DNA from: Bacillota bacterium
GTDB lineage: Bacteria > Bacillota > Clostridia > Christensenellales > SZUA-584
Assembly: GCA_023460085.1 (NCBI GenBank)
Contig: JAEWRI010000022.1
Span: forward strand, 135,487 to 199,486
Direction of reading: 5' to 3'
Length of the DNA: 64,000 nt
In this document: piece by piece, positions 1 to 64,000 of the stretch
Numbering within the stretch: position 1 is the stretch's first letter
Layout of the letters: the number at the start of each line of letters is the position of its first letter
Made by a program: the position numbers and the translations under genes
The notes under the pieces: generated by a model
What the model saw: the letters and a program-made list of their open reading frames with translations, nothing else
The model's database searches: none
Told to the model about the DNA's origin: nothing

Positions 1-671
1 CGCTTGGTAATTTTATTGGCAAAAGCCTTGCCAATATGAACCGCCGCGTGCTGTTCACCACCACAACAAAAATCTTTATGCCGGCGAATACGCCTGTGTA
101 TCTCGGCGCAGCGGAAGCCATCCGTCCTCTGGGTGCTTTTATGACTGCCTCCAAAGAGGTGCTGAGCAGCGGAAAACTGACAGGTTACTGTCCTGATGAA
201 ATCGACGCTATCGCAAGTACCGGATTGTTCGAAGATATCATCGTCGAAGCGGATGGAGCAGCGCGCAAGCCGGTGAAAGCCCCGAATGAGACGGAGCCCG
301 TTTATCCTGCGGCTGATTTAATCATCGGCGTCATCGGGCTGGATTGCATTGGACTGCCTGTAAACGATCAGAATGTGCATCGCGCCGCGCTTTTTGCGGG
401 CGTCACGCAGGCCTCTTTTGACGAGCCGGTTACCGCGCAGCATATTCTCAGGCTGATCAGCCATTCGGAAGGATTATTCCGGCATGCCCCCGCTTCCATT
501 CCAAGGGTTGTCTTTTTGAATAAGTGCGATACAATAGATGAAAAGATACAGCTTCAGGTGGACGAAATCGTATGCCGCTCCCCTTACCCCGTTATGATAA
601 CGGGATATGCTGTAAACTGGTTTGAGGCTTTTGCTTTACGATTTTTACAAGGAGACAGCCATGCTCATTGA
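1..671 (+). CDS. yqeC: YqeC-like selenium-dependent hydroxylase accessory protein (5' end outside window)
   Basis: The frame of ORF 36..671 stays open to the window edge (LGNFIGKSLANMNRRVLFTTTTKIF). RVLFTTTTK and IVEADGAARKPVKAP motifs fit the YqeC family. An XdhC-family gene follows immediately. Confidence 0.6.
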   Translation, partial: LGNFIGKSLANMNRRVLFTTTTKIFMPANTPVYLGAAEAIRPLGAFMTASKEVLSSGKLTGYCPDEIDAIASTGLFEDIIVEADGAARKPVKAPNETEPVYPAADLIIGVIGLDCIGLPVNDQNVHRAALFAGVTQASFDEPVTAQHILRLISHSEGLFRHAPASIPRVVFLNKCDTIDEKIQLQVDEIVCRSPYPVMITGYAVNWFEAFALRFLQGDSHAH

Positions 672-1449
672 ACGCATTCCGGAATTGATAGCCCAGAATA
701 GATCGGTGGCGCTGGTTACGGTTACCTCTGCCAGCGGTTCCACGCCCGCGGAGGTGGGAAAAGAAATGCTGGTGGATGCCTCCGGCAACATCGGCGGCAC
801 GGTCGGCGGCGGCAATTTGGAGTTTATATCGATCAAAAAAGCACAGGAATGCATTGAGCGAAACCAAAGTGTCACTGTCCACTTTGATTTGAAGAAAGAC
901 CTTGGAATGGAATGCGGCGGTGAAGCGGACATATTCATCAAGGTTTACAGCCCCGCGATACAACTTGTATTGGTGGGCGCCGGCCATATCGGACAAGCCC
1001 TGTATAAGATTGCGGAAACGCTGGGATATGACGTTGCAGTCATTGACGATCGGGAAGAGGTGGCAACTCGCGAGCATTATCCGAACGCACGGAGCATCCG
1101 GATAGGAGACATTGGCAAGGAGTGCGAAAAGCTTTCAATATCACCCGCCACCACCTACGTCGTTATCGCAACCCGCGGGCACAAATGTGACGAGGTCGCC
1201 CTCTATCACATGGTCCAGAAAGATCCCAGGTATATTGGCGTGATCGGAAGCCGCAACAAGGTAGCCGTAATGATGTCCAGCCTCAGAGAGAAGGGCATTC
1301 CGCAGGAGAAGCTGGACACCGTTTATACCCCGATCGGGATTGCGCTGGGCGGAGGTCAGCCCGCAGAGATTGCGGTTTCCATTATCAGCGAAATACTCCT
1401 TGTTAAGAACGGCGGACGCCTTGCGCACATGAAAACACCGCCGATTTAA
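661..1449 (+). CDS. XdhC/CoxI-family molybdenum-hydroxylase maturation/accessory protein
   Basis: ATG 661 follows a GGAGA SD (caaggagacagccATG). N-terminal XdhC-like segment (VALVTVTSASGSTPAEVGKEML) plus a Rossmann GxGxxG (LVLVGAGHIGQAL). Confidence 0.75.
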   Translation: MLIERIPELIAQNRSVALVTVTSASGSTPAEVGKEMLVDASGNIGGTVGGGNLEFISIKKAQECIERNQSVTVHFDLKKDLGMECGGEADIFIKVYSPAIQLVLVGAGHIGQALYKIAETLGYDVAVIDDREEVATREHYPNARSIRIGDIGKECEKLSISPATTYVVIATRGHKCDEVALYHMVQKDPRYIGVIGSRNKVAVMMSSLREKGIPQEKLDTVYTPIGIALGGGQPAEIAVSIISEILLVKNGGRLAHMKTPPI

Positions 1450-1520
1450 ATAACTGCCTTTATCACAGCGCAAACCGGTTTCGGATCAGCGTTTATCGCA
1501 CTCCTTTCTTTCCTGCAGGC

Positions 1521-1560
1521 AAAAAGACAAGCGCCGCAGCAGCGGCGCCCAAAGTTTTTC
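1521..1560. terminator. Bidirectional intrinsic terminator between convergent genes
   Basis: Perfect 7-bp GC stem gcgccgc(1531-1537)/gcggcgc(1542-1548) with an A-run upstream and a T-run downstream. It sits between the stop at 1449 (+) and the stop at 1605 (-). Confidence 0.5.
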
Positions 1561-1604
1561 CATTCGCGTTTTTGACATCCTCCGCATGAATAAGCACCGG
1601 TACC

Positions 1605-3140
1605 CTAATCCGATATTTCGGTTGTGCCGCTATGTATTGCAGAAGGTGCATTGCCCTCCACGTTCCAGAGTTTATCAGCTTTTTCCCCGGTCAGAAGTTC
1701 AAAATCTTTACACTCCTCTTCAGAGAAGTCCTTTATACACTGTCCTTCTTTCAGGCGATGCACCCCGTTCACCACACAACTGAACCGTCTGCCGTCCAGC
1801 TTGTATCGAAGCGCAAACAGAAATGCCACACCCAGGAATACCACCGGTATGATTACAAACATCCATTTTATCGTACCTCCCACGCTGGATGTCGCCCATT
1901 CCTGCGGGTTGAATGTTGAAATATTGCTGCGCGCCAGATTGTACGCGTTTTGGTCAAAGCCCGCAAACTTGAGCCCAAAGCCGAGCATCAGTACCGCGAT
2001 TCCACTGGAAAACTTCCGTGCAAATGTGGTAAAACCGCTGTAAATTCCCTCCCTGCGTTTCCCTGTTATCAACTCGTCTACATCGCAGGTATCTGACAGC
2101 ATGGACCATGTAGCAAGGTTGCCTGCTGCCGCTCCCATTGCCACCATTACCGCCAGCACGCAGATTACCCATACAGGCGTCACGCTGGTTACAAATATGA
2201 ACCCGACGGAAGCAGCCACCCACACCGGTATTCCGATATACAGCGGATAGACCTTCCCTTTTTTCTGCGCAATCGCGTTATGGAGGAACATAAACGCCAG
2301 CTGAAATACCAGCAGCACGCCCATTATCAATTCATAACTGGCAAATCGCAGCACCACGATATCAATGTAGAACACGAATAATGCCAGCAGCAGGTCTATG
2401 GCAACCTGAACGAAAATGAATACTCCGAGGTAGATGCGATATGTTCTATTGCGAAACACGGTAAACCATTGCCTGATGGAGAATGGCTCCGGTGCCGGAA
2501 GATCCTTCTTCTCCTTCGTTCCAAGGAAAGTAAACAGCCAGCAGAGCGCAAACAGCAACCCGAACACCACCGCCATCATCAGGTATCCTTGTTTTTGCGC
2601 CGGTCCGTTGGTTTCACCGCCAAACCCTTTGATAAGCATCATCGGCACCACCGCTGCCAGTATCGCGGTGCCGGCAGAAAACGCCATACGTGCGGTGGTA
2701 AAGCTCGTGCGCTCGTTATACTCGCTGGTGATGTCCGGCAATATCGCGTTATATGGCACCATCACGATGGTAAAGGCGGTGCCGAAAAACATATACGCGA
2801 ACATATAATAGAAGAACTTGCCCATCTCGCTTTGGATACCGAATGAGTACCACATCATGATAAACGAAGCAAGCACAGGCACGATGCCAATAAGAAAGTA
2901 GATGCGCCGCCTGCCGTAACGGGATCGCGTTTTATCAGACAGATTTCCTACAATTGGGTCTGTAATGGCGTCCCACAGCTTACCCACAAAAATGATGGTG
3001 GTGGCCAGCACAACAGACATGCCTTCCACGATGACGAGGAAGTTCATAAAGAGCATGCTGAATATCAGGAAAGCACCCCCGCCGTAGATGTCGCCGCAAG
3101 CGTATCCCAGCTTTTTTTTCAAACCGTACACCCCTTTCAC
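1605..3140 (-). CDS. GPH-family (MelB/YicJ-like) glycoside-pentoside-hexuronide:cation symporter
   Basis: A multi-TM protein. DAITDPIVGNLSDKTRSRYGRRR is the GPH signature loop. The ORF-track start at 3140 is GTG. TTG at 3122 (LKKKLGYACGD) has a better GGGGTG SD and may be the true start. Confidence 0.8.
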   Translation of the reverse strand: MKGVYGLKKKLGYACGDIYGGGAFLIFSMLFMNFLVIVEGMSVVLATTIIFVGKLWDAITDPIVGNLSDKTRSRYGRRRIYFLIGIVPVLASFIMMWYSFGIQSEMGKFFYYMFAYMFFGTAFTIVMVPYNAILPDITSEYNERTSFTTARMAFSAGTAILAAVVPMMLIKGFGGETNGPAQKQGYLMMAVVFGLLFALCWLFTFLGTKEKKDLPAPEPFSIRQWFTVFRNRTYRIYLGVFIFVQVAIDLLLALFVFYIDIVVLRFASYELIMGVLLVFQLAFMFLHNAIAQKKGKVYPLYIGIPVWVAASVGFIFVTSVTPVWVICVLAVMVAMGAAAGNLATWSMLSDTCDVDELITGKRREGIYSGFTTFARKFSSGIAVLMLGFGLKFAGFDQNAYNLARSNISTFNPQEWATSSVGGTIKWMFVIIPVVFLGVAFLFALRYKLDGRRFSCVVNGVHRLKEGQCIKDFSEEECKDFELLTGEKADKLWNVEGNAPSAIHSGTTEISD

Positions 3141-3147
3141 CTGTTAT

Positions 3148-3918
3148 TTATTGCTCCGGCAGCTGCTCTCTGAAATATCCCAGCTGCTCGGACAGCTTTC
3201 GGGCGGTTTTCGCCACTTCCTTCACGAGCGACGCTACCTTCACGTCTCCCTTGACGCGGCTTTTGGGGCATGATATGCCAACGCTGTACGGCACATTCCC
3301 CGCATTATTGAACACAGGGGCTGCGATGCACATGATATCCTCGCTGACCTCACCGTCGTCAATGGCGAATCCCTGTGAGGCTACCTCTTGCAGCTCGCTG
3401 CGCAGCGCGGCAGCGTCGGTGATGGTTTTCTTTGTAAAAGCTTTAAAGTCCAGCCTTGAAAGTATGCTCTCACGCTTATCTTCCTCGCAGAAAGCCAGCA
3501 GGCATTTGCCTACGGAGGAGCAATGTACAGGCTCTGCGTTGCCTATCTTCGCATGGACCGCGAGGCGCGAATCAGTCATCGCCTGTTCGATGACGACGGC
3601 GCTGTCATTGCTGAGCATGCAAAGGTGTGCCGACTCTCCCGTCGCTTCTACGAGCTTCGCCATAAACGGCTTCGCAACGGACATGACATTCAGGTTCCTG
3701 ACGAGCCTGTCGGACAGGCGCAGTATCCCCGGCCCCAGCTTATACTTCGCCGTCTCTTTGTCCTGCTCCACCATGTTGGTTTCAATCAGGGTTTCGAGTA
3801 TGCGGTATGCCGTACTTTTGTTGACTCCCAGTTCCTCCGCGACCTCGGTGACGCCTGCGGTTCTTCGCTTTGACAGAAACACCAACGCCGCAATACCACG
3901 CTCCAGCGACTGTATCAT
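3148..3918 (-). CDS. IclR-family transcriptional regulator
   Basis: N-terminal wHTH (VTEVAEELGVNKSTAYRILETL) and a C-terminal IclR effector domain. 4-nt overlap with the upstream gene. Confidence 0.85.
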   Translation of the reverse strand: MIQSLERGIAALVFLSKRRTAGVTEVAEELGVNKSTAYRILETLIETNMVEQDKETAKYKLGPGILRLSDRLVRNLNVMSVAKPFMAKLVEATGESAHLCMLSNDSAVVIEQAMTDSRLAVHAKIGNAEPVHCSSVGKCLLAFCEEDKRESILSRLDFKAFTKKTITDAAALRSELQEVASQGFAIDDGEVSEDIMCIAAPVFNNAGNVPYSVGISCPKSRVKGDVKVASLVKEVAKTARKLSEQLGYFREQLPEQ

Positions 3919-4535
3919 TTCCCGGCCTCCATATAGTCCTCAAAGTACAGAAAGCCATGCTGCGACATTGCCTCCCGGAAGGGTGCGTGCGAGAGCACCG
4001 TATTCACGATATCCCGATCAAGCGAACGCACGATATCCCCAAACGGTCTGTGTGTAATCTGGGATATGCGGCGAAGCCGTTCGCGGCTCTGCGCCTGGCT
4101 CTCGCTTCGGTGCGGCGGATACCCGCCGCCCGGCGGACTGAGAAACAGCTTCTCGAATATATACGTCAAGTTGAGATCTCCCGCCCAGCCGTAGCCCTTG
4201 TTGAGCGCCAGCGAGATGCAGTTTCCCGCATTGATTTGAGAGAAAAGAAAAGCGTCCAGCGGGCTCAGCACCAGCCCGCAGAATACCCCCGGATATTGCA
4301 TCACCGAGCATAGGAAACCCTGTCCGGTGCCGCAGCCGCCTATCGCCATGTCCGCCGCGCCCGTATTCAGCATCGCAGCCGCTATCAGCCCGGTATGAAT
4401 ATAGGTCAGCTCAACTCCGCCTTCCGCGGCTGTCATTCCTACGTTCAGTACTGTCTGTTCACACGCCTGCAGCGCACTTACTATATCCTTGTTTTTATCG
4501 CGCGCCGATACCTCATTAACCACCGCGATACGCAT
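3915..4535 (-). CDS. RpiB/LacA/LacB-family sugar-phosphate isomerase-like protein (long form)
   Basis: GGCGTGQGFLCSVMQYPGVFCGLV aligns with the RpiB ICGTGVGISIAANKFAGIRAV core. The start overlaps the transketolase stop (TAATG). Confidence 0.6.
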   Translation of the reverse strand: MRIAVVNEVSARDKNKDIVSALQACEQTVLNVGMTAAEGGVELTYIHTGLIAAAMLNTGAADMAIGGCGTGQGFLCSVMQYPGVFCGLVLSPLDAFLFSQINAGNCISLALNKGYGWAGDLNLTYIFEKLFLSPPGGGYPPHRSESQAQSRERLRRISQITHRPFGDIVRSLDRDIVNTVLSHAPFREAMSQHGFLYFEDYMEAGK

Positions 4536-5497
4536 TATCCTCTCCTCCTTGAGACAGCCCTTTTTACCGCTGCACAGATGTCTGCTGCGGTAAGGCCGAA
4601 TTTCTTCATCAGGTATTCCTGCGAACCCACCTCGCCGAACCTGTCTCTGACTCCAATGCGTTCCAGCGGCGCGGGACAGTATTCCCCCAGCACCTCCGCC
4701 ACCGCGCTGCCCAACCCGCCGATGATGTTATGATTCTCCGCAGTGACAACTGCGCCGCACCGCTGCGCAGCTTCCGCCACAGCCTCACGATCGATGGGTT
4801 TCACGGTATACATATCGAATACGTCGATATCAATGCCTTCCGAAGACAGCGTTTCCGCCGCGCACAGCGCTTCGTATACCATGATACCGCACGCAAATAC
4901 CGCAGCGTCATTTCCTTCCCGAAGCCGCCTGGCTTTCCCAATCTCTAGCGATTCGTCTGCTGCGTAAATTTTTCTCATCTGTTTACGCCCAAATCGCATA
5001 TAGCAGTTCCCATATTTCTTTGCCATACTGTCTACCAGCGAACGCAGTGAAACGCCGTCCGCCGGTTCCAGCACCGTCATGCCGGGAATGTTGCGCATGA
5101 TACCCATATCCTCCAGCGGCATATGCGTGCCGCCGTTAATCGCCGCGGTTACACCCGCGTCCGCCCCTACCAGCTTCACGTTGAGATCCTGATACGCGCA
5201 TGACAGAAAGACCTGATCATAGGCACGCCGGGAAGCAAATACGCCAAACGCCTGCAGAAACGGCACGAAGCCCGTCGCGGAAAGACCTGCCGCCATGCCC
5301 ACAGCGTGCGCCTCCATAATTCCGCAATCGACGGCGCGTCCGGGAAACCGCTTGTAAAACGGCACAGTACCCATTGATACGCTGGTATCCACATCGAGTA
5401 CCATCACGCGCGCGTCTGCTTCCGCCGCCGCTATCAGCGCGTTGCAGTAATGCGCCCGCATTTCGACATCATCCAAAGCGTATGCCGACTCCCTCAT
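4535..5497 (-). CDS. Transketolase, C-terminal (pyrimidine-binding) subunit
   Basis: 320 aa with a typical split-transketolase C-terminal section (GIMEAHAVGMAAGLSATGFVPF). ATGA overlap with the N-terminal subunit gene. Confidence 0.9.
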   Translation of the reverse strand: MRESAYALDDVEMRAHYCNALIAAAEADARVMVLDVDTSVSMGTVPFYKRFPGRAVDCGIMEAHAVGMAAGLSATGFVPFLQAFGVFASRRAYDQVFLSCAYQDLNVKLVGADAGVTAAINGGTHMPLEDMGIMRNIPGMTVLEPADGVSLRSLVDSMAKKYGNCYMRFGRKQMRKIYAADESLEIGKARRLREGNDAAVFACGIMVYEALCAAETLSSEGIDIDVFDMYTVKPIDREAVAEAAQRCGAVVTAENHNIIGGLGSAVAEVLGEYCPAPLERIGVRDRFGEVGSQEYLMKKFGLTAADICAAVKRAVSRRRG

Positions 5498-6324
5498 CGT
5501 CTATCCTCCGCCAGCCGCCTGTCCACTTCGGCGCAGGCTTCATCTGCCATGTCCTCCGTGATGACCATGTAGTGGTTGAACGCGGCTTTCTCCGAAAAAC
5601 TGCATCCCTGCCCTTTTTCTGTATCCAATATGACGGCCGCGGGCTTCCCGCTCCCTTTTGCTTTAACCAGTGCGTCATATATCGCACCGCAGTCCTTGCC
5701 ATCGGCGCATATGGCCTCCCAGCCAAACGCGGCAAAACGCCCCGCTATTTCGGACCCGCCGCAAATGTCCCGCACATAACCGTCCAGCTGACGCTTATTG
5801 GCATCCACAATCAATACGACGTTGTCCATGCGTCGGTGGGCAGCAAACTGCACCCCCTCCCAAACCTGTCCTTCCTGAATTTCGCCGTCTCCGGTGATAA
5901 TAAATACTGTGCTGGCAATGCCCTTCATGCGGTTGCCCAGCGCCGCGCCGATTCCCAGTGAAACGCCCTGCCCCAGCGATCCGGTGCTGAGATCGATGCC
6001 GGGCGTCTTCAGCCTGTCGCAGTGGCTGGGCAGAGATGTACCGCCCTCGTTCAGCGTGTTCAGCAGCGCCTTATCAAAATAGCCTTTGTACGCAAGCGCT
6101 GCGTACAGCGCCGGGCCGCAGTGTCCCTTGCTTAATACCACCCAGTCGCGTTCTTCCCAATCAGGCCTTGACGGATCCACGCGCAGCACGCCCTCGTACA
6201 GAACACCAAGCAGTTCGCAGATGGACATGCTGCCGCCGATGTGCCCGTAGCCCGCTGTTGCCATCGCGCGGATCGTGAGCTTACGAATCTCCGCCGCGGC
6301 GTTTTTCATGCGATCGATATTCAT
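5494..6324 (-). CDS. Transketolase, N-terminal (TPP-binding) subunit
   Basis: GHIGGSMSICELL, LSKGHCGPALYA and GDGEIQEGQVWE motifs. ATG 6324 lies 1 nt after the upstream stop (6326). The ORF-track start at 6393 would overlap the upstream gene by 68 nt. Confidence 0.85.
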   Translation of the reverse strand: MNIDRMKNAAAEIRKLTIRAMATAGYGHIGGSMSICELLGVLYEGVLRVDPSRPDWEERDWVVLSKGHCGPALYAALAYKGYFDKALLNTLNEGGTSLPSHCDRLKTPGIDLSTGSLGQGVSLGIGAALGNRMKGIASTVFIITGDGEIQEGQVWEGVQFAAHRRMDNVVLIVDANKRQLDGYVRDICGGSEIAGRFAAFGWEAICADGKDCGAIYDALVKAKGSGKPAAVILDTEKGQGCSFSEKAAFNHYMVITEDMADEACAEVDRRLAEDRR

Positions 6325-6325
6325 C

Positions 6326-7528
6326 TCAGCTTCGCTTTCCGAATATGCCGAGTATGCTGCGCCGCTTTCGCGGTGCTTTGTCTTCGTAGTCATCGAGATA
6401 GATTTCCTTTTTCAGCTGTGACGAGTCGATGGCTGCCAGCGAGAACTTGAGTACCTCGCGTCCGCGATTCCCATCCAACATCGGCTCCCGATCATTCTTG
6501 ATCGCTTCGATGAAGTCCAGCGTAGAATTTTTGAATGAATCGCCCCAGTCACACGCCATGTCGCAGTACTCGTGCAGCCTGCCGTCGCGATACATGACCA
6601 CCGGCGCTACCATCGGCAGCATGGACGCCGTGCATCGCGTCACCCAGAGGACGCCTCGTGTTCCGGTCAGCTCCATACGTTCATCACATGTGTAATATTT
6701 GCTCTGCACGTACATCTCGGGCGAGTCCACGATATCCATCACGCCATACCGTTTCCCGCCTTTGTGCTTCCACATCACCATTGCCGGGCAGTCCTGATAG
6801 ACGCCGGGAAGCACCGGCGAGCTGTCTATCCACGCCGAAACTTTCTCCACGTCCCCCATCATGTGCATGATGATGGAAAACTTATGGTACCCGTCATCGA
6901 AAACGAGCGGGCCGCCTCCCGCCAAAGTATCGTTCAATCTCCAAAGCCACGACGCGGGGTCCACCTCCCAACCGGTCTGCGTTAAGGCCTCTCCGGTCTG
7001 TTTTACCGCCTGCTTCGTACGCGCCTCCGCGCCCGGGCGATTCGCAGAGCATAACCCTCCGTTGTTCATCTTGTACCGGATGGATACGGGCTCGCCTATC
7101 TCCCCGGAATCCAACATCTTTTTGGCAAGCTGGTAGGGCGGATAGAACACGAAGTTCTCAAAGACCTTAAGTTTCACACCGTTGATGCGCGCCGCTTCTA
7201 TCATCGCGTCGCACTCGGCGATATTCAGTGCCATGGGCTTTTGCACGGAAACGTGTTTTTTTGCATTGCATGCCGCAATAGTCATCTCGCAGTGCAGATG
7301 ATGCGGCACCAGCAGCTCCACGGCATCCACCTCCGAATCCGCAAGCACCTCCTCGTAGCGGGAATAGACCTTTGCGATACCGTGCTCTCGCGCAAATTCT
7401 TCCGCCCGTTTCACATTTTTATCGCAGATGCCATAAAGCCCGGCGTCCGGATGATCCTTGTAGCCCGGCACGTGCAGCGTCGCGATACGGCCACAGCCAA
7501 CAATAACGAATTTCAGCTTCCCCGCCAT
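6326..7528 (-). CDS. Gfo/Idh/MocA-family NAD(P)-dependent oxidoreductase
   Basis: N-terminal Rossmann segment KFVIVGCGRIATLHVPGY and the family EKP-like motif region (VSVQKPMA). 400 aa. Confidence 0.85.
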   Translation of the reverse strand: MAGKLKFVIVGCGRIATLHVPGYKDHPDAGLYGICDKNVKRAEEFAREHGIAKVYSRYEEVLADSEVDAVELLVPHHLHCEMTIAACNAKKHVSVQKPMALNIAECDAMIEAARINGVKLKVFENFVFYPPYQLAKKMLDSGEIGEPVSIRYKMNNGGLCSANRPGAEARTKQAVKQTGEALTQTGWEVDPASWLWRLNDTLAGGGPLVFDDGYHKFSIIMHMMGDVEKVSAWIDSSPVLPGVYQDCPAMVMWKHKGGKRYGVMDIVDSPEMYVQSKYYTCDERMELTGTRGVLWVTRCTASMLPMVAPVVMYRDGRLHEYCDMACDWGDSFKNSTLDFIEAIKNDREPMLDGNRGREVLKFSLAAIDSSQLKKEIYLDDYEDKAPRKRRSILGIFGKRS

Positions 7529-7540
7529 GGCTGAACCTCC

Positions 7541-9328
7541 TTATATCGTCTCTTCGGCGCGCGCCGACTCGTAAGCGGCACGCCGCTTTGTGTCATACTC
7601 TGGTATCGGCACATCCCACCAGCCAAACGCACTGCCGCCGCTATAAGGGTAATCACGGCAAACATCCGCATGGATAAGATATGGCTTTCCGGATGACAGC
7701 GCCCGCTGCAGCGCAGCTGCGCACTCCTCTCGCTTCGATATGCGTTCCGCCGCGATACCGAACGCCTGCGCTGCTTTCACAAAATCGGGGGAGTACGGCG
7801 CTTCACCGCGTACAAAATCGTTGCCGAACACACCTTCCTTACCCAGCACATCCATCTGAAGATCCTTGATGGCCATCCATCCCGAATTGTCCGCCAGCAC
7901 CACCACAACCGGAATATTGTATTGTGCCATAGTGGAAAGCTCCTGTATCACCATCAGGAAATCCCCGTCTCCCAGCAGCGCCACCACCGGCCGATCCGGG
8001 CAGGCCAGCTTTGCACCCAGCGCCGCCGGAAATGCCCAGCCCATTGTAGAGAAGCCGCCTGTTGTAAGGTTACAGCCGCGCTGTGCATAACAGTATTCCT
8101 GAAAGAGCTGCGCCTGCGTATTGCCTGACGAGGTGACGATTATCGTATCCTCCGGCAGATGCGTGTTGAGCTCGCCTATCAACTGCGATATGGTGACCTT
8201 TTCGGTTGCTGCAGCGCGAACATCCGCCAGCCTTTCCGCCCAATCAGCACGGCGCTGTGCAATTTCCGCAAGGTATTCCCGGCGCTCCGATGCTTTTCCG
8301 TATGCCTCGTGCAGTCTCTCCAGCGTGTCGGTCAAATCCGCGGCAATACCTACATCCGCGGCATAATTCTTTCCGATTTCTGCAGCGTCAATATCGATAT
8401 GGATCAGTTTTGTATCCGGGAAATTGAAGCTGACACCTTTGCGGTAAGAACAGGTGGTTTCATCCGCAAAGCGCGTGCCCACTGCGAGGATGACATCTGC
8501 ACAGCGGCACAGCTCAAGGCCTATCGGCGTTCCCTTGGATCCGGTATGAAAACCGTATTGCGGGTGGGTCTCCCTCACCGTACCTTTTGCAGCCAGCGTG
8601 GTGATCACCGCCGCGCCCCACCGTTCGGCAAGCTTCTCAATTTGTTCGCCTGCCCGGGATCGCAGTGCGCCGCCCCCCGCAAGAATGACCGGACGCTTTG
8701 CCTGTTTCATCAAAGCGACTGCCTGCTCTATGGCATGCGAATCGGCACATGGGCGCGCTTCTGCCTGAGCCCCCTGCTGATACGGCTTTTCTTCGATTGC
8801 CGCACATTGCACATCCATCGGCAGCATTACAGCGCAGGGCCCGCTTCTTCCATTCTGCATCTGCCCGAACGCACGACGCAGTATGCGCGGCAGCTGCTCT
8901 GCCGATTCGGCGCGCCACGTCCGCTTCGCAAGCGGCTCCAGTGCCTGGATGATGTTGCCATCCTGATAGCGCTCCACCTCCTGCAGCACGCCCACGCCTT
9001 TCATATGCACGTGTGTATCGCCGCAGAGCAGCAGAAAAGCCGATGAGTCCACGTAGGCCGTCGCCAGACCGATGCATGTGTTGAGCGTTCCCGGTCCAAT
9101 AGACGAAAAACACGCCAGCGGTTCGCCGCGCATTCGAAAATACCCGTCCGCGATGGCGGCAGCCGCCTGTTCGTGTTTCACCTGAATATATCCTATATTA
9201 CCCTTTTGCTTTCGTATGGCATCAAACAGCCCCATCACACCATGTCCCGGTATGCCAAGGATGTAAGGTACACGCTGGGAAATCAAATAATCGACGACGA
9301 TCTCTCCGCCGGTGCGCTTCATATACAC
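7541..9328 (-). CDS. Thiamine-pyrophosphate enzyme of the acetolactate-synthase/IolD-like family
   Basis: 595 aa. N-terminal TPP_enzyme_N (GIPGHGVMGLFDA, SSIGPGTLN) and C-terminal GDGDF..ADNSGW TPP-binding motif. Confidence 0.8.
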   Translation of the reverse strand: MYMKRTGGEIVVDYLISQRVPYILGIPGHGVMGLFDAIRKQKGNIGYIQVKHEQAAAAIADGYFRMRGEPLACFSSIGPGTLNTCIGLATAYVDSSAFLLLCGDTHVHMKGVGVLQEVERYQDGNIIQALEPLAKRTWRAESAEQLPRILRRAFGQMQNGRSGPCAVMLPMDVQCAAIEEKPYQQGAQAEARPCADSHAIEQAVALMKQAKRPVILAGGGALRSRAGEQIEKLAERWGAAVITTLAAKGTVRETHPQYGFHTGSKGTPIGLELCRCADVILAVGTRFADETTCSYRKGVSFNFPDTKLIHIDIDAAEIGKNYAADVGIAADLTDTLERLHEAYGKASERREYLAEIAQRRADWAERLADVRAAATEKVTISQLIGELNTHLPEDTIIVTSSGNTQAQLFQEYCYAQRGCNLTTGGFSTMGWAFPAALGAKLACPDRPVVALLGDGDFLMVIQELSTMAQYNIPVVVVLADNSGWMAIKDLQMDVLGKEGVFGNDFVRGEAPYSPDFVKAAQAFGIAAERISKREECAAALQRALSSGKPYLIHADVCRDYPYSGGSAFGWWDVPIPEYDTKRRAAYESARAEETI

Positions 9329-9458
9329 ACCTCCGTATTTGTTTTTTTAAACTGATTGAATCCCATCGATGATGATAAAATCATCATGATGCTTTTCCAT
9401 CTGAAAGTCAATCGATATCAGAAACTTGGTTTCCTCCTCCGCAACCCCTTTTAATGCA

Positions 9459-9486
9459 CAAAAAAAGCGCCGCACAAGCGACGCTT
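9459..9486 (-). terminator. Intrinsic terminator ending the ten-gene dynamin/HerA operon
   Basis: Minus strand reads aagcgtcgc-ttgt-gcggcgctt followed by TTTTTTTG, starting 12 nt after the stop at 9498. Confidence 0.6.
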
Positions 9487-9497
9487 CCGATTCGATT

Positions 9498-10010
9498 TTA
9501 CGCAGTCTGAGCCTTCATCCACCGGAAGAAATCCGGCGAAAGCGCCTCATAATAGGGCATGAGCCCTGCCGGCACCGTTTGCGCCATCAGCAGGCTGAAC
9601 TCACGGAGTTGCTTCATCTGCGCTTCGTCCAGCGTTTCCGCGAAAGCAAAGGCGCGAACCGCTTCGCAGGCTTCCTCCATGCGCTTTAAAAGCTCGCCCT
9701 GCTCCCTCGCAGATTTCGCGGAGGGCACGCTGTAATCCACCATCTGTTCGAGCGGATACTGCTTCGTGTCCATAAAGTCCCGAACGGCGCAATATTGAAA
9801 CGAAAATACCCTGCCGTGCTCGGAGGAAATGCTGGCCCACGCGTAAGGACGCACTCTCTTCGTGTTGAACGTATTGGGATAAAAGAATACGCGCTCCGTA
9901 CGCAATCCATTCTCCATGCACGGCACCGGCTGCGATACGGAATATCCGCCGCCTTCCAATGCGCGCACGCCCTTTGTCACTGCCGATTTGATATCCTGTA
10001 AACTTTTCAT
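9498..10010 (-). CDS. Hypothetical 171-aa protein, paralog of 15059..15499 (candidate partner/immunity-like protein of the upstream papain-like protein)
   Basis: ATG 10010 follows a GGGAGAA SD, 18 nt after the upstream stop. By-eye homology to the 147-aa ORF: VRPYAWASISSEHGRVFSF vs YRPCGMVGVPFGGTRILAY, and TVPAGLMPYYEALSPD vs MLPPGTRQFYQSIIPE. Confidence 0.6.
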   Translation of the reverse strand: MKSLQDIKSAVTKGVRALEGGGYSVSQPVPCMENGLRTERVFFYPNTFNTKRVRPYAWASISSEHGRVFSFQYCAVRDFMDTKQYPLEQMVDYSVPSAKSAREQGELLKRMEEACEAVRAFAFAETLDEAQMKQLREFSLLMAQTVPAGLMPYYEALSPDFFRWMKAQTA

Positions 10011-10027
10011 CTCATTCTCCCTTCCCG

Positions 10028-10759
10028 TCAAGCCGCGCGCGTGGCTTCGTCGGTTACGACCACGGAAGCCCCTGATATACTTGCATAGCATGCGTCCATC
10101 TCTTCCACGCTGACATAGCGGCAATTATCGCCATCCGCCCAGCGCCCGCTGTCGCAGATGTAGAACCCCGTTATCTCCCCTGTCTCGGCATCCCGAGCCG
10201 CGCTGGTAACCACAATCTGATGGTTTGCGCTGCCGTCATTGATATAATTTGCGTCGTTCCACAAGTAACCGGCGTTAACGCCCATCGTCACGCATTGACC
10301 ATTCTCCAGCGCCGCGGCGATATCCTCATATGTGCCGCCCGCCTCACCCGGATAATACGCCTGCGCGTCAATCCCGTAATGATCCAGCAGCGCGATAAGG
10401 TACTCGTCGTTGACTCCGCCCCTGGCTTCCGGCGGCAGCATGGGATCGTTATTGCACCAGCCATTGTCGATGGCCGTCTGCACAACATCGTCTTCCGTCG
10501 CGTCGATTCCCGAAAGCTGCAGAATATTGGACACGCTGACCAGCCCGCAGTCGCTCTGATACCCGTATGCGTTGTCACCCTGCTGGTAATCGAGCAGCGG
10601 CGCCACCGAGAACGGATCGCTCGTGGCGACCGATTCCCCGTTTTCATCGATAACCGGCTCGTACTGTTCCAGATCATTGGCCAGCTGCTCCGGGTGCTGT
10701 TCTCCAAACGCTTCTTCGATTCCGTCTCTCACAAGTTCAACCAGGCCCGGGATCTCCAT
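10028..10759 (-). CDS. Papain-fold (C39-like) cysteine peptidase-like protein, no signal peptide
   Basis: YQSDCGLVSVSNILQLSG (Cys71, codon 10547-10549), GSANHQIVV (His180) and FYICDSG (Asp203) give the Q..C / H / D order of C39-like peptidases. Acidic 60-aa N-terminus. AAGGAG SD. Confidence 0.6.
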   Translation of the reverse strand: MEIPGLVELVRDGIEEAFGEQHPEQLANDLEQYEPVIDENGESVATSDPFSVAPLLDYQQGDNAYGYQSDCGLVSVSNILQLSGIDATEDDVVQTAIDNGWCNNDPMLPPEARGGVNDEYLIALLDHYGIDAQAYYPGEAGGTYEDIAAALENGQCVTMGVNAGYLWNDANYINDGSANHQIVVTSAARDAETGEITGFYICDSGRWADGDNCRYVSVEEMDACYASISGASVVVTDEATRAA

Positions 10760-10815
10760 ACCGCTTCACTCCTTATGTTTGATATCGCCATTATAGCGCG
10801 TACTGCCGTCCCATT

Positions 10816-13800
10816 TTAAGACTTCTCCTTTTTTGCCGCCAAAGCCGCATTTTTAGCGGTGTATGCGTACCACCGATAATAGAACGCACGGATTTGTTTA
10901 TTGCCCGCTGCATAATACATCAATACCAGGCTTTCCATCGCGCGCACCGCAGCGGCATCCGCCGCGGCATATGCCGCGATGGCGGCATCCGCCGTTTCAT
11001 TCCAGGCGGCGATATTATCCATCGGAGTTTTGATAATCTCTGCGCCTTTGATCACCAGGTTAACGAGCCTGCACTGCGTACCGAAATCGTTCCACTCCTC
11101 AAGCACCGCGCTTTCACCGTATCGTTTGAGTACTGAAGCCAGCGCCGCGTCCTCCGGACTTCCGCTGGCAGAAAGAATATCCTGGCTGGCTTCCCGTATT
11201 TCCGTTGGAATTATCTCCGCCTTGGTGCGGTTGCAGAGCAGCACCTCCAGCGCTGTACCGCGCGCCCGCCGCAGGGTCTCACCGCTCGCCGCAGGCCGGT
11301 CATATACAAAAGGCGCGTATTTTTCCGGGGGATAATACTCTGCCATACAAAGCACCGGCGAAAGCCAATTTCCCTGATGAAACACCGCGACGCCGGTATC
11401 CAAGCGCGCAATCTCCCCAATCTGCTCCACACTCAAGCCCATCGCCTTGCCTACAGCGCGCCGGTCGTCCTCATCCGGCAGCTTGAACACCACTTTCGTA
11501 TTGGTATTGCGGATTACGGAGCGATCCATAACCGACGGAGACTGATCCGCTATGATAAAACTCTCGCCGTAGGTGCGCATCTCCGCGATGGCGTTGGTAA
11601 GTATCTCCACGGACATACCCTGAAGGTTTGCGCTTTCCATGGACTGCGCGCCGCTCACAGCTTTCAGCAGATGGTGCGCTTCCTCCAGAAGCGTAACATG
11701 GCGCAGACGGCTGTTGATCTCCTCGCAGCGTGTCACGCGATGCTCCTGCAGACGGATGATGAGCATGCCCATGATAAGCGACTTGGTCTCGGATGAGCCC
11801 AGACGGCTGATATCGATGATGGCGTTGCTGTCGAACAGCGCTTCATCCGACACCTCAGTGCGGCAGAACAGCTGTCCGCAGATACCGTTCGCCATCGACT
11901 TCACGCGCGTCACCAAAGCGCCGATATAGTTACCCTGAACCTCCGCCGAAAACTCCGTCTGTTTGAGAACACGTGGCAGCGTATCGGCCAGCGTCGCAAA
12001 CGTCGGGAAGCGCTCCGTCGGGTACCGGCAGATGCTCTCGTCCAGATCCCACCCGCATTCGCGGTACGAAAGCTCTATGGCCTCCTTCAGAAATTCCGGC
12101 ATCGCCGCGTACATCGGCCAGCTCGCGTTGAATACGCCCAGCAGCCGGTCGATATGCTCCAGCACGTGAATGCCCTTCGGGAAGGCAAACGGGTTGATGC
12201 CGAGCAGCGGAGATACCGCCTTGTTTGTGCCATACACGCGCACGTCTTCCCGTCCGCCGAATACGCGCGCATATTCGCCCTTAGCCGGTTCAATTACGAG
12301 AAACTTAATCCCGTTTTCCAGCAGGCGATTGAGCAGTACGTAGCACATATTGGATTTGCCTGATCCGGTGGTGCCCGTGATAAACATGTGTTTGCTGAGT
12401 TCATCGAGCGAAAGCTCCACCTCGAAGTCTTCTGTGTTGCCCATGTGCACGATACGGCCCACTTTGACGCCTGTCTGCACTGCGTCGTTCTTCTTGATGA
12501 TGTCCCTCGCAAACTCTGCGTGGGTATCCACCATCATGCCGGGCAGCGCCTTGCGGGGCCATGCCACGTGCACCGACATCTCCTGCGCGGTGGACAACGT
12601 GGCGGGCGTCACCTGCGGCAGCTCAAACCCGCCGCCGGAGAACGAAAACGCGGGATGCAGCATACGCTTTAAATATTCGGTCAGCGTGGAAACCGTCTGC
12701 GGTTCGTTCCATACGTTGATATATGATATGTTGGCGTCCGGTGAATACCCGGTGAGCAGCGATCGGTATATGCTTGCGCACATGCGGGCTGTGGCATTGT
12801 CCGCCGCGAGGATATACGCCGCACATTGGTACGCGCCGCCGCCCTCGCAGAGCTTGATTCTATCCAGCTGTACATCGATGGCCTTGAGGATATTGCCGAT
12901 AGCCTTGTTTTCGTAATGATACTGCACCGTAGAGCCTTTGGTCTGTGCGCTGCCTTCCGTGGTGCTGTTGGAACGTGCCGTGCTGTCGCTGGTGCCTCTG
13001 GAATCGCTCATTCCCTCCGATTCGCTCGTATCGTCGTGCGATGACGTGGTGCGGGATACGTTCGATTTTCCGCCCGCGAGCGTCTGATACGTTTTGGAAA
13101 CATTGTTGCCAAACGTGCTGACCACCAGCGGCCCAAAATTACCGATGCCCGGCAGAAACGCCGAACCCACCATGCCTGCCAGCGTTGCCGCTGTAATGAG
13201 TACTTCCGCCTTTTTGTTCTTGTCGGTATGCTCCTCTTTGGAGGTGGAATCGCTCGAAGAGGTACCGGTGCTGCGGGAACGGTTTGTGGTGGTGCCCGTA
13301 GTCAGCGACACCGACTGGGTTACCGTATCCCCCAGCGTTTTGGAGAAATTCAGCGTATCCGTCTCCGACAGCGACTGCTGAGATTTGTAGAACGGGGTGA
13401 GCTGGGTGTATAGTGTTTCATAGCCGCTCCGCATGCGCGCCAGCGTCTCATGCGCCACGGAGGACGCCAGCACCACCAATGCGAACGGCTGTCCGCGCAT
13501 GCCGTCCACCAGCTTTTCGATGCCCTGCAGATACACACCCCCCGCGTTATCCGCGCGCACGGAGGCCATACTGGAAACTGAAGCTACTGCCACCTCTCCG
13601 CTGTCAAACAGCGTATCCAGCAGCTTCTCGTTGTGCCTTGTAAATAGCTGCTCCGATTTACAGCCCGGAAAATGACCATCCACCGCGTGGCGCATCGTCT
13701 CAAACGCGTTGGTAAGCACCTGTGTATCCGTGCAGGCTGTGCCCATATACACGTCCGTCTTCACGCCATCGTGATGTACAATGAACACAGCGCTGCAGTC

Positions 13801-14097
13801 CACCGCGGAAACCGCACTGAAAACGCCGGACAGCTTGCTCAGCACATCCTCCCGGGAATCATAATTCAACGTAGAGAAATGAAGCAGGCGCACCCGGTCA
13901 CGAGGCTCCGCTGCAGCCAGCTCCTGCCGGGGCAGCGGTACTATCTGCGCATTCTCCAGTTGAGAAAGATACTGCATACGCACAAAGATATCCGCCATCC
14001 CGAGTGATTCCATCATACGCTGCTGAGATGGCGCAATGCGATTGTTGTTCTCCGTCACAGCCCTGCTCTTATACACATCGATTTCGTTGTCTTGCAT
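10816..14097 (-). CDS. HerA/FtsK-superfamily (DUF87-like) P-loop ATPase with a large novel N-terminal region and a hydrophobic segment
   Basis: Walker A GTTGSGKSN (12349-12375, verified on DNA). It is preceded by a HAS-barrel-like VKVGRIVHMGNTEDFEVELSLDEL and followed by LVIEPAKGEY. Walker B-like VTLLEEAHHLL. Hydrophobic AEVLITAATLAGMVGSAFLPGIGNFGPLVVSTFG (~13108-13209) is flanked by Ser/Thr-rich tracts. ATG 14097 follows a GGGAGGG SD (the ORF-track start 14148 overlaps the upstream gene). Confidence 0.75.
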   Translation of the reverse strand: MQDNEIDVYKSRAVTENNNRIAPSQQRMMESLGMADIFVRMQYLSQLENAQIVPLPRQELAAAEPRDRVRLLHFSTLNYDSREDVLSKLSGVFSAVSAVDCSAVFIVHHDGVKTDVYMGTACTDTQVLTNAFETMRHAVDGHFPGCKSEQLFTRHNEKLLDTLFDSGEVAVASVSSMASVRADNAGGVYLQGIEKLVDGMRGQPFALVVLASSVAHETLARMRSGYETLYTQLTPFYKSQQSLSETDTLNFSKTLGDTVTQSVSLTTGTTTNRSRSTGTSSSDSTSKEEHTDKNKKAEVLITAATLAGMVGSAFLPGIGNFGPLVVSTFGNNVSKTYQTLAGGKSNVSRTTSSHDDTSESEGMSDSRGTSDSTARSNSTTEGSAQTKGSTVQYHYENKAIGNILKAIDVQLDRIKLCEGGGAYQCAAYILAADNATARMCASIYRSLLTGYSPDANISYINVWNEPQTVSTLTEYLKRMLHPAFSFSGGGFELPQVTPATLSTAQEMSVHVAWPRKALPGMMVDTHAEFARDIIKKNDAVQTGVKVGRIVHMGNTEDFEVELSLDELSKHMFITGTTGSGKSNMCYVLLNRLLENGIKFLVIEPAKGEYARVFGGREDVRVYGTNKAVSPLLGINPFAFPKGIHVLEHIDRLLGVFNASWPMYAAMPEFLKEAIELSYRECGWDLDESICRYPTERFPTFATLADTLPRVLKQTEFSAEVQGNYIGALVTRVKSMANGICGQLFCRTEVSDEALFDSNAIIDISRLGSSETKSLIMGMLIIRLQEHRVTRCEEINSRLRHVTLLEEAHHLLKAVSGAQSMESANLQGMSVEILTNAIAEMRTYGESFIIADQSPSVMDRSVIRNTNTKVVFKLPDEDDRRAVGKAMGLSVEQIGEIARLDTGVAVFHQGNWLSPVLCMAEYYPPEKYAPFVYDRPAASGETLRRARGTALEVLLCNRTKAEIIPTEIREASQDILSASGSPEDAALASVLKRYGESAVLEEWNDFGTQCRLVNLVIKGAEIIKTPMDNIAAWNETADAAIAAYAAADAAAVRAMESLVLMYYAAGNKQIRAFYYRWYAYTAKNAALAAKKEKS

Positions 14098-14108
14098 GTT
14101 GCCCTCCC

Positions 14109-15062
14109 TTAAAGCAGGCTTTCCTGCAAATCCCAGATTTGATCGCATATCTGAAAGATATACGAGTCTTCATACCGGCTCTTGAGCTGGCCTGCGGCTT
14201 TCGCCATCTCTTCTACAACCCCGACTGCCTGTGACGGAAGATATACTTCGCTGACGTAACGGTCAAACGCCTGCAAAATGCCTTCGGCATCTGCCGCTAT
14301 CGCACAATCGGCGCAGAGCCTGAGCGGAATATCCAGCTGTTCCATGAGCGCCGAACACTTTGTCCGGTTCGCGTCCGTCCCGTCACCCACCAGGCACAAT
14401 AATATGAATAAATCCCCCGCGTCCCGCTCCGTTTCCATGGCCGACTGCAAATCGTCCTGCAAATCGCGTGGCAGCCTGGATGCATCCAATACAACAACGG
14501 ATATTCCCCGCCGATTCAAGGCTGCGCCTCGTTCCTTCAGAGATACGTCAAGGTCCTCAGGCATTCCAGCCATATCATGCAACGCTGTTGGGAATACGCT
14601 CATCCTGTCGCGGAGTTTTTTCAGTCCCTCGTACCCGTCGCCATCCAGGCGCTGTACAACCGTATCGATAAAATCATCCAGCACAGCACGGATATTCTTC
14701 ACCATTCCCCTGGGAGATTCCGGCAGGACATGACTTACCTGTGCGGAGGTCTCCATGCCGCGGCGCGCCAGCGATTCCTGCTGCGCCGCCATCACCTCGC
14801 GCAGCGTCTGAAAATCCCTTTCCCGCCCATGAAATGTAATGACAAAGGTATCGTCGTTCAGTTCGCGCACAAGCTCCGGAAGTATCCCCTGCCATTTCTG
14901 AAAACCCCGGCTGTAAGGATAAAGCCACTCATAGAAGTTTTTTCTGACAACGAAAGCGGTTAATCGGTTTTCGTTGCTCTCTACATTCATGCCGTCGATG
15001 ACGAGGCGCGTCAGCTGTCCTTCTCTCCGGAAGGGGCTTACGGTGATCTCTATCCGCTTCAT
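14109..15062 (-). CDS. Hypothetical 317-aa protein (no recognisable family)
   Basis: A long ORF in the operon frame with host-like codon usage. The start shares ATGA with the upstream stop. No motif recognised. Confidence 0.6.
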   Translation of the reverse strand: MKRIEITVSPFRREGQLTRLVIDGMNVESNENRLTAFVVRKNFYEWLYPYSRGFQKWQGILPELVRELNDDTFVITFHGRERDFQTLREVMAAQQESLARRGMETSAQVSHVLPESPRGMVKNIRAVLDDFIDTVVQRLDGDGYEGLKKLRDRMSVFPTALHDMAGMPEDLDVSLKERGAALNRRGISVVVLDASRLPRDLQDDLQSAMETERDAGDLFILLCLVGDGTDANRTKCSALMEQLDIPLRLCADCAIAADAEGILQAFDRYVSEVYLPSQAVGVVEEMAKAAGQLKSRYEDSYIFQICDQIWDLQESLL

Positions 15063-15499
15063 TTCAGTCCCGCCTTTTCAGGGATTATACTCTGGTAGAA
15101 TTGCCGGGTTCCCGGGGGCAGCATGTCCAGCAGCTGCAGCTGCAGCAATTCGCATTGCGCCGCATCCGCCGAATCCCAGGCCGCCAGACGGGAATAATAG
15201 TTGTCCATTCGCTGCGCATCTCCGGAATACAGCGGCGTATCGCTCCCTGTTTCGCTCTGCAGCCACTGGGCAGCGCTGTATGCCAGAATCCGTGTGCCGC
15301 CAAACGGTACGCCGACCATGCCGCAGGGACGATATCCGCCGTCCGGCAGCGGTTCGAAGAAAGGCAGCAGCAGCGCACGGTCTCCGCTCTTTATTACAGG
15401 GATAGGATATCCCATCACGGCAGCGGAAGGAAGCAGCAGGCATATCATGCGGGAATACCGGAGATCGTGAAGCCAGTTAAAAAACTCTTCGGTTTTCAC
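15059..15499 (-). CDS. Hypothetical 147-aa protein, paralog of 9498..10010
   Basis: GTG 15499 overlaps the upstream stop (GTGA) and follows a GGAGGT SD at 6-nt spacing. Homology to the 171-aa ORF is described there. Confidence 0.55.
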   Translation of the reverse strand: MKTEEFFNWLHDLRYSRMICLLLPSAAVMGYPIPVIKSGDRALLLPFFEPLPDGGYRPCGMVGVPFGGTRILAYSAAQWLQSETGSDTPLYSGDAQRMDNYYSRLAAWDSADAAQCELLQLQLLDMLPPGTRQFYQSIIPEKAGLK

Positions 15500-16116
15500 T
15501 TGTACACCTCCAGTATCCATCCGTTCTGCGAGATCATCGCAACCGCGTCCTTATTGAGCGATATCCATTGCCCGCCCTCCATGGAATGATCCGATACCAC
15601 AACCCCTTCTCTGTCGGCGGCAACCACTTGGACCGTGTGCAGCCCGGGGACCTCATAACCGGAATCATCCGGCTGCGCCGTCACCTGCCGCCAGAGCTGG
15701 TCGGGTACATAAGCCATCACCGATCCGTCGGCTCGCAGGCAGGCGGCGATGTTGGCCTCCGAAAAACGGGAAACCTGCACGTAGCATTCCTTTTCCAGCA
15801 GCTCCACAGCGTCCAGCATACCCGGCGCGGTATTCAAGCCTTCTGCCCACGCAAAGCCCGTCTGCTCAGTCATCACATCGCGCAGTGTCATGGATGCTGC
15901 CTCCGCCTGGCTTTCGGTAAACCGCCATGCCTCCGGCTGAATATCTGCCACGTCCTTCGGATCAAACCCTTCCATGGTCACGCGCAACACTTCCGGTTCT
16001 CCGGTTTCATTAACTCTCAGCACCTCAGAAGCAAACCGCGCTTTTTCTGAAACCTCATTTTGAATTCCGTCACGCGGCTCGAAACCCTTGCCCGGAATTT
16101 CATCAAACGGCGGCAC
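15496..16116 (-). CDS. Papain/C39-like paralog lacking the aligned nucleophile Cys (putative pseudo-peptidase)
   Basis: By eye it aligns with 10028..10759: ANIAACLRADGSVMAYVPDQLW vs EDIAAALENGQCVTMGVNAGYLW, and GLHTVQVV/VVVSDHS vs ANHQIVV/FYICDSG. Phe sits at the position aligned to Cys71, and there is no Cys in the first 112 residues. GTG 16116 follows a GGAGG SD at 8-nt spacing (ORF-track start 16125). Confidence 0.5.
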   Translation of the reverse strand: MPPFDEIPGKGFEPRDGIQNEVSEKARFASEVLRVNETGEPEVLRVTMEGFDPKDVADIQPEAWRFTESQAEAASMTLRDVMTEQTGFAWAEGLNTAPGMLDAVELLEKECYVQVSRFSEANIAACLRADGSVMAYVPDQLWRQVTAQPDDSGYEVPGLHTVQVVAADREGVVVSDHSMEGGQWISLNKDAVAMISQNGWILEVYK

Positions 16117-16825
16117 GGTCGTCACCTCCCGTCAGCATTCGCAACAGCACGGGATAGCCCGCCTTGCTTGCGAAAAGCGTTTTTCCGGATTTCAGTGTGA
16201 TCGCTTTGGTGCTTTTATCCACATGGGCGATATGCGACAGATTGACCAGATAGCTCTTATGGCAGCGGCAGAACACGCCCGATGGCAAGGTATGCTGCAC
16301 GTCGTCCAGCTTTGCGGTAAACGTCTGCGTCTGATTGTCGTTCATATGCACATGCACGATCCGGTAGTCGCTCTCAAAGTAGTCGATGTCCGCATAAGGC
16401 AGACGCAGTATCTCCGCCTTGGATTCATAGCTGAAGCAGGATTGCCCGCCTTCCATCCAAGATAAGGCTTTTCTCAGCGCATCGATGAAATTCTCGGCGC
16501 CGGCATCCCGCAGCACATAAGCAATGGGCAGCGTATAGAATGCCTGCAGCACCGTATCGTCCGATCCGTCGATATACACTATCGTGCAGTCCCGGTTATT
16601 CTCCCTCACCTTTTCTCCGATTGATAGCCCCTCGCCGTCCGCCGGGAGCACGAGCAGGTCGAGATTGTATTCCTCCTGCTCCAGCGCTTCCTCCAGTAGC
16701 CCTCTGCGCAGATAAGCCGTTATGATCGCGCGGTGATCCTGCTGAAACACCGTATCCGCGATGAGCCGCTGCAGGCTCTTGGCGGCTTCCAGCTCACGCA
16801 GGTATATGCAGATCCGTATCCTCAT
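16103..16825 (-). CDS. LytTR-family DNA-binding regulator with degenerate receiver-like N-terminal domain
   Basis: C-terminal LytTR motif (FCRCHKSYLVNLSHIAHVD). The N-terminal ~120 aa is receiver-like, but the expected phospho-acceptor region reads LDLLVLPADGEGLS with no Asp in the LLVLP stretch. No histidine kinase gene is nearby. Confidence 0.8.
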   Translation of the reverse strand: MRIRICIYLRELEAAKSLQRLIADTVFQQDHRAIITAYLRRGLLEEALEQEEYNLDLLVLPADGEGLSIGEKVRENNRDCTIVYIDGSDDTVLQAFYTLPIAYVLRDAGAENFIDALRKALSWMEGGQSCFSYESKAEILRLPYADIDYFESDYRIVHVHMNDNQTQTFTAKLDDVQHTLPSGVFCRCHKSYLVNLSHIAHVDKSTKAITLKSGKTLFASKAGYPVLLRMLTGGDDRAAV

Positions 16826-16859
16826 AATCCCTGTTTCACTTTCCTTTTGCTCTGACGAT

Positions 16860-18878
16860 TTACGCGCGCGCCCCGGACAGTATAATTTGTACCTGCTGCG
16901 GAACGTCTGATATGTTCGCTGCAGCCTTCTCCAGGCTGGCTTTCCTGCGCGTTACTTCCTCTTCACCCTTGCGTTTTTCCTCCAGAATGCTCTGGATATC
17001 CGTCTCAATCTGTTTGATATCGGCAAACGCGCACTCACCCACGGTGTCCCTGAGGTCCTTTATCTTGCCGTTGATCTGGTTGAAGATTTTATCGTTGAGC
17101 TCCATGGTGCGCGCTGAATCGTTCAGCATCGTACGGTATTCCTTCGTCACCTTGTTGGTAATCGAATTCTGCAATTTGGAGAGCGTCCATCCGATTCCCA
17201 CCACAGTGGACAGCAGCGTACCCACCACAATGGCGCCAAGGCCGATGGGTGTAAAGCATGCCGCGATGCCCAGCGCGATTCCCGTTGCCAGCTGAAGCCC
17301 CAATGTGCGGAACATTGCTTCCTTGCCCAGCACACCGCCCACCAGCGCGGTCAGTATATCCCCCGTGAAAAGCGCGTAAACCACAGAGGCAACCTTTGTG
17401 GCATCGGAGGACAGTTTCTCCGTTTCCGCGCTGTGCCGGAAATTCAGGTCCACCTTGATATCCGTGATCACGCTGGAGAGCTCCGCCGCACGCGATTCCA
17501 GTTTTTTCGCCACGCCCTGTATCCCTTCGTTCAATTTTGGCAGCAGCGTTTCCTTCGTCCACTGTATCGAGAAGGTATTGAATTTATTCTGCAGATAGCT
17601 GCTGTATTCATCAGAAATCGCTTTCGCCGTGCGCTTCAAATGCATCAGTTCCGTCGTCACAGAGCATACGTACTCGCTTTGCCACTGATTCAGATTCTTG
17701 GCGGCTTCCGTGGTCAGCGTGCTGATGACAGGCTTAACGCCCTCCAGCGACTTGTCCAGCTCAATGTTAAATTCGCTGGCGAACAGCTCCGCCTTCTTTT
17801 TGGCCAGCTCCATCTTTTCGCTGACGCTGCTGATGCGCGCCTCAAACTCGGCCAGCGGGAGATCCACCGTATTCAAGTGCTCGCGTATGGTCTGCGCGCC
17901 TTCCCTGCTGATAATCTCCATCTGCGCGGCAATGGCGCTCAGTTTCTCATCGCCCTTGCACTTTACCAGAAATTCTTCCAGGTATTTCTCCATCTTCAGG
18001 TATCCGGACTCCAGCAGGAGTTCCTTGTTTTTGTCGCGCTTCGCCTTGATTGCCTGCAGCGAGGATACGAAGAATACGCCGTTTCCGCCCAGCTTCTCCG
18101 TATATTCAGGCTGCATCAGCCGAGTGCTCTTCTTCAGGTTGCGGTTGATGGTATCGATGGCTTCTTCCACATCCGCCGCCGAAGGCGATTCATCCTTGAT
18201 GTTATCGAAGCGGGTAACGACAAATATCGGCGTATTGTACCCACGCAGGTTGATATCGGCGATAGTATCCACATCCAGCTTCGTGTAGGGCTGCACTCCG
18301 TTCAGGCAATATATGATGGCATCCGCGGAGGGCAGGTATTCCAGCGTGATGGTATCGTGGCTGTTGGGGTCGTTGAGTCCCGGGGAATCCACTACCTCTA
18401 CGCCGTCCTTCAGCATTTCCAGCGGCCAGTATACCTCCATCTTTCTGAAAGGGGACTCAATGACGTTGCCTTCCTTGTAGTTCGCCGCGCCCTGCTTGTG
18501 ATCGATGAGGCAATAGTCGCGTATCCTGTCGATGGGCACGTCAAAAGGTTCGTCGCCACCTTCCCACTTGCCCGGCACGGGGTACACCACCACACGCTTG
18601 TCCTGCGCGTATTTGATCTCCGTGATCAGCGCGGTGGCAGGCATCACCTTGGTGGGGAGTATGGGTTCGCCTAAAAACGCATTAATCATAGAGGATTTTC
18701 CGGAGCTGAACTGCCCCATGATCAGTATGCGGAAAGTCTTGTCGGCGATCTTTTCCTTGCTGGTCATGATCATCTGGATCAGATCATCCCGTGTGCCCAC
18801 CGTATCGATAATTTGTTTTTGCATATCCAGCTGCCGGTCGATGGCTTCCGCAGCATTCTGGTAAGACTTGATATTCAT
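16860..18878 (-). CDS. Bacterial dynamin-like protein (DLP-3)
   Basis: G1 GQFSSGKSS (18693-18716), G3 DSPG and G4 TRFD. Long helical stalk. Gly/Ala-rich hydrophobic hairpin near the C-terminus (LGLQLATGIALGIAACFTPIGLGAIVVGTLLSTVVGIGW). Confidence 0.85.
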   Translation of the reverse strand: MNIKSYQNAAEAIDRQLDMQKQIIDTVGTRDDLIQMIMTSKEKIADKTFRILIMGQFSSGKSSMINAFLGEPILPTKVMPATALITEIKYAQDKRVVVYPVPGKWEGGDEPFDVPIDRIRDYCLIDHKQGAANYKEGNVIESPFRKMEVYWPLEMLKDGVEVVDSPGLNDPNSHDTITLEYLPSADAIIYCLNGVQPYTKLDVDTIADINLRGYNTPIFVVTRFDNIKDESPSAADVEEAIDTINRNLKKSTRLMQPEYTEKLGGNGVFFVSSLQAIKAKRDKNKELLLESGYLKMEKYLEEFLVKCKGDEKLSAIAAQMEIISREGAQTIREHLNTVDLPLAEFEARISSVSEKMELAKKKAELFASEFNIELDKSLEGVKPVISTLTTEAAKNLNQWQSEYVCSVTTELMHLKRTAKAISDEYSSYLQNKFNTFSIQWTKETLLPKLNEGIQGVAKKLESRAAELSSVITDIKVDLNFRHSAETEKLSSDATKVASVVYALFTGDILTALVGGVLGKEAMFRTLGLQLATGIALGIAACFTPIGLGAIVVGTLLSTVVGIGWTLSKLQNSITNKVTKEYRTMLNDSARTMELNDKIFNQINGKIKDLRDTVGECAFADIKQIETDIQSILEEKRKGEEEVTRRKASLEKAAANISDVPQQVQIILSGARA

Positions 18879-18918
18879 CTTTTGCTCCTCACCGTATATT
18901 TAAATTTCGATTAAACCC

Positions 18919-20478
18919 TTATTCCTCCGCCATGAACTCGTTCAGTATCGCGTCGCACTCCATTGCCAGCACGGAATAGCGTTTAAATGCTTCTCCCATT
19001 TTTCTTTCCTCTTCGCCCTCACCGCTGCCCTTCTGGACGCTTGCGGCCAGCTGCGCATCCTTAACTGCCAGCAGCAGCGAAGCATAGATATAGTCCACAT
19101 TCTTTGAGAACGCTTCGAAGTTACTGCCCACGCATTTGACAACATACCGGCGGACTTCCGCTTCCAGCTCCTTCATTCTGTCCTTGTTGTTGCCATGCTC
19201 GACAATGGACCAAAAACCGGTGGCGACGGTAGCGCCTCCCGCCAGCATAGTTGCCGAGAAAATCGCGATGCCGTTGATGATGAAAACCGGCGCGAAAAGT
19301 ATGCTGGCTGCCAGCGCGGCAGAGGAGAACACCAACCCGGTGAACGCCATACGCTTCATCTTCTCGGGGTCGCTGCTCTTTGGCTCCGGCGCTCCGGGGC
19401 TGCCGAACGCGGATGCTTCGTAACCCGGCAATGTGTTCAGTTTCACACCAAATGCCTGCTCGACGTCCGATATCAGCGTTTTACGGTCTTCAACGATCCG
19501 TTCGCTGAGGGCACGGTTGACGCTGCCTGAAATCTTCTGCAGCTCCACCGCCATGTCGTGTTCCAGCTGCCGGTTCCACCAGTCCTTTTTCGAAGACGCC
19601 AGCGACATCTTCATTACCAGACTGTCACCTATCTCCGCTACGGCCTTCTCCCGGATCCGGTTGATCTCAGCCAGCGCTTCGTTATTTTTTTTCTTGACGC
19701 GCAGCTCGATTTCCTGCCATTGCGTTTCATTGATTTGCGCGCGCACCTTTCCGCTCTCACGGGTTTTAGCACAATCATTCAGCGCCTGCTTTGCCTGCTG
19801 CTGCAAGGCGGAAATACGGTTCTTTACCGCCGAGGCGAACCCCATGCAAAGCAGCATCTCTTTAACATCTTCCACGCTTTCGTGCGCACAGAGCATGCTG
19901 AGCAGTGCCTTGCCCATGCCCTTGTCGTCCTTGCGAATCAGCGCCAGTTCGTCGGTACCGAAGAGCGCGCTCAGCTGCGTCTTTACGTAATCCTCTGCTT
20001 CCGCCTTATCTTCGTCATTCAGCAGCTCCATTTTATTGAGGGCAATGGTGCAAGGGATACCATAGGTAATGCAAGTGCGTATAGCGGCGACATCTCTCGC
20101 GGAAAGCGGAGCGGCGGCGGACAGCAGGAACAATGCCGCGTCTACCCCCCAAAGCACACAGTCGGCGTCTCCCGGCTGTATGTTTTCATACTCCTCAATG
20201 GCGATCTCCGCGCAGGTAATCTCTGTGCCGGGAACTTCCGCTGAAAGCTTGGAATCATGCGTGGACGATACCATTGATACCGGCATTGTCGCGCTGCCCA
20301 AAATCATATTTGCCACTGTGCTTTTTCCGGAGTTGGTATCGCCCAGCACCGCAAATACTTTGCCATGCTTGCACCGGACTTCGTCGCGTTTTCCGTTGTA
20401 TCGACTCGCAATATCCCCGCTGCCAATCTCCGCGGCAAGCGACGTCAGTTTGCTGAACATATCCTCAGGTATTAACAT
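18919..20478 (-). CDS. Dynamin-like GTPase with divergent G3 motif (DLP-2)
   Basis: G1 GDTNSGKST (20320-20343) and an NKME G4-like motif. The expected DxxG position reads VDAAL. C-terminal hydrophobic hairpin (LVFSSAALAASILFAPVFIINGIAIFSATMLAGGATVATGFW). The start overlaps the DLP-1 stop (ATGTTAA). Confidence 0.7.
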   Translation of the reverse strand: MLIPEDMFSKLTSLAAEIGSGDIASRYNGKRDEVRCKHGKVFAVLGDTNSGKSTVANMILGSATMPVSMVSSTHDSKLSAEVPGTEITCAEIAIEEYENIQPGDADCVLWGVDAALFLLSAAAPLSARDVAAIRTCITYGIPCTIALNKMELLNDEDKAEAEDYVKTQLSALFGTDELALIRKDDKGMGKALLSMLCAHESVEDVKEMLLCMGFASAVKNRISALQQQAKQALNDCAKTRESGKVRAQINETQWQEIELRVKKKNNEALAEINRIREKAVAEIGDSLVMKMSLASSKKDWWNRQLEHDMAVELQKISGSVNRALSERIVEDRKTLISDVEQAFGVKLNTLPGYEASAFGSPGAPEPKSSDPEKMKRMAFTGLVFSSAALAASILFAPVFIINGIAIFSATMLAGGATVATGFWSIVEHGNNKDRMKELEAEVRRYVVKCVGSNFEAFSKNVDYIYASLLLAVKDAQLAASVQKGSGEGEEERKMGEAFKRYSVLAMECDAILNEFMAEE

Positions 20479-22343
20479 GCCAATTCTCTCCTTACTGAAA
20501 ACAGTTTTAAATTCTGTATCTGCTCTTCTATTTCCTTCGTATAACGGCCGTTATCCGCTATTTCGCGGTTCAGCCGCATCTTCTTTTCTTCATACATCTT
20601 CAGCGCGTCATTGTACAGCTGCGAATAGATAGCCATATAGTGTCTTGACATCTCTTCCAGTCGCGTGATGCTCTTATCAATGCATTGCACCGTCATAGGT
20701 ATACACTCGCCGGATATTCTATCCGAGATCGTGGGCAGCTGCAAACGTACTTGCTGTACAAAATCTGCCCGCGCCTTTTTCATAAACAGTTTGTCCTTGC
20801 CGAGGTACCCGACGATTCCCCCCACAACCGCGCCTATCGGCCCTCCCAATATCAGGCCGATGGCCGCTGCGCCCCCGCTTGTCAGCACGGTATTCTGCGT
20901 TTCTACTTTTGCGTAGCTTTCACGCACCTGCGCCAGCGAGCTCCCAATCTTCTCTTGGAGGGGTTGAGTCATCGCCGAGGACGCCGCATTCTGAAGCAGC
21001 GCCGCGTTGCCAATGCGTCCATAGCAGGTTTCCAGTTCCCGCTGCATATGATCCCCTGTCCAGTTTACCAGACCTTGCGCAGAGTCTGCCACCTGCTGGC
21101 TGTATCGATAGTACGCGGGCGTCTGATTGGCAATATCGCCTGCAAGACCGTCCGTCCGCGAGGCGTATACTTTAAAATCGGCATGGCTGCTGAACGCGGA
21201 GACACGGTATTCCACCGCCTGCAGCATATAGCTCTCCATCTCTCTCCGTGTCACTCGTTCATTTTCCTTATATACGCCGCGCATTTCCCACAGCCGGTTG
21301 CTCTCCTGTACCTTAATGTCGGCCAGCTTTTTGGCCAGCTGCGGCGGCGCGTTTTCTTCCAGCACCTTAAGGCTGGACTGAAGCGCCTGCGTCTGCTGCG
21401 CAACGCCATCCTTCATCACACCCAGCATCTGTCTCAGCAGCTCTGCCATACGGCAGCTCAGTATGAACTCCCGCTGCTCCCGCAGATGCGTAAAAAGTGC
21501 CTCCCGCAGTGCGTTCAACCTGCGCGCCCACACTTCGTCCTTGCCCGCAAGATACGCCGAGCAGGAAACCAGCAGCGGATCCCGAATTCCCAGCTTTTCC
21601 TGTATATTTTCTCGAACGTACTGCTCCAGTTCTTCCCGCTCGTCCTCCTCCACCCTGTCCATCATAGTGAGCACAAACACCGCATGGTTCATAAACCTTT
21701 CGGCGTTTTCCTTCAGAAACAGTTCAAAGCTGTATGTATAAGCCTGCGTAGCGGGAAAAAGGATGATTACAGAGTCCGCCGCATGTTCAAGCACCTGCTT
21801 GGTGCGCGTTACATGCAGCTCGGAATTCTCCTGACCGGGATTGACTCCGGGGGTATCGATAATGCACAGATTGCCCAGCGCGCCGCTGTCCGGCAGGAGC
21901 ACATCCACCCGCGCGGTGCGGTGCGCTACGGATTCACGAGTAGTTACTGTATTGAGGTTTTCCTTAAAATCACTGCCAAGTGTGATATTGCACACTTCGC
22001 AAAAGGACTGCGCCTCCTGCGCATCATTCAAGTGATACCGCTTTCCGTCGTTGAGTTCAATATGCAGTTCGGCGGTTTCATAAGGCCCGCCTTGAATGTA
22101 CGTGGGAATTGCCGTGGTTGCCATGATTCCGGTTTTCAGACAGTCATATCCGCAGAGCGCGTTGATCAGCGTGCTTTTTCCCGAGCTGAAGTCGCCAATA
22201 ACCGCCAGCTTCAGCGTGGTATCCGCATGCTTTTCCGCGATATCATTTCTTTGCTTTTTCAGTTCTGCCAGCGTGTCTGCCCGCCATGGAAACTCTGTAA
22301 AAAGGCGGCCGGCATACTGTATACTGCGCTCGATTTGATTCAT
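20472..22343 (-). CDS. Bacterial dynamin-like protein (DLP-1)
   Basis: G1 GDFSSGKST (22173-22196, verified on DNA), G3 DTPG and a G4-like TMMD. Helical stalk. Gly-rich hydrophobic segment GGAAAIGLILGGPIGAVVGGIVGYLG. Confidence 0.85.
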   Translation of the reverse strand: MNQIERSIQYAGRLFTEFPWRADTLAELKKQRNDIAEKHADTTLKLAVIGDFSSGKSTLINALCGYDCLKTGIMATTAIPTYIQGGPYETAELHIELNDGKRYHLNDAQEAQSFCEVCNITLGSDFKENLNTVTTRESVAHRTARVDVLLPDSGALGNLCIIDTPGVNPGQENSELHVTRTKQVLEHAADSVIILFPATQAYTYSFELFLKENAERFMNHAVFVLTMMDRVEEDEREELEQYVRENIQEKLGIRDPLLVSCSAYLAGKDEVWARRLNALREALFTHLREQREFILSCRMAELLRQMLGVMKDGVAQQTQALQSSLKVLEENAPPQLAKKLADIKVQESNRLWEMRGVYKENERVTRREMESYMLQAVEYRVSAFSSHADFKVYASRTDGLAGDIANQTPAYYRYSQQVADSAQGLVNWTGDHMQRELETCYGRIGNAALLQNAASSAMTQPLQEKIGSSLAQVRESYAKVETQNTVLTSGGAAAIGLILGGPIGAVVGGIVGYLGKDKLFMKKARADFVQQVRLQLPTISDRISGECIPMTVQCIDKSITRLEEMSRHYMAIYSQLYNDALKMYEEKKMRLNREIADNGRYTKEIEEQIQNLKLFSVRRELAC

Positions 22344-22401
22344 ATGAGTCTGGTTGCAACCTCTTGGGCGTCTGTTTTCTGCTGCGCTGATAATCTACAT
22401 T

Positions 22402-22430
22402 ATCATATAAAAGTTCTTTAACAATGTAAA
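22402..22430 (-). promoter_or_regulatory. Candidate sigma-70-type promoter of the dynamin/HerA operon
   Basis: Minus strand reads TTTACA (22430-22425), 17 nt, TATGAT (22407-22402), about 60 nt upstream of ATG 22343, inside a 448-bp AT-rich non-coding region. Confidence 0.4.
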
Positions 22431-22730
22431 TATTAAACCCAGCATTTAATCAGAAAATTCCATGTAAACTGCAAACTCTTCCCTCTTGTTTTCTTATACC
22501 CTCAACCGTATCGCCCCCTTGTTTTGTGATGATTGTACCGTACTTTTGGCTCCATTCTAATTGCTTCGCATAATTGACTGTCAAAACCGCCTTTTTATCC
22601 GCCCATTTTACAGAAGGCCACGCTTAGGAAACCACATCTGATTTCCCTTTCGCGCCTGCAGTCGCATCTTTCCGTTCCGCGCATACAATAGTCTCAGTCA
22701 TGTTTTTTTTCAAATTGTGCTCTGGCCGTA

Positions 22731-22759
22731 TTGACAATTACATATGAGCGGTCTATCAT
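22731..22759 (+). promoter_or_regulatory. Sigma-70-type promoter of the ArsR/HMA/ATPase operon
   Basis: TTGACA (22731-22736), 17 nt, TATCAT (22754-22759). About 33 nt upstream of ATG 22792. Confidence 0.6.
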
Positions 22760-22779
22760 ATGATTATATCTTCATATGA
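22756..22779 (+). promoter_or_regulatory. Putative ArsR/SmtB operator (two palindromic TCATATGA boxes)
   Basis: TCATATGA at 22756-22763 and 22772-22779, overlapping the -10 element and the transcription start region. Confidence 0.5.
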
Positions 22780-22791
22780 AAGGACGTTCAT

Positions 22792-23136
22792 ATGTCTGGA
22801 GAAACAAGACATGATCATACCGCAATGGTGAAGGCGGTGTGCGCAGAAATGCCGCCCGAAGAGCTTCTGTGTGACCTGGGCGATCTGTTCAAGGTTTTTG
22901 GGGACACAACGCGGGTGCGTATACTGTATTCATTGTTCGAATCGGAGATGTGCGTCTGCGCCATTGCCGAGGTGTTGGGAATGACGCAGTCCGCCATCTC
23001 CCACCAGCTGAAGGTGCTGAAGGATGCCCGCCTCGTCGATAACCGCCGCGAAGGCAAGACCATCATGTATTTTCTGGCCGACGACCACGTGCGCTCCATC
23101 ATCGGTCAGGGCTACGAGCATTTAAGGGAGGTTTGA
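22792..23136 (+). CDS. ArsR/SmtB-family metal-responsive repressor
   Basis: LFKVFGDTTRVRILYSL...CVCAIAEVLGMTQSAISHQLKVLKDARLV (HTH_5 with a CVC metal site). Confidence 0.9.
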   Translation: MSGETRHDHTAMVKAVCAEMPPEELLCDLGDLFKVFGDTTRVRILYSLFESEMCVCAIAEVLGMTQSAISHQLKVLKDARLVDNRREGKTIMYFLADDHVRSIIGQGYEHLREV

Positions 23137-23140
23137 CAAC

Positions 23141-23374
23141 ATGAAAAAGGTGCTGAGAATTGAGAATCTGGACTGCGCACAGTGCGCGGCAAAAATGGAA
23201 ACCGCTATCGCCAAGCTGGAAGGCGTCTCGTCTGCCAGCGTCAGTTTCATGACCCAGCGTATTACCATTGAAGCGGAGCCGGCCGACTGGGATGCGATGG
23301 CTGCCAAAATTGCCGCGATATGCAAGAAAACAGAACCGGACTGCCGCGTAATCTGGAACGGGAAAGCGTTATGA
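23141..23374 (+). CDS. Stand-alone heavy-metal-associated (HMA)-like domain protein
   Basis: 77 aa. IENLDCAQCAAKMETAIAKLEGV resembles the CadA N-terminal metal-binding domain. The stop overlaps the ATPase start (ATGA). Confidence 0.75.
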   Translation: MKKVLRIENLDCAQCAAKMETAIAKLEGVSSASVSFMTQRITIEAEPADWDAMAAKIAAICKKTEPDCRVIWNGKAL

Positions 23375-25221
23375 GCAGGGCGCAAAAAAAGATGCTGCTG
23401 CGCATCATCCTTTCCGCGGCGCTGCTTGCTTTGGTGTGGGTTCTCCCGTTGGAGGGCATTCCGCGGTTTCTCGCTTTCCTGGTCCCCTATGCGCTGATAG
23501 GATACGACATACTCTTCTCCGCGATACGCGGCATACTGCGCGGACAGGTATTTGACGAGAACTTCCTGATGGCACTGGCGACAGTGGGTGCGCTGGTCAT
23601 CGGCGAATACCCGGAAGCCGTTGCGGTAATGCTGTTCTACCAAATCGGCGAACTGTTTCAGCATATTGCGGTGGGCAGAAGCCGCCGTTCCATATCGGCG
23701 CTCATGGACATCCGTCCCGATAGCGCCACGGTGCTGCGCGACGGTGCAGAGCAGGTAGTACCCCCCGAAGAAGTCGCCGCAGGAGAGGTCGTCGTCATTC
23801 GCCCCGGAGAGCGCATACCACTGGACGGCGTAATACTGGAGGGTACGACCGCCGTCAATACCGCCGCGCTTACAGGGGAATCCCTGCCCGCCGACAAGGG
23901 CATCAGCGACAGCGTCGTGAGCGGTTCCGTCAATATCAGCGGTCTCATCAAGGTGCGCGTTTCCACCGAATACGCGAACAGCACGGCGGCACGCATACTG
24001 GAGCTGGTGGAGAACTCCGCCGCGAAAAAAGCGCGCGCCGAACGATTCATCACACGCTTTGCGCGCTACTACACGCCCTGCGTCGTGATCAGCGCGTTGC
24101 TGCTCGCCGTTCTGCCCCCGCTGATACTCTCGCAGGATTTCAGTGTATGGATCAACCGGGCGCTCATCTTCCTCGTCGTGTCCTGCCCCTGCGCGCTCGT
24201 GATCTCCGTCCCACTGACATTCTTCAGCGGCATCGGCGGGGCGTCCCGCGCGGGCATACTCGTAAAGGGCGCGAACGATATTGAAACACTCTCCGCCGTG
24301 CGCGTCGTCGTATTCGACAAAACCGGTACGCTGACAAAGGGTACGCTAAGCGTCGTCGCCGTTCATCCGCAGCAGGTATCGGAGGCGGAGCTTCTGGATA
24401 TCACCGCCGCCGCGGAAAGCCATTCCAACCACCCCATCGCCGATTCCATCATCCGCGCGCACGGAGGACATATCGACAAATCACGCATCGGTGAGGTAAC
24501 GGAGCTTCCGGGTCTTGGAATACAGGCCGTGATCGATGGCAATACCGTGCACGCGGGAAACGGAAAGCTGATGGCCCGGGTGGGAGCGGACTGGCATGAG
24601 TGCACCACCGCGACGGGTTCGGTGGTACATATCTCGGTAAACAACGTGTACATGGGCCACATCGTTGTGTCGGATGAGATAAAACCCGACGCGGCGCAGG
24701 CCATCGCTTCGCTGAAGCGGCTGGGCGTAGACAAAACGGTCATGCTGAGCGGCGATAACCGTAAGACAGCGGAAGCCGTAGGACAGGAACTGGGCATTGA
24801 TGAAATCCACAGCGAGCTGCTGCCGGATCAGAAGGTATCCGAAGTGGAAGCACTGCTCTCGGAGAAGCCCCCGCGCGCGCGCCTCGCATTCGTAGGCGAC
24901 GGCGTAAACGACGCACCGGTGCTTACGCGCGCCGACGTGGGCATCGCGATGGGTGCGCTGGGCAGCGACGCGGCGCTCGAAGCCGCGGACGTGGTACTGA
25001 TGGACGACAAGCTTTCCAAGCTGGCCGCGGCCATCGGACTCTCCCGCCGTACGATGCGCATCGCCCATCAGAATATCGTTTTCGCGCTGGGCGTTAAGGG
25101 CGTGGTACTTATACTGGGCGCGCTGGGTTTCGCAAACATCTGGCTGGCGGTATTCGCGGACGTAGGCGTCATGGTGCTCGCAATCGCCAATTCGTTTCGC
25201 GCATTGCGCCGCGTCGTATAG
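23371..25221 (+). CDS. cadA: Heavy-metal (Cd/Zn/Co-type) translocating P1B-type ATPase
   Basis: CPC motif (VVSCPCALVISVP), DKTGTLT phosphorylation site and GDGVNDAP hinge. ATG 23371 was chosen, because the ORF-track start 23320 lies inside the HMA gene. Confidence 0.9.
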   Translation: MSRAQKKMLLRIILSAALLALVWVLPLEGIPRFLAFLVPYALIGYDILFSAIRGILRGQVFDENFLMALATVGALVIGEYPEAVAVMLFYQIGELFQHIAVGRSRRSISALMDIRPDSATVLRDGAEQVVPPEEVAAGEVVVIRPGERIPLDGVILEGTTAVNTAALTGESLPADKGISDSVVSGSVNISGLIKVRVSTEYANSTAARILELVENSAAKKARAERFITRFARYYTPCVVISALLLAVLPPLILSQDFSVWINRALIFLVVSCPCALVISVPLTFFSGIGGASRAGILVKGANDIETLSAVRVVVFDKTGTLTKGTLSVVAVHPQQVSEAELLDITAAAESHSNHPIADSIIRAHGGHIDKSRIGEVTELPGLGIQAVIDGNTVHAGNGKLMARVGADWHECTTATGSVVHISVNNVYMGHIVVSDEIKPDAAQAIASLKRLGVDKTVMLSGDNRKTAEAVGQELGIDEIHSELLPDQKVSEVEALLSEKPPRARLAFVGDGVNDAPVLTRADVGIAMGALGSDAALEAADVVLMDDKLSKLAAAIGLSRRTMRIAHQNIVFALGVKGVVLILGALGFANIWLAVFADVGVMVLAIANSFRALRRVV

Positions 25222-25231
25222 AAACCGCCGA

Positions 25232-26077
25232 TTATCCCTCATCAAATTCTTGGAAGCCCTCGGAGCCGTCCATTGGCACGAGGGCTTCGCTGCGCTTTTC
25301 CGTTTGCATAAACTCCGTCATACAGCGCCAATAGCGCTTCGGCATGTGCGTCATGCGGCAGCGCGGATTATAGCGTTCCTTGATGCCGATGGTATCGTAA
25401 AAAAGCCGCCACAGCGCGCGAAACTCCAGTTCCTCCGCACCCGGCACAGGAGGCTCATATCCGTCAGCGCCGCAGATACGCAGCATATCGCCCTGATGCA
25501 GCAGCACCATCCGGTTCGTTCGGTCGTAAATCAGAAACCGCTCGCGCGGATACCGTGCCGCGAAGTGGCGCGCAATCATGGGCAGTATGAGGTTTTTAGG
25601 TTCTATCTGCGCTGTCAGCACGCCGCCCGAATCGGAGAAGCGCACAAACCCGGCGTAATGATCCGTTTCGCGGTTCAGCTGTGTGACCGCCACGGAAAGC
25701 GTATGAACGGTTTCGTCTGTCAGCCTGTCCATTACCGACGGCCCGTACCGGAAACCCATCCGCAGAAACTTCAGTATCAGCAGGCCCTTGTTCGGCAAGC
25801 ATGTCAGAAACGCGCGCCGCACGAAGCGCAGCGTTCTCACTCCCATACTGTCCGGAATGGCGCGCAGCACCCTGCGCGCGCGCTCCTCGTCGCTTTCAAT
25901 CGTTTTAACGCGCAGCAGCAGCGGCAGCGCGCCGTCGTCAGGCAGCACATCCGATGGCATCTCGCGCCGCTCATAGCTTTCATACACACAGCACAACAGC
26001 CCGTCGAAGCTGCCGTCATAGGCGTAGACGACAGGACCGCTTTCAATTGACGGCGCTACATCTCTCCGCTCAGGCAT
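25232..26077 (-). CDS. Probable DNA metabolism protein (TIGR03915-like partner of the DNA-repair radical SAM enzyme)
   Basis: VYAYDGSFDGLLCCVYESY N-terminus and constant pairing with the upstream radical SAM gene. ATG 26077 overlaps the upstream gene by 22 nt. Confidence 0.65.
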   Translation of the reverse strand: MPERRDVAPSIESGPVVYAYDGSFDGLLCCVYESYERREMPSDVLPDDGALPLLLRVKTIESDEERARRVLRAIPDSMGVRTLRFVRRAFLTCLPNKGLLILKFLRMGFRYGPSVMDRLTDETVHTLSVAVTQLNRETDHYAGFVRFSDSGGVLTAQIEPKNLILPMIARHFAARYPRERFLIYDRTNRMVLLHQGDMLRICGADGYEPPVPGAEELEFRALWRLFYDTIGIKERYNPRCRMTHMPKRYWRCMTEFMQTEKRSEALVPMDGSEGFQEFDEG

Positions 26078-27423
26078 TTGGCAAACTCCTCCCTCGCCAA
26101 CGCAGGCTGCTCGAACATCGATATCTGACGCGGCCTGCCCGCGTCCATGCACGACAGTGCGGGTTCCATCCTGCCCCGTGCCTGTTCGGAAACCAGCGCT
26201 GCCAGCAGCGCGTCCTGCGCGGTGTCAAAATAATCCGCGCGCTTGCCGGAGCAAGTTAAAAAGTACTGCGCGCGCTTCAGCACCACGCCCAGCTTTTTCA
26301 GCCCGGCATAGTCGAGGCTGCCAGTACGCCGGGCCGCAACGATGCGCTGTGCACTGCGGACACCCACGCCCGGTATGCGCAGCAGCGTCTCGTAGGGCGC
26401 GCGGTTGACATCCACCGGAAAAAGCTCCGGATGGCGCAACGCCCAGTTGCACTTCGGGTCCAGATACGGGTTGAAGTTGGGATTCTTTTCGTCCAGCAGC
26501 TCTGACGCGGAAAAGCCGTAAAAGCGCAGCAGCCAGTCCGCCTGGTACAGCCGATGCTCCCGAAGCAGGGGCGGCTTGGTATCCAGCGAAGGCAGCAGCG
26601 AGCTCTCCACCGTGGGAACATACGCGGAAAAGAAAACACGTTTAAGCCGATAATTCTGGTACAGCCCCTCCGTCAGGCCCAATATCTTCATATCGCTTTC
26701 ACCCGACGCGCCGACGATCATCTGCGTGCTCTGCCCCGCCGGAGCAAAGCGCGGCGCTTTGCGGCACAGCGCGCGCTCTTGTTTGCTCTGCGAAATACCA
26801 TCGCGAATCTGCCCCATCGGCCCGAGTATGGTCTTGCGCGTTTTCTCCGGTGCAAGCAGCTGCAGGCTGGCTGAGGAGGGCAGCTCAATATTGACGCTGA
26901 GCCGATCGGCCAACAGCCCTAACTGCGCCAGCAGTACCTTGTCCGCGCCGGGAATGGCCTTTGCGTGAATATAGCCGCCAAAACGGTATTCCTCCCGCAG
27001 CAGCCGCAGCGTGGCTATCATGCGCTCCACGGTAAAGTCCGGGCTGACGATGACGGAGGAACTCAGAAACAATCCTTCAATGTAGTTGCGCCGGTAGAAG
27101 GCGATGGTCAGCTCCGCAAGCTCGCGCGGCTCGAATACGGCGCGGGGCATATCGCTCGTTCTCCGGTTCACGCAATAAGCGCAATCGAAAACGCAGACGT
27201 TGGTCATCAGCACCTTCAGCAGCGAAATGCACCGACCGTCGGCGGCAAAGCTGTGACAGATGCCGCAAGCCGCCGCGCTGCCGATACCGCCCGGATCCGA
27301 CTTTCGCCGCACTCCGCTGGACGTGCACGCCACATCGTACTTGGCCGCGTCGGAGAGAATTTTCAGCTTTTCAAACAGATCCAATCCGCTCACACTCCCT
27401 GACTCCATCATACAATAGAACAC
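26056..27423 (-). CDS. Putative DNA modification/repair radical SAM protein
   Basis: LSDAAKYDVACTSSG N-terminus, CxxxCxxC (CVFDCAYCVNR) and a C-terminal HhH-like LLRIPGVGVRSAQRIV. Confidence 0.8.
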   Translation of the reverse strand: MFYCMMESGSVSGLDLFEKLKILSDAAKYDVACTSSGVRRKSDPGGIGSAAACGICHSFAADGRCISLLKVLMTNVCVFDCAYCVNRRTSDMPRAVFEPRELAELTIAFYRRNYIEGLFLSSSVIVSPDFTVERMIATLRLLREEYRFGGYIHAKAIPGADKVLLAQLGLLADRLSVNIELPSSASLQLLAPEKTRKTILGPMGQIRDGISQSKQERALCRKAPRFAPAGQSTQMIVGASGESDMKILGLTEGLYQNYRLKRVFFSAYVPTVESSLLPSLDTKPPLLREHRLYQADWLLRFYGFSASELLDEKNPNFNPYLDPKCNWALRHPELFPVDVNRAPYETLLRIPGVGVRSAQRIVAARRTGSLDYAGLKKLGVVLKRAQYFLTCSGKRADYFDTAQDALLAALVSEQARGRMEPALSCMDAGRPRQISMFEQPALAREEFAKCLSGEM

Positions 27424-27536
27424 GTGTTCTGTAAATAGTATGTTCGGATATCTCCAGTATTATATTCCGCCCGTATAACGAAAAAACGGACAGCAGATTT
27501 CTCCGCCGCCCGTTACCCAAGGCCAGATGCAGCGTG

Positions 27537-28352
27537 CTATCCCTTAATCCAGCGAATCAGCTCCGTATTAAATTTCTCCCGTTCGTCAATAAACAGGAAA
27601 TGGCCGCTGTCCTCGAACGGCACCAGCCGGGCGTTGGGTATACTATCCCGCTGGGCAATGGCAAGCGGGAAAAGGCACACCCGGTCGTGCCTTCCGTGCA
27701 GTATCAGCGTAGGCACCGTAATTTTGCGAAGGTCGCCGAAAAGCCCTTCCTCATCCAGCCACGTGTTGGCAACCGCCGCCGTAGACCATCCCGCAGCCTG
27801 CAAACCCAGCCAGAATATCCAGTCCGACAGCGGTTCCGACACCGGCTTGTAAAATATCATATCTCCGAAACCACGAAGCATCGTCGGGCGGTCTTCGAGC
27901 GTACCCTGAATGATGTCGGTGACCGCCTTGCGCGGGAGGCCATGCGGAAAATACGGGCGCTGAATCAGGCTGGGCGCCGCCGCCGCAAACAACCCCAGCC
28001 TGGTGACGCCGTACCCCGCATGCCTCGCCATGTACCGCACGCAGATTGCGCCGCCCGTGGAATGCCCTCCCAACGCCACGTCGTGAAGCTTCATCACATC
28101 GATCACGGCCCGTAAATCATCTGCCAGCCGGTTGTAATCGTATCCGCTCCAGGGCTTGTCGGATTGCCCGAAGCCGCGATAGTCAATGGCGACGCACCGT
28201 ATCCCCTGCTTTGGCAGCACATCCAGCTGATACTCAAAAAGGTTATGGTTGCCCGGCCAGCCATGCACCAGCAAAACCGTAGGGCTTCCCTCGGGATTCA
28301 GATCCTCCACGTATATTTTGACCTTCGGTTCCACGAACACATAAACACCCAT
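27537..28352 (-). CDS. Alpha/beta-fold hydrolase (non-haem haloperoxidase/esterase-like)
   Basis: LLVHGWPGNH oxyanion region and nucleophile elbow GGHSTGG. ATG 28352 follows an AAGGAGGA SD. Confidence 0.8.
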   Translation of the reverse strand: MGVYVFVEPKVKIYVEDLNPEGSPTVLLVHGWPGNHNLFEYQLDVLPKQGIRCVAIDYRGFGQSDKPWSGYDYNRLADDLRAVIDVMKLHDVALGGHSTGGAICVRYMARHAGYGVTRLGLFAAAAPSLIQRPYFPHGLPRKAVTDIIQGTLEDRPTMLRGFGDMIFYKPVSEPLSDWIFWLGLQAAGWSTAAVANTWLDEEGLFGDLRKITVPTLILHGRHDRVCLFPLAIAQRDSIPNARLVPFEDSGHFLFIDEREKFNTELIRWIKG

Positions 28353-28823
28353 CGGACATCCTCCTTTACCTCTCTGTTTCCAGCGTATTCTGGAATAATG
28401 TCCGCTATGATTTTTTCTGACATTCATACCCCGTTTCGTATGGTTATTTTCAGTACCCATTTTAATCACACTTCGATATAATGCTGCAGCAATGCTGTGC
28501 CTGCCATGTAATCCGCTCTCATCAATTTCCCGAGTTTATATTCATTATCAGCAAAGTATGAATAAGGTTATTGGATTCTACACGAAATTACGGTATACTG
28601 TTGTTGCTGCTTCAAGCGGGCAGCGCGGCATCTGTGGATGCCGTAAAAAAACGTGTGCGTCTACTCCACAACATAGGCGTACATTGTATAAAGAAGGAGG
28701 TTGTGATTTTCCGCTATTGCTTGCGGTGTCGCAGTGTGGAGACCTGCGATGAATGCTTCCGGCATCTTTTTCAGCCGGAAGTGAGAATCGGGAGAGGAGT
28801 CGAACGATTCAAAGCAAAGAGGT

Positions 28824-29948
28824 ATGGCAAAGATTTTGCTCAAAAACATCAGGAAGGTCTACGCGAAGGATGTGGTCGCGGTCGACGATTTCAATCTGGA
28901 AATCGAAGACAAAGAGTTTGTGGTGCTCGTCGGCCCGTCGGGCTGCGGCAAGTCCACCACGCTGCGCATGGTAGCGGGGTTGGAGGAGATTACCGAGGGT
29001 GAGCTCTACATCGGCGACAGACTGGTCAACGAGGTGCCGCCCAAGGATCGCGACATCGCGATGGTATTCCAGAACTACGCCCTGTACCCCCACATGTCGG
29101 TGTTCGACAACATGGCGTTCTCCCTGCAGCTTCGCAAAGTCAAAAAAGAAATCATCAAGCAAAAGGTACATGAGGCTGCGGAGATACTCAGCATTACGGA
29201 TTTGCTGGAGAGAAAGCCCAAGGCCTTGTCCGGCGGCCAGCGCCAGCGCGTCGCCATCGGCCGCGCCATCGTGCGCGAACCGAAGGTATTTCTGATGGAC
29301 GAACCGCTTTCCAACCTCGACGCCAAACTGAGAAACCAGATGCGCGCGGAGATCATCAAGCTTCGTCAGCGCATCGATACCACCTTCATCTATGTCACCC
29401 ACGACCAGACCGAAGCCATGACGCTGGGCGACCGCATTGTCATTATGAAGGATGGATATATTCAGCAGATAGGCACGCCCGAGCAGGTTTTCAACCATCC
29501 CAGCAACCTGTTTGTGGCAGGCTTCATCGGCACCCCGCAGATGAACTTCTTCCCTGCGGAGCTCATTAAAGATGCGGGCAGCTATCATGTCCGTGTTTCC
29601 GGCACGAATGTAGAGCTTCCGGAGGAAATGCAGCAGCAGCTCAAAGCCTCGGGCAAAGACGGCGGAGAAATCACGCTGGGCATCAGGCCGGAGCATATCA
29701 CCGTGGTAAACACCGGCACGCCGAATTCCATCAGTGTCAAGGTAGACGTTTCCGAAATGATGGGCAGCGAGGTTTACATCCACGTGAGCGATCAGGGCAA
29801 CGACGTTATCATCCGGATCCCCACCTCTTCCCTTCCGGAGGAGACGGGTGGCCACATCCGTAATGGCCTGGATTTGTCCATTATGATGCCCGGCAAGCTG
29901 GTTCACCTGTTCGACAAGGAAAGCGGACTCAATCTGCTGAACGATTGA
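28824..29948 (+). CDS. Sugar ABC transporter ATP-binding protein (MsmK/UgpC/MalK-like)
   Basis: Walker A GPSGCGKST, signature LSGGQRQR, Walker B FLMDEP and a C-terminal TOBE-like regulatory domain. Confidence 0.9.
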   Translation: MAKILLKNIRKVYAKDVVAVDDFNLEIEDKEFVVLVGPSGCGKSTTLRMVAGLEEITEGELYIGDRLVNEVPPKDRDIAMVFQNYALYPHMSVFDNMAFSLQLRKVKKEIIKQKVHEAAEILSITDLLERKPKALSGGQRQRVAIGRAIVREPKVFLMDEPLSNLDAKLRNQMRAEIIKLRQRIDTTFIYVTHDQTEAMTLGDRIVIMKDGYIQQIGTPEQVFNHPSNLFVAGFIGTPQMNFFPAELIKDAGSYHVRVSGTNVELPEEMQQQLKASGKDGGEITLGIRPEHITVVNTGTPNSISVKVDVSEMMGSEVYIHVSDQGNDVIIRIPTSSLPEETGGHIRNGLDLSIMMPGKLVHLFDKESGLNLLND

Positions 29949-30112
29949 ACCCCCGTATCCTGAAGCAATTTGCATTGACTTGCCCGCTGCGTGTTGTATG
30001 CGGGCAAGTCTTATGTTACAAGGCCGCCGGAACGCATTCTATTTCGCCGAATCACTGCCGTGTTCCGGAAAGCAGCGGCATCGTTTACAGCGGACAATTA
30101 CGGAGGAACTTC

Positions 30113-31426
30113 ATGAAACATCCCATATTGCAGATGATAGAGACTCGAAAGAACGGCCATCCCGTCGGAATCTATTCCGCATGCACCGCTTCAGAGCAGG
30201 TGCTGGCCGCAGTGATGGCTGCGAGCAAAAACTACGGCATCCCCGCGTTGGTGGAGGCCACGGCGAATCAGTGTAATCAGTTTGGCGGCTACACCGGCAT
30301 GACGCCCGCCGACTATGTTCGTTTCATCCACGGCATCTCGGAAAAGGCGGGATGCGATCCTTCTCTGCTCATCCTTGGCGGCGATCACCTGGGCCCGCTG
30401 ACATGGACAGGCGACGCGGAAGGCGTCGCGATGGACAAGGCCTGCGAGCTGGTACGACAGTACGTTGCGGCAGGCTTTACGAAAATCCACTTGGATACCA
30501 GCATGCGCCTCGCGGACGACGATAAAACCAAGCGTCTTCCGGACAAGGTCATCGCCGCCCGCGCCGCAAAACTGGCGCTGGTTTGCGAGCGCGAAGCTGA
30601 AAAGAACCACAATTATCCTGTCTATGTCATCGGCAGCGAGGTGCCGATTCCTGGCGGCGCACAGGAAGAGGAAGACGGCGTAGCCGTCACCACCCCGGCC
30701 GATTTTGAGGCGACCTTCGACGCGTTCCGTGCGGCCTTCCACACTGCCGGCCTGGATGACGCATTCTCCCGCGTTACGGGCGTCGTCGTGCAGCCCGGCG
30801 TTGAGTTCGGCGACGACGTGGTGCTGGAATATGATCGCCCGGCGGCAAAGGCGCTTACCGGCACGCTGTCCAAACCCCGGTACTCCGGGATCGTCTTCGA
30901 GGGACACTCGACCGACTATCAGCCCCCGCAAAAGCTTCGGGAGATGGTGGAAGACGGTATTGCGATACTCAAGGTCGGCCCGGCGCTGACGTTCTATTTT
31001 CGCGAGGCCGTATTCGCGCTGGCGGATATCGAACAGGAGCTGAACCTCCCGGATTCGTCAAACTTTAAATCGGTGCTTGAAAATCTGATGCTGGCGGAGC
31101 CGAAGGACTGGGCAAAGTACTACCGCGGAAAAGAAGCCGAGCTGAAATTCAAACGGCAGTACAGCCTGTCTGACAGAAGCCGGTATTACTTCCCCCATCC
31201 GGATATAAAGGCGGCGCTCGCAAAGCTGTACCGCAACATCGATTCGGCGCGCGTACCGGTGTCATTGCTTTCGCAGTATCTCCCGTCCGCATACGCCCGT
31301 CTCCGAAACAACGGGCTGAAAGCGCCTTACAGCGCCTCGGACCTCGCCTGCGCCCGCATTACGGACTGCATAGACGACTATCTGTACGCAACCGGATACA
31401 AGGCTCACGCCGAATATACTCTGTAG
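30113..31426 (+). CDS. GatZ/KbaZ-family protein (tagatose-bisphosphate aldolase non-catalytic subunit / sugar-phosphate epimerase-like)
   Basis: MKHPILQMIETRKNGHPVGIYSACTASEQVLAAVM...ALVEATANQCNQFGGYTGMTPADY is typical of the family. ATG 30113 follows a GGAGGA SD. Confidence 0.8.
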   Translation: MKHPILQMIETRKNGHPVGIYSACTASEQVLAAVMAASKNYGIPALVEATANQCNQFGGYTGMTPADYVRFIHGISEKAGCDPSLLILGGDHLGPLTWTGDAEGVAMDKACELVRQYVAAGFTKIHLDTSMRLADDDKTKRLPDKVIAARAAKLALVCEREAEKNHNYPVYVIGSEVPIPGGAQEEEDGVAVTTPADFEATFDAFRAAFHTAGLDDAFSRVTGVVVQPGVEFGDDVVLEYDRPAAKALTGTLSKPRYSGIVFEGHSTDYQPPQKLREMVEDGIAILKVGPALTFYFREAVFALADIEQELNLPDSSNFKSVLENLMLAEPKDWAKYYRGKEAELKFKRQYSLSDRSRYYFPHPDIKAALAKLYRNIDSARVPVSLLSQYLPSAYARLRNNGLKAPYSASDLACARITDCIDDYLYATGYKAHAEYTL

Positions 31427-31720
31427 CTTCATCTGTCTTGCCGGGCCGGGTTTGCCATTGCGCAACACCTGGCCTTTTATTATAGGCCGCAGCTTCCGTC
31501 GGCATTATGTTGAGCTGGTTAATTGAGCTCATATATCATTGATGGCTGCTATTCGGCGTAAGATCATACCGGGCGTAAATTTATGCTTCTCACTCGTTAT
31601 TCATGCTTTGTTCATGTTATCTGTATAGAAAAATCAACACTTTTGTGTATGAATATCGGAAAATGAAGATTGAGCGGGCACCACTTCGGGTATATGCTAA
31701 CGGTAAAAGGAGGTATGACC

Positions 31721-33040
31721 ATGAAGAAAAAATTGTTGGCTATTGTGCTCGCGGGTATTCTTTTGTTGTCGTTCCCAATGATGTTCTCTGCTTGCGGCAG
31801 CAAGGAAGACGCCCAAAGCAGCGGCAGTTCTTCGGTTGAAAAGACCGGAGAGAAGATCACTGTCATTCTGCCCAAGCATGAGATGGATACCGTAGGTTTT
31901 CATGAGGAGATGACACGCAAGTTCGAACAGGAAACCGGCATTGAGGTGGAGCTCATCAACGAGAGCTGGGAAAACGTTGCCGACAGCATCATGACCGACC
32001 TGACATCGGGCGGCGGAACCTATGATGTGATTGAGTTTGACAACGCGTGGGTTCAGAAGTTCTATGAGAACGACTGGCTGGAACCGCTCAACAGCTACGC
32101 CTCGGACGAAATCATGAACGGCATGCTGCCCGGTCTCATCGACAAGTTCTCTGTGGACGGCAACCTTTACGGTATCGCCTGGAACAATGATACGCGTTTC
32201 TTCATGTACAACGCGCAGATGCTTACGGATGCCGGTTACGACGCTCCCCCGGAAACCTGGACCGAACTCGTGGAGATGTCCAAGACGATGCAGGCGAATG
32301 GCTTACCGTATGGCTTCATCGACTCGTACATGAACCAGCAGACCGGAAGCAACGAGATCACATACCTGGTTTACTCCTTCGGCGGACAGCTCTTTGACGA
32401 AGAGGGCAACCCGGTGATGGCAAGCGATCCCAAAACGAAGGCGGCCTTCGAATTCCTCGTGAACGCGATGAATACCGACAAAGTGGCGGATCCGGCTTCT
32501 CTGACAGCGGACTACGAGACGGTTGCCAACGTATTCTGCACCGGCGGTTCGGCATTCATACTTCAGGCCTGGCCGGGCGTTTACTCGCTGGCGAACGACC
32601 CCGAATCCTCCTCCATCGTGGATCAGATTGCGGTCGCAAATTCGGCTATCCACGCGGACGGTGAGGATCAGGTGGTTCTGACGCTGCCCGAAGCTATGGC
32701 AATACCGAAAACCTCTCAGCACAAGGATGCTGCATGGCAGTACATCCAGTACATGTCCAGCAAGGAATTTGACAAGCAGAGAGCCATGACCATCGGCGCG
32801 CTGCCCATCTGGACGGACTTGTTCTCCGATGAGGAACTGCTTGCGAAGTATCCTTACTGGGCTAATTTCGCGGGCCAGATCGCATCCTCTACCGGTCTGC
32901 CGAACCTGACCTGGTACGACGAGTACTCCAACGTATTGATGACAGAGACGCAGAAGATGCTTCTGGGACAAATCTCCGTGGATGAAGGACTCCAGAATAT
33001 TCAGAATCAATGCCTTGAACTGAAGGAAGAGAATTCCTAA
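31721..33040 (+). CDS. Sugar ABC transporter substrate-binding lipoprotein (SBP family 1)
   Basis: Signal peptide with lipobox MKKKLLAIVLAGILLLSFPMMFSAC. ATG 31721 follows an AAAGGAGG SD. Confidence 0.85.
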   Translation: MKKKLLAIVLAGILLLSFPMMFSACGSKEDAQSSGSSSVEKTGEKITVILPKHEMDTVGFHEEMTRKFEQETGIEVELINESWENVADSIMTDLTSGGGTYDVIEFDNAWVQKFYENDWLEPLNSYASDEIMNGMLPGLIDKFSVDGNLYGIAWNNDTRFFMYNAQMLTDAGYDAPPETWTELVEMSKTMQANGLPYGFIDSYMNQQTGSNEITYLVYSFGGQLFDEEGNPVMASDPKTKAAFEFLVNAMNTDKVADPASLTADYETVANVFCTGGSAFILQAWPGVYSLANDPESSSIVDQIAVANSAIHADGEDQVVLTLPEAMAIPKTSQHKDAAWQYIQYMSSKEFDKQRAMTIGALPIWTDLFSDEELLAKYPYWANFAGQIASSTGLPNLTWYDEYSNVLMTETQKMLLGQISVDEGLQNIQNQCLELKEENS

Positions 33041-33056
33041 AAATCATCTTTGCAGA

Positions 33057-33089
33057 ACACAGGCGGGCGGCAATACTGCCCGCCTGTGT
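33057..33089 (+). promoter_or_regulatory. Intercistronic 12-bp perfect stem-loop after the SBP gene
   Basis: acacaggcgggc(33057-33068)/gcccgcctgtgt(33078-33089) with a 9-nt loop and no strong T-run. This is a typical SBP-mRNA stabiliser/partial terminator position. Confidence 0.5.
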
Positions 33090-33112
33090 ATTATCCTCAG
33101 GGGGAGTACACA

Positions 33113-34111
33113 ATGGCAGACAGAAAACGAAGAACGCCTTCAAGGCCCAAGGACATCAAGATTGGCGGGAGCTGGCTGGATCACCACTTTCCGCAGGCGC
33201 TGTCAGCGCCCAGCCTCATCGTCATACTGGGCGTAATGGCCGTCCCGATAATCTATTCTCTGATACTCAGTTTTTCCAAACTCAATCTTTCCGACCAAAG
33301 CATGACCTTTGTCGGTATCGACAACTATGCTGATCTCTTTACAGACAGCCGATTCCTTTCCTCTATGGGGATCACGCTGGCGTTCACCGTCATTACGGTA
33401 TTTCTTGAAATCGCGCTCGGCATCGCCATTGCGCTTGTATTAAACAAGGAATTTAAAGGGCGCGGATTTGTGCGCGGCCTTATGATACTGCCCTGGGCCC
33501 TGCCCGGTGTCGTCAACGCCATCATGTGGAAGTGGATATTCAACGCCAATTACGGACCTCTCAACGCATTCCTGACACAGACCGGCATTACGGACAATTA
33601 CCAGCTCTGGCTGGGGCAGCCGGTATCCGCGTTCTTCTGCGTGGTATTCGCGGATCTCTGGAAGGAGACGCCTTACGTTGTTCTGCTGACGATAGCGGCG
33701 CTAGCGACCATCTCAAAGGATCTGTACGAAGCCTCCTCCATTGACGGCGCGGGCGGCTGGAGATCCTTCTGGAAAATAACGCTTCCTCAAATCAAATCTG
33801 TCGTGATTGTGCTGGTCATTACCAAGGTGATTTGGGCGTTGCAGACCTATGACCTTATCTATATCATGACAGCGGGCGGGCCCGTCAACGCGACGGAATT
33901 CATCACGCTGCTCATCCAGCGAACGGCCATCAAATATAATGATTTCGGTTCCGCGTCATCGATGAGTTATATACTCTCTGTCGTATGCTTTATTCTCACG
34001 TACATCTACATCAAATTCTTTATGGGAGATGATCAAGCCGCCATCGACAGGACGCGCAAGAAAAGAAAACCGTCATTATCCGAGCGCAGAAAGAGGAGGG
34101 CCGTCATATGA
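33113..34111 (+). CDS. Sugar ABC transporter permease (MalF/UgpA-like)
   Basis: Six-TM BPD_transp_1 protein with EAA-like loop (ASSIDGAGGWRSFWKITLPQ). Confidence 0.85.
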   Translation: MADRKRRTPSRPKDIKIGGSWLDHHFPQALSAPSLIVILGVMAVPIIYSLILSFSKLNLSDQSMTFVGIDNYADLFTDSRFLSSMGITLAFTVITVFLEIALGIAIALVLNKEFKGRGFVRGLMILPWALPGVVNAIMWKWIFNANYGPLNAFLTQTGITDNYQLWLGQPVSAFFCVVFADLWKETPYVVLLTIAALATISKDLYEASSIDGAGGWRSFWKITLPQIKSVVIVLVITKVIWALQTYDLIYIMTAGGPVNATEFITLLIQRTAIKYNDFGSASSMSYILSVVCFILTYIYIKFFMGDDQAAIDRTRKKRKPSLSERRKRRAVI

Positions 34112-34974
34112 AAATCCGGACGAAGAAAAAAATCGGAAGGACCATACTGTACGCGCTTGTACTCATTATTGTGGTTTGGACTATAGCGCCATTTGCGTGG
34201 CTGATCATTGCGAGCATTTCCAACAAAAAAGATCTGATTACACGGCCGCTGAAGTGGTTTCCGGATCAGCCAACGCTGGAAAACTACAAAGCGATGCTTT
34301 TCGGGACGTCCGGCAATACCACGGACGCCGCGTCCCAATTTATGCACGCCATGCTGAACAGTCTGATTGTAGCGGCAATCGTCACCGCAGTTTCCCTGAT
34401 TGTCGGTTTGCTGGCCGCATATGCCTATTCGCGTTTCCGTTTCCGCGGGAAAAATACGCTGATGAACCTCACGATGTTTACGAGGATGATCCCCGCGGTT
34501 GCGCTCATCATCCCCATTTACATCATACTCATACGAACTGATTTGATTGATACGCTGACCGGGCTCATCATCGCATACCTCTCCTTTGTTATGCCTTACA
34601 TCGTATGGATTATGAAGGGATATATCGACGGCATACCGGTGGAACTGGAGGAATCGGCGATGATAGACGGCTGCAGCAGACTCAAAGCGTTCGTACGCAT
34701 CATCCTTCCCGTAGCAGCCACGGGACTTGCGGCGACCGTCATCTTCGCGTTCATACTTTCCTGGAACGAATTCTTCTACGCGGTAAACTTTACACAAACG
34801 TTGGATTCCAAAACGCTTCCGGTGCTTCTGACGGAGTTCTCCAGCAAGTTCGGGCCGAACTTTGTGCTGACCAGCACAGCAGGCGTCATCGCCAGCCTGC
34901 CTCCCGTACTGGTTGCGCTCATCTTCCAGAAATACATCATTTCGGGTCTGTCTTCCGGCGCGGTGAAGGGATAG
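34108..34974 (+). CDS. Sugar ABC transporter permease (MalG/UgpE-like)
   Basis: EAA loop ESAMIDGCSRLKAFVRIILP. ATGA overlap with the upstream permease. Confidence 0.9.
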   Translation: MKIRTKKKIGRTILYALVLIIVVWTIAPFAWLIIASISNKKDLITRPLKWFPDQPTLENYKAMLFGTSGNTTDAASQFMHAMLNSLIVAAIVTAVSLIVGLLAAYAYSRFRFRGKNTLMNLTMFTRMIPAVALIIPIYIILIRTDLIDTLTGLIIAYLSFVMPYIVWIMKGYIDGIPVELEESAMIDGCSRLKAFVRIILPVAATGLAATVIFAFILSWNEFFYAVNFTQTLDSKTLPVLLTEFSSKFGPNFVLTSTAGVIASLPPVLVALIFQKYIISGLSSGAVKG

Positions 34975-35070
34975 CCCGAATTAACCACCGCCCCACATCA
35001 TCTTGCCGGCATGGAATCCTTCTGCCGGCAAGACTGCTTGGGTGTAGTCGCCACTGAAAGGAGAACAAGA

Positions 35071-35376
35071 ATGGCTTACAAACTGAAATTTACCCAGATT
35101 TTCAACAAAGCAGATCAGGAAGCCTTTCTGGCAATTGAGAAAAAATTCATTGAACTGGAGCATACCGATCCAACCCTGGTAAAGGGCAAGCGATATGTAC
35201 CGGTATTTGGCAGAGAAGCGACCAATACGCTGATATGGGAAGCCGACTTCCCTGCTCTGGAAGACGCGGTAGCGATGCTGAAAAAGCTTGAACAAAGCGC
35301 TGGACACGACGCGCTGCTGGAGGAACAGATTGGATACATGAAGGATTACTACATGGAAATCCTGAAAGAACTTTGA
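35071..35376 (+). CDS. Hypothetical 101-aa protein immediately upstream of the GRE activase
   Basis: ATG 35071 follows a GAAAGGAGAA SD. No family recognised. Confidence 0.5.
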   Translation: MAYKLKFTQIFNKADQEAFLAIEKKFIELEHTDPTLVKGKRYVPVFGREATNTLIWEADFPALEDAVAMLKKLEQSAGHDALLEEQIGYMKDYYMEILKEL

Positions 35377-35401
35377 GCCGCGCATACCCGCGGATTGGGA
35401 C

Positions 35402-36256
35402 ATGGAAGTTATGGCATCAGGCGTCATATTCGATATCAAGGAGTTTTCGGTCAACGATGGCCCCGGTGTCCGGCAGACCGTTTTTTTCAAGGGCTGTCCG
35501 CTTCGGTGTGCCTGGTGCCACAACCCGGAAGGACTGGAGCAGGCCCCGCAATTGCTGGTTCGATACACCGAGTGCGTGCACTGCGGCATGTGCAAAAGCG
35601 TATGCACGCACGACCCATGCATCGCCTGCGGAGACTGCGTGTCCGTTTGCCCGTTGAGACTGCGCTCCGTTTGCGGCGAGACACTCTCCTCCCTCGAACT
35701 GGCGGCCCGGCTTGCCAAAGACGCTGAAATTTACGCCGGAATGCAGGGCGGTGTCACCTTCTCCGGCGGAGAGCCTTTGATGCAGCCTTTGTTTCTGTTG
35801 GAAACCCTGAAGCTGCTGCGGGGATATCACCGCGCGGTTGAAACGTGCGGTTACGCATCGGAAGAAATTTTTTCTGAAATCATGGAAGAAGCCGATCTCA
35901 TCATGCTGGACATCAAGCTGGCGGATCCGCTGCTTCACAAGCGGTATACCGGCGTCAGCAACCAAATGATACTGAACAATCTGGAACTGCTGAAAGCCGG
36001 CACAAAGGCATTTATCGTCCGCATCCCGCTTATCCCGGGTGTCAATGATGACCCCGGAAATCTGCGGGCTTGCGCGGCGCTGCTGAAAGGCGCTAAGTCG
36101 CTTCAGCGCGCAGAGCTTCTCCCCTACAACCGGCTTGCGGGTGCCAAATATGCCTTGCTGGGCCGGAAATATGCGCCGGCTTTTAATACGGAGCAATCAG
36201 TCAACGCCGACATCAACATATTCCATAAAAACGGTATAGAAATTATTTTATATTGA
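35402..36256 (+). CDS. Glycyl-radical enzyme activating protein (radical SAM)
   Basis: DGPGVRQTVFFKGCPLRCAWCHNPE (CxxxCxxC) plus a ferredoxin-like Cys cluster CVHCGMCKSVC...CIACGDCVSVCP. Confidence 0.85.
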   Translation: MEVMASGVIFDIKEFSVNDGPGVRQTVFFKGCPLRCAWCHNPEGLEQAPQLLVRYTECVHCGMCKSVCTHDPCIACGDCVSVCPLRLRSVCGETLSSLELAARLAKDAEIYAGMQGGVTFSGGEPLMQPLFLLETLKLLRGYHRAVETCGYASEEIFSEIMEEADLIMLDIKLADPLLHKRYTGVSNQMILNNLELLKAGTKAFIVRIPLIPGVNDDPGNLRACAALLKGAKSLQRAELLPYNRLAGAKYALLGRKYAPAFNTEQSVNADINIFHKNGIEIILY

Positions 36257-36352
36257 CAGTAAAATAATGATATGCCATGCTCGACAGCGTCAGTCATATT
36301 GGTATTCGGTTGGTGAAACGTTTTTTTTGCGTTTCCCGGAAAGCAGGCAGCA

Positions 36353-38422
36353 ATGAATGACAGAATTTCCGCAATGCGCGATTTCTTTATTGTGAATAAA
36401 GAGCACCATTCTTACAGACAGGAACGTACAGATCCCTTTTTTCTCGCCGAACAGGCGCAAATGGACAATCTCAGCGATTTGGAAAGAGCCGTTCTCCGTG
36501 TTCAGTATATGCTCCGCAAGGAAAAGCCCGTCGTATTTCCTTTTGAGAAAATTGCCCTGATGCGCACCGTACCCGAAACGCAGCATCTCTTTACGGACCA
36601 AGAAGAACAAACACTGCGTGCCCGGCACTGGCTTCACGAGTCGGGAGATTTAAACAACATCACGCCCGACTATATGCTGTTGATCGGTCTGGGATTCGAA
36701 GGGGCAAAGGCGGAAATCGAAAAATCGCGTCTGCGGTTTTCCGAAGATGCCCAAAAACAGCGGTTTCTCTCGGCGATGGAAGAAATGCTGAGCCTCATGC
36801 AGGAACTGGCAGATAAATATCAGGCGAAGGCGCAGGAAGTTGGAAACATAACCGTCGCAAACACGTTCTCGCGGATTCCCGCCCGCCCTGCGGAAACCCT
36901 GCTGGAAGCCATGCAGTTCTTCCGGCTGCTGCATTACGGCATGTGGTGCGCCAACAACTATCAGGTAACGATAGGCCGTGCAGATCAATACCTCTATCCG
37001 TATTACGTCAGCGATATGGCCAGCGGCAGGTACACAAGAGAAGAAATGCTTGAATTGGTTGAAGAGTTCTTTCTCTCCTTTAACCGCGACAGCGACCTGT
37101 ATGACGGTGTGCAGCAGGGCGATAACGGCCAGACGCTGGTTCTCGGCGGTTTAAATGAAGATGGCTCGGACAGCTTCAACGATCTCTCCGAGCTCATGCT
37201 TACAGCCAGTCTGGAACTGCGGCTGATAGACCCGAAGGTCAACCTGCGCGTCAGTTCCAAAACGCCGCTCAGCCGATTCATAGAAGCCACCAAAATGACA
37301 CGCCAGGGTCTTGGTTTTCCGCAATACATGAACGACGATATCAACATCCCTGCGTTGATTCGCTGGGGGTACGACCGGGCCGACGCCTGTAATTATTCCG
37401 TCGCAGCCTGCTGGGAACTCATCATCCCCGGGAAGGGCGCGGATATTCCGAACGCGGACGCGCTTTCCTTTGCGAAGGTGGTGCGCTCCGCGGCGCTGGA
37501 AAAGTTGGAATCGTGCGACACCTACGAAGAATTCGAAGCCGCCGTTCAAGCGGAACTGCGCGCCGAGACGGAGGATATGATTGAGAAAGCGTCGAAATTA
37601 TATATGATCCCCTCCCCTATGCTTTCGCTTACGATGACAGGCTGTATACAGAGCGCGACAGACGCGGTATACGCATGCCAATACAGAAATATCGGCTTTC
37701 ACGGCCCCGGTCTTTCCACTGCGGCCGACTCCATGGCAGCCATAAAACACTTCGTTTACGATACCCGTACCGTTTCCCCACATACGCTTGTACAAGCGCT
37801 TCTGCGCAATTATGAAGGGGATAAGGCACTAATGATCCGGTTGAGGTATGACGCCCCTAAAATGGGCAGCGACGACAGCAGCGTCGATTCCATCAGTGTC
37901 ATGCTTCTGGATACCTTCGCTGCCGCGTTGCAGGGAAAAACGAACGAGCGCGGCGGCATTTACCGGGCGGGGACGGCATCCGCAATGTATTACATGTGGT
38001 ACGGCAACAAACTGGGCGCCACGCCTGACGGAAGGCGAGAGGGCGAACCGCTCCCGTGCAACTATTCGCCCAGCCTTTTTGCCAAAACTCCCGGCCCTGT
38101 CTCCGTCATCAAATCGTTTACAAAGCAGCACCTGTTACAAGCCGCAAACGGCGGACCCCTCACCCTGGAGCTGCATGATACCGTTTTTCGCGCACCTGAC
38201 AGCCTTGAGAAGGTGGCAATGCTCGTAAAGCTGTTTATCGATCGCGGAGGCCATCAGCTGCAAATCAATGCTGTTAACCGCGAAGCGATGCTGGACGCGC
38301 AGAACAGCCCGGAAAGATATCGGAATATGATCGTGCGCGTGTGGGGCTGGAGCGGCTATTTTGTGGAGCTGGACAAAGAATATCAGGATCAGATCATTCA
38401 GCGAACGGAATACGCGATTTAA
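36353..38422 (+). CDS. Short glycyl radical enzyme (PFL2/glycerol-dehydratase-like eliminase class), substrate unknown
   Basis: C-terminal glycyl radical motif RVWGWSGYF (Gly codon 38345-38347). Cys loop AACWE (Cys353 codon 37409-37411, with Glu at +2). Only 689 aa. Confidence 0.8.
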   Translation: MNDRISAMRDFFIVNKEHHSYRQERTDPFFLAEQAQMDNLSDLERAVLRVQYMLRKEKPVVFPFEKIALMRTVPETQHLFTDQEEQTLRARHWLHESGDLNNITPDYMLLIGLGFEGAKAEIEKSRLRFSEDAQKQRFLSAMEEMLSLMQELADKYQAKAQEVGNITVANTFSRIPARPAETLLEAMQFFRLLHYGMWCANNYQVTIGRADQYLYPYYVSDMASGRYTREEMLELVEEFFLSFNRDSDLYDGVQQGDNGQTLVLGGLNEDGSDSFNDLSELMLTASLELRLIDPKVNLRVSSKTPLSRFIEATKMTRQGLGFPQYMNDDINIPALIRWGYDRADACNYSVAACWELIIPGKGADIPNADALSFAKVVRSAALEKLESCDTYEEFEAAVQAELRAETEDMIEKASKLYMIPSPMLSLTMTGCIQSATDAVYACQYRNIGFHGPGLSTAADSMAAIKHFVYDTRTVSPHTLVQALLRNYEGDKALMIRLRYDAPKMGSDDSSVDSISVMLLDTFAAALQGKTNERGGIYRAGTASAMYYMWYGNKLGATPDGRREGEPLPCNYSPSLFAKTPGPVSVIKSFTKQHLLQAANGGPLTLELHDTVFRAPDSLEKVAMLVKLFIDRGGHQLQINAVNREAMLDAQNSPERYRNMIVRVWGWSGYFVELDKEYQDQIIQRTEYAI

Positions 38423-38459
38423 CTAACGTACAGCTGCTTAACCGGACTGAACGGAGCAA

Positions 38460-40793
38460 ATGATGAATAAACTGTTGAGCCATGGAAAAAGCGTCATTCT
38501 GGCATGGATTTTATCCTATATGCTGATCATTGTACTTGCCGTTTTGGGCAACCTTTTTACCACAAACCGTTTCGCCAACTCTTTCAAGGAACAGATATTT
38601 AAGGATACTGCCGAGGCATTATATCATGCCAGCGCAAACGCGGACGACCGCATGCGCGATATTAAGAAAACCGCCCACCTGATTGGGGCCAACTCAAATC
38701 TGAATCGATTGCTGAGCGACAATAACGGAAGTACTACTGCCATCGATTACAACAGCTTTATAACCGAGTTACGCAGCTATCAGGTGGCCAACAGTTTTAT
38801 CAAGTATATATACGTATTTCCCGACAACACAGATAATGTTATATCTACTACTTTCGTTCGGGATTCCGCTTATCGTGAACAACTGCTTTCGCAATATTCC
38901 CTTGCGGACGGTGAGGATATTTCTGACGTCATTCGCGCGCCCCATTACGGTGATTTTCTGTCCATGATTGAATATGAACGGCCCTCCTCCTCCTCTTCTG
39001 TTGTAACCTATCTGCAGTCTCTGCCCGCGAACACGACCAAGCGCGTAGATGGTACGCTGATGCTGGTGATGGACAGCTCCTCCCTGCTTGCGTCCCTCAG
39101 TGCTGACATCTGGTACGATGGCAGCCATATCATAGTGATGGATAGCGGCAACAACATTATAGCCGCCAATTCCGCAGTCGACCTTGACGGAGTAGTAAGC
39201 TACGATATGCTGGAAGGCAGCCCGGACAGATTCGATATTAAGTTGAATGGGGAAGAACACACTGTGCTTCAAGCGACATCAGAAGTGAACACATGGAAAT
39301 ATATTGTCATTCTCCCTACCGAAGTAATGATACAAGATGTCAGGAACGTTCAGCGGTTTTTCCTTGAAAGCCTCATTATTACACTTGCGCTTGGATTCGT
39401 CGCCTCCATTTTCCTTGCGCGCAGAAATTATCTGCCGCTGAAAATACTGATGAAATCCGTGGAGAGCGACGCGGGTATTGCGTTTGGCGGCGGTGTAAAC
39501 GAGTTTCAATATTTGCAAACCGCCGTTACCTCCGCCCTCGCGGAAAAGGAAGCGCAAAAAAGCGCATATAAAAATCAGCTCATACGGCTGCGCTCCGGAT
39601 ACTTTGCAGGCATTATGAAGAATGAATTGGATGCCGAGCTTACAATGGACGATATGCTGAAAGCTTGCGACATCAATTTCCGTTTTGAAAAATTCGCCCT
39701 GCTGCTTATTAGTATTAAAGGGGTATATGGGAAACCTCCGGGAAGCCGCAGAGATCCCAGAGAGAAGGAGAGCAAATCCATTGTCGCCAGTGTTTTCGAG
39801 GAGTTCATCAACAAGAACCATGATGGGTTTGTAATAAACGTTGATGAAATGCAGGTGGCCGTATGGAACTTTCCCAATAACGCGACTAACCGCGAAATAC
39901 GGGATGATATACTGCATGTCACAGAGGAATGCCTTGAATTCCTGCAGAACACCTGTGATACCACAGTGACGGTAACCGCCAGTTCCCCCTTCCTGTCGCT
40001 CACGGATTTGAGCGGCGCGTACAAGGAAGTCTTCACTGGTATGGAGTACTGTGTGATTATGGGCTTAATCGGTCTGCATTTCAGCGAGGATATCCGCTAC
40101 GGACAGCTTAATACCGAGACCTACCATTACTACTATCCTCTGCAGCTTGAGATACAGATGACGAACTTGATTAAGTGCGGAGATTACGCGGGAGCGAAGC
40201 ACATACTGGACGAATTCTTCCGTGTTAATTTTGAAGAGCTCTCATTGCCGCAGCCCATTATGAAGTGCTTCATGTTCAATTTGACAAGCACGATGTTGAA
40301 GACCGTCTATGAGCTTGATATCATGGAAGAAGAATCGGAAATCTCGAATTCCATCGATCTGATGCTTTCCTGCCATTCTGTAACGGAAATATATGAAGAA
40401 GCGAAGCATGTGATGGCAGCGCTCTGCAATCATAAGGGACAGGGCTGCTCCTCGCACAGCTTCCTTTCGGAGACTCAGATATTTGTACAGAAGCATTATT
40501 CAGACGTCAATCTGAGCATTACAATGATCGCCGGGCATTTTAATCTGACGCCTTCTTACCTGTCCAAGAAATTCAAGAGTCTGACGGGTGGCGGTCTGCC
40601 GGAATATATCAATCAGGTGCGCCTGGATAAAGCCAAGTCCATGCTCATCCATACAAAATGCGGGGTTGGCGCTATCGCCACGGCATGCGGTTTTATCAAC
40701 AGCAATACCTTTATCCGTGTTTTCAAAAAATTCGAGGGGATTACGCCGCGCACCTACCGCGATACCGGAACTGCTGAACATCTGCATGACTGA
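38460..40793 (+). CDS. Membrane-anchored AraC-family regulator (YesS-like architecture)
   Basis: N-terminal TM (VILAWILSYMLIIVLAVLGNLF), a large extracytoplasmic region, a second TM, and a C-terminal AraC HTH (LSITMIAGHFNLTPSYLSKKFK...FINSNTFIRVFKKFEGITP). Confidence 0.8.
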   Translation: MMNKLLSHGKSVILAWILSYMLIIVLAVLGNLFTTNRFANSFKEQIFKDTAEALYHASANADDRMRDIKKTAHLIGANSNLNRLLSDNNGSTTAIDYNSFITELRSYQVANSFIKYIYVFPDNTDNVISTTFVRDSAYREQLLSQYSLADGEDISDVIRAPHYGDFLSMIEYERPSSSSSVVTYLQSLPANTTKRVDGTLMLVMDSSSLLASLSADIWYDGSHIIVMDSGNNIIAANSAVDLDGVVSYDMLEGSPDRFDIKLNGEEHTVLQATSEVNTWKYIVILPTEVMIQDVRNVQRFFLESLIITLALGFVASIFLARRNYLPLKILMKSVESDAGIAFGGGVNEFQYLQTAVTSALAEKEAQKSAYKNQLIRLRSGYFAGIMKNELDAELTMDDMLKACDINFRFEKFALLLISIKGVYGKPPGSRRDPREKESKSIVASVFEEFINKNHDGFVINVDEMQVAVWNFPNNATNREIRDDILHVTEECLEFLQNTCDTTVTVTASSPFLSLTDLSGAYKEVFTGMEYCVIMGLIGLHFSEDIRYGQLNTETYHYYYPLQLEIQMTNLIKCGDYAGAKHILDEFFRVNFEELSLPQPIMKCFMFNLTSTMLKTVYELDIMEEESEISNSIDLMLSCHSVTEIYEEAKHVMAALCNHKGQGCSSHSFLSETQIFVQKHYSDVNLSITMIAGHFNLTPSYLSKKFKSLTGGGLPEYINQVRLDKAKSMLIHTKCGVGAIATACGFINSNTFIRVFKKFEGITPRTYRDTGTAEHLHD

Positions 40794-40866
40794 GACAATG
40801 GCATCTTGAATTGCCGATGATGCCAGCGCAACAGGGATAAATGTATATCCCCCTAAATGTTTGGAG

Positions 40867-40895
40867 TTGGCATTTAAGGTTTTGTGGGGTATAAT
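40867..40895 (+). promoter_or_regulatory. Candidate sigma-70 promoter upstream of the ABC-F gene
   Basis: TTGGCA (40867-40872), 17 nt, TATAAT (40890-40895). Confidence 0.5.
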
Positions 40896-40918
40896 AATAA
40901 AAGTTTTTTATCGTTATG

Positions 40919-40954
40919 AAGGGCTTGAAGATCACTTCAAAAGCCTTTTATTTT
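40919..40954 (+). terminator. Hairpin + T-run in the ABC-F leader (candidate attenuator, or the terminator of the AraC gene)
   Basis: aagggcttgaag / cttcaaaagcctt stem with a 2-nt bulge, followed by ttttatttt. It lies between the candidate promoter and ATG 40976. Confidence 0.4.
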
Positions 40955-40975
40955 GTCAAATTATGCGGAGGATTT

Positions 40976-42529
40976 ATGAGTATATTAAACGTCGAACATG
41001 TAACCCATGGCTTTGGAGCCAGGTGCATTTTAGAAGATGCATCTTTCCGCCTTTTAAAGGGCGAACATGTTGGACTGGTCGGCGCCAATGGCGAAGGAAA
41101 ATCCACATTTTTAAATATCATTACCGGCAGGCTTATGCCAGACCAAGGCACGGTTGAGTGGTGTAATCGTGTGACGACTGGTTACCTTGATCAGTACACG
41201 ACCCTGACCAAGGGAAAGACAATCCGTGAGGTCCTGCGTGAAGCCTTTCAATATATGGTCGACCTTGAAACCGAAATGAATGCGATGTACGACCGTATGG
41301 CATCCTGCAGCGAAGATGAGATGACCTTGCTCTTAGAAGAAGCCGGTGACATACAACACAACCTTGAGCATAATGGTTACTACACCATTGACTTTAAAAT
41401 CGAGGAGATTGCGAACGGGCTTGGTCTTTGTGATATCGGGTTAGATCGCGATGTTACAGACCTTAGCGGAGGTCAACGTGTAAAAGTATTACTTACCAAG
41501 CTGCTGCTTCAAAACCCGATGATACTCATTTTGGACGAGCCGACGAATTTTTTAGATGAAAACCACATTGTATGGTTGAAAAACTATTTGCAGGAGTACG
41601 AAAATGCCTTCATAGTGGTATCGCATGATGTATCTTTTTTAAATGATGTCGTAAATGTTATATATCACGTCGAAAACGCCCAGTTTACACGATATACAGG
41701 AAATTATGAGCAGTTTCAAGAAATGTACAACCTGAAAAAGCTTCAGTTGGAAAAAGCGTATGAACGCCAGCAAAAAGAGATTGGCCAATTGGAAGATTTC
41801 ATAGCACGCAACAAGGCGCGCGTGGCTACTTCCAATATGGCCAAAAGCCGTCAGAAGAAGCTGGACAAGATGGAAATCATCGAGCGCGTAAAAGAAAAAA
41901 TAAAGCCAACCTTCAAGTTTTCCGAAGCGAGAACACCGGGAAAAATGATAGTGAGCGCGCAGGATTTGGTTTTGGGTTATGGTGAGCCTTTGACAAAACC
42001 CATCAACATCATGCTGGAGAGGAGCCAGAAGGTGGCTATCAAAGGCGTTAACGGGCTCGGCAAATCCACATTGTTAAAAACGTTACTGGGCATGATACCT
42101 CCGGTTTCGGGCGAATGTGAGCTTGACCCATATGTACATCCAGGTTATTTCGAACAAGAAGAGGTGTTAAGCGATAGGACTGCGCTCGATGAAATATGGG
42201 CTGAATTCCCGAGTTTGACAAACGCAGAGGTTCGGGCCGCGCTTGCCAGGTGCGGGCTGACCACAAATCATATCACCAGTCAGATGAAAGTACTGTCGGG
42301 GGGAGAAAATGCAAAGGTCCGCATTTGCAAGTTGATGCTTAAGGATGTGAACTTCTTGGTGCTGGACGAACCTACAAATCATCTTGATACTGACGCAAAG
42401 GAAGCGCTTCAAAAAGCCATTATCGAATTTAAAGGAACTGTTTTGCTGGTTTGTCATGAACCAGAGTTTTATGAAAGCTGGGTAACCCATGTCTGGAATG
42501 TGGAGAATTGGACAAATAAGATAGTATAA
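40976..42529 (+). CDS. ABC-F family ATPase (ribosome-associated; translation factor or ARE-type not distinguishable here)
   Basis: Two ABC cassettes (GANGEGKST / LSGGQRVK; GVNGLGKST / LSGGENAK) joined by a basic linker (FIARNKARVATSNMAKSRQKKLDKME). No TM domains. ATG 40976 follows a GGAGGA SD. Lower GC than its neighbours (25/60 in 40981-41040). Confidence 0.85.
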   Translation: MSILNVEHVTHGFGARCILEDASFRLLKGEHVGLVGANGEGKSTFLNIITGRLMPDQGTVEWCNRVTTGYLDQYTTLTKGKTIREVLREAFQYMVDLETEMNAMYDRMASCSEDEMTLLLEEAGDIQHNLEHNGYYTIDFKIEEIANGLGLCDIGLDRDVTDLSGGQRVKVLLTKLLLQNPMILILDEPTNFLDENHIVWLKNYLQEYENAFIVVSHDVSFLNDVVNVIYHVENAQFTRYTGNYEQFQEMYNLKKLQLEKAYERQQKEIGQLEDFIARNKARVATSNMAKSRQKKLDKMEIIERVKEKIKPTFKFSEARTPGKMIVSAQDLVLGYGEPLTKPINIMLERSQKVAIKGVNGLGKSTLLKTLLGMIPPVSGECELDPYVHPGYFEQEEVLSDRTALDEIWAEFPSLTNAEVRAALARCGLTTNHITSQMKVLSGGENAKVRICKLMLKDVNFLVLDEPTNHLDTDAKEALQKAIIEFKGTVLLVCHEPEFYESWVTHVWNVENWTNKIV

Positions 42530-42759
42530 GCTTCAGATGTATGCGCACCATACTTCCTGATATAGAAACCCAGACTTCGCCTGCTTACCTCCGAACATCA
42601 TCCCGATGTGTGAATCTACCGCGGCAATGGTACCCCATGGGCAGGTTTGCCCTGCGCAGTTTACCCAAAGCATGAAAGCCGCTTCGAGGACTATCTATCT
42701 GCAAGATCGAAGCTGAATCTCGAGGCCTATATGATAAATAGATTGGACTTCGTTTGTTA

Positions 42760-42800
42760 ATAAAGAAAAAAGCTTATCATTTCTCAACAATAAGCTTTGT
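42760..42800 (-). terminator. Intrinsic terminator downstream of the tRNA 3' fragment
   Basis: Minus strand reads aaagcttat-loop-ataagcttt (42790-42798 / 42769-42777) followed by TTTTTCTTTATT. Confidence 0.55.
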
Positions 42801-42804
42801 TATT

Positions 42805-42836
42805 TGGTACCTCCTAGGGGAATCGAACCACTAGTT
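42805..42836 (-). other. tRNA 3'-end fragment (T-arm + acceptor 3' strand + CCA); candidate prophage attachment-site core
   Basis: Minus strand reads GGTTCGATTCCCCTAGGAGGTACCA, ending at 42805. The 76 nt upstream contain no complementary 5' acceptor strand, so the gene is incomplete. It sits at the GC-rich/AT-rich junction next to the lysis end of the prophage. Confidence 0.55.
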
Positions 42837-42904
42837 ATGCCTTTAATATTCAACAATACTGGCTTTTTGGCATATTTCGTGGCATATTTTATTCTATTAA
42901 ATTA

Positions 42905-43198
42905 TTATTTATCTGTGTTCTTAGCTATCTGCCCTATTCCTAAAAATAATAGCCCAAACAAATAACTGAATAAACCTAACACCGCAATGCTAAATAATAG
43001 TGCACTAATTGGTAGGTTGTCAATTATATTTTCTGCAAAAGTGCCATCACCCCAACTGCTTGAACTAATAGCAACACTAATTATATCAAGTACAAAAACG
43101 ATAATTGCAATTAGCATTACTCTTAATCCTAACTTGTTAAAAAAGCCGCCTTTCCTTAATAATAAGTCACTATTCTTTTCTGCCGCTTTAGTACCCAT
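42905..43198 (-). CDS. Small membrane protein at prophage end (2 predicted TM)
   Basis: 97 aa. Hydrophobic stretches VMLIAIIVFVLDIISVAI and LLFSIAVLGLFSYLFGLLFLGIG. Prophage-like base composition. Confidence 0.55.
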   Translation of the reverse strand: MGTKAAEKNSDLLLRKGGFFNKLGLRVMLIAIIVFVLDIISVAISSSSWGDGTFAENIIDNLPISALLFSIAVLGLFSYLFGLLFLGIGQIAKNTDK

Positions 43199-43315
43199 TC
43201 TTCTTTCTCCTTTTGAATATAATTAATAGTTACAGACCACTATAAATATTAATATATTTTAGCTTCTACTGTCAATATAGAATAGAAATATTAATAGATA
43301 TTAGGAGTAACTACA

Positions 43316-43495
43316 ATGGACAGTAAAATAAAAATTACGAAAAAAGGCGAAGATGGATATAAAATAGTTTCCCTTCGCATTAAAGAAGATTTACTTAATC
43401 AGGTTGATGTAATAGCCACTGAAACTAAGCGTTCCCGCAATGAAGTTATGAATATCATTATTGAAAAGGCTATCCGCAATATAGAAATTGAGTAA
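43316..43495 (+). CDS. Ribbon-helix-helix (CopG/Arc-like) DNA-binding protein, 59 aa (below ORF-track cutoff)
   Basis: ATG 43316 follows an AGGAG SD. Translated by hand: MDSKIKITKKGEDGYKIVSLRIKEDLLNQVDVIATETKRSRNEVMNIIIEKAIRNIEIE, a beta-strand + 2-helix RHH pattern. About half the residues are identical to 61827..62027. Confidence 0.65.
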   Translation: MDSKIKITKKGEDGYKIVSLRIKEDLLNQVDVIATETKRSRNEVMNIIIEKAIRNIEIE

Positions 43496-43530
43496 TAAAA
43501 AAAAGGAAGGCTTGCGGCCTTCCTTTTAAA
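43496..43530. terminator. Bidirectional intrinsic terminator
   Basis: aaggaaggc-ttgcg-gccttcctt stem flanked by an A-run and a T-run, between convergent genes (43495 + / 43532 -). Confidence 0.6.
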
Positions 43531-43531
43531 T

Positions 43532-43810
43532 TTATGCTTTAATCTTACTAATTACTTCTGATACAGCAGAACTACCAGACATTAATACAAAGCCTGTAGT
43601 AGCCATTCCAAGCGGCGTTACAGCTTGATATAGGCCAATCGCTGATACTAAATCTAATCCAAAGCCAAAAGCCAGCACAAAGGCGAATACAGCCGCTAAA
43701 CCAATAGTGATATACTTACCAAAGCTTAAATCCACCCAAAGCGGCTTAAATCTATCAATAACATACCACATAACCATTGATAACCCAATGATTAAAGTTA
43801 ACATTTCCAT
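43532..43810 (-). CDS. Putative holin
   Basis: Small protein with 3 hydrophobic segments, immediately downstream of the endolysin. ATG 43810 follows a GGGAGGG SD (the ORF-track start 43828 lies within the SD). Confidence 0.7.
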   Translation of the reverse strand: MEMLTLIIGLSMVMWYVIDRFKPLWVDLSFGKYITIGLAAVFAFVLAFGFGLDLVSAIGLYQAVTPLGMATTGFVLMSGSSAVSEVISKIKA

Positions 43811-43815
43811 TCCTT

Positions 43816-44574
43816 TTAACCCTCCCATTTATAACCCATAGTGGTTATAGTTTGCTTTCCTGCTTTGCCATCAACCTTAATCTTCTTAGCTTTCTGAAAA
43901 GCTAAAACTCCTGCTTCTGTCTTACTGCCAAAAATACCATCTTCAGCACCGCAACTATACCCAAGCTTATTTAGGGTTTTTTGAAGCAATCTAATATCTT
44001 CACCTTCCATCTGTGGTGAAAGCTTCTTCAATACTCGATTAAAGATAACTGCGGCAGTAGCTTCAATTTCATCTTTAAAGTAAGTTGGTCTGCCGTAAGT
44101 GTTCCAGCCGCCTTGACTTAAAGGACGTTTTACAACACCATAGGCACTACCCCTAGCTTCAATTACATTTAAAGCATCGTCAACCACATAACCAATATGA
44201 TAGGCTTTACCCTTCTTAGTGCCGGTCTTATAGGTTTTAAATACCCAATCACCTTTCTTTAGTTCTGCCTTAGAAAGAATTGTGCATTTACCTTTAAGGC
44301 CGTTTGCGTTCATATCAACCTTGATAATACCTAGCTTCTGCAAGCTGTAGATACCCAAGCCGCTACAATCAAAGGCTTTTAACATCTCACCAAAACCAGC
44401 TTCAACTTGTTTCTTCCAATAAGCTACAGCACTGTTGCCGGTTGAAGTGGTCTTAGCACATTTCTTAATCCAAGCTTCTGTAATAGTTGGTTTTGTTTGG
44501 CCTTGTGCACCCCAAACATAGATAGAATGGTTTTTTACTTCCAGTTCTAATAGTTCAATAAATTCTTTTAACAT
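43816..44574 (-). CDS. Endolysin: NlpC/P60-type cysteine peptidase + PG_binding_1 domain
   Basis: AFDCSGLGIYSL catalytic Cys motif and a His in GKAYHIGYVV. C-terminal LQKTLNKLGYSCGAEDGIFGSKTEAGVLAFQKA peptidoglycan-binding repeat. Confidence 0.85.
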   Translation of the reverse strand: MLKEFIELLELEVKNHSIYVWGAQGQTKPTITEAWIKKCAKTTSTGNSAVAYWKKQVEAGFGEMLKAFDCSGLGIYSLQKLGIIKVDMNANGLKGKCTILSKAELKKGDWVFKTYKTGTKKGKAYHIGYVVDDALNVIEARGSAYGVVKRPLSQGGWNTYGRPTYFKDEIEATAAVIFNRVLKKLSPQMEGEDIRLLQKTLNKLGYSCGAEDGIFGSKTEAGVLAFQKAKKIKVDGKAGKQTITTMGYKWEG

Positions 44575-44585
44575 CTCCTTCCCTC

Positions 44586-44903
44586 CTATTGTTGTCGCAA
44601 TACTGCGGCACGTTCATCATAAAGCTTCTGTAATTCCTCACATTGCTTTCTATACTCTGTAAAGGCCTGTTTCAACTCTCCATTCATTTGTTCACCATTA
44701 ACCTTGCGGCAAAGTAAATCATCATAAATCAATTCGTATCGTTCGCATGAAGCTTTTTGAACATATATATCTGCATCAATTTTCTTTATTTGTGCATTAT
44801 TCTTTTCTGCCTTGCTTAATCTGCTTTTTAGATAGATAGTTACAATTCCGGTAGAACCAAACAAAGCACCTACAAAAGCTATAATTATTGCTGTCCAATC
44901 CAT
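44586..44903 (-). CDS. N-terminally membrane-anchored coiled-coil protein of the lysis cassette (XhlA-like position)
   Basis: TM segment AIIIAFVGALFGSTGIVTIYL followed by a charged helical region. It lies directly upstream of the endolysin. Confidence 0.5.
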   Translation of the reverse strand: MDWTAIIIAFVGALFGSTGIVTIYLKSRLSKAEKNNAQIKKIDADIYVQKASCERYELIYDDLLCRKVNGEQMNGELKQAFTEYRKQCEELQKLYDERAAVLRQQ

Positions 44904-45021
44904 TTGCTGTACCTCATAGTAAATGGGATAATGCGTTTACATTATCCCATTTATTGCATATAGTAATTTTGTTAGAAAGTTAGTAATTAACTTATCAATC
45001 TTCTTCATCCTTTTACCTCCG

Positions 45022-45708
45022 CTATATTCCTTGCTTCCAAACTCCACCTACATTAGCAAAGGCGGTTGCCTGTTTCCAAACTCCACCCACATTTACATAA
45101 GGCGTTGCTTGCTTCCAAACTCCACCAACATTAAGGTAAAGTGAACTTCTGCTTTCCCATTGGATAGTTAAAACAATATCTGTTGCACTGCCGCACACTA
45201 AACCCATGTAGTTAGTTATATCTGCTGGAACAGTGCTACTTGTTGGCTTTGTCGCATAGCCGATTGTCATATAGTAACCAGCGGCTAAAGCATTAATTAT
45301 TCCTTCAATATTGGATAGAGAATAATTAACCGCACCAGAAGCTACAGGTTGAATAGATAAGCTATTCATATATGATGTATTTACATCACCATCACCATCA
45401 ATAACGCTGGTATTGGTAACGCTAAGAAAGCCTGTTCTTACTGAACCCCAAGAACCATTACCATCTTGTCTGGTTAATGTAATTGTGATTGAAGCAGGAT
45501 AGTAGTTAGTGTTGATTGTGCCGATACTTCCATAAGTGGCATCTGCATCAAACTTCCAATAACTCGTATAATAGCTTGAAGTATATGAACTATAGGCTAA
45601 TTGCTTGAAGGTATCAGAAACATCAGTTTTAATTCCTTTGTTACTTCCATTATACCAATAGTTATATGCTCTACTTGCTAAGTTAAGTTGATGTGTAGTT
45701 GTTATCAT
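45022..45708 (-). CDS. Tail fibre/receptor-binding accessory protein with C-terminal NVGGVWKQ repeats
   Basis: 228 aa, Ser/Thr/Tyr/Asn-rich and beta-rich. It lies between the tail fibre gene and the lysis cassette. Three C-terminal 13-aa repeats. Confidence 0.55.
   Translation of the reverse strand: MITTTHQLNLASRAYNYWYNGSNKGIKTDVSDTFKQLAYSSYTSSYYTSYWKFDADATYGSIGTINTNYYPASITITLTRQDGNGSWGSVRTGFLSVTNTSVIDGDGDVNTSYMNSLSIQPVASGAVNYSLSNIEGIINALAAGYYMTIGYATKPTSSTVPADITNYMGLVCGSATDIVLTIQWESRSSLYLNVGGVWKQATPYVNVGGVWKQATAFANVGGVWKQGI
45025..45141 (-). repeat. 3 x 39-bp in-frame tandem repeat (NVGGVWKQAT-xxx)
   Basis: ttccaaactccacc recurs at 45035, 45074 and 45113 (period 39 bp). Confidence 0.8.
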
Positions 45709-45719
45709 ATCAACTCACC

Positions 45720-46637
45720 TCAACTATACTTCAAATAAATATCACCCGAACTACCGCCTGAAGGTGAAGCTGTACCAGAAGTAATTTGTTTTTGTTTTGC
45801 GTCAAGTGTAGCTTGTAAGTTCGTAACCTCTGAAATAGCGTGTGTGTGGCTAAGTGCCGCATAAATACTATGTGTATGGCTGGTTGCGGCCTTGCCATCC
45901 AATGTAGTTTGTAGGCTGGTTACATTAGCTATACTGTGAGTATGTGAAGCTGCGGCCTTACCATCTAAAGCTGTCTGAAGGCCTGTTACATCACTGATTG
46001 AATGAGTGTGTGAAGAACTTGCTTTGCCATCCAAAGCCGCCTGTAAATCGGTTATATTGGCTATAACGTGAGTGTGAGTAGTCAAAGAATACTGTGCGTG
46101 AGTATGTCCAATATCCGATTTATTAGCCAGTGTGCTAACAATAGTGTTTAGCTGGTTCTGTATCTCTGCGGCTGAATAAGTTAAAGTTCTTTCATCAGTT
46201 AAGGTTACTGTACTACCGTTTGTAATTAAAGCACGATATAGCGGCAGTTGATAAATTAAGTCGTTCTGTGTTAAGTCTGGTGCTGTTGCTGTGCTTGCGG
46301 CAGTACCCTTAACAGTAAGTAATTCCATCTTTCTATTTGCGGTATCAAGCTGAATTATTACTCTATCAATTCTTTGTAGTGAAGCTGTTTCTGCGTCTAA
46401 GGTAATAGTTGAACTATCTTCATTAAAACCGAATCTTCCATTAATAAAGCAGTTACCATTTCCCACTGTCAGTTCTAAGCCATTTGCAGTAATAGCAAAA
46501 CTATCACCAACATTTTGACTAACTCCATTACCGGCTAACCCCTTAACCAGTTCTGCAAATTCAGCACTAGAGTATTGGTATATATCTGAATCGCCTTCAG
46601 CAAAATCAAACATTCCATAAAAATCTAAGTTTGCCAT
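45720..46637 (-). CDS. Tail fibre protein with HxH-containing 22-aa repeats
   Basis: 305 aa. Repeats SHTHSI(S/A)xVTxLQTxLDGKAxx. The position and composition are typical of phage fibres. Confidence 0.7.
   Translation of the reverse strand: MANLDFYGMFDFAEGDSDIYQYSSAEFAELVKGLAGNGVSQNVGDSFAITANGLELTVGNGNCFINGRFGFNEDSSTITLDAETASLQRIDRVIIQLDTANRKMELLTVKGTAASTATAPDLTQNDLIYQLPLYRALITNGSTVTLTDERTLTYSAAEIQNQLNTIVSTLANKSDIGHTHAQYSLTTHTHVIANITDLQAALDGKASSSHTHSISDVTGLQTALDGKAAASHTHSIANVTSLQTTLDGKAATSHTHSIYAALSHTHAISEVTNLQATLDAKQKQITSGTASPSGGSSGDIYLKYS
45786..46109 (-). repeat. 66-bp (22-aa) in-frame tandem repeats, 3 full + partial copies
   Basis: THTHVIANITDLQAALDGKASS / SHTHSISDVTGLQTALDGKAAA / SHTHSIANVTSLQTTLDGKAAT / SHTHSIYAAL / SHTHAISEVTNLQATLDAKQKQ. 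Confidence 0.8.
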
Positions 46638-46652
46638 GTAGTTTACCTCCTA

Positions 46653-48536
46653 TCATGCTGTTCTTTTCCACATATACACTGTGATATATGGCTGTAAATT
46701 ATTGTGTGCTTGTCCTCCACCTGTGTTTTGGTTAGTTGCGGTTGTAGCGTTATTTGTTGCTGTTGTGCTTTGGTTAGTAGCTGTGGTTGAACTACATGAA
46801 GGTGTTGCACTTCCAGAAGAACCAGAATAGGCAGGAATATCAACAGTGTGTGTATGTGCACCATTTTCTTTAGCCATAAAAGATTGGTCATAGATTGTGT
46901 TGCTTGAATAACCTGTTGAATAACCAGATACAGCAGTACCACCACCATTAGAAGTTGATAGTGATACAAACTTACCATTTGATGGATACCAAAGCTGGTG
47001 AGTATGTGCACCATTACTTGCCGCTGTTGCGTCTGAATGGTCATGGTTTATAGTGTGAGAATGTTCACCTATTGAGTGTGAATGGCTATCCTGTGTATGT
47101 GTATGGCTGTTCTGTGAGTGATTGTGGCTATCTTGAATATGGGTATGGGAAGGCATTTCTTCAATACTTAATGTATGTGTTTTTTCACCGCCAGCCTGTT
47201 CAACCGCATCAAAATCTTCATCTTCTTCATCAACACCAATTAAGGTTCTTCCTTTAGCAAAGGTTTCCCAAGTGCCGCCAAATAACGTGGCTGGTGAAGC
47301 TGAATTTACTGAAGTGTAGATAGCACCAATTGGATATATCATTAGTAATATATCTGAAATTGTTTTACTTTCTAAAGTACTGGCATCAATGTTACCACTG
47401 CCACTACCAGTAACGCCTTCCACCTTTAATAGTGATTGCGTGCTACTACTACTGCGGCGTAAGGCATCACCTAAAGTTTGCTTATCATAGCCAAAGACAA
47501 CATCTATTCCATATCCATTACTATCACAAACTTCAGTTATTTCAGTAAGTCTAAAATCAATAGTGCTTTCAATTACACTATCTTCAATAGTTCCAATATC
47601 ACCTAAATCAAAATCTACTCTATATCTTTCAATTAATAGTTGATTAAAGGTAATTTGATAATTTGCGGTATCACCATATTCAGCTAGTGCTTCCTGTCCT
47701 CTTTGTGGTAGTAAGCTATCATCCTCAATATCTCTGGCATCAACGAATAATTCATTTCTTCCTAATCCGCTAGTAGCATCATTAATTTTTACAACACTTC
47801 TATCAACGCCTTCACCCTGTCCAGCAATAATAGCTGTTGTCGGCACACCTTTATTGTTTTCTAATACTGTGCTTGCAAGGCTGTCATTTTCATAAGAAAG
47901 AATAAGGCGGCTGTTGGTTGATTGGTTAATACTTCGGTCTAATCCATTGTAGATATGGAATACAATTTCAGCGTATTGTTCATTACCTTCAATAGGCTGT
48001 ATATCCGCATACCAGCCAATATTATTGGTTGTAGCTATGGTTGTAACATCATCGTAGGCATTGCCGAATCTGCCGCTATAATCAATTGTGCGGCCTTCTA
48101 TCACATAATAATCAGCAATTGTTATATGTGGTATTTGTCGTTGTGCCGCATCACAATTAATCAGTTGCTTATCAATAATATTAGCTATTACTGTTTCTGG
48201 TGCTGTTGATGAATACGATTGGTAAGCCGCATCTGTAGGCGGCATTACAATTCTTTGATTTAATATACCTTTTAGTTCTGTACCAGAATAGGTTATAGTA
48301 TTTTCATTACCAATACTTGTTACCACTTTTTTAACTATTCCGGCTACTCCATCACCATTAGAAATGAATTCAAAGCCGCTAATCAGCTTTGCATTATCAC
48401 TTAAAGCATTTAAAACTAATTGCCAATCACCAACATCACTATATTTTCTGGTAAAAGTAAAGCTGGTGTAGTCATCAACTACACCAACCAACTTTAAACC
48501 ATCTTCAGTTAATTTATAACATTTTACTTCTGCCAT
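46653..48536 (-). CDS. Tail-tip/baseplate receptor-binding protein (Gp37-like N-terminus, tail-collar-like C-terminal region, His-rich tract)
   Basis: 627 aa, downstream of Dit. YPIGAIYTS...FGGTWETFAKGRTLIG and GGEKTHTLSIEEMPSHTH resemble phage tail-collar/MdpB-type motifs. HxH cluster HTHIQDSHNHSQNSHTHTQDSHSHSIGEHSHTINHDHS. Confidence 0.7.
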   Translation of the reverse strand: MAEVKCYKLTEDGLKLVGVVDDYTSFTFTRKYSDVGDWQLVLNALSDNAKLISGFEFISNGDGVAGIVKKVVTSIGNENTITYSGTELKGILNQRIVMPPTDAAYQSYSSTAPETVIANIIDKQLINCDAAQRQIPHITIADYYVIEGRTIDYSGRFGNAYDDVTTIATTNNIGWYADIQPIEGNEQYAEIVFHIYNGLDRSINQSTNSRLILSYENDSLASTVLENNKGVPTTAIIAGQGEGVDRSVVKINDATSGLGRNELFVDARDIEDDSLLPQRGQEALAEYGDTANYQITFNQLLIERYRVDFDLGDIGTIEDSVIESTIDFRLTEITEVCDSNGYGIDVVFGYDKQTLGDALRRSSSSTQSLLKVEGVTGSGSGNIDASTLESKTISDILLMIYPIGAIYTSVNSASPATLFGGTWETFAKGRTLIGVDEEDEDFDAVEQAGGEKTHTLSIEEMPSHTHIQDSHNHSQNSHTHTQDSHSHSIGEHSHTINHDHSDATAASNGAHTHQLWYPSNGKFVSLSTSNGGGTAVSGYSTGYSSNTIYDQSFMAKENGAHTHTVDIPAYSGSSGSATPSCSSTTATNQSTTATNNATTATNQNTGGGQAHNNLQPYITVYMWKRTA

Positions 48537-48539
48537 CCG

Positions 48540-49394
48540 TTACACCCCAACATAGTAATTACGCCAGTAAATAAAAACTTCTGGTGTGCCAGCGTCACCG
48601 CTAAAACTCAATTGATTAGTTCCTTTAGGTAAAGAAAAGAAGGTTGAATTTAGTGAAATAAGGTGAAAAGCACTTTCTATACTGCCATCAAGATTTACTT
48701 TGTTTACTGTCTTTTTACCGTATTCAGTCTTAATGATAAGGCTTTCCCCATCATCAATACTGGTTTCTACTTTTATGAATTCCCCTGTATTAATTAGTTC
48801 TAAATTTGGATTTACAGAAGTGTTTTTGAATTCTGCACGAATTGGTGAAGGAACATCCCCAACTATTTCAATAGTTGCTACATCACCTTTCTGTGCAAAA
48901 TTCACGCCTTCTTCATCAAATTCAAGCGGATAAACTAAACCGCCTGTAAAGTCACCAAGCTTAACCGCACTTTCCGCATTGTCAAACCAAAGAGGATTAT
49001 TAGCAGTAAGTTCAACATTGTAATATTGAATCGTGCCACGTTTTGCGGCTGGTGTTGGTGCGGCAGTTACCACTACCTTAATTGACTTGCTTATAAAATC
49101 ATTAATATAGGTAAGAGTGCCTTCACCCAAAAGAGGATTAAATATACTGGCTAAATTACGTCTTGCAGTATACATATCTAATGCGTTTTCAGTAATGTAG
49201 CCAAAGGATATATTGATAATTCTTATACCCAAGTTTGAAGAAATGAAGGTTGAACCATTCTGCTTATAGCCACTAGTAGTTATTGGTATAATCTCACTAG
49301 CTGTTAAACCGTCATACTTACTTAGAATATAACTACCATCATAATCAATGGTAGTAGTGTTTCCTAAAGCATTTTTAAATATAAATCTCTCCAT
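48540..49394 (-). CDS. Distal tail protein (Dit)
   Basis: 284 aa immediately after the tape measure gene (1-nt overlap). N-terminus typical of the siphovirus tail-component family. Confidence 0.7.
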   Translation of the reverse strand: MERFIFKNALGNTTTIDYDGSYILSKYDGLTASEIIPITTSGYKQNGSTFISSNLGIRIINISFGYITENALDMYTARRNLASIFNPLLGEGTLTYINDFISKSIKVVVTAAPTPAAKRGTIQYYNVELTANNPLWFDNAESAVKLGDFTGGLVYPLEFDEEGVNFAQKGDVATIEIVGDVPSPIRAEFKNTSVNPNLELINTGEFIKVETSIDDGESLIIKTEYGKKTVNKVNLDGSIESAFHLISLNSTFFSLPKGTNQLSFSGDAGTPEVFIYWRNYYVGV

Positions 49395-51322
49395 TATGCG
49401 AAAGCCTCCGCTAACTCTTTACTTAAACGCCTTACTTGAATTTGTTGTTCATATGGTGTTAAGGCTTTTGCGGAAAGAGTGATATTTTGAGTTATTGAAT
49501 TGTTTTGGTTGCCAGAATAAGCAGGATTGCTACTTTGTGTCGCTTTCGCTAATTGAGAACTAGTAGAATTACTTGAACCATATAGTGAAGCATCAATACT
49601 AGGCATATCTAAGCTAGGATTAAAAGCGTTTTCTACTTCTCTAGCTATATCACCCATTGCATCAATAGCTAAATCTGCTGTGTCGGTTAGGCCATTGGCT
49701 AATCCTTGTGTCATGTTTTCGCCAAAAGAAGCAAACACTGTTGAAGGTGAGTGAATTCCAAAGAATTCTTTAATCTTATCAACTAAGTTATTGCACCAGC
49801 CTTTAACCTTGTTCCATAACCAAGTTGCGGCATCACTAATACCCTGCCAGATACCTTTAATTAAGTTCAAGCCTGTTTCAGCCATCTTAGAAAAGAATGA
49901 ACCGAAAGCATTAACAATACCTGTTATAATTTGCGGTATTGCTTTTACTATCTCAATTATGATTGTTGGAAGGTTTTCTACTAAAGCAATAAATAGCTGA
50001 ATACCTGCATCAATCAACATTGGAATTAAAGTATCAATCTTATCAAGAATTGAAGTAATTATTTTTGGTATGGCCTTAACTATTGATGATATAATTGCCG
50101 GCAAATTTTCAACCAATGCGGTTATTAACTGAATTCCAGCATCAATAATTAATGGAATAGCATCAATCAATGTTGTTATAATTGAATCAATGATTTCTGG
50201 TATTGCATCAATAATACTAGGAATTGCTTCCAATAACCCTTTTACCAAAGCTAATATAATCTGAATAGCCGCATCAATAATTAAAGGTAAATTATCAATG
50301 ATTATTTGCACCATTGTTAAAAGAACATTAACTATTGTTGGTATTAGTTCTGGTAAGGCTTCAGCTATACCATTAATGATTGCTAGAAGAATTTGAATAC
50401 CAGCTTCTAATATGGTTGGTAACATATTGATAATTTCATTTACCAACTGCAATATAATGGTTATCGCTGTTTTAATTAAAGTGGGTAAGTTATCAACAAT
50501 CCCTTTAATTAAAGTAGGAATAATTGTTTGTGCTACTTGAAGTATCTTAGGTATTGATTGTAAAAGCATATTTACAAAGTTATTAATACCTGTACTTAGC
50601 TTTTCCTCAGCACCATCAGCACCAGTTATAATGCCTGTTAACCCTTCTAAAATATTACCCATTGAAGGTAATAAGGCACTCATTACTTCATTCTGAAAGC
50701 CAGTAAAAGAAGCTTTCAGCTTTTCTAAGCTATCACCAAAGGATTCAGCACCGGCAACAGCATCATTTGACATAACAGCACCAATATCTACAGCTTCCTG
50801 TTTTAGTGCGTCTATGCCGGTTACACCCTCATTTAATAAAGGTGTTAAGTCATATGCGGCCTTGCCAAACAGTTCTTGTGCGGCGGCGGCACGTTCACTT
50901 TCATCAGTGATACCAGCTATTTGTGTTAAGGCTTGTTCTAAGTTTAAATCTGAACCGCTTTTCTGAAGGTTCTTAGCCGCTTGTTCTAGTGTTTCCATAT
51001 CAACACCAGATTGACTTGCCGCATAACCTAGTTCTTGAACTGATTCAGCACTAATGCCCATTCTTTGTGAAGCATCATATATTTCACCTGCGGCATCTGC
51101 TGTTTGAGTTGCCATTTTCCAAACACCGGCAACTACTGTTGTAGTAAAGCCAACAATGGCAGTAGTAGCTGTTGCTATACCTTTTCCAATACCTTTTACA
51201 GTATCACCAATACCACTTCCAGCCTTCTTAACCTGTTCTTCTGTTTCTCCTATTTGTTTATTTGCTTCTGTATTATCTACTCCAATTGCGATTTTCAAAG
51301 TGCCTAAATCAAGGCTTGCCAT
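49394..51322 (-). CDS. Tape measure protein
   Basis: 642 aa, helical, with internally repeated IPxIIDAGIQLxxALVENLPxII segments. It follows the G/GT chaperone genes. GAGGTG SD. Confidence 0.85.
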   Translation of the reverse strand: MASLDLGTLKIAIGVDNTEANKQIGETEEQVKKAGSGIGDTVKGIGKGIATATTAIVGFTTTVVAGVWKMATQTADAAGEIYDASQRMGISAESVQELGYAASQSGVDMETLEQAAKNLQKSGSDLNLEQALTQIAGITDESERAAAAQELFGKAAYDLTPLLNEGVTGIDALKQEAVDIGAVMSNDAVAGAESFGDSLEKLKASFTGFQNEVMSALLPSMGNILEGLTGIITGADGAEEKLSTGINNFVNMLLQSIPKILQVAQTIIPTLIKGIVDNLPTLIKTAITIILQLVNEIINMLPTILEAGIQILLAIINGIAEALPELIPTIVNVLLTMVQIIIDNLPLIIDAAIQIILALVKGLLEAIPSIIDAIPEIIDSIITTLIDAIPLIIDAGIQLITALVENLPAIISSIVKAIPKIITSILDKIDTLIPMLIDAGIQLFIALVENLPTIIIEIVKAIPQIITGIVNAFGSFFSKMAETGLNLIKGIWQGISDAATWLWNKVKGWCNNLVDKIKEFFGIHSPSTVFASFGENMTQGLANGLTDTADLAIDAMGDIAREVENAFNPSLDMPSIDASLYGSSNSTSSQLAKATQSSNPAYSGNQNNSITQNITLSAKALTPYEQQIQVRRLSKELAEAFA

Positions 51323-51366
51323 ATTAATTCACCTCGCAAATAAACAAGGAAAAATAAAAGGCGTTT

Positions 51367-51950
51367 CTATTTTGTTTTCTTGCGAAACGCCTTTCTATCT
51401 ATACTTGTTGTGTTAAGTCGTTTGCATTTTTCTAAATAATCACGCCCTTCTTGTGTTTCATTCAATTCTTCTATAATTGCGTTTTTATTCATTGATAGAA
51501 AAACATCATAATCAAGTTGTAAAACTTCGTGATAATTTAGGTTGGAATATGCCATTACTCGCCTTAAAGCTGGCATTATTTCTGCTTCACCTTCGCTATC
51601 ATCATCATCAAAGGCAGGTAGTGAAGGCGGTTTTAGTTTGGGTTGTTCTGAAGTTCATTAATGAATTCACCGTAAGATTTAACAATTGCTTGAAGCATAA
51701 ATAAATCCATTTTCTTAACCTGTTCTAATGTGAATTCTATAGTGTTTGTGTTATTGTTGAGAATTTTTAAAACTATAGAAGCTAATCCTTCCATAATCTC
51801 GATAGGATTACCCTTATCTAAATTTTCCATCAACATCATATCAATTACTAACTGTTGTGAAGGCTTTTTAATATTAATTTTTGTGCCATCCTCCATAGTA
51901 ATATCAAAAGTCTTTTTATTAAAAACTGATAAATCCAGTGCATTAGCCAT
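51367..51950 (-). CDS. Tail assembly chaperone frameshift product (gpGT-like, -1 PRF)
   Basis: A -1 slip at C_CCA_AAC joins ...LQNNP to KLKPPSLPAFDDDDSEGEAEIMPALRRVMAYSN..., which is the frame of ORF 51367..51576. Verified by hand translation. Confidence 0.65.
51633..51950 (-). CDS. Tail assembly chaperone (gpG-like)
   Basis: 105 aa between the major tail and tape measure genes. It ends 1 nt after a CCCAAAC slippery heptamer. Confidence 0.75.
   Translation of the reverse strand: MANALDLSVFNKKTFDITMEDGTKINIKKPSQQLVIDMMLMENLDKGNPIEIMEGLASIVLKILNNNTNTIEFTLEQVKKMDLFMLQAIVKSYGEFINELQNNPN
51636..51642 (-). promoter_or_regulatory. -1 programmed ribosomal frameshift slippery heptamer CCCAAAC
   Basis: X_XXY_YYZ in the correct phase (AAC CCA AAC TAA), directly before the gpG stop codon. 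Confidence 0.65.
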
Positions 51951-51964
51951 TATAAAATCCTCCT

Positions 51965-51998
51965 AAAAGTAAGAGGAAGGCTTGCCGCCTTCCTCTAT
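51965..51998 (-). terminator. Intrinsic (probably leaky) terminator after the major tail gene
   Basis: Minus strand reads gaggaaggc-ggcaa-gccttcctc followed by TTACTTTT. Confidence 0.5.
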
Positions 51999-52023
51999 TA
52001 GCTTATTTTTATTGTTGTGTTAA

Positions 52024-52566
52024 TTAAGCAACACTGTATTCTTCAGTAAGAATAACTTGTGTGCCATCTCCATCATGTGCAATAGCCTTGAATTCAGCAT
52101 CAATAACAGTTTCCTTGTCTGGTGCGAAAGCTAGACTAAATCCATTAGAAGCAGTTCCTACTAAGGTAACTCTGAACTTATTACCATCGGCTTCAGTATG
52201 CACAAAATGAATTACAAATTCACTCATTTCACGTGCACCCTTGCCGCCAATTGTAACAGTGCGTTTACCGTTTACAGTATCATCTTCATAAGAACAACTT
52301 GCAATTAGATTAGCAAGTGTTTCTAAGTTCCAAGTAAGTACACCGCTTTTAAAGTTGATTTCCTCACTTATTACAAAGCGTTTTAGCACTTCACCAGTAT
52401 CACTTGATACTTCATATTCATTAGGCTTATATTCTAGTGAAGCACCGCCTTGAATGTGTCCAACTTTATTAGCCGCTAGTTCAATAACATCATCGGCTGG
52501 TAAAGTTCCACTGAAAGCTACAATATATAAATCACCAGAACCTAAAATAACATTTTCTGTTGCCAT
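52024..52566 (-). CDS. Major tail protein
   Basis: 180 aa. MATENVILGSGDLYIV N-terminus typical of siphovirus major tail proteins. Its position is upstream of the chaperones. Confidence 0.8.
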   Translation of the reverse strand: MATENVILGSGDLYIVAFSGTLPADDVIELAANKVGHIQGGASLEYKPNEYEVSSDTGEVLKRFVISEEINFKSGVLTWNLETLANLIASCSYEDDTVNGKRTVTIGGKGAREMSEFVIHFVHTEADGNKFRVTLVGTASNGFSLAFAPDKETVIDAEFKAIAHDGDGTQVILTEEYSVA

Positions 52567-52569
52567 AGT

Positions 52570-52935
52570 TTATTCACTCCTTGATAGTATTTCAAAGTAT
52601 AGTAGTCTGTGGTGTTTCTTTCTTTCACTATCGTAAAGAGTGCCACCACCGTTTTGAACAACCTTTAATACATTGGTTGTTAGTGGAGTATCAGCCAAAG
52701 TTAGAATTAGCTGTTTTACTCGTTTTTCTATATCAATGGCTTTAGCCATCGTATTTGTTATAACGTGAATCTGAATTCTGTTTTTCTGTGTAATCTTATC
52801 ATCTGAAAGCGGCACTATCTCATATATCATGCACTCGCCGGTATAGCTGGTTTCCATAGGGTAAATGTTGGCGGCAGTGCCTATATAGCTGATTAGTTGG
52901 CTGTCATCCTTTAAAATGTTTAATACCTCAACCAT
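52570..52935 (-). CDS. Tail completion/terminator protein (DUF3168-like)
   Basis: 121 aa. Called by synteny between the gp10-like and major tail genes. Confidence 0.55.
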   Translation of the reverse strand: MVEVLNILKDDSQLISYIGTAANIYPMETSYTGECMIYEIVPLSDDKITQKNRIQIHVITNTMAKAIDIEKRVKQLILTLADTPLTTNVLKVVQNGGGTLYDSERKKHHRLLYFEILSRSE

Positions 52936-53368
52936 TACCCAACACCCCCTTAAACATAGCTAAAATAGCATCTCTGTTAGCATCAACCGCATCTTGAACG
53001 AATGGTGTTGGTTCTATGCCTTCTGTAGTATGCCATTCACCTTTAGCATCTTGATAAGACCAGGGAACTTCTTTTCTGCCGTTTCCCTCTATAGCGTAAA
53101 TACCAGTGCCTTGATGAACATAAGGTGCATATTCCAGATTAGAACCTACATAACCATTAACGCCAGTTTCATCAGCTTCAACCATATGGGTTATACTCAT
53201 TCGCAAAGTTCCCTTATCTCCGGCAGGACAGTTCTTTTTGCTGTCTGCTTCTACCTTCAGTGCGGCCTTCTCCATAGCTTCAGCTAAACCTTGCGGTAAT
53301 TGCTGTTCTATGAACTTCTTTAGGTTAGCTTGAACTTCACTGGTATCTACTGATAGAACCTTACTCAT
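52928..53368 (-). CDS. HK97 gp10-family tail-head joining protein
   Basis: TLRMSITHMV...GYVGSNLEYAPYVHQGTG matches the gp10-like signature. Confidence 0.7.
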   Translation of the reverse strand: MSKVLSVDTSEVQANLKKFIEQQLPQGLAEAMEKAALKVEADSKKNCPAGDKGTLRMSITHMVEADETGVNGYVGSNLEYAPYVHQGTGIYAIEGNGRKEVPWSYQDAKGEWHTTEGIEPTPFVQDAVDANRDAILAMFKGVLGNG

Positions 53369-53672
53369 TGGCAGTTACCTTTTTTAAGTAAACAAGAACC
53401 TTGCGGCCTTCACCATTAATGAAGTCAATGGTGTAAATATCACTGCCGTTTCTAAGTTCCTGTGCCTTTTCTAAGGCTTTATAATCTGTGATACCAATAT
53501 GAGTTGAATTAACAGTATTCACGTTATTAGAATTGATTGTGCTTCCTGTTAGAAGGCTTACCGCCATTTCAATAGTGGTTACAAAGGTTGAAGTTGTGGT
53601 TACTGCTTCATTGTATTCATTCAGTGCAGTTGGTAAACTATATACTTCATATAGCTTGATATGGTTCATCAT
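53361..53672 (-). CDS. Head closure / head-tail adaptor protein
   Basis: 103 aa. Called by synteny, with overlapping starts and stops against its neighbours. Confidence 0.6.
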   Translation of the reverse strand: MMNHIKLYEVYSLPTALNEYNEAVTTTSTFVTTIEMAVSLLTGSTINSNNVNTVNSTHIGITDYKALEKAQELRNGSDIYTIDFINGEGRKVLVYLKKVTANE

Positions 53673-53968
53673 AGGAATTGAGCCTTCCTATATCGGTTCA
53701 AAGCCTTAATTAAGTTAGATGGATAACCGTCTATAAAGCTATCACTAATGCCGCTAAAGCTTTGTGCCGCTAATCCTTCAGTACCCAATTTAGAATAGTT
53801 AACCAGCACCATATCATTGATTACACCAGCCGCATTATCCGGCACTTCATCACGATTACAATAATTCAGAAATTCAGATTGTGCTTGTTCGATAAGCACG
53901 TTAATTAAAGTATCTTTAGTATCACTATCTAACTGTAGCAATACCTTGATTGTTTCTAACTGTGTCAT
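53669..53968 (-). CDS. gp6-like head-tail connector protein
   Basis: IKVLLQLDSDTKDTLINVLIEQAQSEFLNYCNR is typical of the DNA-packaging/connector family. Confidence 0.7.
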   Translation of the reverse strand: MTQLETIKVLLQLDSDTKDTLINVLIEQAQSEFLNYCNRDEVPDNAAGVINDMVLVNYSKLGTEGLAAQSFSGISDSFIDGYPSNLIKALNRYRKAQFL

Positions 53969-53981
53969 TTTATCCCCCTAT

Positions 53982-54012
53982 AAAAGGGGAAGGAAGGTTT
54001 TATCCTTCCCCA
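53982..54012 (-). terminator. Intrinsic terminator after the major capsid gene
   Basis: Minus strand reads ggggaagg-loop-ccttcc(ttcccc) followed by TTTTATAGG. Confidence 0.45.
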
Positions 54013-54029
54013 AGTCGTTATTCAGTCAA

Positions 54030-54839
54030 TCAAGCTTCAGCAGCTTCACTAATCTTGCACGCCTTAGTAGCGTCTTTCAAAGCCACAACATAAACAGTGC
54101 GTAAGTATACTTTGTTTGTGCGTTTATTTGCATCACGTTCTTGTTCTACAGCTACATCTTTCTTCATGTAGCAATAAACCGCTTCCTTAGTTGCTAAGAT
54201 AGCATAGGTACTTAAAGCCTTAGTCACGATTACAGGAATACCGGCAATAGTACCAATCATGCCATTGTAGATTACTTCACCCATTTGTGCGGCCTTATAA
54301 TCTGCATCTTTACGAATATCAGCCTTCATAGAAGGTGAAATAAGCAAGAATAGCTGGCTTTCATCCTCAACATTCATTTCTGCAATAGCATCAACAATAG
54401 CTTCATAGCCAATAGTTGTACCATTTTCAAATTCTGAAGTCTTAATTAAAATACTTCCTGCGTTCTCTGTTGCCAAAGCCGCATAGAAATCAGTTGTAAG
54501 CTTGTTAGTCATAACCTGTGTTGCACCCTTCATGCTTACATCAACAATCTGTGGGTCTTTCATAGCATCTTCATCAGTGTAGCTGAATACTTGCTGAATA
54601 GTTCCAACTGTATAGTCAATACCAACACAAGCTGAAGAACCAGTAACAGTATTACCAGCACCTTCAGCTACTTCCTCTGCTGTGCCTGTATAGGTGTAAG
54701 TATTAACTGTTTTAGTCATTCCAGCACTTTGTTCTAAGCTGGTATCAACAGTCATTAAGCTACGTGCATTGACTGAAGTAGTAAGTAAATCAGTAGCTTT
54801 AGATTCTAAAACTACATTTTCATAAACTGTGTTTGCCAT
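54030..54839 (-). CDS. Major capsid protein
   Basis: 269 aa directly after the scaffold gene and followed by a terminator. Composition typical of a capsid protein. Confidence 0.8.
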   Translation of the reverse strand: MANTVYENVVLESKATDLLTTSVNARSLMTVDTSLEQSAGMTKTVNTYTYTGTAEEVAEGAGNTVTGSSACVGIDYTVGTIQQVFSYTDEDAMKDPQIVDVSMKGATQVMTNKLTTDFYAALATENAGSILIKTSEFENGTTIGYEAIVDAIAEMNVEDESQLFLLISPSMKADIRKDADYKAAQMGEVIYNGMIGTIAGIPVIVTKALSTYAILATKEAVYCYMKKDVAVEQERDANKRTNKVYLRTVYVVALKDATKACKISEAAEA

Positions 54840-54853
54840 TATTTATAATCTCC

Positions 54854-55414
54854 TTATCTTTGCGATAATTTTTTGTATAACTCTGGATTACTCTTAAATA
54901 GTTCACTTTGTTGTGCCAGAGTTAGTTTTTTGAATTGGTCTTTGGTTAGTTCCTCTGTAGAAGAACTACCTACTTTAGGTGCACCTGTGTTAAGCTTCTT
55001 CTTTACTTCATCTTGAACCGCTTGCTTAAATAGCTTATCTAGCGTTTCAATCTTGGCCTGTGCTTCTTCAACATCTTCACCAATGGCTATAACATCAGCA
55101 AAAGCAGGATTTAAGTTCCTTGCGGAAAGAACCTTAACAACTTCATTTTTTGTTTGAAGGATATTGAATTCTTTTAGCTGTTCCTGCAACTCTTGAATCT
55201 TCATATCCTTTTCAGCGGTTGTTCGCTGTACTTCATCTAAGCCACTCAAAGAAAGCTGTTTCTCATATTTCTTCTTCTGCTTATCCAAAGCCGCATTAAC
55301 TCTTTTATCAGCTTCAGTTTGAAGCAAGGCCATTACTTCATCTTGTGTATAGGTCTTAACTTCTTCCTGTCCATCAACGTTGATATTTTCTTGATTGGTA
55401 TTTTGATTGTCCAT
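54854..55414 (-). CDS. Scaffolding protein (DUF4355-like)
   Basis: 186 aa, highly charged coiled coil (QDEVMALLQTEADKRVNAALDKQKKKYEKQ). Confidence 0.8.
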   Translation of the reverse strand: MDNQNTNQENINVDGQEEVKTYTQDEVMALLQTEADKRVNAALDKQKKKYEKQLSLSGLDEVQRTTAEKDMKIQELQEQLKEFNILQTKNEVVKVLSARNLNPAFADVIAIGEDVEEAQAKIETLDKLFKQAVQDEVKKKLNTGAPKVGSSSTEELTKDQFKKLTLAQQSELFKSNPELYKKLSQR

Positions 55415-55542
55415 TATTGAACTCCTTAAAGATTATGGCTTGCCGCCATCCCCTTTTTGAAAGTATTTGATTGTTTCTTTTACGCCTAACCCCCATTACA
55501 AAAGGCAAGTTGTTTTACTAAGCTAAAACCCCTTGAAAAGCT

Positions 55543-56358
55543 TTATAGTTCTACCACTGGTGCATAGCAACAGCGGCAGTTAGGATGAACCGGCAGTTGT
55601 GGTTCAGTTCCAAGCAAATAAATACCGCCATTTGCGGCGGCGTTTGCTTCACATTCATCACATAAATCTTCATCATCTTCTGGAATGTATTCTACTTCTT
55701 TCACACCTGCTAGTTTGTAACTGGTTATGCTTGCTGTGTTGTAAGCATAACTGGCTTCAGTTCTTACCAGCCTATCAGCCACACTATAGCCAACGTTCAT
55801 ATCAGCCATTATCTGTGCCTTTATTTGGTCTGGCATCTTACCCAAAGTAATCATATCTTCAATGTGCTTGTTCAGTTGGCTTGCTAGATGGTTAGTGTTA
55901 TCCCACACTCTGTTACTATAATTTTTTCCACTCCAAGCACTATTGAGATATTGTGTAGTTTGGGTATTTCTTAGAAAAGTAAATATTCTATCATCTGGGT
56001 ATAGTTCTTTTAATGTTGTTTCTAGCGTGTTGTTAAATACTTTACTTATTACTTCATCCATTATGGTTAGTTGTCTGTTTCCAACACCAGTTAGTTCTTG
56101 CTGTATAATATCTCGCAGTTGCGTATATTTTGAATACTGCCATAACTGCGTTCTGGTTAAGGTTTCAGCACCGGCACTATTGATTTGTGCGAATAGAGAA
56201 TTAATTTGAGTGTCTATTTTTCGGTAGGTCTGCTGATATAGACGTTCCTGCTTCTTAGAATAGTTGGCGGCTAGGCGTTGTGCTTTTTCCTCACTCTGTC
56301 TAGTGCGTTCACTCCAATACTGGTTCTTCTGTTCCTTGTCCATCTTCTTCACCAGCAA
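55543..56358 (-). CDS. Head morphogenesis / minor capsid protein (SPP1 gp7 / Mu F-like)
   Basis: C-terminal VHPNCRCCYAPV motif. It follows the portal gene with an overlap. Confidence 0.8.
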   Translation of the reverse strand: MLVKKMDKEQKNQYWSERTRQSEEKAQRLAANYSKKQERLYQQTYRKIDTQINSLFAQINSAGAETLTRTQLWQYSKYTQLRDIIQQELTGVGNRQLTIMDEVISKVFNNTLETTLKELYPDDRIFTFLRNTQTTQYLNSAWSGKNYSNRVWDNTNHLASQLNKHIEDMITLGKMPDQIKAQIMADMNVGYSVADRLVRTEASYAYNTASITSYKLAGVKEVEYIPEDDEDLCDECEANAAANGGIYLLGTEPQLPVHPNCRCCYAPVVEL

Positions 56359-57643
56359 AATCTATTGAGTAACCAGCCGCTTCTTCTTCCTCTATTCGTT
56401 TCTTTTCTGCTTCATAATCAACATCAATAGGCAGTAGGCCAACCTGTGTTTCTTTGCTTAATAGGTGTCCAACCTTATTCACTACATCAGCCATTTCAAC
56501 TAAGTTAGCTGGTATGTTACGCTTGAATGTTAGGTTGATTGCACGATAGTCATATTCAGAACCCATAATAGAAAGCATATTGCAGATAAGTTCAATGCGG
56601 CGTTGTAGGCCTTTTTTAAAGCTACGTTCCTTTTTAGAAGTGGTGTTTTCTAACCCCATCAGCTTATACTTCATAGCAACACCAGAAGCATTTGCCGCAA
56701 AGTTTTCATCAGTCATTGGCGGCGTTTTGCTGAACTTGTGAATATCACTATCTATGCGGTTCTTTAGGTTCTCAACATAGGTATCATTAATGGTCTTTAT
56801 TAGCCACTGTGCGGCAGAACCTTCTGGAAGGGTAATTACTCTGTTTTCCTTCATGTTGGCTACATCATCTGCTTCTAAGCCATCAACACCAGTTAAGGCC
56901 AAATAAGCATCTGCAAAGTATTCCATATCATTAACGCTATCACTTTGTATTTTGTCGTAAGCGTCAATAAGGGGAATTACTGTTTCATAATCACCTAATT
57001 CTTCTTCATTATTGCAGTAAACAATAATAGGAACTGCGTTAAACTGGTGTTGCTGTTCATCAAGCAACAGCATACCGGCTATACTCTTTTCCCATTGCTG
57101 AATATAGGTTTTACTGTAGACTTCAACAAAGGTTTTAGTGTTGCCAGTCAGAATATCCTTTTCATCATAGTAGCGGATAAAGAAAAGTAAATCTTCTTCA
57201 ACCGTATTATCATAGACAGGAATACAGCCTTCAGCACTAACCTTCTTAAAGCGAATATCCGCATTATCATCTAAGTAAAGAAGTTCATAGGCTGTACCAT
57301 AGATAGAAGCATCTTTAGCCAGTTCTGAATTCTCTGCGGCTTCATCATTGTAGTTATAGATAGCAGTTAAGGAATTAAGCAACTCTATTTCTTCACTGTT
57401 GTAGCTTACAGGTTCACCCATGAAATAGCCAACCATAATGTCAGTTATGTAGTTGGCATAAGGGTTAACTACCTTGTTGTTTGGCTTAGTAGCGTCTACC
57501 ATAGTGCGGCTTAGAATAGCTTGATTTCCTATGTAGTAATCAGCTAACTTCTTTCTATTTGCGGCTTCACCAGCGTTATCTTCTATATACTTCAGAATTA
57601 GTTCTGGTGTAAGCACGCTATCTTTCTTTAATCTGTATTTCAT
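56309..57643 (-). CDS. Portal protein (SPP1 gp6-like)
   Basis: 444 aa, immediately after the large terminase. Conserved portal core and an acidic C-terminus. Confidence 0.9.
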   Translation of the reverse strand: MKYRLKKDSVLTPELILKYIEDNAGEAANRKKLADYYIGNQAILSRTMVDATKPNNKVVNPYANYITDIMVGYFMGEPVSYNSEEIELLNSLTAIYNYNDEAAENSELAKDASIYGTAYELLYLDDNADIRFKKVSAEGCIPVYDNTVEEDLLFFIRYYDEKDILTGNTKTFVEVYSKTYIQQWEKSIAGMLLLDEQQHQFNAVPIIVYCNNEEELGDYETVIPLIDAYDKIQSDSVNDMEYFADAYLALTGVDGLEADDVANMKENRVITLPEGSAAQWLIKTINDTYVENLKNRIDSDIHKFSKTPPMTDENFAANASGVAMKYKLMGLENTTSKKERSFKKGLQRRIELICNMLSIMGSEYDYRAINLTFKRNIPANLVEMADVVNKVGHLLSKETQVGLLPIDVDYEAEKKRIEEEEAAGYSIDFAGEEDGQGTEEPVLE

Positions 57644-57653
57644 TTAGTCACCT

Positions 57654-58886
57654 CTATAAACCAAGTGCCGCCTTATTCAGCGTGCCTACCTTTCTAATGT
57701 TTTCAACGCACTGTAACGAGTAACGCAAAGCATCAATGCAGTGGTTAAAATCATCGTTAGGTTCGTTAATGTATTCATTTGTGGCTTTGTCTTTTTTCCA
57801 AGAATAATTCTGGAATTCAGTTATAAGGTTCTGGCACTTTTGATTAACCAGTATTTCATATTGCTGTAGCTTCTGAATACCTTGAAGCACTGAACCTTTG
57901 CCTTTAGTTGCGGCCTTTATGCGTGTTACGCCTTGTCGCTTGATTTCTTCAATAGATTTCTGTTCAGCACTATCAGCAATGATTAGTTCTTTGCCATAGC
58001 CTTTATACTTGATAGTGTTGGCTATAGCGTCATTCAACATAGCGTGTTGATAGTGTTCATCAGTTATATATATCTTCTTATCTTCTTCATCCAGATAGGC
58101 GGCTATAAAGGCTGTAGCATCATTCACATAGCCAAAGTCAAGGCCGCACATTAACTTAGCGGTTGAAGGCGGCTGTATGTCTGAAATTGTCCAGTTGTAA
58201 AAAACCAGCTTATCTAAGCTGGCAAACTCACCTAAAGCATAAACCTTATAGTATGAAGGGTTAATCTTCTTCATATGTTCCAGATAGTCAATGAAGTTTT
58301 GTTTAAGGTGCGTTATATTATCCAAGTAAGTTGTTTTAATTATTATGGTGTTTATAGGCGGCGTGCCTGTGTTAAAGCCAAAATACTTGTAAACCCAATT
58401 TACTTTAGATATAGGGTTAAAAGAAACAATAACCTGTAAGTTCTGCTTCTTAACTCTTAAACGTAAGTTTAATTGCGTAAATTCTTCTTCATTTATTTCA
58501 GTAGCTTCTTCAACCCATATATCAGTAATATCAGTTATTGACTTTATCTTTTCGCTATCATCAAGGCCTTTAAAAAGAATGATACTGCCATTAGGCAATT
58601 CAATTGAAAATATAGATAGGTTAATCTTACAATCTTGTTTAATTTGAAAAAGAGAAAGCATATCTAAGAAAAGCTGAAACACACTATCTTTTATAGTGCG
58701 GCCTACCTTTCTAATAACCAATATCTTTCTCTTATCGTTTAATGCCTTGATAAGTAGCTTCTGTGCTATGAAGTATGACTTACCAGAACCGGCAGAACCA
58801 TAATAGACTTCTGTATTATGCGAATAGTCAAAAACATAAGGAAAGTAAGCATCATTAAAGAAGCGGCGTTTAATTCCAATTTTCAT
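57654..58886 (-). CDS. Terminase large subunit (PBSX/Terminase_3-like)
   Basis: Walker A YYGSAGSGKSY, a Walker B-like WVEEATE and a C-terminal RNaseH-like nuclease region. Confidence 0.9.
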   Translation of the reverse strand: MKIGIKRRFFNDAYFPYVFDYSHNTEVYYGSAGSGKSYFIAQKLLIKALNDKRKILVIRKVGRTIKDSVFQLFLDMLSLFQIKQDCKINLSIFSIELPNGSIILFKGLDDSEKIKSITDITDIWVEEATEINEEEFTQLNLRLRVKKQNLQVIVSFNPISKVNWVYKYFGFNTGTPPINTIIIKTTYLDNITHLKQNFIDYLEHMKKINPSYYKVYALGEFASLDKLVFYNWTISDIQPPSTAKLMCGLDFGYVNDATAFIAAYLDEEDKKIYITDEHYQHAMLNDAIANTIKYKGYGKELIIADSAEQKSIEEIKRQGVTRIKAATKGKGSVLQGIQKLQQYEILVNQKCQNLITEFQNYSWKKDKATNEYINEPNDDFNHCIDALRYSLQCVENIRKVGTLNKAALGL

Positions 58887-58900
58887 AGTATCACCGCTTA

Positions 58901-59251
58901 TTAATCTTCGATAATATCTACTACAATGGTTCTTTCACCTATTTGTTCAATCTTTTCAGTTGCCTTAAAGCCAGAGTAATCAAGAATGTACTTTGCCGCA
59001 TTTAAGGCGGCAGAAAGGCTATCATCATTATCTAATACATTTTCCATTCTGCTGATTGCTTTAGAAACTAAAGAACTAAACTTGTTTTCAATTTCTTCTT
59101 GAAATTTCTTAGCATATATTTCATCATGCTTCCATCGTGAAACTGTAGTTTCATGCACTCCAAGTATATCAGCTACTTCTTTTTGCTTCTTATTCTCATA
59201 GACTAAAAGGCGAATAGCTTCTTCTTGTTTTTCACTCAACATAGCCTTCAC
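58901..59251 (-). CDS. Terminase small subunit (HTH type)
   Basis: LSEKQEEAIRLLVYENKKQKEVADILGVHETTVSRWK HTH, immediately upstream of TerL. Confidence 0.75.
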   Translation of the reverse strand: MKAMLSEKQEEAIRLLVYENKKQKEVADILGVHETTVSRWKHDEIYAKKFQEEIENKFSSLVSKAISRMENVLDNDDSLSAALNAAKYILDYSGFKATEKIEQIGERTIVVDIIED

Positions 59252-59489
59252 CTCTCTTATCTCTAATTAGGCTTCTTATATCTCTGTAAGAAGCAAGAAA
59301 TTTGTGTAGTTCAACTACAGTATTGGTTTTTCTAAACTGCTTAATAGCGATTGATACACCATGACAAATAGGAAAAACCGCATAATACACTTGTCCATCT
59401 TCAGTATCTATAGTTGGCAGTAAATCGGTAGCCATGTAGATATAGGTGATAAGGTTAAGGCTGTAAATTCTCTTATCCATCACTATCAC
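59232..59489 (-). CDS. Hypothetical phage protein
   Basis: 85-aa ORF co-oriented and overlapping with its neighbours. No motif recognised. Confidence 0.45.
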   Translation of the reverse strand: MIVMDKRIYSLNLITYIYMATDLLPTIDTEDGQVYYAVFPICHGVSIAIKQFRKTNTVVELHKFLASYRDIRSLIRDKRGEGYVE

Positions 59490-59664
59490 CTTCAGCTATA
59501 ATTGCTTCATACAGTTCTTTAGCTTCGTTAAACTGCTTTTCAGCTATCAACATGCGGCTATACAGAATTCTTAGTTCAGTATCTTTATAGCCTGTTAGTG
59601 GGTATTTCTCTAAGTTCTCATAATAAGTAACTGTTTGCTTTTCCTCCATTTGCTGTTCCTCCAA
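59473..59664 (-). CDS. Hypothetical phage protein
   Basis: 63-aa ORF in tight packing with its neighbours. Confidence 0.45.
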   Translation of the reverse strand: MEEQQMEEKQTVTYYENLEKYPLTGYKDTELRILYSRMLIAEKQFNEAKELYEAIIAEGDSDG

Positions 59665-59913
59665 TTAAAGAATAAATATCGTTGCATATACAACATAAAT
59701 ATTGTCAGCAACTTGTTGTAAATCAGCTTCAATAATGCCTGTTTTATTCAATACTCCTTGTAGTTGAATGGCTTCTTCCTTATCGAAAGCACCCCATCTT
59801 ATTTGGCGTTGTGTTCCAAAGTCGTGAATAGTGCAATCACCTTTTTCTTTACAAACAAGAAATTTAGCACCGGCATTATTTATTTCATGCCACTTTTTTG
59901 TAGTAATAATCAT
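59665..59913 (-). CDS. Hypothetical phage protein
   Basis: 82-aa ORF abutting the downstream gene (its stop at 59665 is next to the start at 59664). Confidence 0.45.
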   Translation of the reverse strand: MIITTKKWHEINNAGAKFLVCKEKGDCTIHDFGTQRQIRWGAFDKEEAIQLQGVLNKTGIIEADLQQVADNIYVVYATIFIL

Positions 59914-59948
59914 AATCGTATTTCCTCCAATTGTTTGTATCAGTGCTG

Positions 59949-60440
59949 TTAAGCACTAATATTTTTGTAGTGCGGCAGTTTCTCAATTTTATTTAATGGG
60001 ATTAATGCAATTTCCCCAAGCTTTAGGTACTCGCCGCACTCAAATTGTTTTGTTTCTATATGCTTAAAAGAATTATTGTTATATAACTCTCTAAGTTCAT
60101 TTGTTCTTACGCAATGGATAACTTCTTGCTGAATATCAACAAAGAAGATAAATAATGCTTTAGTATAAAAAAACCAGCCTTTCTTCTTAGCTGATTTATT
60201 GGTTATTGTTTCAACGCATATGTTGCCAGTGTCGGCTATACGGCTATCTGCTTTGACTTCTATAGTTAAGGCCAATCTATCTTCCTGCTGTGCTATAAGG
60301 TCAATATCTTGTAGTTGGTATTGTTTGCTGTCTGAAACATCTTCTATAATGTAACCTTGCTGTTCTAAGAAGGTTGCGGCTAAAGCTTCGCCTTTTCTTC
60401 CTGCCGCAAGTGCCGCACTAAAATTATTGTAGTTTCCCAT
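59949..60440 (-). CDS. PD-(D/E)xK nuclease-fold protein (YraN/Hjc-like motif pattern)
   Basis: GRKGEALAATFLEQQGYII...QDIDLIAQQ...LTIEVKAD matches the G.GE..A...L...G / (E/D)IDLI / EVK pattern. Confidence 0.6.
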   Translation of the reverse strand: MGNYNNFSAALAAGRKGEALAATFLEQQGYIIEDVSDSKQYQLQDIDLIAQQEDRLALTIEVKADSRIADTGNICVETITNKSAKKKGWFFYTKALFIFFVDIQQEVIHCVRTNELRELYNNNSFKHIETKQFECGEYLKLGEIALIPLNKIEKLPHYKNISA

Positions 60441-60551
60441 AGTTTTTAGTTACTCCTATTAAGTGATAGGGTTTTTGTTTTCTCCCTTCACTGGGTTAGT
60501 GGCAACTATGGGTAGGTAATATAGATTTTTCTGCGGAATTTTTACTTTTTG

Positions 60552-60560
60552 TGTTATAAT
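60552..60560 (+). promoter_or_regulatory. Extended -10 promoter element (TGtTATAAT) for the plus-strand moron genes
   Basis: TG at 60552-60553 and TATAAT at 60555-60560, about 33 nt upstream of ATG 60594 (AAGGAG SD). Confidence 0.4.
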
Positions 60561-60593
60561 AATCTATATTAATATAAATATAAGGAGTTTCTT

Positions 60594-60863
60594 ATGTTTG
60601 GATTAACAGAAGTTCAGCGAATAAAAAATGGTGGTCAAGCTAAACTCTCAAAACGTCAAATAGTTTTTCTTATTATTAGTTTAAATGCCGCTAAAGCAAA
60701 CTTATCACCAAAACAATATTATCAACTTGAATGTCTTTTTGGTATGTATCGTAGAGATAAACAAAAGGTGGTTATGGACTGTGCAAAATACTTAGCGGTC
60801 TGTGATGAAATGATTGCAGACTTTGAAGAAATTGCACCCTTTGAATTAATTAATGGTCAGTAA
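60594..60863 (+). CDS. Hypothetical protein (moron, opposite orientation to the phage modules)
   Basis: 89-aa ORF with an AAGGAG SD. No motif recognised. Confidence 0.5.
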   Translation: MFGLTEVQRIKNGGQAKLSKRQIVFLIISLNAAKANLSPKQYYQLECLFGMYRRDKQKVVMDCAKYLAVCDEMIADFEEIAPFELINGQ

Positions 60864-60875
60864 GGAGTAATCATA

Positions 60876-61379
60876 ATGGAACTTGCAAACATTATTGTAT
60901 CTGGTATTCTTGGTTTAGCAGTAATAGCTTTAACGTTCATCAGTTTAAATCAAAATAAAAAGTCAATTGAGCATGAAAAGAAAATGCGTGCCTTAGAAAT
61001 AAAAGTTTCTACTTTTGAATTAATTCAAGAAGTATATTTTTTCTTTACTTGCGATTTAGCCAATCCGGATTTTTTTAATTTCGAAGAACTATTTATTAAT
61101 TTTAATAATAGTTTTACAAGATTAACTAAACTAGGATTTTTAATAGATTTCTTATTCGATAATGATTTAAAGTATAAACTTAAATGTAAAATTAGTTCTA
61201 TACAACAAGTTCTCCTAAATAAAGAGTTCCCAAGTTTCGATATAAATCAAATTGATGAAGGAATAAAGAATTTGCTTATTTCGCCAATAGAAAGTCATCA
61301 AAGACAAGCAGTTTTTCTTTATGAAATAAATAAAGATATCGTTGAATTATTTAATCCCTATAAACTAAATCTCAAATAA
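60876..61379 (+). CDS. Hypothetical N-terminally membrane-anchored protein (moron)
   Basis: 167 aa. TM segment IIVSGILGLAVIALTFISL. Extremely AT-rich. AAGGAG SD. Confidence 0.5.
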   Translation: MELANIIVSGILGLAVIALTFISLNQNKKSIEHEKKMRALEIKVSTFELIQEVYFFFTCDLANPDFFNFEELFINFNNSFTRLTKLGFLIDFLFDNDLKYKLKCKISSIQQVLLNKEFPSFDINQIDEGIKNLLISPIESHQRQAVFLYEINKDIVELFNPYKLNLK

Positions 61380-61552
61380 ATTTTCTAAAATCAGCGGCAA
61401 TTCAACCATAGGAATTTAGCCTTCAGTATAAATAATAGAGAAGGCTAAAAACTATACCTTATTTGCTTCTAAAAGGTAGGAAAATTAGTATAGATTATAT
61501 ACTAATAAAGAATTAAGCGGCAGCCTTTACGATTGCCGCCTTACCTTTACTT

Positions 61553-61705
61553 TCAAGGTATACTTTCTACTTGTCCACTATTACTATTATAATAGTGACT
61601 TTTGCCATAGTTTAAACTACTCAATCCACCGCTATTATCACCATTAGCCATAGCGATTAAAACAATGATTACAATGATTATTACCACAATCCAACCCTTT
61701 TTCAT
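61553..61705 (-). CDS. Small membrane peptide, 50 aa (below ORF-track cutoff)
   Basis: GGAGGGCGTGAA-ATG at 61705. Hand translation: MKKGWIVVIIIVIIVLIAMANGDNSGGLSSLNYGKSHYYNSNSGQVESIP. Confidence 0.4.
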   Translation of the reverse strand: MKKGWIVVIIIVIIVLIAMANGDNSGGLSSLNYGKSHYYNSNSGQVESIP

Positions 61706-61826
61706 TTCACGCCCTCCATTTAATTTGATATTATAATTAATATCATCTTTGCTATCACATTGTAATATATTTTACTATCTTGTGTCAAACTACAATAATA
61801 GTAATAGTGAAATGAGGTGTGATATT

Positions 61827-62027
61827 GTGAGTGAGTTAAAAGATAAAGACCAGCCGCTTATTATAAAGAAGCGTGGTGAAGATGGTAATAAGGTTATTAC
61901 CGTTCGTATTAAAGAAGGCATCTTAGAGAGTCTTGATAGAATAGCCAAAGAAAACAACTATTCACGCAATGAGATTATCAACATCATCTTAGAACATGGT
62001 ATTAAAACCATGGTTATTGAGAAGTGA
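61827..62027 (+). CDS. Ribbon-helix-helix (CopG/Arc-like) protein, paralog of 43316..43495
   Basis: GTG 61827 follows an AGGTG SD (ATG 61812 is the alternative). KRGEDGNKVITVRIKEGILESLDRIAKENNYSRNEIINIILEHGI. Confidence 0.6.
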   Translation: MSELKDKDQPLIIKKRGEDGNKVITVRIKEGILESLDRIAKENNYSRNEIINIILEHGIKTMVIEK

Positions 62028-62819
62028 TTATGCTTCAGCAATATCATCATATAATTCTGTTAAATCCATTAGCTGTTTCTTAGGTTTATTCTTATTAGGA
62101 TTGATAGTCACTGCCATTACTTTCTGATTTTGAATAGAAGCAAATTGTTGAGCAATTCTATCTTTATTGGCCTTTAGCTTGTTTAGGCTTTCAGTAATCT
62201 CTTTTTGGTAATCAGCATTAAAAAGTAGGCCATAACCATATCTATCCCAAGTTGTTTGCGGTTTGCCGTTAAGTGCGGCATCAATCCATTCTTCAGCAAA
62301 GCCTTTTGCCGCAAGCTGTTCTATTGCCTTCTGTTTTTCTCCCTTCTCATTTGAGGAAGGACTATCTATCTTATATGTTATTATATGTTTATCTATTTCT
62401 CTATCACTTTTGGGAACTACTTTGTTCACTTTTAGGAACCCTGTATATCCTTTTTGGGAACAACTTTGTTCGTTTTTGGGAACAAGGTCACTTTTATTTA
62501 GTTCGCTTTTGGGAACTGGATTAGTAAAAAAATTATAAATATTGCCTTGTTTTAATTGTAGATAGCCTTCATCAACTAATAGTGCTACAGCTTTATGGTA
62601 TGTAGTTTTTTTAATTCCTGTTGCATCTTCAAAAGCCTTTTGGCTAAGTGCTAAATCGAAGCCATCTGCATTACTCGATAAGTATAAATACAGAACAAAG
62701 GCTGAAGGCGTTAAAATTGCCTGAGCTTCTAACCACTCATTATTTTTAATTTGAAGAAAGTCTTTTACACACTTGCTTTTGCAAATATGTATAACTTTCT
62801 GGTTTGCTACTGTTGTCAT
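62028..62819 (-). CDS. Putative replisome organiser / replication initiator (wHTH N-terminus, iteron-containing gene)
   Basis: N-terminal wHTH-like LSQKAFEDATGIKKTTYHKAVALLVDEGYL. The central region is encoded by phased TTTTGGGAAC repeats. First gene after a strong promoter. Confidence 0.55.
   Translation of the reverse strand: MTTVANQKVIHICKSKCVKDFLQIKNNEWLEAQAILTPSAFVLYLYLSSNADGFDLALSQKAFEDATGIKKTTYHKAVALLVDEGYLQLKQGNIYNFFTNPVPKSELNKSDLVPKNEQSCSQKGYTGFLKVNKVVPKSDREIDKHIITYKIDSPSSNEKGEKQKAIEQLAAKGFAEEWIDAALNGKPQTTWDRYGYGLLFNADYQKEITESLNKLKANKDRIAQQFASIQNQKVMAVTINPNKNKPKKQLMDLTELYDDIAEA
62408..62516. repeat. Five TTTT(G/A)GGAAC iterons (candidate phage origin) inside the replication gene
   Basis: Copies start at 62408, 62430, 62452 and 62474 (exact 22-bp phasing) and at 62507 (+33 bp). 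Confidence 0.65.
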
Positions 62820-62860
62820 AATAATTACCACCCTAATATTATTTACCACCTAAATAAAAT

Positions 62861-62926
62861 AAGTAAGACTGCGGCTGGTGGTATAGCCGCATAAGATAGA
62901 GTAGCTACTCTCTATCCGTCTTACTT
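62861..62926 (-). promoter_or_regulatory. 66-nt nested inverted-repeat element (three-way-junction-like) in the early-gene leader, followed by a T-run
   Basis: Outer 9-bp stem aagtaagac(62861-69)/gtcttactt(62918-26) encloses hairpins gcggct/agccgc (62871-90) and gatagag/ctctatc (62895-916). On the minus strand ATTTTATTT follows. Confidence 0.4.
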
Positions 62927-62960
62927 TCCAGTAAACTTAATTATTTTTTACTTCTCTCTT

Positions 62961-62989
62961 ATTATACCACAAATTACCATCTTAGTCAA
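62961..62989 (-). promoter_or_regulatory. Strong sigma-70-type early promoter
   Basis: Minus strand reads TTGACT (62989-62984), 17 nt, TATAAT (62966-62961). Confidence 0.6.
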
Positions 62990-63331
62990 CTTGTCAGCCT
63001 ATAAGAAGAAGGAAGGAAAGGCTATGGCTACAAAAGCCTTTCCATTACCTATAAGGATTACTCCCTACATAGATATAGTGCTAAGAAGGGTTATTTCCTA
63101 TAGGTTTTTCAGCAGAAATTTTAAATACTTTTGAGTCGGACTTTAGTTAATCCAATCACCTTAAAACCCCTGTTTAAAGCCATTTTAGCTACTCTAAACA
63201 CTAGTTTTGGCATCTAAGAAGTGCTATTGAATCTATTATTTGGGTATGATAAACTAAGATTGTAGTTAAGAGTTGCAACAATTAACACCAATAAAAATTA
63301 ACAGCCGCAAGGCAGAAAGCGAGTAAATATA

Positions 63332-63691
63332 ATGACTAATAATAATAACAATGAAGGTGTAACTAATATGAGTGAACAGAAGGAAATGTTAATTCCCATT
63401 AAGTCATTAGCACCTACAAAGGTAGTAGCAATTAGCAGAAAGTTTGTTGAGGATTTCCATGCTACAGCCGGTAGAGAAGAACAGCTTTGGATTGAATCCC
63501 ACATTGAAGCGGCTTTGGAAAAAGCCATTAAGGAAAAAGGCGTTGTAAAAGGCAATAAAGAATACTTTGCGGCGTTCCGCACTGAATTCGTTAGAAAGTT
63601 CTTCCCTTCGCTGGTTTCCGAAAAGAAGTATAAGCCTAAAGAATCTTTGCTTGAAACACTGCGGAAGAACAGAGAAAAAGGCGGCAATTAA
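63332..63691 (+). CDS. Hypothetical phage protein (lysogeny-side orientation)
   Basis: 119-aa ORF. The alternative start ATG 63368 has a better GAAGGTG SD. Confidence 0.5.
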   Translation: MTNNNNNEGVTNMSEQKEMLIPIKSLAPTKVVAISRKFVEDFHATAGREEQLWIESHIEAALEKAIKEKGVVKGNKEYFAAFRTEFVRKFFPSLVSEKKYKPKESLLETLRKNREKGGN

Positions 63692-63734
63692 ACAGCGGCC
63701 TACTATGAAATTTAAGTAGAAAGGGGAAGGCGGT

Positions 63735-63953
63735 ATGCCTAACAAGGCTAAGTATGATAAATTGAATAAACTGATAGCCATTAACTTAATCAAGTGCGGC
63801 TACAGGAAAGAAGAATTAGCTAAGTTGTTAGGCATATCGCTTTCAACTCTCTATAAGAAGCTAAACAAGCCAAACACCTTTACTTATTCAGAAATTCAAA
63901 TACTGTTCTACAAGCTAAAGTTTACCCAAGAAGAAATACTGGCTGTAGTATAA
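63735..63953 (+). CDS. Small HTH DNA-binding protein
   Basis: 72 aa. RKEELAKLLGISLSTLYKKLN helix-turn-helix. GGGGAAGG SD. Confidence 0.6.
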   Translation: MPNKAKYDKLNKLIAINLIKCGYRKEELAKLLGISLSTLYKKLNKPNTFTYSEIQILFYKLKFTQEEILAVV

Positions 63954-63985
63954 AAAGAAGGCTTAAACGTCTTCTTTCTTTTTAC
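63954..63985 (+). terminator. Intrinsic terminator
   Basis: aaagaaggc-ttaaac-gtcttcttt stem followed by cttttt. Confidence 0.55.
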
Positions 63986-64000
63986 TTATTAAAGAATTCC

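Follow-up and report, generated by a model that had tools for sequence, protein, structure and literature searches.

An ATPase with a predicted glycine-zipper insert as the proposed motor of a mobile cassette that combines dynamin-like GTPases, toxins, and immunity proteins

What is the function of a HerA/FtsK-type ATPase whose N-terminal half is interrupted by a hydrophobic segment between two Ser/Thr-rich tracts? The question is raised by a gene in the window (the whole stretch of 64,000 nucleotides analysed here), which lies in a single minus-strand ORF (10816..14148; 1110 aa); the plus-strand frame across the gene is rich in stops. The ATG at 14097 is the likely start, because AGGGAGG is located just upstream and because a database protein of 1093 aa (P0001), which is 100% identical to the window ATPase, starts at the same position. 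These coordinates agree with those in an earlier note on this DNA, and all motifs quoted there are present, including the Walker A motif GTTGSGKSN at exactly the same position (Table 1). Counted on the 1110-aa ORF, the Ser/Thr tracts comprise residues 281–306 (window 13231–13308) and 365–400 (window 12949–13056), the hydrophobic stretch residues 314–347 (window 13108–13209), and the motifs VKVGRIVHMG, LVIEPAKGEY, and LLEEAHHLL residues 561–570, 617–626, and 820–828, respectively.

Table 1. Features of the ATPase and of the surrounding gene cassette (positions in the window)
Feature	Position	Strand	Details
Putative immunity protein	9498..10010	minus	about 170 aa; start taken at MKSLQDIK
Putative effector/toxin	10028..10759	minus	243 aa; weak papain/C39-like peptidase signal
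ATPase gene	10816..14097	minus	1093 aa + stop; signature protein of the cassette
C-terminal tail	10819..11283	minus	residues 939-1093; all-helical; Ala/Trp/Tyr-rich
P-loop motor domain	11308..12480	minus	residues 540-930; Walker A 12349-12375; Walker B (LLEEAHHLL) 11665-11691
N-domain, second half	12508..12918	minus	residues 394-530; AF2 pLDDT 73-94
Ser/Thr-rich arm 2 of insert	12919..13107	minus	residues 331-393, 63 aa; 41% Ser+Thr
Hydrophobic Gly/Ala-rich tip	13108..13209	minus	residues 297-330, AEVLITAATLAGMVGSAFLPGIGNFGPLVVSTFG
Ser/Thr-rich arm 1 of insert	13210..13386	minus	residues 238-296, 59 aa; 46% Ser+Thr
N-domain, first half	13378..14040	minus	residues 20-240 of 1093-aa protein; alpha/beta; AF2 pLDDT 80-94
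Partner protein	14109..15062	minus	317 aa
Conserved protein, putative	15059..15520	minus	153 aa; syntenic in L001, L002
Conserved protein, putative	15496..16125	minus	209 aa; syntenic in L001, L002
LytTR-domain regulator	16103..16825	minus	240 aa; Pfam LytTR E 2.6e-19; conserved in L001, L002
Dynamin-like GTPase 3	16860..18878	minus	672 aa; Dynamin_N E 2.7e-26
Dynamin-like GTPase 2, divergent	18919..20478	minus	519 aa; weak GTPase/Dynamin_N matches; syntenic in L001, L002
Dynamin-like GTPase 1	20472..22343	minus	623 aa; Dynamin_N E 4e-21

The motor domain matches Pfam family DUF87 (E 6e-14), and its Walker A and Walker B motifs are invariant across the relatives, in agreement with the previous assignment to the HerA/FtsK type; the protein is thus a member of the FtsK/HerA/VirB4 superfamily, with one P-loop ATPase domain whose catalytic motifs are intact. 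The motor is DUF87/HerA-like by sequence, and the two-domain plan is nearest to that of VirB4 by fold. HerA, which comprises archaeal HerA-NurA and the bacterial defence HerA associated with Sir2 or DUF4297, is the closest family by sequence, and the closest solved sequence relatives of the motor include PDB entries 9x1l (5e-16) and 4d2i (7e-14). Both HerA and the window ATPase are P-loop motors that presumably form rings and are encoded beside a nuclease or effector gene. However, the NCBIfam HerA models yield scores of 38–56 against cut-offs of 800–970, and the ATPase is accompanied by dynamin-like GTPases and toxin/immunity pairs instead of NurA, Sir2, or DUF4297. Moreover, the HAS barrel is absent from the predicted structure; the segment VKVGRIVHMG, previously considered HAS-barrel-like, is predicted to form a beta-hairpin leading into the P-loop.

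The structural comparison points to VirB4. In Foldseek searches of the PDB, TrwK/VirB4 of R388 was the only confident match of the N-domain (probability ~1), and VirB4-like proteins of Bacillus phages were matched in BFVD. The motor fits best to the C-terminal domain of VirB4 (4ag5; TM 0.72–0.73, 20% identity), followed by DndH-C (0.70) and HerA (4d2i; 0.54–0.55), and the full ATPase model aligns with TrwK over about 1050–1096 columns. These matches do not support the earlier view that the architecture is unlike VirB4; likewise, the regions of ~250 and ~150 aa that were regarded as separate are two halves of one alpha/beta domain (pLDDT 80–94). VirB4/TrwK (7o42, 8rtd, 4ag5), in which a RecA-type motor likewise comes after an alpha/beta N-domain, is the best structural match and acts at the membrane, as proposed here for the window ATPase. 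VirB4 reaches the membrane via VirB3 and VirB8, whereas the window ATPase carries its own hydrophobic element as part of an insert of 156 aa that combines Ser/Thr arms with a glycine zipper, and it ends in a 155-aa helical tail; VirB4 is not known to have an insert or a tail of this kind. The tail, whose helices span residues 939–1092 in the AlphaFold model, is enriched in Ala (19.7% vs. 8.2%), Trp (2.0% vs. 0.4%), and Tyr (6.1% vs. 2.8%), as already recognised in the earlier note. Conservation within the protein is lowest here, with a mean identity of 18% to relatives.

The fold matches in both halves of the protein, together with a weak NCBIfam match to the VirB4 of a mycoplasma ICE (E 2.6e-7) and the location of some cassette copies on conjugative plasmids, might suggest that the ATPase is simply the VirB4 of a remnant or variant of a Gram-positive-type type IV secretion system (T4SS). 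This is already disfavoured and highly improbable, because genes for VirB3, VirB6, VirB8, VirD4, a relaxase, or a cell-wall hydrolase are absent from the cassette and its surroundings, both in the window and in the ORF chains of 91 related loci, the Pfam VirB4 families are not matched, and the NCBIfam score (28.8) is far below the cut-off of 590. A profile of the N-domain retrieved no sequence matches among solved structures, VirB4 included, and neither T4SS nor type VII secretion (T7SS) genes are located nearby, so that the N-terminal region was not traced by sequence to a conjugation or secretion family with its partner genes nearby.

The Ser/Thr tracts and the hydrophobic stretch form a single 156-aa insert between two neighbouring strands (residues 238–250 and 384–396) of the AlphaFold model. 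Ser and Thr constitute 35% of the insert but 13% of the rest of the protein, and the same tract–hydrophobic–tract layout was found in all 161 relatives examined, which indicates that the unusual N-terminal half highlighted in the earlier note is more than a product of chance; the length of the insert varies from 72 to 226 aa across the family. The second half of the N-domain, which follows the insert, contains a conserved ENK...CEGxGAyxCAAY segment and the invariant residues G421, Y428, P482, P514, and G520. The hydrophobic block, kept in the 161 relatives, is rich in Gly (21%) and Ala (17%), and its core is a predicted glycine zipper (180 occurrences of GxxxGxxxG vs. 43.5±7.3 in shuffles). 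The element is plausibly membrane-associated. Its best 19-residue Kyte–Doolittle window (1.66) is borderline for a transmembrane helix, and because the insert departs from one soluble domain and returns to it, the element must dip into the membrane or make a hairpin rather than cross it once. In three short variants (P0033, P0034, and P0035), the tip is too short for two helices and alternates hydrophobic and small residues in the style of a membrane beta-hairpin. Such period-2 amphipathicity is not general in the hydrophobic core (z>2 in only 11% of relatives), so that a continuous beta-barrel is unsupported for most members.

The Ser/Thr-rich arms show a period-2 alternation across the family (median z of 7.6 for arm 1 and 4.2 for arm 2), with z>2 in 91% of the first and 70% of the second arms, and they lack any signal of a 3.6-residue periodicity. 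In the window protein, arm 1 has an overall z value of 2.7, which rises to 10.6 in the best stretch of 24 aa; the value of arm 2 is 1.1 overall, which is not significant, and 3.3 locally. The alternation suggests extended beta strands rather than featureless linkers, and AlphaFold also draws long strands at residues 266–283 and 349–366, albeit at low confidence. Of the earlier proposal that the protein is membrane-inserted or membrane-dipping with flexible linkers, the membrane association is retained and the linkers are not. It is therefore unlikely that the insert merely tethers an ordinary HerA-type motor by means of a dipping hydrophobic segment on disordered linkers, with no stalk, no conduit, and no direct part in the passage of a toxin across the membrane. 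Such a tether would be consistent with the low confidence of the AlphaFold model in this region (pLDDT below 30), with the lack of a clear beta periodicity in the hydrophobic block, and with the absence of a significant overall alternation in arm 2 of the window protein. Glycine zippers are also known from simple helical membrane hairpins; one is present in dynamin-like GTPase 1 of the same cassette (C19orf12-like segment, residues 481–543; 3e-6), and a scan of 72 partners from related loci found one in 2 of them. However, a disordered linker requires neither a family-wide alternation nor arms of similar mean length (54 and 52 aa) that run straight on from two strands of the domain.

The hairpins of pore formers, such as the 2beta2-2beta3 stem of anthrax protective antigen, aerolysin, and alpha-haemolysin, are likewise long inter-strand inserts of a soluble domain, with alternating Ser/Thr and a hydrophobic tip, and arms of about 55 residues presumably approach the length of the protective-antigen stem. 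Homology to these hairpins was not detected, and the insert differs from them in that its tip is, in most members, a Gly/Ala glycine zipper of 40 aa that lacks beta amphipathicity and that it is fused to a cytoplasmic ATPase instead of a secreted toxin. The only curated model to cover the Ser-rich insert as well as the motor is NF033849 ('ser_rich_anae_1', NCBIfam; E 6e-28), whose positions 456–1104 align with residues 258–904 and which has about 200 extra N-terminal positions. With a score of 96.8 against a cut-off of 650, the window ATPase is not a member, but the extent of the alignment implies that NCBI has catalogued a related architecture, named by its composition alone.

The N-terminal region matches 1990 cluster representatives (743 at E<=1e-30); nearly all of the listed matches are about 1000–1150 aa long, which points to a fixed fusion. 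At least 578 species genomes, from monoderms as well as diderms, encode a relative of the ATPase, and plasmids carry some of the copies. In 91 loci, the genes share the order dynamin-like GTPases, small partner, ATPase, variable toxin, and immunity protein, with frequent overlaps of the ATPase and toxin genes (-4 or -1 nt) that indicate translational coupling. The ATPase marks a cassette of ten genes in the window and of six genes in most relatives. In 11 of 72 clustered loci, whatever protein is encoded directly upstream of the ATPase has the first ~100 aa of the partner as its N terminus; BLAST links exist to L002, L004 (a Sel1 protein), L008 (an 841-aa dynamin), L013, L015–L017, L030, L034, L052, and L059. 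Neither the partner nor the 153-aa and 209-aa proteins have matches in Pfam or NCBIfam. A promoter-like site (22430–22402) is located upstream of dynamin-like GTPase 1, and dynamin-like GTPase 3 has a hydrophobic paddle (residues 496–567).

The gene following the ATPase encodes a swappable toxin, and the next gene the matching immunity protein. Among 81 toxins, 38 belong to Colicin-DNase/WHH, 12 to LHH, and 8 to Endonuclease_NS_2, i.e., HNH or NS-type DNases account for 58 (72%); the 70 proteins in the immunity slot include 29 SUKH, 11 DUF6985, 2 PoNi, and 1 YezG. Toxins that are otherwise unrelated have a short N-terminal leader motif in common (e.g., ELDKPI; median position 35), which is present in 30 of the 81 toxins (vs. 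2.7±1.6 in shuffles) and in at least seven unrelated toxin clusters. In the window, both assignments are putative, based on gene position and one weak Pfam match: the 243-aa protein (Peptidase_C39_2, E 0.006, below cut-off) occupies the slot that holds DNase toxins in most relatives, and the protein of about 170 aa the slot that holds SUKH, DUF6985, PoNi, or YezG. The latter had no family matches of its own but is 72% identical to its counterpart in the closest relative (L015), which encodes tandem paralogous toxin/immunity pairs.

In T7SSb, EssC is an ATPase of the FtsK/HerA type that exports EsaD, an Endonuclease_NS_2 toxin, and so separates it from EsaG, its immunity protein of the DUF600/YezG type. 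EssC contains three P-loop domains in addition to FHA domains and two transmembrane helices, and WXG or LXG domains are found in its substrates. By contrast, the window ATPase has one P-loop domain and neither an FHA domain nor a transmembrane helix pair, and in the cassette toxins the LXG domain is replaced by the short linear leader. EssC/YukB is nevertheless the best functional analogy: it belongs to the same superfamily, is encoded beside polymorphic toxins with matching immunity proteins, among them the Endonuclease_NS_2 and YezG/DUF600 pairing that the cassettes also show, and FtsK/HerA ATPases act in the export of such toxins (PMC3113570, PMC3482391). A counterpart of the dynamin-like proteins is found in LeoABC of ETEC and in the Eleos (LeoA/LeoBC) defence system, where paired or tripled GTPases of this type with hydrophobic paddles likewise share one operon; the LeoABC dynamins have been linked to vesicle-mediated toxin release (PMC4159319). 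As described, however, LeoABC and Eleos lack ATPase, toxin, and immunity genes, and the large dynamin-like protein of the E. coli cassette did not match the Eleos models of PADLOC.

The best explanation, which we propose tentatively, is that the ATPase, as the motor of the cassette, is a translocase anchored in the membrane: it would hold the toxin by its leader, remove the bound immunity protein, and transport the toxin as far as the membrane or across it. The ATPase would assemble into a ring, like its relatives, from which the inserts would project as long beta-hairpins. Their glycine-zipper tips would enter the cytoplasmic membrane, anchor the ring, and perhaps build a conduit. The ring would grip the acidic N-terminal leader, pull the toxin off its tightly bound immunity protein, and push the freed toxin to or through the membrane, which the dynamin-like proteins would remodel so that the toxin is released or delivered, through contact or in vesicles. 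The cargo in the window would be the putative cysteine peptidase of 243 aa. Several observations argue against such a translocase: the insert is modelled at low confidence and its core has no general period-2 amphipathicity, the toxins are small proteins without domains for receptor binding or entry, the lengths of the two arms do not co-vary (r -0.21 in a crude test), and the cassette is unchanged in monoderm and diderm hosts, without an outer-membrane component.

This constancy across envelope types is unusual for a secretion machine but typical of defence systems. As the main alternative, the cassette might cause abortive infection in response to phages or plasmids, with a toxin that acts within the producing cell. 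Together with the ATPase, anchored in the membrane, the dynamin-like proteins would sense sites of DNA entry or membrane damage or act there. The ATPase would then either free the nuclease from an immunity protein that serves as antitoxin or, as HerA does with NurA, pump invading DNA towards and into the nuclease. Consistent with defence, the cassette is mobile across phyla, DNases prevail among the effectors, and defence HerA complexes are among the closest solved sequence relatives of the motor. Dynamin-like proteins (in the window, GTPase 3) weakly match the LeoA and LeoBC models of Eleos, WYL regulators precede the cassette in many loci, and some copies are located beside Cas9 or, on plasmids of dairy Lactococcus, beside an Abi gene. 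We nevertheless consider a role in defence somewhat less likely than export, because several features of the cassette are characteristic of exported polymorphic toxins and atypical of defence effectors: cognate SUKH, PoNi, or YezG immunity proteins, toxins with a common leader but differing C-terminal domains, and paralogous pairs in tandem. Moreover, induction alone would not kill a cell in which toxin and immunity protein are co-transcribed, and the window cassette has a LytTR instead of a WYL regulator and a peptidase-like effector instead of a nuclease.

Models for the ATPase and its partner, and likewise for the toxin and the immunity protein, are absent from PADLOC, which also argues against a role in defence, and no description of the cassette was found in PADLOC, Pfam, NCBIfam, or the literature searched. 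The cassette is apparently both widespread and undescribed, and it probably represents a new bacterial way of handling or delivering toxins.

The larger result of this analysis is the cassette of genes around the ATPase gene. The ATPase itself is encoded by one long open reading frame on the minus strand (10816..14148); a plus-strand reading of 10816-14097 was rejected, as that frame is full of stops. The ATG at 14097 is the likely start: it is closely preceded by AGGGAGG, and a 1093-aa database protein with 100% identity starts at the same codon. All motifs quoted in the earlier note were found (Walker A exactly at 12349-12375), Ser and Thr make up 35% of the central segment versus 13% elsewhere in the protein, and Ala, Trp, and Tyr are overrepresented in the tail, which confirms that the protein is real and unusual. 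Two AlphaFold2 models computed from alignments of relatives, one of the N-terminal 533 residues and one of the full length, agree in their layout, in which a single alpha/beta N-domain, interrupted by the insert, is followed by a P-loop motor and a helical tail (see table). In a search for toxin-specific variants of the tail, all tails fell into one single-linkage cluster.

Features of the window and predicted layout of the ATPase
Feature	Position	Strand	Remarks
Cassette	22343 to 9498	-	tightly spaced run of genes
Three DLP genes	16860-22343	-	in a row; each with a hydrophobic paddle segment
DLP1, C19orf12-like glycine-zipper stretch	residues 481-543		first DLP
LytTR protein	16103-16825	-	mid-operon; N-terminal 137 residues without a receiver-domain model match
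ATPase, alpha/beta N-domain	residues ~20-240 and ~394-530		one domain; AF2 pLDDT 80-94
ATPase, insert	residues 238-393		exits from strand 238-250, re-enters strand 384-396; AF2 pLDDT <30
ATPase, P-loop motor	residues ~540-930		AF2 models
ATPase, helical C-terminal tail	residues 939-1092		AF2; least conserved part, 18% identity to relatives
ABC-F type double-ATPase	40916-42529	+	ABC_tran x2 + ABC_tran_Xtn; exactly at the G+C transition before the prophage
Low-G+C part	42500-64000	-	siphovirus-type prophage
NlpC/P60 + PG_binding endolysin	43816-44574	-	prophage
Baseplate/Gp37-like protein	46653-48536	-	prophage
Dit	48540-49394	-	prophage
SPP1-type portal	56309-57643	-	prophage
Large terminase	57654-58886	-	prophage
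Tail-repeat protein	prophage region	-	

The ATPase is a member of the FtsK/HerA/VirB4 superfamily with an intact single-P-loop motor. The motifs GTTGSGKS and LLEEAH do not vary among 17 relatives, the Pfam DUF87 score is 53 bits versus a cut-off of 23, and Foldseek matches to HerA, VirB4, and DndH have E-values of 1e-15 to 1e-12. In sequence, the family closest to the motor is HerA/DUF87; its best fold match is the C-terminal domain of VirB4 (4ag5; TM 0.72-0.73, 20% identity). The full-length model aligned to R388 TrwK/VirB4 over about 1050-1096 columns, and TrwK chains were the sole PDB matches of the N-domain alone at a probability of ~1, with a low TM of 0.22. The BFVD matches of the N-domain are VirB4-like proteins of Bacillus phages, and a PDB sequence search with the N-domain profile gave nothing significant. 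The models point to a VirB4-like architecture of both the N- and the C-terminal domain at the level of the fold, by a match that is weak in absolute terms. The previous assertion that the protein is unlike VirB4 does not hold at this level.

By the tests that define them, the ATPase lies outside HerA proper, VirB4 (in sequence and partners), EssC, and NF033849. In HerA sensu stricto, a HAS barrel precedes the motor, whereas the models of the ATPase contain an alpha/beta N-domain and no barrel; the VKVGRIVHMG motif, previously taken to be HAS-barrel-like, is modeled as a hairpin that runs into the P-loop. The TM of HerA (4d2i) to the motor is only 0.54-0.55, compared with the value for the C-terminal domain of VirB4, the NCBIfam HerA models score 38-56 bits versus cut-offs of 800-970, and the HerA partners NurA, Sir2, and DUF4297 are absent from the neighboring genes in the window. 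EssC of the T7SSb has FHA domains, two transmembrane helices, and three P-loop domains, whereas the ATPase has one P-loop domain, no FHA match, and a single, borderline hydrophobic window. The score to NF033849 (ser_rich_anae_1) is 96.8 bits versus a curated cut-off of 650. An interpretation of the ATPase as a remnant of a conjugation system or T4SS is disfavored by the absence of both sequence-family membership and partner genes: there is no CagE_TrbE_VirB match, NF045975 scores 28.8 versus a cut-off of 590, Pfam and NCBIfam scans of the neighboring genes in the window yielded no VirB3, VirB6, VirB8, VirD4, or relaxase, and the chains of open reading frames at 91 related loci comprise only DLPs, the partner, the toxin, and the immunity protein but no T4SS partners.

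The insert is a conserved element with beta-type arms and a glycine-zipper tip. In 161 family members, where it was located with HMMs of its flanks, it is 72-226 aa long (median 149) and always consists of two polar arms (means of 54 and 52 aa) around a hydrophobic block (median 41 aa). The arm lengths, for which a hairpin predicts co-variation, are equal in their means and correlate at r -0.21, as delimited by a noisy block caller. In the arms, Ser/Thr alternates with a period of 2 (median z of 7.6 and 4.2 versus shuffles; z>2 in 91% of the first and 70% of the second arms), and there is no 3.6-residue signal. Such alternation is, as read from the sequences, the signature of extended beta strands. 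The arms of the window protein (59 and 63 aa) have period-2 z values of 2.7 and 1.1 overall and of 10.6 and 3.3 in the best local windows. The hydrophobic block is rich in Gly (21%) and Ala (17%), and it contains more GxxxGxxxG (180 versus 43.5+-7.3) and [GAS]xxxGxxx[GAS] motifs (409 versus 221+-13) than composition-preserving shuffles. The blocks have no general beta or alpha amphipathicity (period-2 z>2 in only 11%); judged by eye, an alternation of hydrophobic and small residues is obvious in short variants only. The conservation of the layout in 161 relatives, down to 24% identity, led us to reject low complexity arising by chance.

Because both ends of the insert emerge from one soluble domain, the hydrophobic element is not a single membrane pass; in the modeled arrangement, it must either dip into the membrane or form a hairpin. 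The insertion hairpins of beta-barrel pore-formers likewise have two period-2 arms flanked by strands of the parent domain, but the amphipathic membrane-spanning tip of the former is missing from most inserts of the ATPase. The earlier note had proposed a membrane-inserted or membrane-dipping protein with flexible linkers. On this view, the insert would be a simple tether on disordered linkers, which would agree with its low pLDDT but is improbable in view of the conserved period-2 alternation. Of the note's proposal, the membrane association remains plausible, given the conserved glycine-zipper block, whereas the flexible linkers give way to a Ser/Thr alternation that is conserved throughout the family.

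The cassette in the window consists of three DLPs, a LytTR regulator, proteins of 209, 153, and 317 aa that have no Pfam or NCBIfam match, the ATPase, a 243-aa protein with a weak C39/papain-like signal, and a protein of ~170 aa. The same gene order is retained in full in relatives with ATPases of only 48-50% identity. The common form among 91 loci comprises six genes, which encode a small and a large DLP, a protein of ~150-260 aa, the ATPase, and proteins of 160-330 aa and 95-150 aa; overlaps of -4 or -1 nt between the ATPase gene and the one that follows it are frequent. Two DLPs, a small and a large one, are the rule among relatives, and a WYL regulator is often located upstream of the cassette, in the six-gene relatives in place of LytTR. 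The upstream protein adjacent to the ATPase belongs to one family (“NFSxERI”, no Pfam match) in 58 of 72 loci; in 11 loci, it is of the same type as the 317-aa partner in the window. The first ~100 residues of this 317-aa type recur in a Sel1-repeat protein, and an 841-aa dynamin-like protein encoded two genes upstream of the ATPase in another locus (L008) has a matching N-terminus, which suggests that these residues may represent a docking domain.

Among the PADLOC models, for which curated cut-offs are lacking, DLP3 matches LeoA (4.5e-22) and LeoBC (1.9e-15), DLP1 matches the two at 3.9e-15 and 9.7e-11, and DLP2 reaches 2.7e-4; in an E. coli cassette, the small DLP matches the Eleos models at 5e-6 and the large DLP has no match. 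For the ATPase, PADLOC offers only generic HerA/mad8 matches, and it contains no models for the partner, toxin, and immunity proteins.

The ATPase is linked to a swappable, leader-tagged toxin and its immunity protein; linkage to DLPs is frequent. The first gene downstream of the ATPase was classified at 81 loci; 38 of them encode a Colicin-DNase/WHH nuclease in this position, 12 an LHH protein, and 8 an Endonuclease_NS_2 protein. No LXG or WXG family, which are the substrates of T7SSb, is present among the 81 cassette toxins. The second gene encodes SUKH/SMI1_KNR4 (29 of 70 loci), DUF6985 (11), PoNi (2), or YezG (1), all of which are classic immunity families. The toxins form 11 unrelated C-terminal clusters, at least 7 of which contain a short leader motif near residue 35 (e.g., ELDKPI, LDRPLYE, and EADRPL in toxins of L010-L094). 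It is present in 30 of the 81 toxins versus 2.7+-1.6 in shuffles. Over their first 80 residues, the toxins carry a net charge that averages about -6. By eye, the toxins often have an amphipathic start (MIExL...) and a PxFxKDLK element ahead of the motif. A polymorphic-toxin architecture, with a shared N-terminal leader, a variable C-terminal toxin, and a cognate immunity gene, is therefore encountered across the family. In the window, the assignment of toxin and immunity protein is putative, based on gene position and the weak C39-like match; the toxin has only a loose look-alike of the leader (LEQYEPVI), and a PDB sequence search with it gave nothing significant. The closest relative, a Bacillota MAG (OH_PBB_276; L015:12337-15099), encodes two tandem paralogous toxin/immunity pairs of the same papain-like type, which are 71% and 81% identical to each other, compared with one pair in the window. 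In three loci from Lachnospiraceae and Oscillospiraceae MAGs (L030, L034, L059), a sub-type related to that of the window, the gene directly downstream of the ATPase encodes a dynamin-family GTPase of 616-637 aa instead of a toxin.

With a profile of the N-terminal region alone, 1990 cluster representatives were recovered at E<=1e-3, of which 743 reach E<=1e-30. Nearly all listed matches are about 1000-1150 aa long, which implies that the region and the motor always occur as one fusion protein. A relative is encoded in at least 578 of 185,579 species genomes, as determined with alignment A2; the N-terminal alignment A3 has no stretch that is conserved enough for such a scan. Among the matches listed, most belong to Bacillota (Lachnospiraceae, Oscillospiraceae, Clostridium, Paenibacillus, Bacillus), but there are also diderm hosts (Fusobacterium, Leptotrichia, Brachyspira, Treponema, Veillonella, Dialister, Fretibacterium, Colwellia, and Methyloprofundus); the closest genome match listed is the Bacillota MAG with the tandem pairs (85% identity). 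Plasmid copies occur in Lactococcus cremoris, Bacillus, Exiguobacterium, Treponema, Ruminococcus albus, and one strain of E. coli. The plasmid pTW10590_133 of E. coli TW10590, a conjugative plasmid of the IncI type on which etpB is also located, encodes a complete six-gene cassette (49.9-58.3 kb of the record) between an IS66 transposase and repA, consisting of two dynamins, a 290-aa protein, the ATPase, an HNH/EndoVII nuclease, and SMI1/KNR4. A link to leoABC of ETEC H10407 was rejected, because the 5426 complete E. coli genomes include just 1 with the plasmid cassette and no ATPase is described in the LeoABC paper (PMC4159319). A phage-encoded origin was likewise rejected, because only two unannotated fecal “phage” contigs match. 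These “Bacteriophage sp.” contigs from human feces (MT837341.1, 7.1 kb; MT836703.1, 9.1 kb) encode relatives with 40% and 30% identity, respectively, and are probably misassigned fragments of bacterial or plasmid DNA.

The window also contains a prophage. Near 40-42 kb, the G+C content drops from ~55% to ~35%; the gap of 20 points between host and prophage is large, and a chimeric assembly is possible. No tRNA genes are present anywhere in the window.

An interpretation of the cassette as a defence or abortive-infection system is rather unlikely. Its weightiest argument is that monoderm and diderm hosts share the same cassette, which has no outer-membrane component, and the upstream WYL regulators, Cas9 and Abi neighbors of some copies, the weak Eleos-type matches of the DLPs, and the bias of the effectors towards DNases point in the same direction. 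However, cognate immunity genes are present and co-transcribed with the toxin genes, the leader/toxin architecture is polymorphic, and toxin/immunity pairs occur in tandem.

Among its better-known counterparts, EssC of the T7SSb exports the nuclease/immunity pairing EsaD/EsaG, which is the same pairing (Endonuclease_NS_2 and YezG) as in some related cassettes. A general role of FtsK/HerA pumps in toxin export has been stated (PMC3113570, PMC3482391), and LeoA dynamins have been linked to vesicle-mediated toxin release (PMC4159319). By analogy, the cassette ATPase may be a membrane toxin translocase with DLP-aided release, a reading that we hold tentatively and short of an even chance. The ATPase would form a ring, like HerA and VirB4, whose inserts would reach the membrane, anchor the ring, and possibly build a conduit. 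The ring would then engage the toxin leader, part the toxin from its immunity protein, and move it to or through the membrane, which the DLPs would remodel for toxin release or delivery. Considerably more speculative, and unlikely, is an envelope-type-independent delivery machine in which the ring carries a Ser/Thr-lined tube of hairpins with glycine-zipper tips. Leader-tagged toxins would be threaded through this tube and stripped of their immunity proteins, and membrane fusion or budding by the DLPs would hand them to neighboring cells, so that the machine would resemble an anthrax protective-antigen translocon turned inside out and driven by ATP.

We rate the locus as a polymorphic-toxin cassette driven by a pumping ATPase, with two unprecedented features: the hairpin insert with its glycine zipper and the dynamin partners. 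The full-text literature searched, in which subscription journals are thinly covered so that an earlier description is possible, contains no account of the ATPase or the cassette. The proposed beta-hairpin stalk with a glycine-zipper tip would constitute a new mode of membrane attachment for ring ATPases, and the combination of ATPase and leader motif provides a genomic marker for finding new toxin/immunity pairs. The cassette of pTW10590_133 is a convenient experimental model. The function of bacterial dynamin-like proteins has been an open question since the work on LeoABC and BDLP; if the ATPase is a translocase, these proteins would gain a concrete partner and task. If the cassette serves in defence, it would represent a large unrecognized family and explain the defence-associated look of some dynamin operons. 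If, instead, the ATPase translocates toxins, the cassette would add a new route of polymorphic-toxin delivery to T4SS, T6SS, T7SS, and CDI, one that is common in gut Clostridia (Lachnospiraceae, Oscillospiraceae) and present also on dairy Lactococcus plasmids and the etpB plasmid of E. coli.

Follow-up and report, generated by a model that had tools for sequence, protein, structure and literature searches.

What do three dynamin-like proteins (DLPs) encoded side by side do together, and does the middle one still work as a GTPase? Both questions are raised by a locus in a 64,000-nucleotide stretch of a Bacillota genome (the window), in which a sequence-only reading had noticed three tandem DLP genes, each product with a hydrophobic paddle. 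ORF coordinates, Pfam and hydropathy bore this out, all three genes lying on the minus strand, and the span was exact. DLP-1 (22343..20472, 623 aa) is a canonical dynamin-like GTPase, DLP-2 (20478..18919, 519 aa) a short DLP and DLP-3 (18878..16860, 672 aa) a BDLP-like DLP. There is a 7-nt overlap between the DLP-1 stop and the start codon of DLP-2. About 60 nt 5' of the DLP-1 start, a consensus scan, the only source for this feature, gave weak evidence of a promoter-like site, TTTACA-17-TATGAT, on the same strand (22402..22430, 10/12 matches).

Motifs and divergence of the three DLPs

The G1 motifs, all on the minus strand, are as that reading gave them, its ranges having covered eight of the nine codons each: GDFSSGKST in DLP-1 (22170-22196), GDTNSGKST in DLP-2 (20317-20343) and GQFSSGKSS in DLP-3 (18690-18716). 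The G3 motifs it had reported for the outer two proteins were likewise located on the minus strand, DTPG in DLP-1 (21846-21857) and DSPG in DLP-3 (18378-18389), as were the G4 motifs TMMD (21657-21668) and TRFD (18204-18215), respectively. By sequence, the G1-G4 motifs of DLP-1 (Cj-DLP-like) and DLP-3 (BDLP-like) are complete. Pfam Dynamin_N scored 4e-21 on DLP-1 and 2.7e-26 on DLP-3; the solved structure closest to DLP-1 by sequence was the Campylobacter Cj-DLP chain 5OWV_C (7e-11), and DLP-3 matched Nostoc BDLP 2J68 at 8.5e-29 across aa 36-479. IDTPGVN was kept in 9/9 full-length DLP-1 orthologues checked. Hydropathy placed Gly/Ala-rich hydrophobic paddle segments in all three proteins: a glycine zipper at aa 485-515 of DLP-1 (20799-20891), aa 376-422 of DLP-2 (19213-19353) and aa 495-569 of DLP-3 (17172-17396). 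Given the Pfam scores of DLP-1 and DLP-3 and the predicted-structure matches of DLP-2 (below), the dynamin assignment of the triad, as read from sequence and models, is not due to chance.

Recent tandem duplication without specialisation is contradicted by the identity of DLP-1 and DLP-3, which is only 24%, and by distant loci that hold separate orthologues of all three proteins; the similarity of DLP-2 to either partner is confined to the region around the P-loop. Sequence comparison thus shows DLP-1, DLP-2 and DLP-3 to be anciently diverged paralogues with fixed roles. Each DLP-2 family member examined had a DLP-3-type gene directly behind it, in 10 contexts, encoding 660-710 aa where complete. 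DLP-2 and DLP-3 are constant neighbours, and DLP-1 was found behind HerA in loci L026 and L032.

A G domain without G2 and G3

The sequence-only reading had also called the G3 of DLP-2 non-canonical, with VDAAL in place of DxxG. The absence of DxxG stood, but VDAAL proved to be in the wrong register: it lies at 20131-20145, 20 residues past the G3-equivalent, at the beginning of strand beta-4, and its counterpart in DLP-3 is ADAII. The residues in the G3 place are E91-I-A-I94 (20197-20208), with neither Asp nor Gly, as three comparisons indicate. In hhalign of the DLP-2 family against the DLP-3 family (probability 99%, E 7.5e-18), E91 falls on D164 and I94 on G167; strand beta-3 ends at residue 92 in the AlphaFold model; and the HMMER alignment with Era puts the Era DTPG two residues on, at A93-E96, where D and G are again missing. 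A cryptic DxxG, named beforehand as the finding that would count against the claim, was looked for in the hhalign and HMMER profile alignments and none was seen.

DLP-2 belongs to a small, separate family of short DLPs of about 510 aa that keep P-loop, stalk and paddle. Its G domain is minimal and Era/Der-like (aa 38-200, about 160 aa) and is followed by the helical stalk; the G4 motif is NKME (20026-20037, minus strand), [NST]KxD in most family members. Across the 26 aligned members only G46, G51, K52 (these three in the P-loop), N57, E91 and D113 are invariant, initiator Met aside. The G3 Asp has given way to E91, the G3 Gly is gone and the G2 Thr is not conserved; G3 reads E-[IL]-P-x in the family and E-I-A-I here. 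Pfam Dynamin_N gave DLP-2 23.8 bits against a cut-off of 27, over the P-loop only, and profile matches in the PDB were to Der and Era only (1.6e-4). With the AlphaFold model (pLDDT 74.6), the best Foldseek matches were BDLP 2J69, IniA and Cj-DLP (1e-7 to 1e-6), BDLP being best. As pN is far below pS (dN/dS about 0.07-0.08), DLP-2 is kept rather than decaying. Since the whole family has lost G3 and the G2 Thr but retains its P-loop, and DLP-2 itself is under purifying selection, DLP-2 is, from its sequence, probably a specialised, hydrolysis-impaired subunit, as had been proposed.

The triad heads a ten-gene cassette

The three genes form the front of a conserved, tightly packed minus-strand cassette of ten genes (about 13 kb, 9498-22343), ordered DLP1-DLP2-DLP3-LytTR-three unknowns-HerA-type ATPase-papain-like protein-small protein. 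Starts and stops overlap along the operon, every cassette gene is under purifying selection, and the cassette is kept as a block while flanking genes differ between genomes. The LytTR-domain DNA-binding protein (16103..16825, minus, 240 aa; Pfam LytTR 2.6e-19, weak AgrA/BtsR/LytR matches) is probably the regulator of the cassette; its gene is limited to some cassette subtypes, with orthologues in L002, L004, L007, L013 and L103. The gene for g209 (15496..16125, minus), a protein without a family match, co-occurs with it and has orthologues in LytTR-containing cassettes. Also without a family match is g153 (15059..15520, minus), which has orthologues and one hydrophobic segment at aa 24-44 by hydropathy. 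The core accessory protein g317 (14109..15062, minus; orthologues in L007 and L010) is homologous in its N-terminal ~130 aa to the N-terminal domain of a long DLP from two-DLP cassettes (BLASTP against the Bacillus sp. CHD6a long DLP, E 7e-6, aa 1-162).

The HerA-type P-loop ATPase (10816..14148, minus, 1110 aa) is among the best conserved cassette proteins. A conserved N-terminal domain is followed by a hydrophobic hairpin (aa 314-346, 13111-13209, minus, by hydropathy), flanked by Ser/Thr-rich linkers, and by the ATPase core, whose Walker A motif reads GTTGSGKS (12352-12375) and whose Walker B motif reads VTLLEEAHHL (11668-11697), both minus; the predicted hairpin makes the protein a putatively membrane-anchored one. 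It scored 5.7e-14 with Pfam DUF87/HerA, 5.7e-28 with NCBIfam ser_rich_anae_1 and 4e-24 with CedD. The core matched HerA-type helicases in the PDB, some of which we take to be Sir2-HerA and DUF4297-HerA defence complexes, and the PADLOC HerA and mad8 models at 1e-17 to 1e-19; its closest relatives are the HerA proteins of anti-phage systems.

Behind the ATPase lies g243 (10028..10759, minus), a papain-fold protein whose Q60, C71, H180 and D203 are invariant by alignment, with a disordered, acidic leader of ~40 aa. Pfam Peptidase_C39_2 scored 0.006 here and more strongly in homologues. With the AlphaFold model (pLDDT 87.6), Foldseek found the C39 protease 6MPZ (5e-5, best) and the CdiA-CT CDI toxin 8SSM (7e-4), besides PCAT1 and ComA. 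The small protein g170 (9498..10010, minus) is always next after g243 and has no family match. The two occupy the slots of the nuclease toxins and SUKH-type immunity genes of related two-DLP cassettes; g243 is a candidate toxin and g170 a candidate immunity protein. L012 carries tandem copies of the g243-g170 pair that have diverged (71% and 81% identity, the latter for g170), and in L010 g170 is internally duplicated. This operon context, with its ATPase and toxin/immunity-like pair, was absent from the sequence-only reading.

A rare form of a widespread module

GTDB species-representative genomes contained at least 520 HerA relatives, and DLP genes lay directly upstream of HerA in 69 of the 73 loci with enough upstream sequence. 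With its three DLPs, the cassette is a rare version of a module that is widespread and in which two DLPs are followed by HerA, a small nuclease toxin and a SUKH-type immunity gene. The gene after HerA (77 ORFs: 76 related loci plus g243; one ORF may match several families) matched Colicin-DNase in 37 cases, WHH in 36, LHH in 14, Endonuclea_NS_2 in 6 and papain-fold/C39-like families in 4. The second gene (70 ORFs: 69 related loci plus g170) matched SMI1_KNR4/SUKH (32), DUF6985 (13), PoNi (1) or SUKH-4 (1). In RefSeq, a Lactococcus and an E. coli plasmid are annotated with this gene order, the SMI1/KNR4 label appearing only on the latter. The ORF after HerA begins at or before the HerA stop in 66/79 loci, and a leader motif recurs in 16/79 toxin N-termini (1.6 expected). 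Diderm carriers include an E. coli plasmid, Veillonella, Fusobacterium and Brachyspira. Instead of varied toxins, a single papain-like gene family recurs in nearly all of the three-DLP cassettes examined; in the L009 subclade this gene lies upstream of DLP-1. Some cassettes adjoin Abi, WYL, TerY/vWA or Pkinase-NACHT genes, some copies are on plasmids, and 2.9 million viral contigs gave 7 matches, which says little for or against any reading.

Possible functions of the cassette

From gene neighbourhood and domain identity, we favour, at about even chances, a machine of DLPs and HerA for the export or release of small polymorphic toxins. This reading draws on DLP identity and motifs; on the family-wide loss of G2/G3 with the P-loop kept; on purifying selection on all cassette genes; on orthologous triads in distant loci, the invariable DLP-2-DLP-3 succession and block conservation; on the DLP-HerA linkage, the nuclease and SUKH-type genes after HerA and the RefSeq order; on overlaps with the HerA stop, tandem toxin-immunity duplicates and the recurrent leader motif; on hydrophobic hairpins in HerA and all three DLPs; and on the papain fold, CDI-toxin likeness and disordered leader of g243. 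The module would be a membrane machine whose cargo is small toxins with an N-terminal leader. The toxin would be recognised and driven by a hairpin-anchored HerA hexamer. The DLPs would insert through their paddles and, powered by GTP, deform, tether or fuse the membrane at the HerA site, yielding a pore or vesicle. DLP-2 is predicted to bind nucleotide without hydrolysing it on its own and to pair through its G domain with DLP-3, setting the assembly or GTPase cycle of the latter, and the immunity protein would shield the producer and its kin. Against this reading stand the apparent kinship of the ATPase with anti-phage HerA proteins, the known involvement of DLPs in phage defence, the Abi, WYL or NACHT neighbours, and diderm copies in which no outer-membrane component is visible. 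The lack of variety in the papain-like gene and of an immunity-family match for g170 also count against it; near-constant presence in three-DLP cassettes and the place upstream of DLP-1 in one subclade mean that g243 could be a machine part.

The main rival, which we judge unlikely, is an anti-phage or abortive-infection system: a HerA hexamer would sense or assemble on invading DNA and activate the small nuclease or protease effector, otherwise restrained by the small partner protein, while membrane sealing or remodelling in the course of infection would fall to the DLPs, a role proposed for DynA and Eleos. The PADLOC and PDB HerA matches, the weak Eleos LeoA/LeoBC model matches of DLP-1 and DLP-3, the defence-type neighbours and the plasmid copies fit this; but no PADLOC system model fits the cassette, its HerA is membrane-anchored by hydropathy, and the few viral-contig matches carry little weight either way. 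Moreover, the effectors and their partners belong to the families of polymorphic toxin-immunity pairs (Colicin-DNase, WHH, LHH; SUKH, PoNi) and stand in tandem arrays, a pattern typical of interbacterial toxins rather than defence effectors. Structurally, g243 matches a double-glycine C39 protease best, which raises instead a bacteriocin-like maturation and export locus, in which g243 would be the machine's leader peptidase acting on some small substrate, LytTR a quorum-type regulator, and the DLPs and HerA the means of export. Its Peptidase_C39_2 signal, its near-constancy and L009 position, and the fact that LytTR regulators are typical of bacteriocin loci agree with this idea, which is nonetheless improbable: g243 sits exactly in the nuclease-toxin slot with one small gene always next, its tandem duplicates with g170 have diverged, the CDI toxin it resembles has its own immunity protein, and the cassette showed no gene for a double-glycine peptide.

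Two further readings concern the DLPs themselves. That they are housekeeping proteins of membrane repair or division (compare DynA, IniA/IniC) beside unrelated genes, with DLP-2 a decaying extra copy, would suit the typical bacterial DLPs that DLP-1 and DLP-3 are and the frequent tandem encoding of bacterial DLPs (PMC6104087). It is very improbable, and largely refuted by the conservation data: the ten-gene block moves as a unit among differing neighbourhoods, the DLP-HerA linkage holds in 69 of 73 loci, overlapping starts and stops run through the operon, and DLP-2 is under purifying selection with its G3-less state family-wide. We give the least credence to a leoABC/Eleos-type locus with three specialised Leo components, an identity ruled out by the defining features tested. 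DLP-1 and DLP-3 did match PADLOC LeoA/LeoBC weakly (E 1e-11 to 1e-22, partial coverage of DLP-1), but the scores with the NCBIfam LeoA/HP0731 model, 15 and 29 bits, fell far short of its cut-off (325), and HerA and the toxin pair are foreign to Leo/Eleos loci. Nor are triads characteristic of leoABC-type loci, as had been supposed: LeoC and LeoB together make up a single DLP in split form, and with LeoA this gives leoABC a pair of DLPs (PMC4159319), whereas each DLP here has its own P-loop, stalk and paddle.

We found no description of the DLP-HerA-toxin/immunity association in the searchable literature; on the favoured export reading, the gene combination may be a new bacterial route of toxin release.

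Comparison with known systems

Like Nostoc punctiforme BDLP1 (2J68, 2J69, 2W6D) and other bacterial DLPs, DLP-1, DLP-2 and DLP-3 each combine a G domain with a helical stalk that carries a hydrophobic paddle close to its tip; the match of DLP-3 to BDLP1 spans the G domain and a large part of the stalk, and the predicted DLP-2 structure matches BDLP best. The differences are three genes in place of one or two, a minimal DLP-2 G domain, and linkage to genes for a HerA ATPase and for a toxin-like pair. The Campylobacter jejuni DLP1/DLP2 pair (5OWV; PMC6104087) is nearest to DLP-1 and likewise consists of non-identical partners encoded in an operon, an analogy that suggests a membrane-tethering hetero-oligomer; here, however, there is a third, catalytically degenerate partner, and DLP-1 is mobile beside a constant DLP-2/DLP-3 pair. 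DLPs are tied to vesicle toxin release in ETEC LeoABC and to phage defence in Eleos, and there are weak HMM matches, but those loci lack HerA and toxin-immunity genes, and the cassette has no split GTPase and misses the family thresholds.

Type VIIb secretion likewise sets a membrane-anchored FtsK-HerA superfamily ATPase beside polymorphic nuclease toxins and SUKH-type immunity genes, mostly in Bacillota (PMC3113570, PMC3482391). The cassette differs in its single HerA-clade ATPase domain (EssC is multi-domain), in its small toxins, which measure about 170-330 aa and have a short disordered leader, in the lack of any WXG100 or LXG match in Pfam, and in DLPs that stand where the EsaA/EssA/EssB membrane components would. 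In Sir2-HerA and DUF4297-HerA defence complexes, which we presume to be among the closest solved cores, a HerA-type ATPase gene also adjoins a small enzymatic effector gene. The cassette ATPase, which has an additional N-terminal domain, a hydrophobic hairpin and Ser/Thr-rich linkers, is roughly double the length; its effectors are polymorphic-toxin families with immunity genes, and DLPs are its obligatory neighbours.

Three dynamin-like genes head a compact operon

The sequence-only reading had recognized three tandem dynamin-like proteins (DLP-1, DLP-2 and DLP-3) at 16860-22343, and this was confirmed: three consecutive minus-strand ORFs fill the span, which is not a chance arrangement, and encode proteins of 623 aa (DLP-1, 22343..20472), 519 aa (DLP-2, 20478..18919) and 672 aa (DLP-3, 18878..16860). 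The P-loops (G1) that it had picked out were also found, at 22170-22196, 20317-20343 and 18690-18716, respectively, as were the G3 motifs of DLP-1 (DTPG, 21846-21857) and DLP-3 (DSPG, 18378-18389). Among orthologues, G3 reads IDTPGVN in all full-length DLP-1 proteins checked and D[ST]xG, mostly DSPG, in all DLP-3 proteins. Taking as the mark of the bacterial DLP class the dynamin-type G-domain motifs G1 GxxxxGK[ST], G2 Thr, G3 DxxG and G4 [NT][KR]xD, DLP-1 and DLP-3 carry the set and DLP-2 does not. Correspondingly, Pfam Dynamin_N matched DLP-1 (4e-21) and DLP-3 (2.7e-26) above threshold, and DLP-2 scored 23.8 bits against a cut-off of 27, with the P-loop region alone matched.

DLP-3 is closest to the Nostoc BDLP (8.5e-29), its match to 2J68 extending to aa 479, and DLP-1 to the Campylobacter Cj-DLP chain 5OWV_C (7e-11), in a match that reaches aa 325. 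A helical neck and trunk were recovered in DLP-3 through the 2J68 match and in DLP-2 through its AlphaFold model. The proposed Gly/Ala-rich hydrophobic segments lie in silico in the C-terminal third of each protein (residues 485-515 of DLP-1, 376-422 of DLP-2 and 495-569 of DLP-3), giving all three a predicted membrane-binding paddle.

Identity between DLP-1 and DLP-3 is 24% and confined to the G domain, and DLP-2 matches either of them around the P-loop only. Each protein has its own orthologue in distant loci; identities to the counterparts in one of these (L010) are 33% for DLP-1, 27% for DLP-2 and 47% for DLP-3. We therefore rejected a recent tandem duplication, the origin that had been raised as a challenge to specialization, because the paralogues are at most 24% identical and have one-to-one orthologues in distant loci.

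DLP-2 is a maintained protein with degenerate switch motifs

DLP-2 had been described as lacking a canonical G3 and as reading VDAAL where the motif is expected. The absence held, but the register was wrong. When 26 DLP-2 family members were aligned with eight DLP-3 orthologues in hhalign (probability 99%, E 7.5e-18), E91-I-A-I94 of DLP-2 fell on D164-S-P-G167 of DLP-3, and VDAAL fell on ADAII, at the start of the following strand. In agreement with a G3 equivalent at E91-I94, strand beta-3 of the DLP-2 AlphaFold model ends at residue 92. In a HMMER alignment to Era, the DTPG of Era falls two residues further along, on A93-E96, where again there is neither Asp nor Gly. Neither profile alignment (Era; DLP-3 family) disclosed a canonical DxxG that had been missed by eye, and G3 was found in none of the DLP-2 orthologues checked.

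Across the DLP-2 family the place of G3 is hhhE-[IL]-P-x (E-I-A-I in the window), the Thr aligned to the G2 Thr of DLP-3 is not conserved, and G4 is mostly [NST]KxD, with NKME in the clade of the window protein. Initiator Met aside, the only invariant residues are G46, G51 and K52 of the P-loop, N57, E91 and D113. A candidate cryptic G3, DIPG at residues 81-84 of close relatives and EVPG in the window (20227-20238), was rejected because the model places it within the beta2-beta3 turn, it precedes the DxxG column by 10 residues and it is unconserved in the family.

In the DLP-2 model (pLDDT 74.6), a minimal G domain of ~160 aa is followed by long stalk helices at 203-343 and 431-516; between the two stalk halves lies the hydrophobic segment, as a low-confidence paddle. 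Its best PDB matches, which run along most of its length, are BDLP (1e-7), IniA and Cj-DLP; by sequence its G domain is nearer Der or Era. Judged on this predicted structure, DLP-2 is DLP-like by fold and not a canonical member by motifs. Its dN/dS is ~0.07-0.08, a rough ratio given saturated dS, and pN is far below pS, on which ground we rejected the reading of DLP-2 as a decaying pseudogene. Because motif loss is combined with purifying selection, DLP-2 is best regarded as a maintained subunit with impaired switch motifs. To that extent, on alignments and dN/dS, the earlier proposal of a GTPase-impaired subunit stands; that DLP-2 binds GTP but does not hydrolyse it is what we infer. The G3-less family provides a natural example of a dynamin-type pseudo-GTPase and may shed light on the regulation of heterotypic DLP assemblies, an issue shared with mitofusins, Mgm1 and LeoA/LeoBC.

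The DLP genes belong to a discrete cassette

The three DLP genes form the front of a tightly packed minus-strand operon in which starts and stops overlap. After DLP-3 come genes, all on the minus strand, for a LytTR protein (16103..16825), three unknown proteins (g209, g153 and g317, named by length), a HerA/DUF87-type ATPase of 1110 aa (10816..14148), g243 (10028..10759; 243 aa, papain fold) and g170 (9498..10010; 170 aa, no known family). The HerA-type ATPase combines a conserved N-terminal domain and the core motifs GTTGSGKS and LLEEAHHL with a hydrophobic hairpin (aa 314-346) between Ser/Thr-rich linkers. The N-terminal half of the LytTR protein is receiver-like and by eye reads LLVLPADG at the position expected for the acceptor Asp; this half may be a phosphorylation-independent pseudo-receiver.

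Only four close homologues of DLP-2 exist among 5.8 billion proteins, and their contigs carry the same 10-gene block with different flanking genes. Since the same block recurs amid different neighbours, it is a discrete cassette (9498-22343). An exhaustive profile search with DLP-2 returned ~170 more distant matches, including a full-length family of ~500-540 aa. A DLP-3-type gene directly follows DLP-2 in 10 of 10 genomic contexts of family members examined, and g317 and the HerA-type ATPase also follow wherever the contig is long enough. Two three-DLP loci (L026 and L032) have the permuted order LytTR, DLP-2, DLP-3, g317, HerA, DLP-1 and a C39-like gene, from which DLP-2/DLP-3 appear as the constant pair and DLP-1 as mobile.

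Directly upstream of the cassette in the window, on the opposite strand, lie an ArsR-family regulator (22792..23136), a small HMA-domain gene and a P-type heavy-metal ATPase (23320..25221); these are unrelated neighbours, absent beside the cassette in relatives. In other loci the surroundings include genes of mobile elements or of conflict: MobL, Toprim and a T4SS coupling protein (L103, 1981-6197), an IS66 element just upstream of a shortened 393-aa DLP-1 and beside vWA/TerY genes (L007, 5825-8187), and a Pkinase-NACHT gene directly downstream of the cassette (L010, 17228-18880).

Elsewhere in the window, a DUF4130 protein adjoins a radical SAM/HhH protein at 25232-27423, their ORFs overlapping, and a siphovirus-type prophage occupies 42500-64000. 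The prophage encodes a large terminase (57654..58886), an SPP1-type portal (56309..57643), Dit (48540..49394), a Gp37-like tail protein (46653..48536) and a lysin with NlpC/P60 and PG_binding domains (43816..44574). Its GC content of 31-38%, against 52-60% in 1-40 kb, points either to recent acquisition from outside or to chimeric joining within the metagenome scaffold.

A DLP-HerA module is widespread in Bacillota

Genomes were searched, one per species, with an alignment of the HerA-type ATPase, the DLP-2 family having no stretch conserved enough for a genome search. At least 520 stretches with HerA relatives were found, mostly in Bacillota (Lachnospiraceae, Clostridium, Paenibacillus and Bacillus) and also in Fusobacteria, Brachyspira, Veillonella, Fretibacterium and a few Proteobacteria. 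ORFs were called and searched with HMMs in the 80 best loci of these. Of the 73 with enough upstream sequence, 69 have DLP genes immediately before HerA; a pair of DLP genes, the first kind short (~440 aa) and the other long (~770 aa), is present in 56 loci, and seven have three or more.

Both DLPs of the two-DLP cassettes carry AxxxxGKST (not GxxxxGKST), DTPG and NKxD in the three loci read. The long DLP (for example, L037, 7027-9333) begins with a domain of ~130 aa homologous to the N terminus of g317 (E 7e-6), a separate protein in three-DLP cassettes; the cassette types differ here by a domain fission or fusion. On a Lactococcus cremoris dairy plasmid and an E. coli plasmid, RefSeq gives the order two dynamin family proteins, hypothetical gene(s), ATP-binding protein, HNH-type nuclease and a small gene, the last annotated as SMI1/KNR4 in E. 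coli and as hypothetical in Lactococcus. Scans for the module in viral contigs (seven matches) and E. coli (one of 5426 genomes) were not informative on function.

Toxin and immunity families follow the ATPase gene

In 66 of 79 loci, the ORF after HerA begins no later than the HerA stop. We scanned 77 such first ORFs with Pfam (76 from related loci plus g243 of the window), each of which could match several families: 37 matched Colicin-DNase, 36 WHH, 14 LHH, 6 Endonuclea_NS_2, 3 Peptidase_C39_2, and one each a papain-fold glutamine deamidase and NERD. Among 70 second ORFs (69 from related loci plus g170), the matches were SMI1_KNR4/SUKH (32), DUF6985 (13), DUF7832 (6), PoNi (1) and SUKH-4 (1). 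These first- and second-ORF families are those that serve as toxins and immunity proteins in polymorphic toxin systems (PMC3113570, PMC3482391). Two-DLP cassettes have the toxin domain first (Colicin-DNase/WHH/LHH) and then the immunity-family gene (SUKH/PoNi/DUF6985). The polymorphism typical of such systems is seen across loci, with at least six toxin families at one position; the window itself holds one pair.

The toxins are small, and their N-terminal leaders are short, variable and disordered. An ELDKPI-type motif, [DE]x[DN][KRQE]P[ILV], occurs ~30-60 aa from the toxin N terminus in 16 of 79 leaders, where 1.6 were expected, and is enriched without being universal; its count was reached in 0 of 300 shuffles. 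It is absent from the immunity ORFs, and could be a recognition or cleavage signal. In the window, g243 carries a looser DLEQYEPVI at aa 29-37.

The papain-fold protein g243 has invariant Q60, C71, H180 and D203. Its AlphaFold model, confident at pLDDT 87.6, shows a disordered leader of ~40 aa before a papain fold. Among known structures it best resembles a double-glycine C39 protease (5e-5), a phytochelatin-synthase-like enzyme and the papain-like Citrobacter rodentium CDI toxin CdiA-CT (7e-4). Its partner g170 matched no known family, immunity families included. One locus (L012) carries two tandem copies of the g243-g170 pair, diverged to 71% and 81% identity, and in L010 g170 is internally duplicated. 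A toxin-immunity pair seems the better reading of g243-g170, ahead of a C39-type processing peptidase with its neighbour. The peptidase alternative stays alive because nearly every three-DLP cassette examined has a gene of the same papain-like family, and in one subclade this gene lies upstream of DLP-1.

Possible roles: export of toxins or defence against phage

Three specialized DLPs, one with degenerate switch motifs, are obligatorily linked to a membrane-anchored HerA-type ATPase and a toxin/immunity-type pair. We see about an even chance that these parts make up a single machine that exports or releases a leader-bearing toxin. In such a machine a HerA hexamer would pick the leader-bearing toxin and power its passage; the DLPs, held by their paddles, would remodel the membrane so that the toxin leaves through a pore or vesicle, an exit that also fits diderm hosts; and DLP-2 would serve as the nucleotide-bound, non-hydrolysing partner of DLP-3. 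More tentatively, the DLP-HerA module as a whole may represent a previously unrecognized export or delivery pathway for small leader-bearing polymorphic toxins in more than 500 bacterial species, with DLPs forming the pore or vesicle and HerA as the cargo motor. With the same reserve, we suggest that most carriers of this pathway are Bacillota, joined by Fusobacteria, Spirochaetes, Negativicutes and some Proteobacteria, and that the window holds a rare three-DLP form in which a pseudo-GTPase subunit is dedicated to regulation.

An anti-phage system, in which HerA would control the effector, is the main rival reading of the same genes: the ATPase core is most similar to the HerA proteins of defence systems, and some of the loci have defence-type genes around them. 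We consider it unlikely, as the immunity-gene families and the tandem arrays speak against it. PADLOC HerA matches of the cassette ATPase are partial, no Sir2 or DUF4297 domain of the Sir2-HerA or DUF4297-HerA kind was found in the cassette, and none of the PADLOC system models fits the two-DLP or three-DLP cassette.

Bacterial dynamins are widespread and few have a known job; the strict linkage of a DLP set to an ATPase motor and toxin/immunity pairs gives them a concrete, testable function. If toxin export through DLP and HerA is correct, it would open a new route for antagonism between bacteria, one common in gut Bacillota; a defence system joining DLPs with HerA would be new as well.

Comparison with known systems

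DLPs, HerA ATPases and polymorphic toxins are each already well known, and the cassette is closest in kind to bacterial DLP operons and polymorphic toxin systems, here with new associated machinery. In full-text literature, whose incomplete coverage makes this absence of evidence only, we found no published account linking DLPs with HerA and toxin-immunity genes, and likewise, within that same coverage, no description of a G3-less short DLP family or a conserved DLP triad.

Type VII secretion relies on EssC/YueA with several FtsK domains, whereas the cassette ATPase has one HerA/DUF87 domain only, and Pfam detected neither WXG100 nor LXG in the cassette proteins and 76 downstream ORFs of related loci. 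The triad had also been likened to leoABC-type loci, a likeness that we abandoned. Against the LeoA/HP0731 model (NCBIfam NF041922, cut-off 325), DLP-1 scored 15 bits and DLP-3 29 bits, and DLP-2 gave no match. As defined in PMC4159319, LeoABC is a pair, consisting of LeoA (one DLP) and one DLP split into LeoC, with P-loop, switch 1 and membrane anchor, and LeoB, with DxxG and the remainder. Membership in LeoABC or Eleos was rejected on the scores far below threshold and the lack of a split DLP: in LeoABC the second DLP is divided between two proteins, whereas each of the three proteins in the window has its own P-loop, stalk and paddle.

Follow-up and report, generated by a model that had tools for sequence, protein, structure and literature searches.

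A compact, functionally unassigned glycyl radical enzyme and its activase in a sugar importer locus of a Bacillota bacterium

The window (the whole stretch of 64,000 nucleotides analysed here) contains a co-directional gene cluster that encodes a malK-like ATPase, a GatZ/KbaZ-family protein, a CUT1 binding protein, two permeases, a protein of 101 residues, an activase, a glycyl radical enzyme (GRE) and a membrane AraC regulator (Table 1). The reading we favour, with a probability of about 0.6, is that the cluster provides a working GRE with its dedicated activase, both from a compact, functionally unassigned and carbohydrate-linked clade, and that this enzyme carries out eliminase-type chemistry on a substrate delivered by the sugar importer. 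Gene content, motifs, predicted fold, family size and gene neighbourhoods were observed, whereas the reaction, its substrate and the control of the genes are inferred.

Table 1. Features of the GRE locus, in window coordinates.
Feature	Position	Strand	Basis
malK-I RNA motif (Rfam RF03069), candidate cis-regulatory leader	28646..28829	+	full-model match, positions 1-181
MalK/UgpC-type ABC ATPase, 374 aa	28824..29948	+	Pfam ABC_tran, OB_MalK, TOBE_2
GatZ/KbaZ-family protein, 437 aa	30113..31426	+	PF08013
CUT1-family solute-binding lipoprotein, 439 aa	31721..33040	+	SBP_bac_1, SBP_bac_8
ABC permease 1 (MalF/UgpA-like)	33113..34111	+	BPD_transp_1
ABC permease 2 (MalG/UgpE-like)	34108..34974	+	BPD_transp_1
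101-aa cysteine-free protein	35071..35376	+	AAAGGAG ribosome-binding site upstream; structure model
GRE-activating radical SAM enzyme, 284 aa	35402..36256	+	TIGR02494; Cys positions read directly
Compact GRE, 689 aa	36353..38422	+	Pfam PFL-like and Gly_radical matches
Cys loop Cys353-Trp354-Glu355 (AACWE = residues 351-355)	37409..37417	+	codons read directly
Glycyl radical motif RVWGWSGYF, GRE residues 662-670	38336..38362	+	codons read directly
Membrane-anchored AraC-family regulator, 776/777 aa	38463..40793	+	HTH_18, HTH_AraC at residues 691-768

Direct translation confirmed the sequence-only reading of a 689-residue GRE with the RVWGWSGYF and AACWE motifs at the codons claimed for them: Gly665 (RVWG being residues 662-665) is encoded by GGC at 38345-38347 and Cys353 by TGC at 37409-37411, with Glu355 at +2. 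The Pfam search matched a PFL-like barrel domain (PF02901, 5.6e-90) followed by a C-terminal glycyl radical domain (PF01228, Gly_radical, 5.2e-16), and Cys353 was aligned with Cys433 of glycerol dehydratase (GD), Cys441 of YbiW and Cys419 of E. coli PflD. The predicted structure (pLDDT 91.4, pTM 0.92) superposed on GD, propanediol dehydratase (PD), CutC and PflD with Foldseek TMq of 0.85-0.88, and its best structural matches were eliminases and isomerases. As judged from its domains, RVxG motif, Cys-loop position and predicted fold, the window protein is an intact member of the PFL-like branch of the superfamily. The gene is not split at its 5' end: only 96 nt lie between it and the stop codon of the activase gene, and the N-termini of 30 homologues align from Met1.

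The search for the compact GRE family returned 7515 matches, and homologues of 686-699 residues were found in at least 583 species genomes. Among the carriers are cultured Lachnospiraceae of the gut, spirochaetes, Bacteroidota and PVC-group bacteria. In comparison to longer GREs, the compact enzyme is missing several loops and, at its N-terminus, about 56 of the residues that precede the barrel. The shortness of these GREs of about 690 residues is thus a real, inherited family trait. The earlier description of the enzyme as unusually short holds against characterised enzymes, since the solved full-length PFL-like chains that were matched have 759-1150 residues (shorter PDB chains of 624, 687 and 739 residues were also matched, with E of 1e-11 to 1e-14); it does not hold against sequence space, where many GRE clusters of 640-745 residues exist. 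The clade carries its own signature, composed of an asparagine in place of the dehydratase histidine, a QQGDNGQ loop, AACWE and RVWGWSGYF. Both of the latter motifs were invariant in 30 homologues, RVWGWSGYF was kept down to about 34-36% identity and the signature down to about 35%, and the asparagine (Asn102) was kept in the sampled family members with the full signature. We found no biochemical characterisation of any compact-clade member; the clade, large and widespread, is apparently unstudied.

That the protein falls outside the functionally assigned clades, as had been proposed, was supported by its identity of 22-28% to every characterised GRE tested and by scores far under the cut-offs of all NCBIfam GRE models, the equivalog models being missed 4-10 fold. 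For the PFL2/glycerol-dehydratase subfamily (TIGR01774) the score was 312 bits against a cut-off of 678, for pyruvate formate-lyase (TIGR01255) 100 against 994, and for PflD (NF007437) 252 against 1109. The catalytic pair of E. coli PflB is Cys418-Cys419; in the window GRE the residue preceding Cys353 is Ala352, and we rejected an identity as PFL or keto-acid formate-lyase on the lack of such a Cys-Cys pair and on the TIGR01255 score. The best matches by both sequence and fold were the B12-independent GD of Clostridium butyricum (1r8w) and PD (5i2g, 9rco), with E of 3.5e-75 and TMq of 0.86-0.87. These share with the window system the Cys-x-Glu loop, the C-terminal glycyl radical domain and an activase with two auxiliary clusters. 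However, the window GRE is only 22-24% identical to GD and about 100 residues shorter, it has AACWE where the dehydratases have GCVE and RVWGWSGYF where they have RVAGYSA, and its context is sugar transport whereas theirs is diols. Although GD is thus the nearest solved relative and the CxE motif is common to both, we consider it hardly credible that the window GRE simply belongs to an assigned clade (GD, PD, HypD, CutC, YbiW/PflD or PFL) or, given the intergenic gap and a 689-residue length kept in hundreds of species, a truncated or split pseudogene.

Among characterised GREs, only YbiW and PflD, the sugar-phosphate isomerases of 'anhydroglycolysis' (8id7, 8id0, 8yjo), have sugars as substrates. 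They resemble the window GRE in the CxE motif and in fold (TMq 0.85-0.86), and their genes, like loci of the window type, adjoin sugar uptake genes and an aldolase; YbiV, encoded beside YbiW, is a HAD phosphatase, and a HAD phosphatase is also present in some short-GRE loci. An identity as YbiW/PflD-type anhydro-alditol-6-phosphate isomerase was nevertheless rejected, based on the NF007437 score and 27-28% identity. In comparison to these isomerases, the window GRE lacks the 56 or so N-terminal residues and five or six loops, and it has Glu606 in place of Lys726 of YbiW and Lys682 of PflD. The supply routes differ as well: YbiW and PflD are used with a PTS and an FSA-type aldolase, whereas compact-GRE loci have an ABC or MFS transporter with GatZ or a class II aldolase.

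The Cys-x-Glu motif has been described as common to all GRE eliminases and isomerases, and its presence as C353-W354-E355 places the enzyme in the eliminase/isomerase-type class, in support of the earlier reference to 1,2-eliminases and dehydratases. The lining of the active site, which we infer from alignment, departs from that class in its acid-base residues. In C-O cleaving members, His164 of GD protonates the leaving hydroxyl. A general-acid histidine was not found at this position: Asn102 was aligned with GD His164, YbiW His165 and PflD His156, and Asn367 with GD Asp447. Because Asn102 replaces the histidine, the acid-base chemistry would differ from that of every studied C-O cleaving GRE.

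The gene directly 5' of the GRE encodes a radical SAM activase that scored 274 bits against the TIGR02494 cut-off of 174. Its cysteine positions, read from the sequence, agreed with the earlier description of CPLRCAWC (C32-x3-C36-x2-C39, a CX3CX2C motif) and two ferredoxin-like clusters (Cx2Cx2Cx3C motifs at C58/61/64/68 and C73/76/79/83). An activase adjoins the GRE gene or is near it in 71 of 80 related loci, so that their pairing is beyond chance. In the mechanism we propose, the activase would use SAM and a [4Fe-4S] cluster to place a radical on Gly665, from where it would move to Cys353. The Cys353 thiyl radical would then abstract hydrogen from a substrate carbon that carries a hydroxyl group. 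Once Glu355 had deprotonated this hydroxyl, the C-O bond next to it (or, less likely, a C-N bond) would be cleaved. The product would be a deoxy-carbonyl compound, as is known from the GRE 1,2-eliminases and from YbiW and PflD, which isomerise sugars.

The malK-I RNA leader matched with 113.5 bits (gathering score 60.3) and its 3' end lies on the malK ATG. The sequence-only reading of a full sugar ABC importer was correct, as the ATPase (479 bits against a cut-off of 432 for NF008653), the binding lipoprotein and both permeases, whose genes overlap by 4 nt, were all found. The binding protein has a lipoprotein signal peptide ending in FSAC|G, and its closest solved chains are maltose/trehalose binders, at only about 1e-33. 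Between gatZ and the binding-protein gene lie 294 nt that include a promoter-like site, so the cluster may not be a single transcription unit, which counts against our preferred reading. The regulator, correctly recognised as a membrane AraC protein, has a C-terminal AraC helix-turn-helix domain and hydropathy peaks at residues 8-36 and 297-322, two predicted transmembrane segments that flank a domain of about 260 residues. Its gene is conserved directly 3' of the GRE in the closest relatives, and it probably senses the extracellular substrate.

The GatZ/KbaZ family comprises the non-catalytic subunit of tagatose-bisphosphate aldolase, and some stand-alone members are ketose-6-phosphate 4-epimerases. 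The window protein matched PF08013 at 1e-162 over profile positions 2-419 of 420, but its 486 bits for TIGR02810 fell under the cut-off of 569, and other equivalog cut-offs were also missed; its closest solved chains are 3txv and 2fiq. No GatY/KbaY partner aldolase was found within the window, and by analogy with the stand-alone members the protein may be a ketose-6-phosphate 4-epimerase. The earlier hint at tagatose or galactitol was overstated, since the gene was found in no other short-GRE locus examined, and being specific to the window locus it makes these sugars only one guess among several.

The 101-residue protein had been proposed as an accessory subunit of the GRE, with its gene immediately upstream; this is true of the activase gene and not of the GRE gene. 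The protein had no sequence match in Pfam, NCBIfam or PDB. According to its predicted structure (pLDDT 91.7), the fold is a ferredoxin-like alpha+beta barrel of the NIPSNAP/ABM/LsrG type, with Foldseek TM of 0.72-0.77 to NIPSNAP proteins and about 0.63 to LsrG. Across these dimeric barrels (1vqy, 2gff, 3qmq) TM ranged over 0.62-0.77, at identities of only 8-19%. Known small subunits of GREs are Fe-S (HiPIP-like) or rubredoxin-like proteins that bind metal through cysteines. The window protein is small and encoded beside a GRE, as are HPAD gamma, BSS beta/gamma and MASS beta/gamma/delta; unlike them, it has no cysteine, adopts the barrel fold in its model and belongs to a family of 176 clusters located mostly in loci without a GRE. 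It was also absent from 80 other short-GRE loci. These observations speak against the accessory subunit, and a multisubunit GRE of the HPAD, BSS or MASS type was rejected for want of a Cys-rich small subunit co-occurring with the GRE. LsrG isomerises a phosphorylated sugar-derived diketone, and its gene adjoins an FGGY kinase. Relatives of the 101-residue protein are similarly located near FGGY or PfkB kinases, and in sugar loci without a GRE their neighbours are a PfkB kinase and a NagB-like protein. The protein is probably a small-molecule isomerase or mutarotase, and would take part in the sugar pathway as an enzyme in its own right.

To examine the carbohydrate link beyond the window, gene neighbours were compared across 80 short-GRE loci, and the link was borne out for the whole family. 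AraC and LacI regulators and ABC and MFS sugar transporters dominate these neighbourhoods, accompanied by glycosidases of GH51, GH127, GH36 and GH78 (arabinofuranosidases, alpha-galactosidases, rhamnosidase), aldose 1-epimerase, AraA, AraD, FGGY kinases and class II aldolases. The closest relatives, at 60-75% identity, encode the binding protein, two permeases, a NagK-like kinase, the activase and the GRE in one run, to which some add an AraC regulator, a class II aldolase and an FGGY kinase. In one related locus (L091) the binding protein was 84%, MalK 78% and the regulator 70% identical to those of the window, which points to the same transporter. The kinase and aldolase genes of the closest relatives are absent from the window; like the restriction of gatZ to this locus and the replacement of the histidine by Asn102, this counts against our preferred reading. 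The substrate would most likely be a monosaccharide-sized carbohydrate taken up by the adjacent CUT1 importer, or its phosphate or polyol form, with the L-arabino/D-galacto series as the leading guess. Its product would enter ketose-phosphate and aldolase chemistry, through GatZ/KbaZ in the window locus and, in the closest relatives, through the class II aldolase with FGGY and NagK-like kinases.

Alternatively, the GRE might act not on the imported sugar but on a C2-C4 fragment released by isomerase, kinase and aldolase, for example a diol or hydroxy-aldehyde such as ethylene glycol/glycolaldehyde, glycerol or propanediol. Known GREs serve such fragments, among them propanediol from fucose or rhamnose and DHPS from sulfoquinovose. 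The GRE motifs are nearly invariant while the flanking glycosidases vary among arabinofuranosidase, alpha-galactosidase and rhamnosidase, and a shared small breakdown fragment would explain this as well as one sugar would. Several loci run from transporter through SftI/FucI-like isomerase, class II aldolase, FGGY kinase and activase to GRE; bulky Trp residues lie beside both Cys353 and Gly665; and genes for Zn-ADH and aldo-keto reductase, which could reduce an aldehyde product, recur nearby. However, the minimal operons encode nothing beyond the GRE, its activase, a transporter and in some cases a kinase, which a transported substrate fits better, and the QQGDNGQ loop, being polar, may point to a ligand with many hydroxyl groups. 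Moreover, the aldehyde-forming CutC and PD are usually accompanied by microcompartments, and the shell-protein family PF00936 was outside the top 25 neighbour families of both censuses. On balance we regard a C2-C4 substrate as unlikely.

We give still less credence to a radical C-N lyase that would remove ammonia from the vicinal amino alcohol of an amino sugar, much as CutC removes trimethylamine from choline. The closest relatives adjoin genes for a NagK-like kinase, a NagB-like protein, an AgaS-like SIS protein, a PfkB kinase and a KbaY-like class II aldolase; GatZ/KbaZ/AgaZ proteins belong to the galactosamine/tagatose branch; and a protonated amine leaving group would tolerate the missing general-acid histidine. 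Against this, most of the 80 loci carry arabinose, galactoside and rhamnoside genes and no amino-sugar genes, and the amino-sugar-like module accompanies the 101-residue protein, not the GRE.

Returning to an imported carbohydrate as the substrate, we tentatively suggest, with rather less confidence than for the reading as a whole, that the compact AACWE/RVWGWSGYF enzymes convert a common monosaccharide of plant origin, or a simple derivative of one, in a radical reaction not yet described, forming a second widespread entry route of 'radical glycolysis' in gut and rumen anaerobes. An example would be the dehydration or ring-opening of an L-arabino- or D-galacto-configured sugar, polyol or sugar phosphate, and with asparagine for the catalytic histidine the acid-base chemistry would be unlike that of all studied GRE eliminases.

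GREs let anaerobes use substrates that are otherwise unfermentable, and whenever a function was assigned to a further clade, a pathway new to gut microbiology came to light, as for choline, hydroxyproline, sulfonates and anhydro-alditols. Since the intact GRE and activase belong to a large compact family found in sugar-utilisation clusters of gut anaerobes, the locus is a promising place to look for radical chemistry on carbohydrates that is new. The result for the 101-residue protein corrects a tempting misreading as an accessory subunit and offers a second target for study, the three-gene sugar module that it forms with the NagB-like protein and the PfkB kinase. The N-terminal region is the dimer interface in other GREs, and assigning a substrate to the compact clade would show how a GRE functions with this region trimmed. 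With its plant-glycan utilisation loci and distinct catalytic signature, the clade would, by such an assignment, probably extend the carbohydrate metabolism of anaerobes by a new reaction.

The GRE (glycyl radical enzyme) of the window and its activase form a pair with a compact architecture and an active-site signature of its own, and the locus is one ordinary member of a family of ~690-aa homologues, here called the compact GRE family. All genes of the cluster are co-directional on the + strand, between 28.6 and 40.8 kb (see the table). An alpha/beta hydrolase gene in the opposite orientation and unrelated genes lie upstream, and an ABC-F gene followed by a low-GC, probable prophage lies downstream. 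The motifs reported in the sequence-only reading were read again directly from the DNA: Gly665 of RVWGWSGYF is encoded by GGC (38345-38347), Cys353 of AACWE by TGC (37409-37411), with Glu355 two residues further, and the activase carries CPLRCAWC (C32/C36/C39) and two Cx2Cx2Cx3C motifs. The GRE/activase pair is complete, with all catalytic motifs. The gene for the 101-aa protein, earlier described as lying immediately upstream, holds that position with respect to the activase and not to the GRE.

Features of the GRE locus in window coordinates
Feature	Position	Strand	Remark
malK-I RNA leader	28646-28829	+	Rfam RF03069, 113.5 bits (gathering score 60.3)
ABC ATPase, MalK/UgpC-type	28824-29948	+	
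GatZ/KbaZ-family protein	30113-31426	+	
Solute-binding lipoprotein, CUT1	31721-33040	+	
Two permeases	33113-34111 and 34108-34974	+	
101-aa protein	35071-35376	+	
GRE activase	35402-36256	+	
GRE, 689 aa	36353-38422	+	
AraC-family regulator, 776 aa	38463-40793	+	

The activase stop and the GRE start are separated by only 96 nt, and this gap, the N-termini of the homologues and the conserved length ruled out a split or frameshifted N-terminus. A protein search gave 7515 relatives, and nearly all of the best 120 were 686-701 aa long; the shortness is thus genuine and inherited. The full-length solved PFL-like chains that were matched measured 759-1150 aa, next to three shorter PDB chains of 624, 687 and 739 aa. 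The enzyme can therefore be called unusually short in comparison to characterised GREs, but not to GRE sequences as a whole, since a search of 50%-identity representatives revealed many further clusters of 640-745 aa. When aligned with YbiW and PflD of E. coli, the GRE sugar-phosphate isomerases, the enzyme lacked ~56 residues of the N-terminal region (YbiW 26-36 and 44-88) and showed smaller deletions at YbiW 234-244, 339-343, 470-483, 525-529 and 648-653. Helices preceding the barrel build the dimer interface of other GREs, and the absence of such pre-barrel residues puts the oligomeric state of the compact GREs in question.

When one genome per species was scanned, at least 583 species had a GRE relative; the best 80 of these relatives shared 46-76% identity, most of them aligned over nearly the full length. 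The carriers included Hungatella hathewayi, Eisenbergiella tayi, Clostridium symbiosum, Enterocloster, Blautia and Treponema, as well as genomes of Bacteroidales, Prolixibacteraceae, Lentisphaerae, Kiritimatiellia and Opitutales; Robinsoniella peoriensis is a further carrier of a compact GRE. Among the cultured carriers in the species scan were H. hathewayi DSM 13479, E. tayi DSM 26961, Diplocloster modestus, Acetatifactor aquisgranensis DSM 110981, Enterocloster hominis and Ructibacterium gallinarum.

The proposal that the GRE is uncharacterised was borne out, as it fitted none of the assigned clades. Its best solved relative was the B12-independent glycerol dehydratase (GD; E 3.5e-75, 257 bits), whereas bit scores inside the compact family exceeded 840. 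The NCBIfam model of the PFL2/glycerol-dehydratase subfamily reached 312 bits, with its cut-off at 678, and the equivalog models for HypD, HpfG, HpsG, PflD, CutC, indoleacetate decarboxylase, HPAD and PFL gave 100-282 bits against cut-offs of ~1000-1150. The AlphaFold model (pLDDT 91.4, pTM 0.92) superposed on glycerol/propanediol dehydratase, CutC, PflD and HypD with TMq of 0.85-0.88, at an identity of only 22-24%. That the GRE is a member of a known clade after all, or an artefact, is scarcely credible. No paper on the compact family was found in the open-access literature, and a report elsewhere is possible; a GRE review of June 2026 mentions no short GRE and lists YbiW and PflD as the only sugar-acting ones. 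GRE specialists have probably already noticed such unassigned clusters in similarity networks.

To read the catalytic signature, we aligned 30 members of the compact family. Asn102, Q254-Q255-G-D-N-G-Q260, A351-A352-C353-W354-E355, Asn367, T604-x-E606 and R662-V-W-G-W-S-G-Y-F670 were invariant in all 30, and representatives of 641-709 aa kept the complete signature down to ~34-36% identity. In classical eliminases and isomerases, GH, GC[VI]E and RVAGYSA stand in place of the compact-family motifs. Asn367 aligned with Asp447 of GD, which we take to be an active-site residue. Asn102 aligned with GD His164, YbiW His165 and PflD His156, and GD His164 is the residue that protonates the leaving hydroxyl according to the 2026 review. 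Since the catalytic His is replaced by Asn, the acid-base chemistry is not simply transferable from GD or from YbiW and PflD. The Cys-x-Glu arrangement agrees with the eliminase/isomerase type as described in the review, in line with what the sequence-only reading had proposed, and PFL-type chemistry was ruled out, as there is only a single Cys. In the proposed mechanism the radical would pass from Gly665 to Cys353, which would take a hydrogen from a carbinol carbon of the substrate; Glu355 would then remove the hydroxyl proton and the neighbouring C-O bond would be cleaved, giving a deoxy-carbonyl compound. Our overall reading, to which we assign a probability of about 0.6, is C-O cleavage of a substrate that is most likely an imported carbohydrate of monosaccharide size, or the corresponding phosphate or polyol.

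Two further groups were noticed during the comparison. Compact GREs of 680-745 aa form a sister radiation (among others P0160, P0169, P0171, P0178-P0180, P0199, P0228 and P0231) that carries GD[TN]-Q, [AG]CWE, D-x-K and RVWGFSAYF; we know of no characterised member. Five homologues of 634-681 aa at 33-37% identity (P0159, P0163, P0164, P0168 and P0174) have neither the Cys loop nor the glycyl radical motif, and because both are absent they may be non-catalytic paralogues.

The neighbourhoods were compared in 80 loci, in which ORFs were called, clustered and labelled with Pfam and NCBIfam; the counts are indicative only, given the crude ORF caller and the choice of the best-scoring loci. The activase was present in 71 loci and immediately adjacent to the GRE in 68 (40 upstream, 28 downstream). 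Within five genes of the GRE we found AraC regulators (26 loci), LacI-type proteins (24), Rbs-type ABC ATPases (16), GH51 arabinofuranosidases (12), CUT1 permeases (10) and MFS sugar porters (9), followed by aldose 1-epimerase, AraD, FGGY kinases, GH78 and GH36 (four each). A Pfam census of 265 neighbours at most three genes away added melibiase (5), GH127 beta-L-arabinofuranosidase (3) and L-arabinose isomerase (2). The shell-protein family PF00936 was absent from the top 25 families in both censuses. In Bacteroidota/PVC genomes the core module consisted of aldose epimerase, glycosidase, MFS transporter, activase and GRE, with a HAD phosphatase sometimes following it. The compact family is therefore carbohydrate-linked, and this context is firm; the commonest specific theme in the 80 best-scoring loci was that of L-arabinose-related genes.

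Several loci combined a transporter, an SftI/FucI-like isomerase, a class II aldolase, an FGGY kinase, activase and GRE, and those of Robinsoniella and Diplocloster added an aldo-keto reductase, a Zn-ADH, a DeoC-type aldolase and an SGL lactonase-like gene. A recurrent operon in three of the compared loci (L018, L030, L068) joins the compact GRE and activase to an SftI/FucI-like isomerase, a class II FBA-like aldolase and a XylB-like FGGY kinase, and resembles an isomerase-kinase-aldolase route of the deoxy-sugar type. Relatives at 60-75% identity shared an arrangement of a binding protein and a permease pair with a NagK-like kinase of the BadF/BadG type, activase and GRE. At the 75% level this was extended by the 101-aa protein and the membrane AraC regulator, and also by a class II ketose-bisphosphate aldolase, an FGGY kinase resembling XylB/LsrK and a GH4 alpha-galactosidase resembling MelA; PfkB, NagB-like and SIS genes lay nearby in the closest relatives. 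With aldolases recurring in this way, the GRE could act on a common C2-C4 fragment released by aldolase cleavage; we consider such a substrate unlikely. The window carries no counterpart of the kinase, aldolase, FGGY, PfkB and NagB-like genes seen in the closest relatives.

Returning to an imported carbohydrate as the substrate, five proteins of the window and of locus L091 are clearly orthologous (binding protein 84%, MalK 78%, GRE 75%, regulator 70%, small protein 69% identity), and for this reason the same substrate is probably transported in both. The solved relatives of the CUT1 binding protein were distant maltose/trehalose binders only and thus uninformative on the substrate. The GatZ/KbaZ gene, found in the window alone among the loci examined, is compatible with a ketose-phosphate or tagatose theme, yet it is no family trait. 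Our favoured guess is the L-arabino/D-galacto series, based on GatZ, on the genes for AraA and AraD, and on neighbours of the GH51, GH127 and alpha-galactosidase kind.

The malK-I RNA, a full-length match ending on the malK ATG, is a candidate cis-regulatory element of the malK-like ATPase gene. The regulator gene is kept directly 3' of the GRE in the closest relatives; its product has two hydrophobic segments around a ~260-residue domain and a C-terminal AraC HTH, an arrangement that suggests sensing of an extracellular ligand. The intergenic gaps were 164 nt between malK and gatZ, 294 nt between gatZ and the gene of the binding protein, and at most 96 nt elsewhere. Promoter and terminator consensus matches in the locus were at chance level and did not define the operon structure; co-transcription of transporter and GRE is plausible.

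The suggestion that the 101-aa protein is an accessory subunit was not supported, because known small subunits of GREs are Fe-S or rubredoxin-like, whereas this protein has zero cysteines, another fold, and relatives in loci without a GRE. It had no match in Pfam, NCBIfam or PDB sequences. Its model (pLDDT 91.7) is a beta-alpha-beta-beta-alpha-alpha-beta ferredoxin-like domain, similar to NIPSNAP proteins (TM 0.72-0.77) and further to ABM monooxygenase-like proteins, olivetolic acid cyclase and LsrG. A profile search gave 176 clusters of relatives, each ~100 aa and unnamed. In four independent loci (L094, L099, L101, L103) they adjoin a 296-aa NagB-like protein and a PfkB kinase, and no GRE was found there; PIG-L or NagA-like deacetylases, aldose epimerase and sugar ABC transporters lie near the relatives. 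The NagB-like partner (~296 aa), present also in L091, is 55-73% identical from locus to locus, and the three genes form an uncharacterised sugar module. We take the 101-aa protein for a small enzyme that acts on the route of a sugar or sugar phosphate, perhaps an isomerase or mutarotase; rhamnose mutarotase is not claimed, as none was among the top 50 Foldseek matches. As a further alternative for the GRE, we hold C-N cleavage of an amino sugar to be very improbable, and C-O cleavage stays the preferred reaction.

Other parts of the window were also inspected. The ABC-F protein (40916/40976-42529, + strand) matched the NCBIfam model 'ribosomal protection-like ABC-F' with 387.7 against a cut-off of 380 and is possibly an antibiotic-resistance or translation factor. 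From ~42,900 to 64,000, mostly on the - strand, GC falls from ~0.55 to 0.31-0.38 and phage tail and lysis genes occur (Sipho_Gp37, Gp10_C, PTR, NLPC_P60/PG_binding_1); the region, which adjoins the GRE locus, is probably a prophage. On the - strand at 10816-22343, two dynamin-family GTPase genes (16860-18878 and 20472-22343) enclose an unannotated 519-aa ORF (18919-20478), with a LytTR regulator and a 1110-aa HerA/DUF87-type ATPase nearby. At 25232-27423 (- strand) a DUF4130 protein adjoins a 455-aa ORF without a Pfam match at 1e-5; DUF4130 proteins are presumably partners of a radical SAM protein with a putative role in DNA modification.

The compact GRE family, to which the window locus belongs, occurs very widely among anaerobes of gut and rumen, and cultured strains make it open to direct tests.
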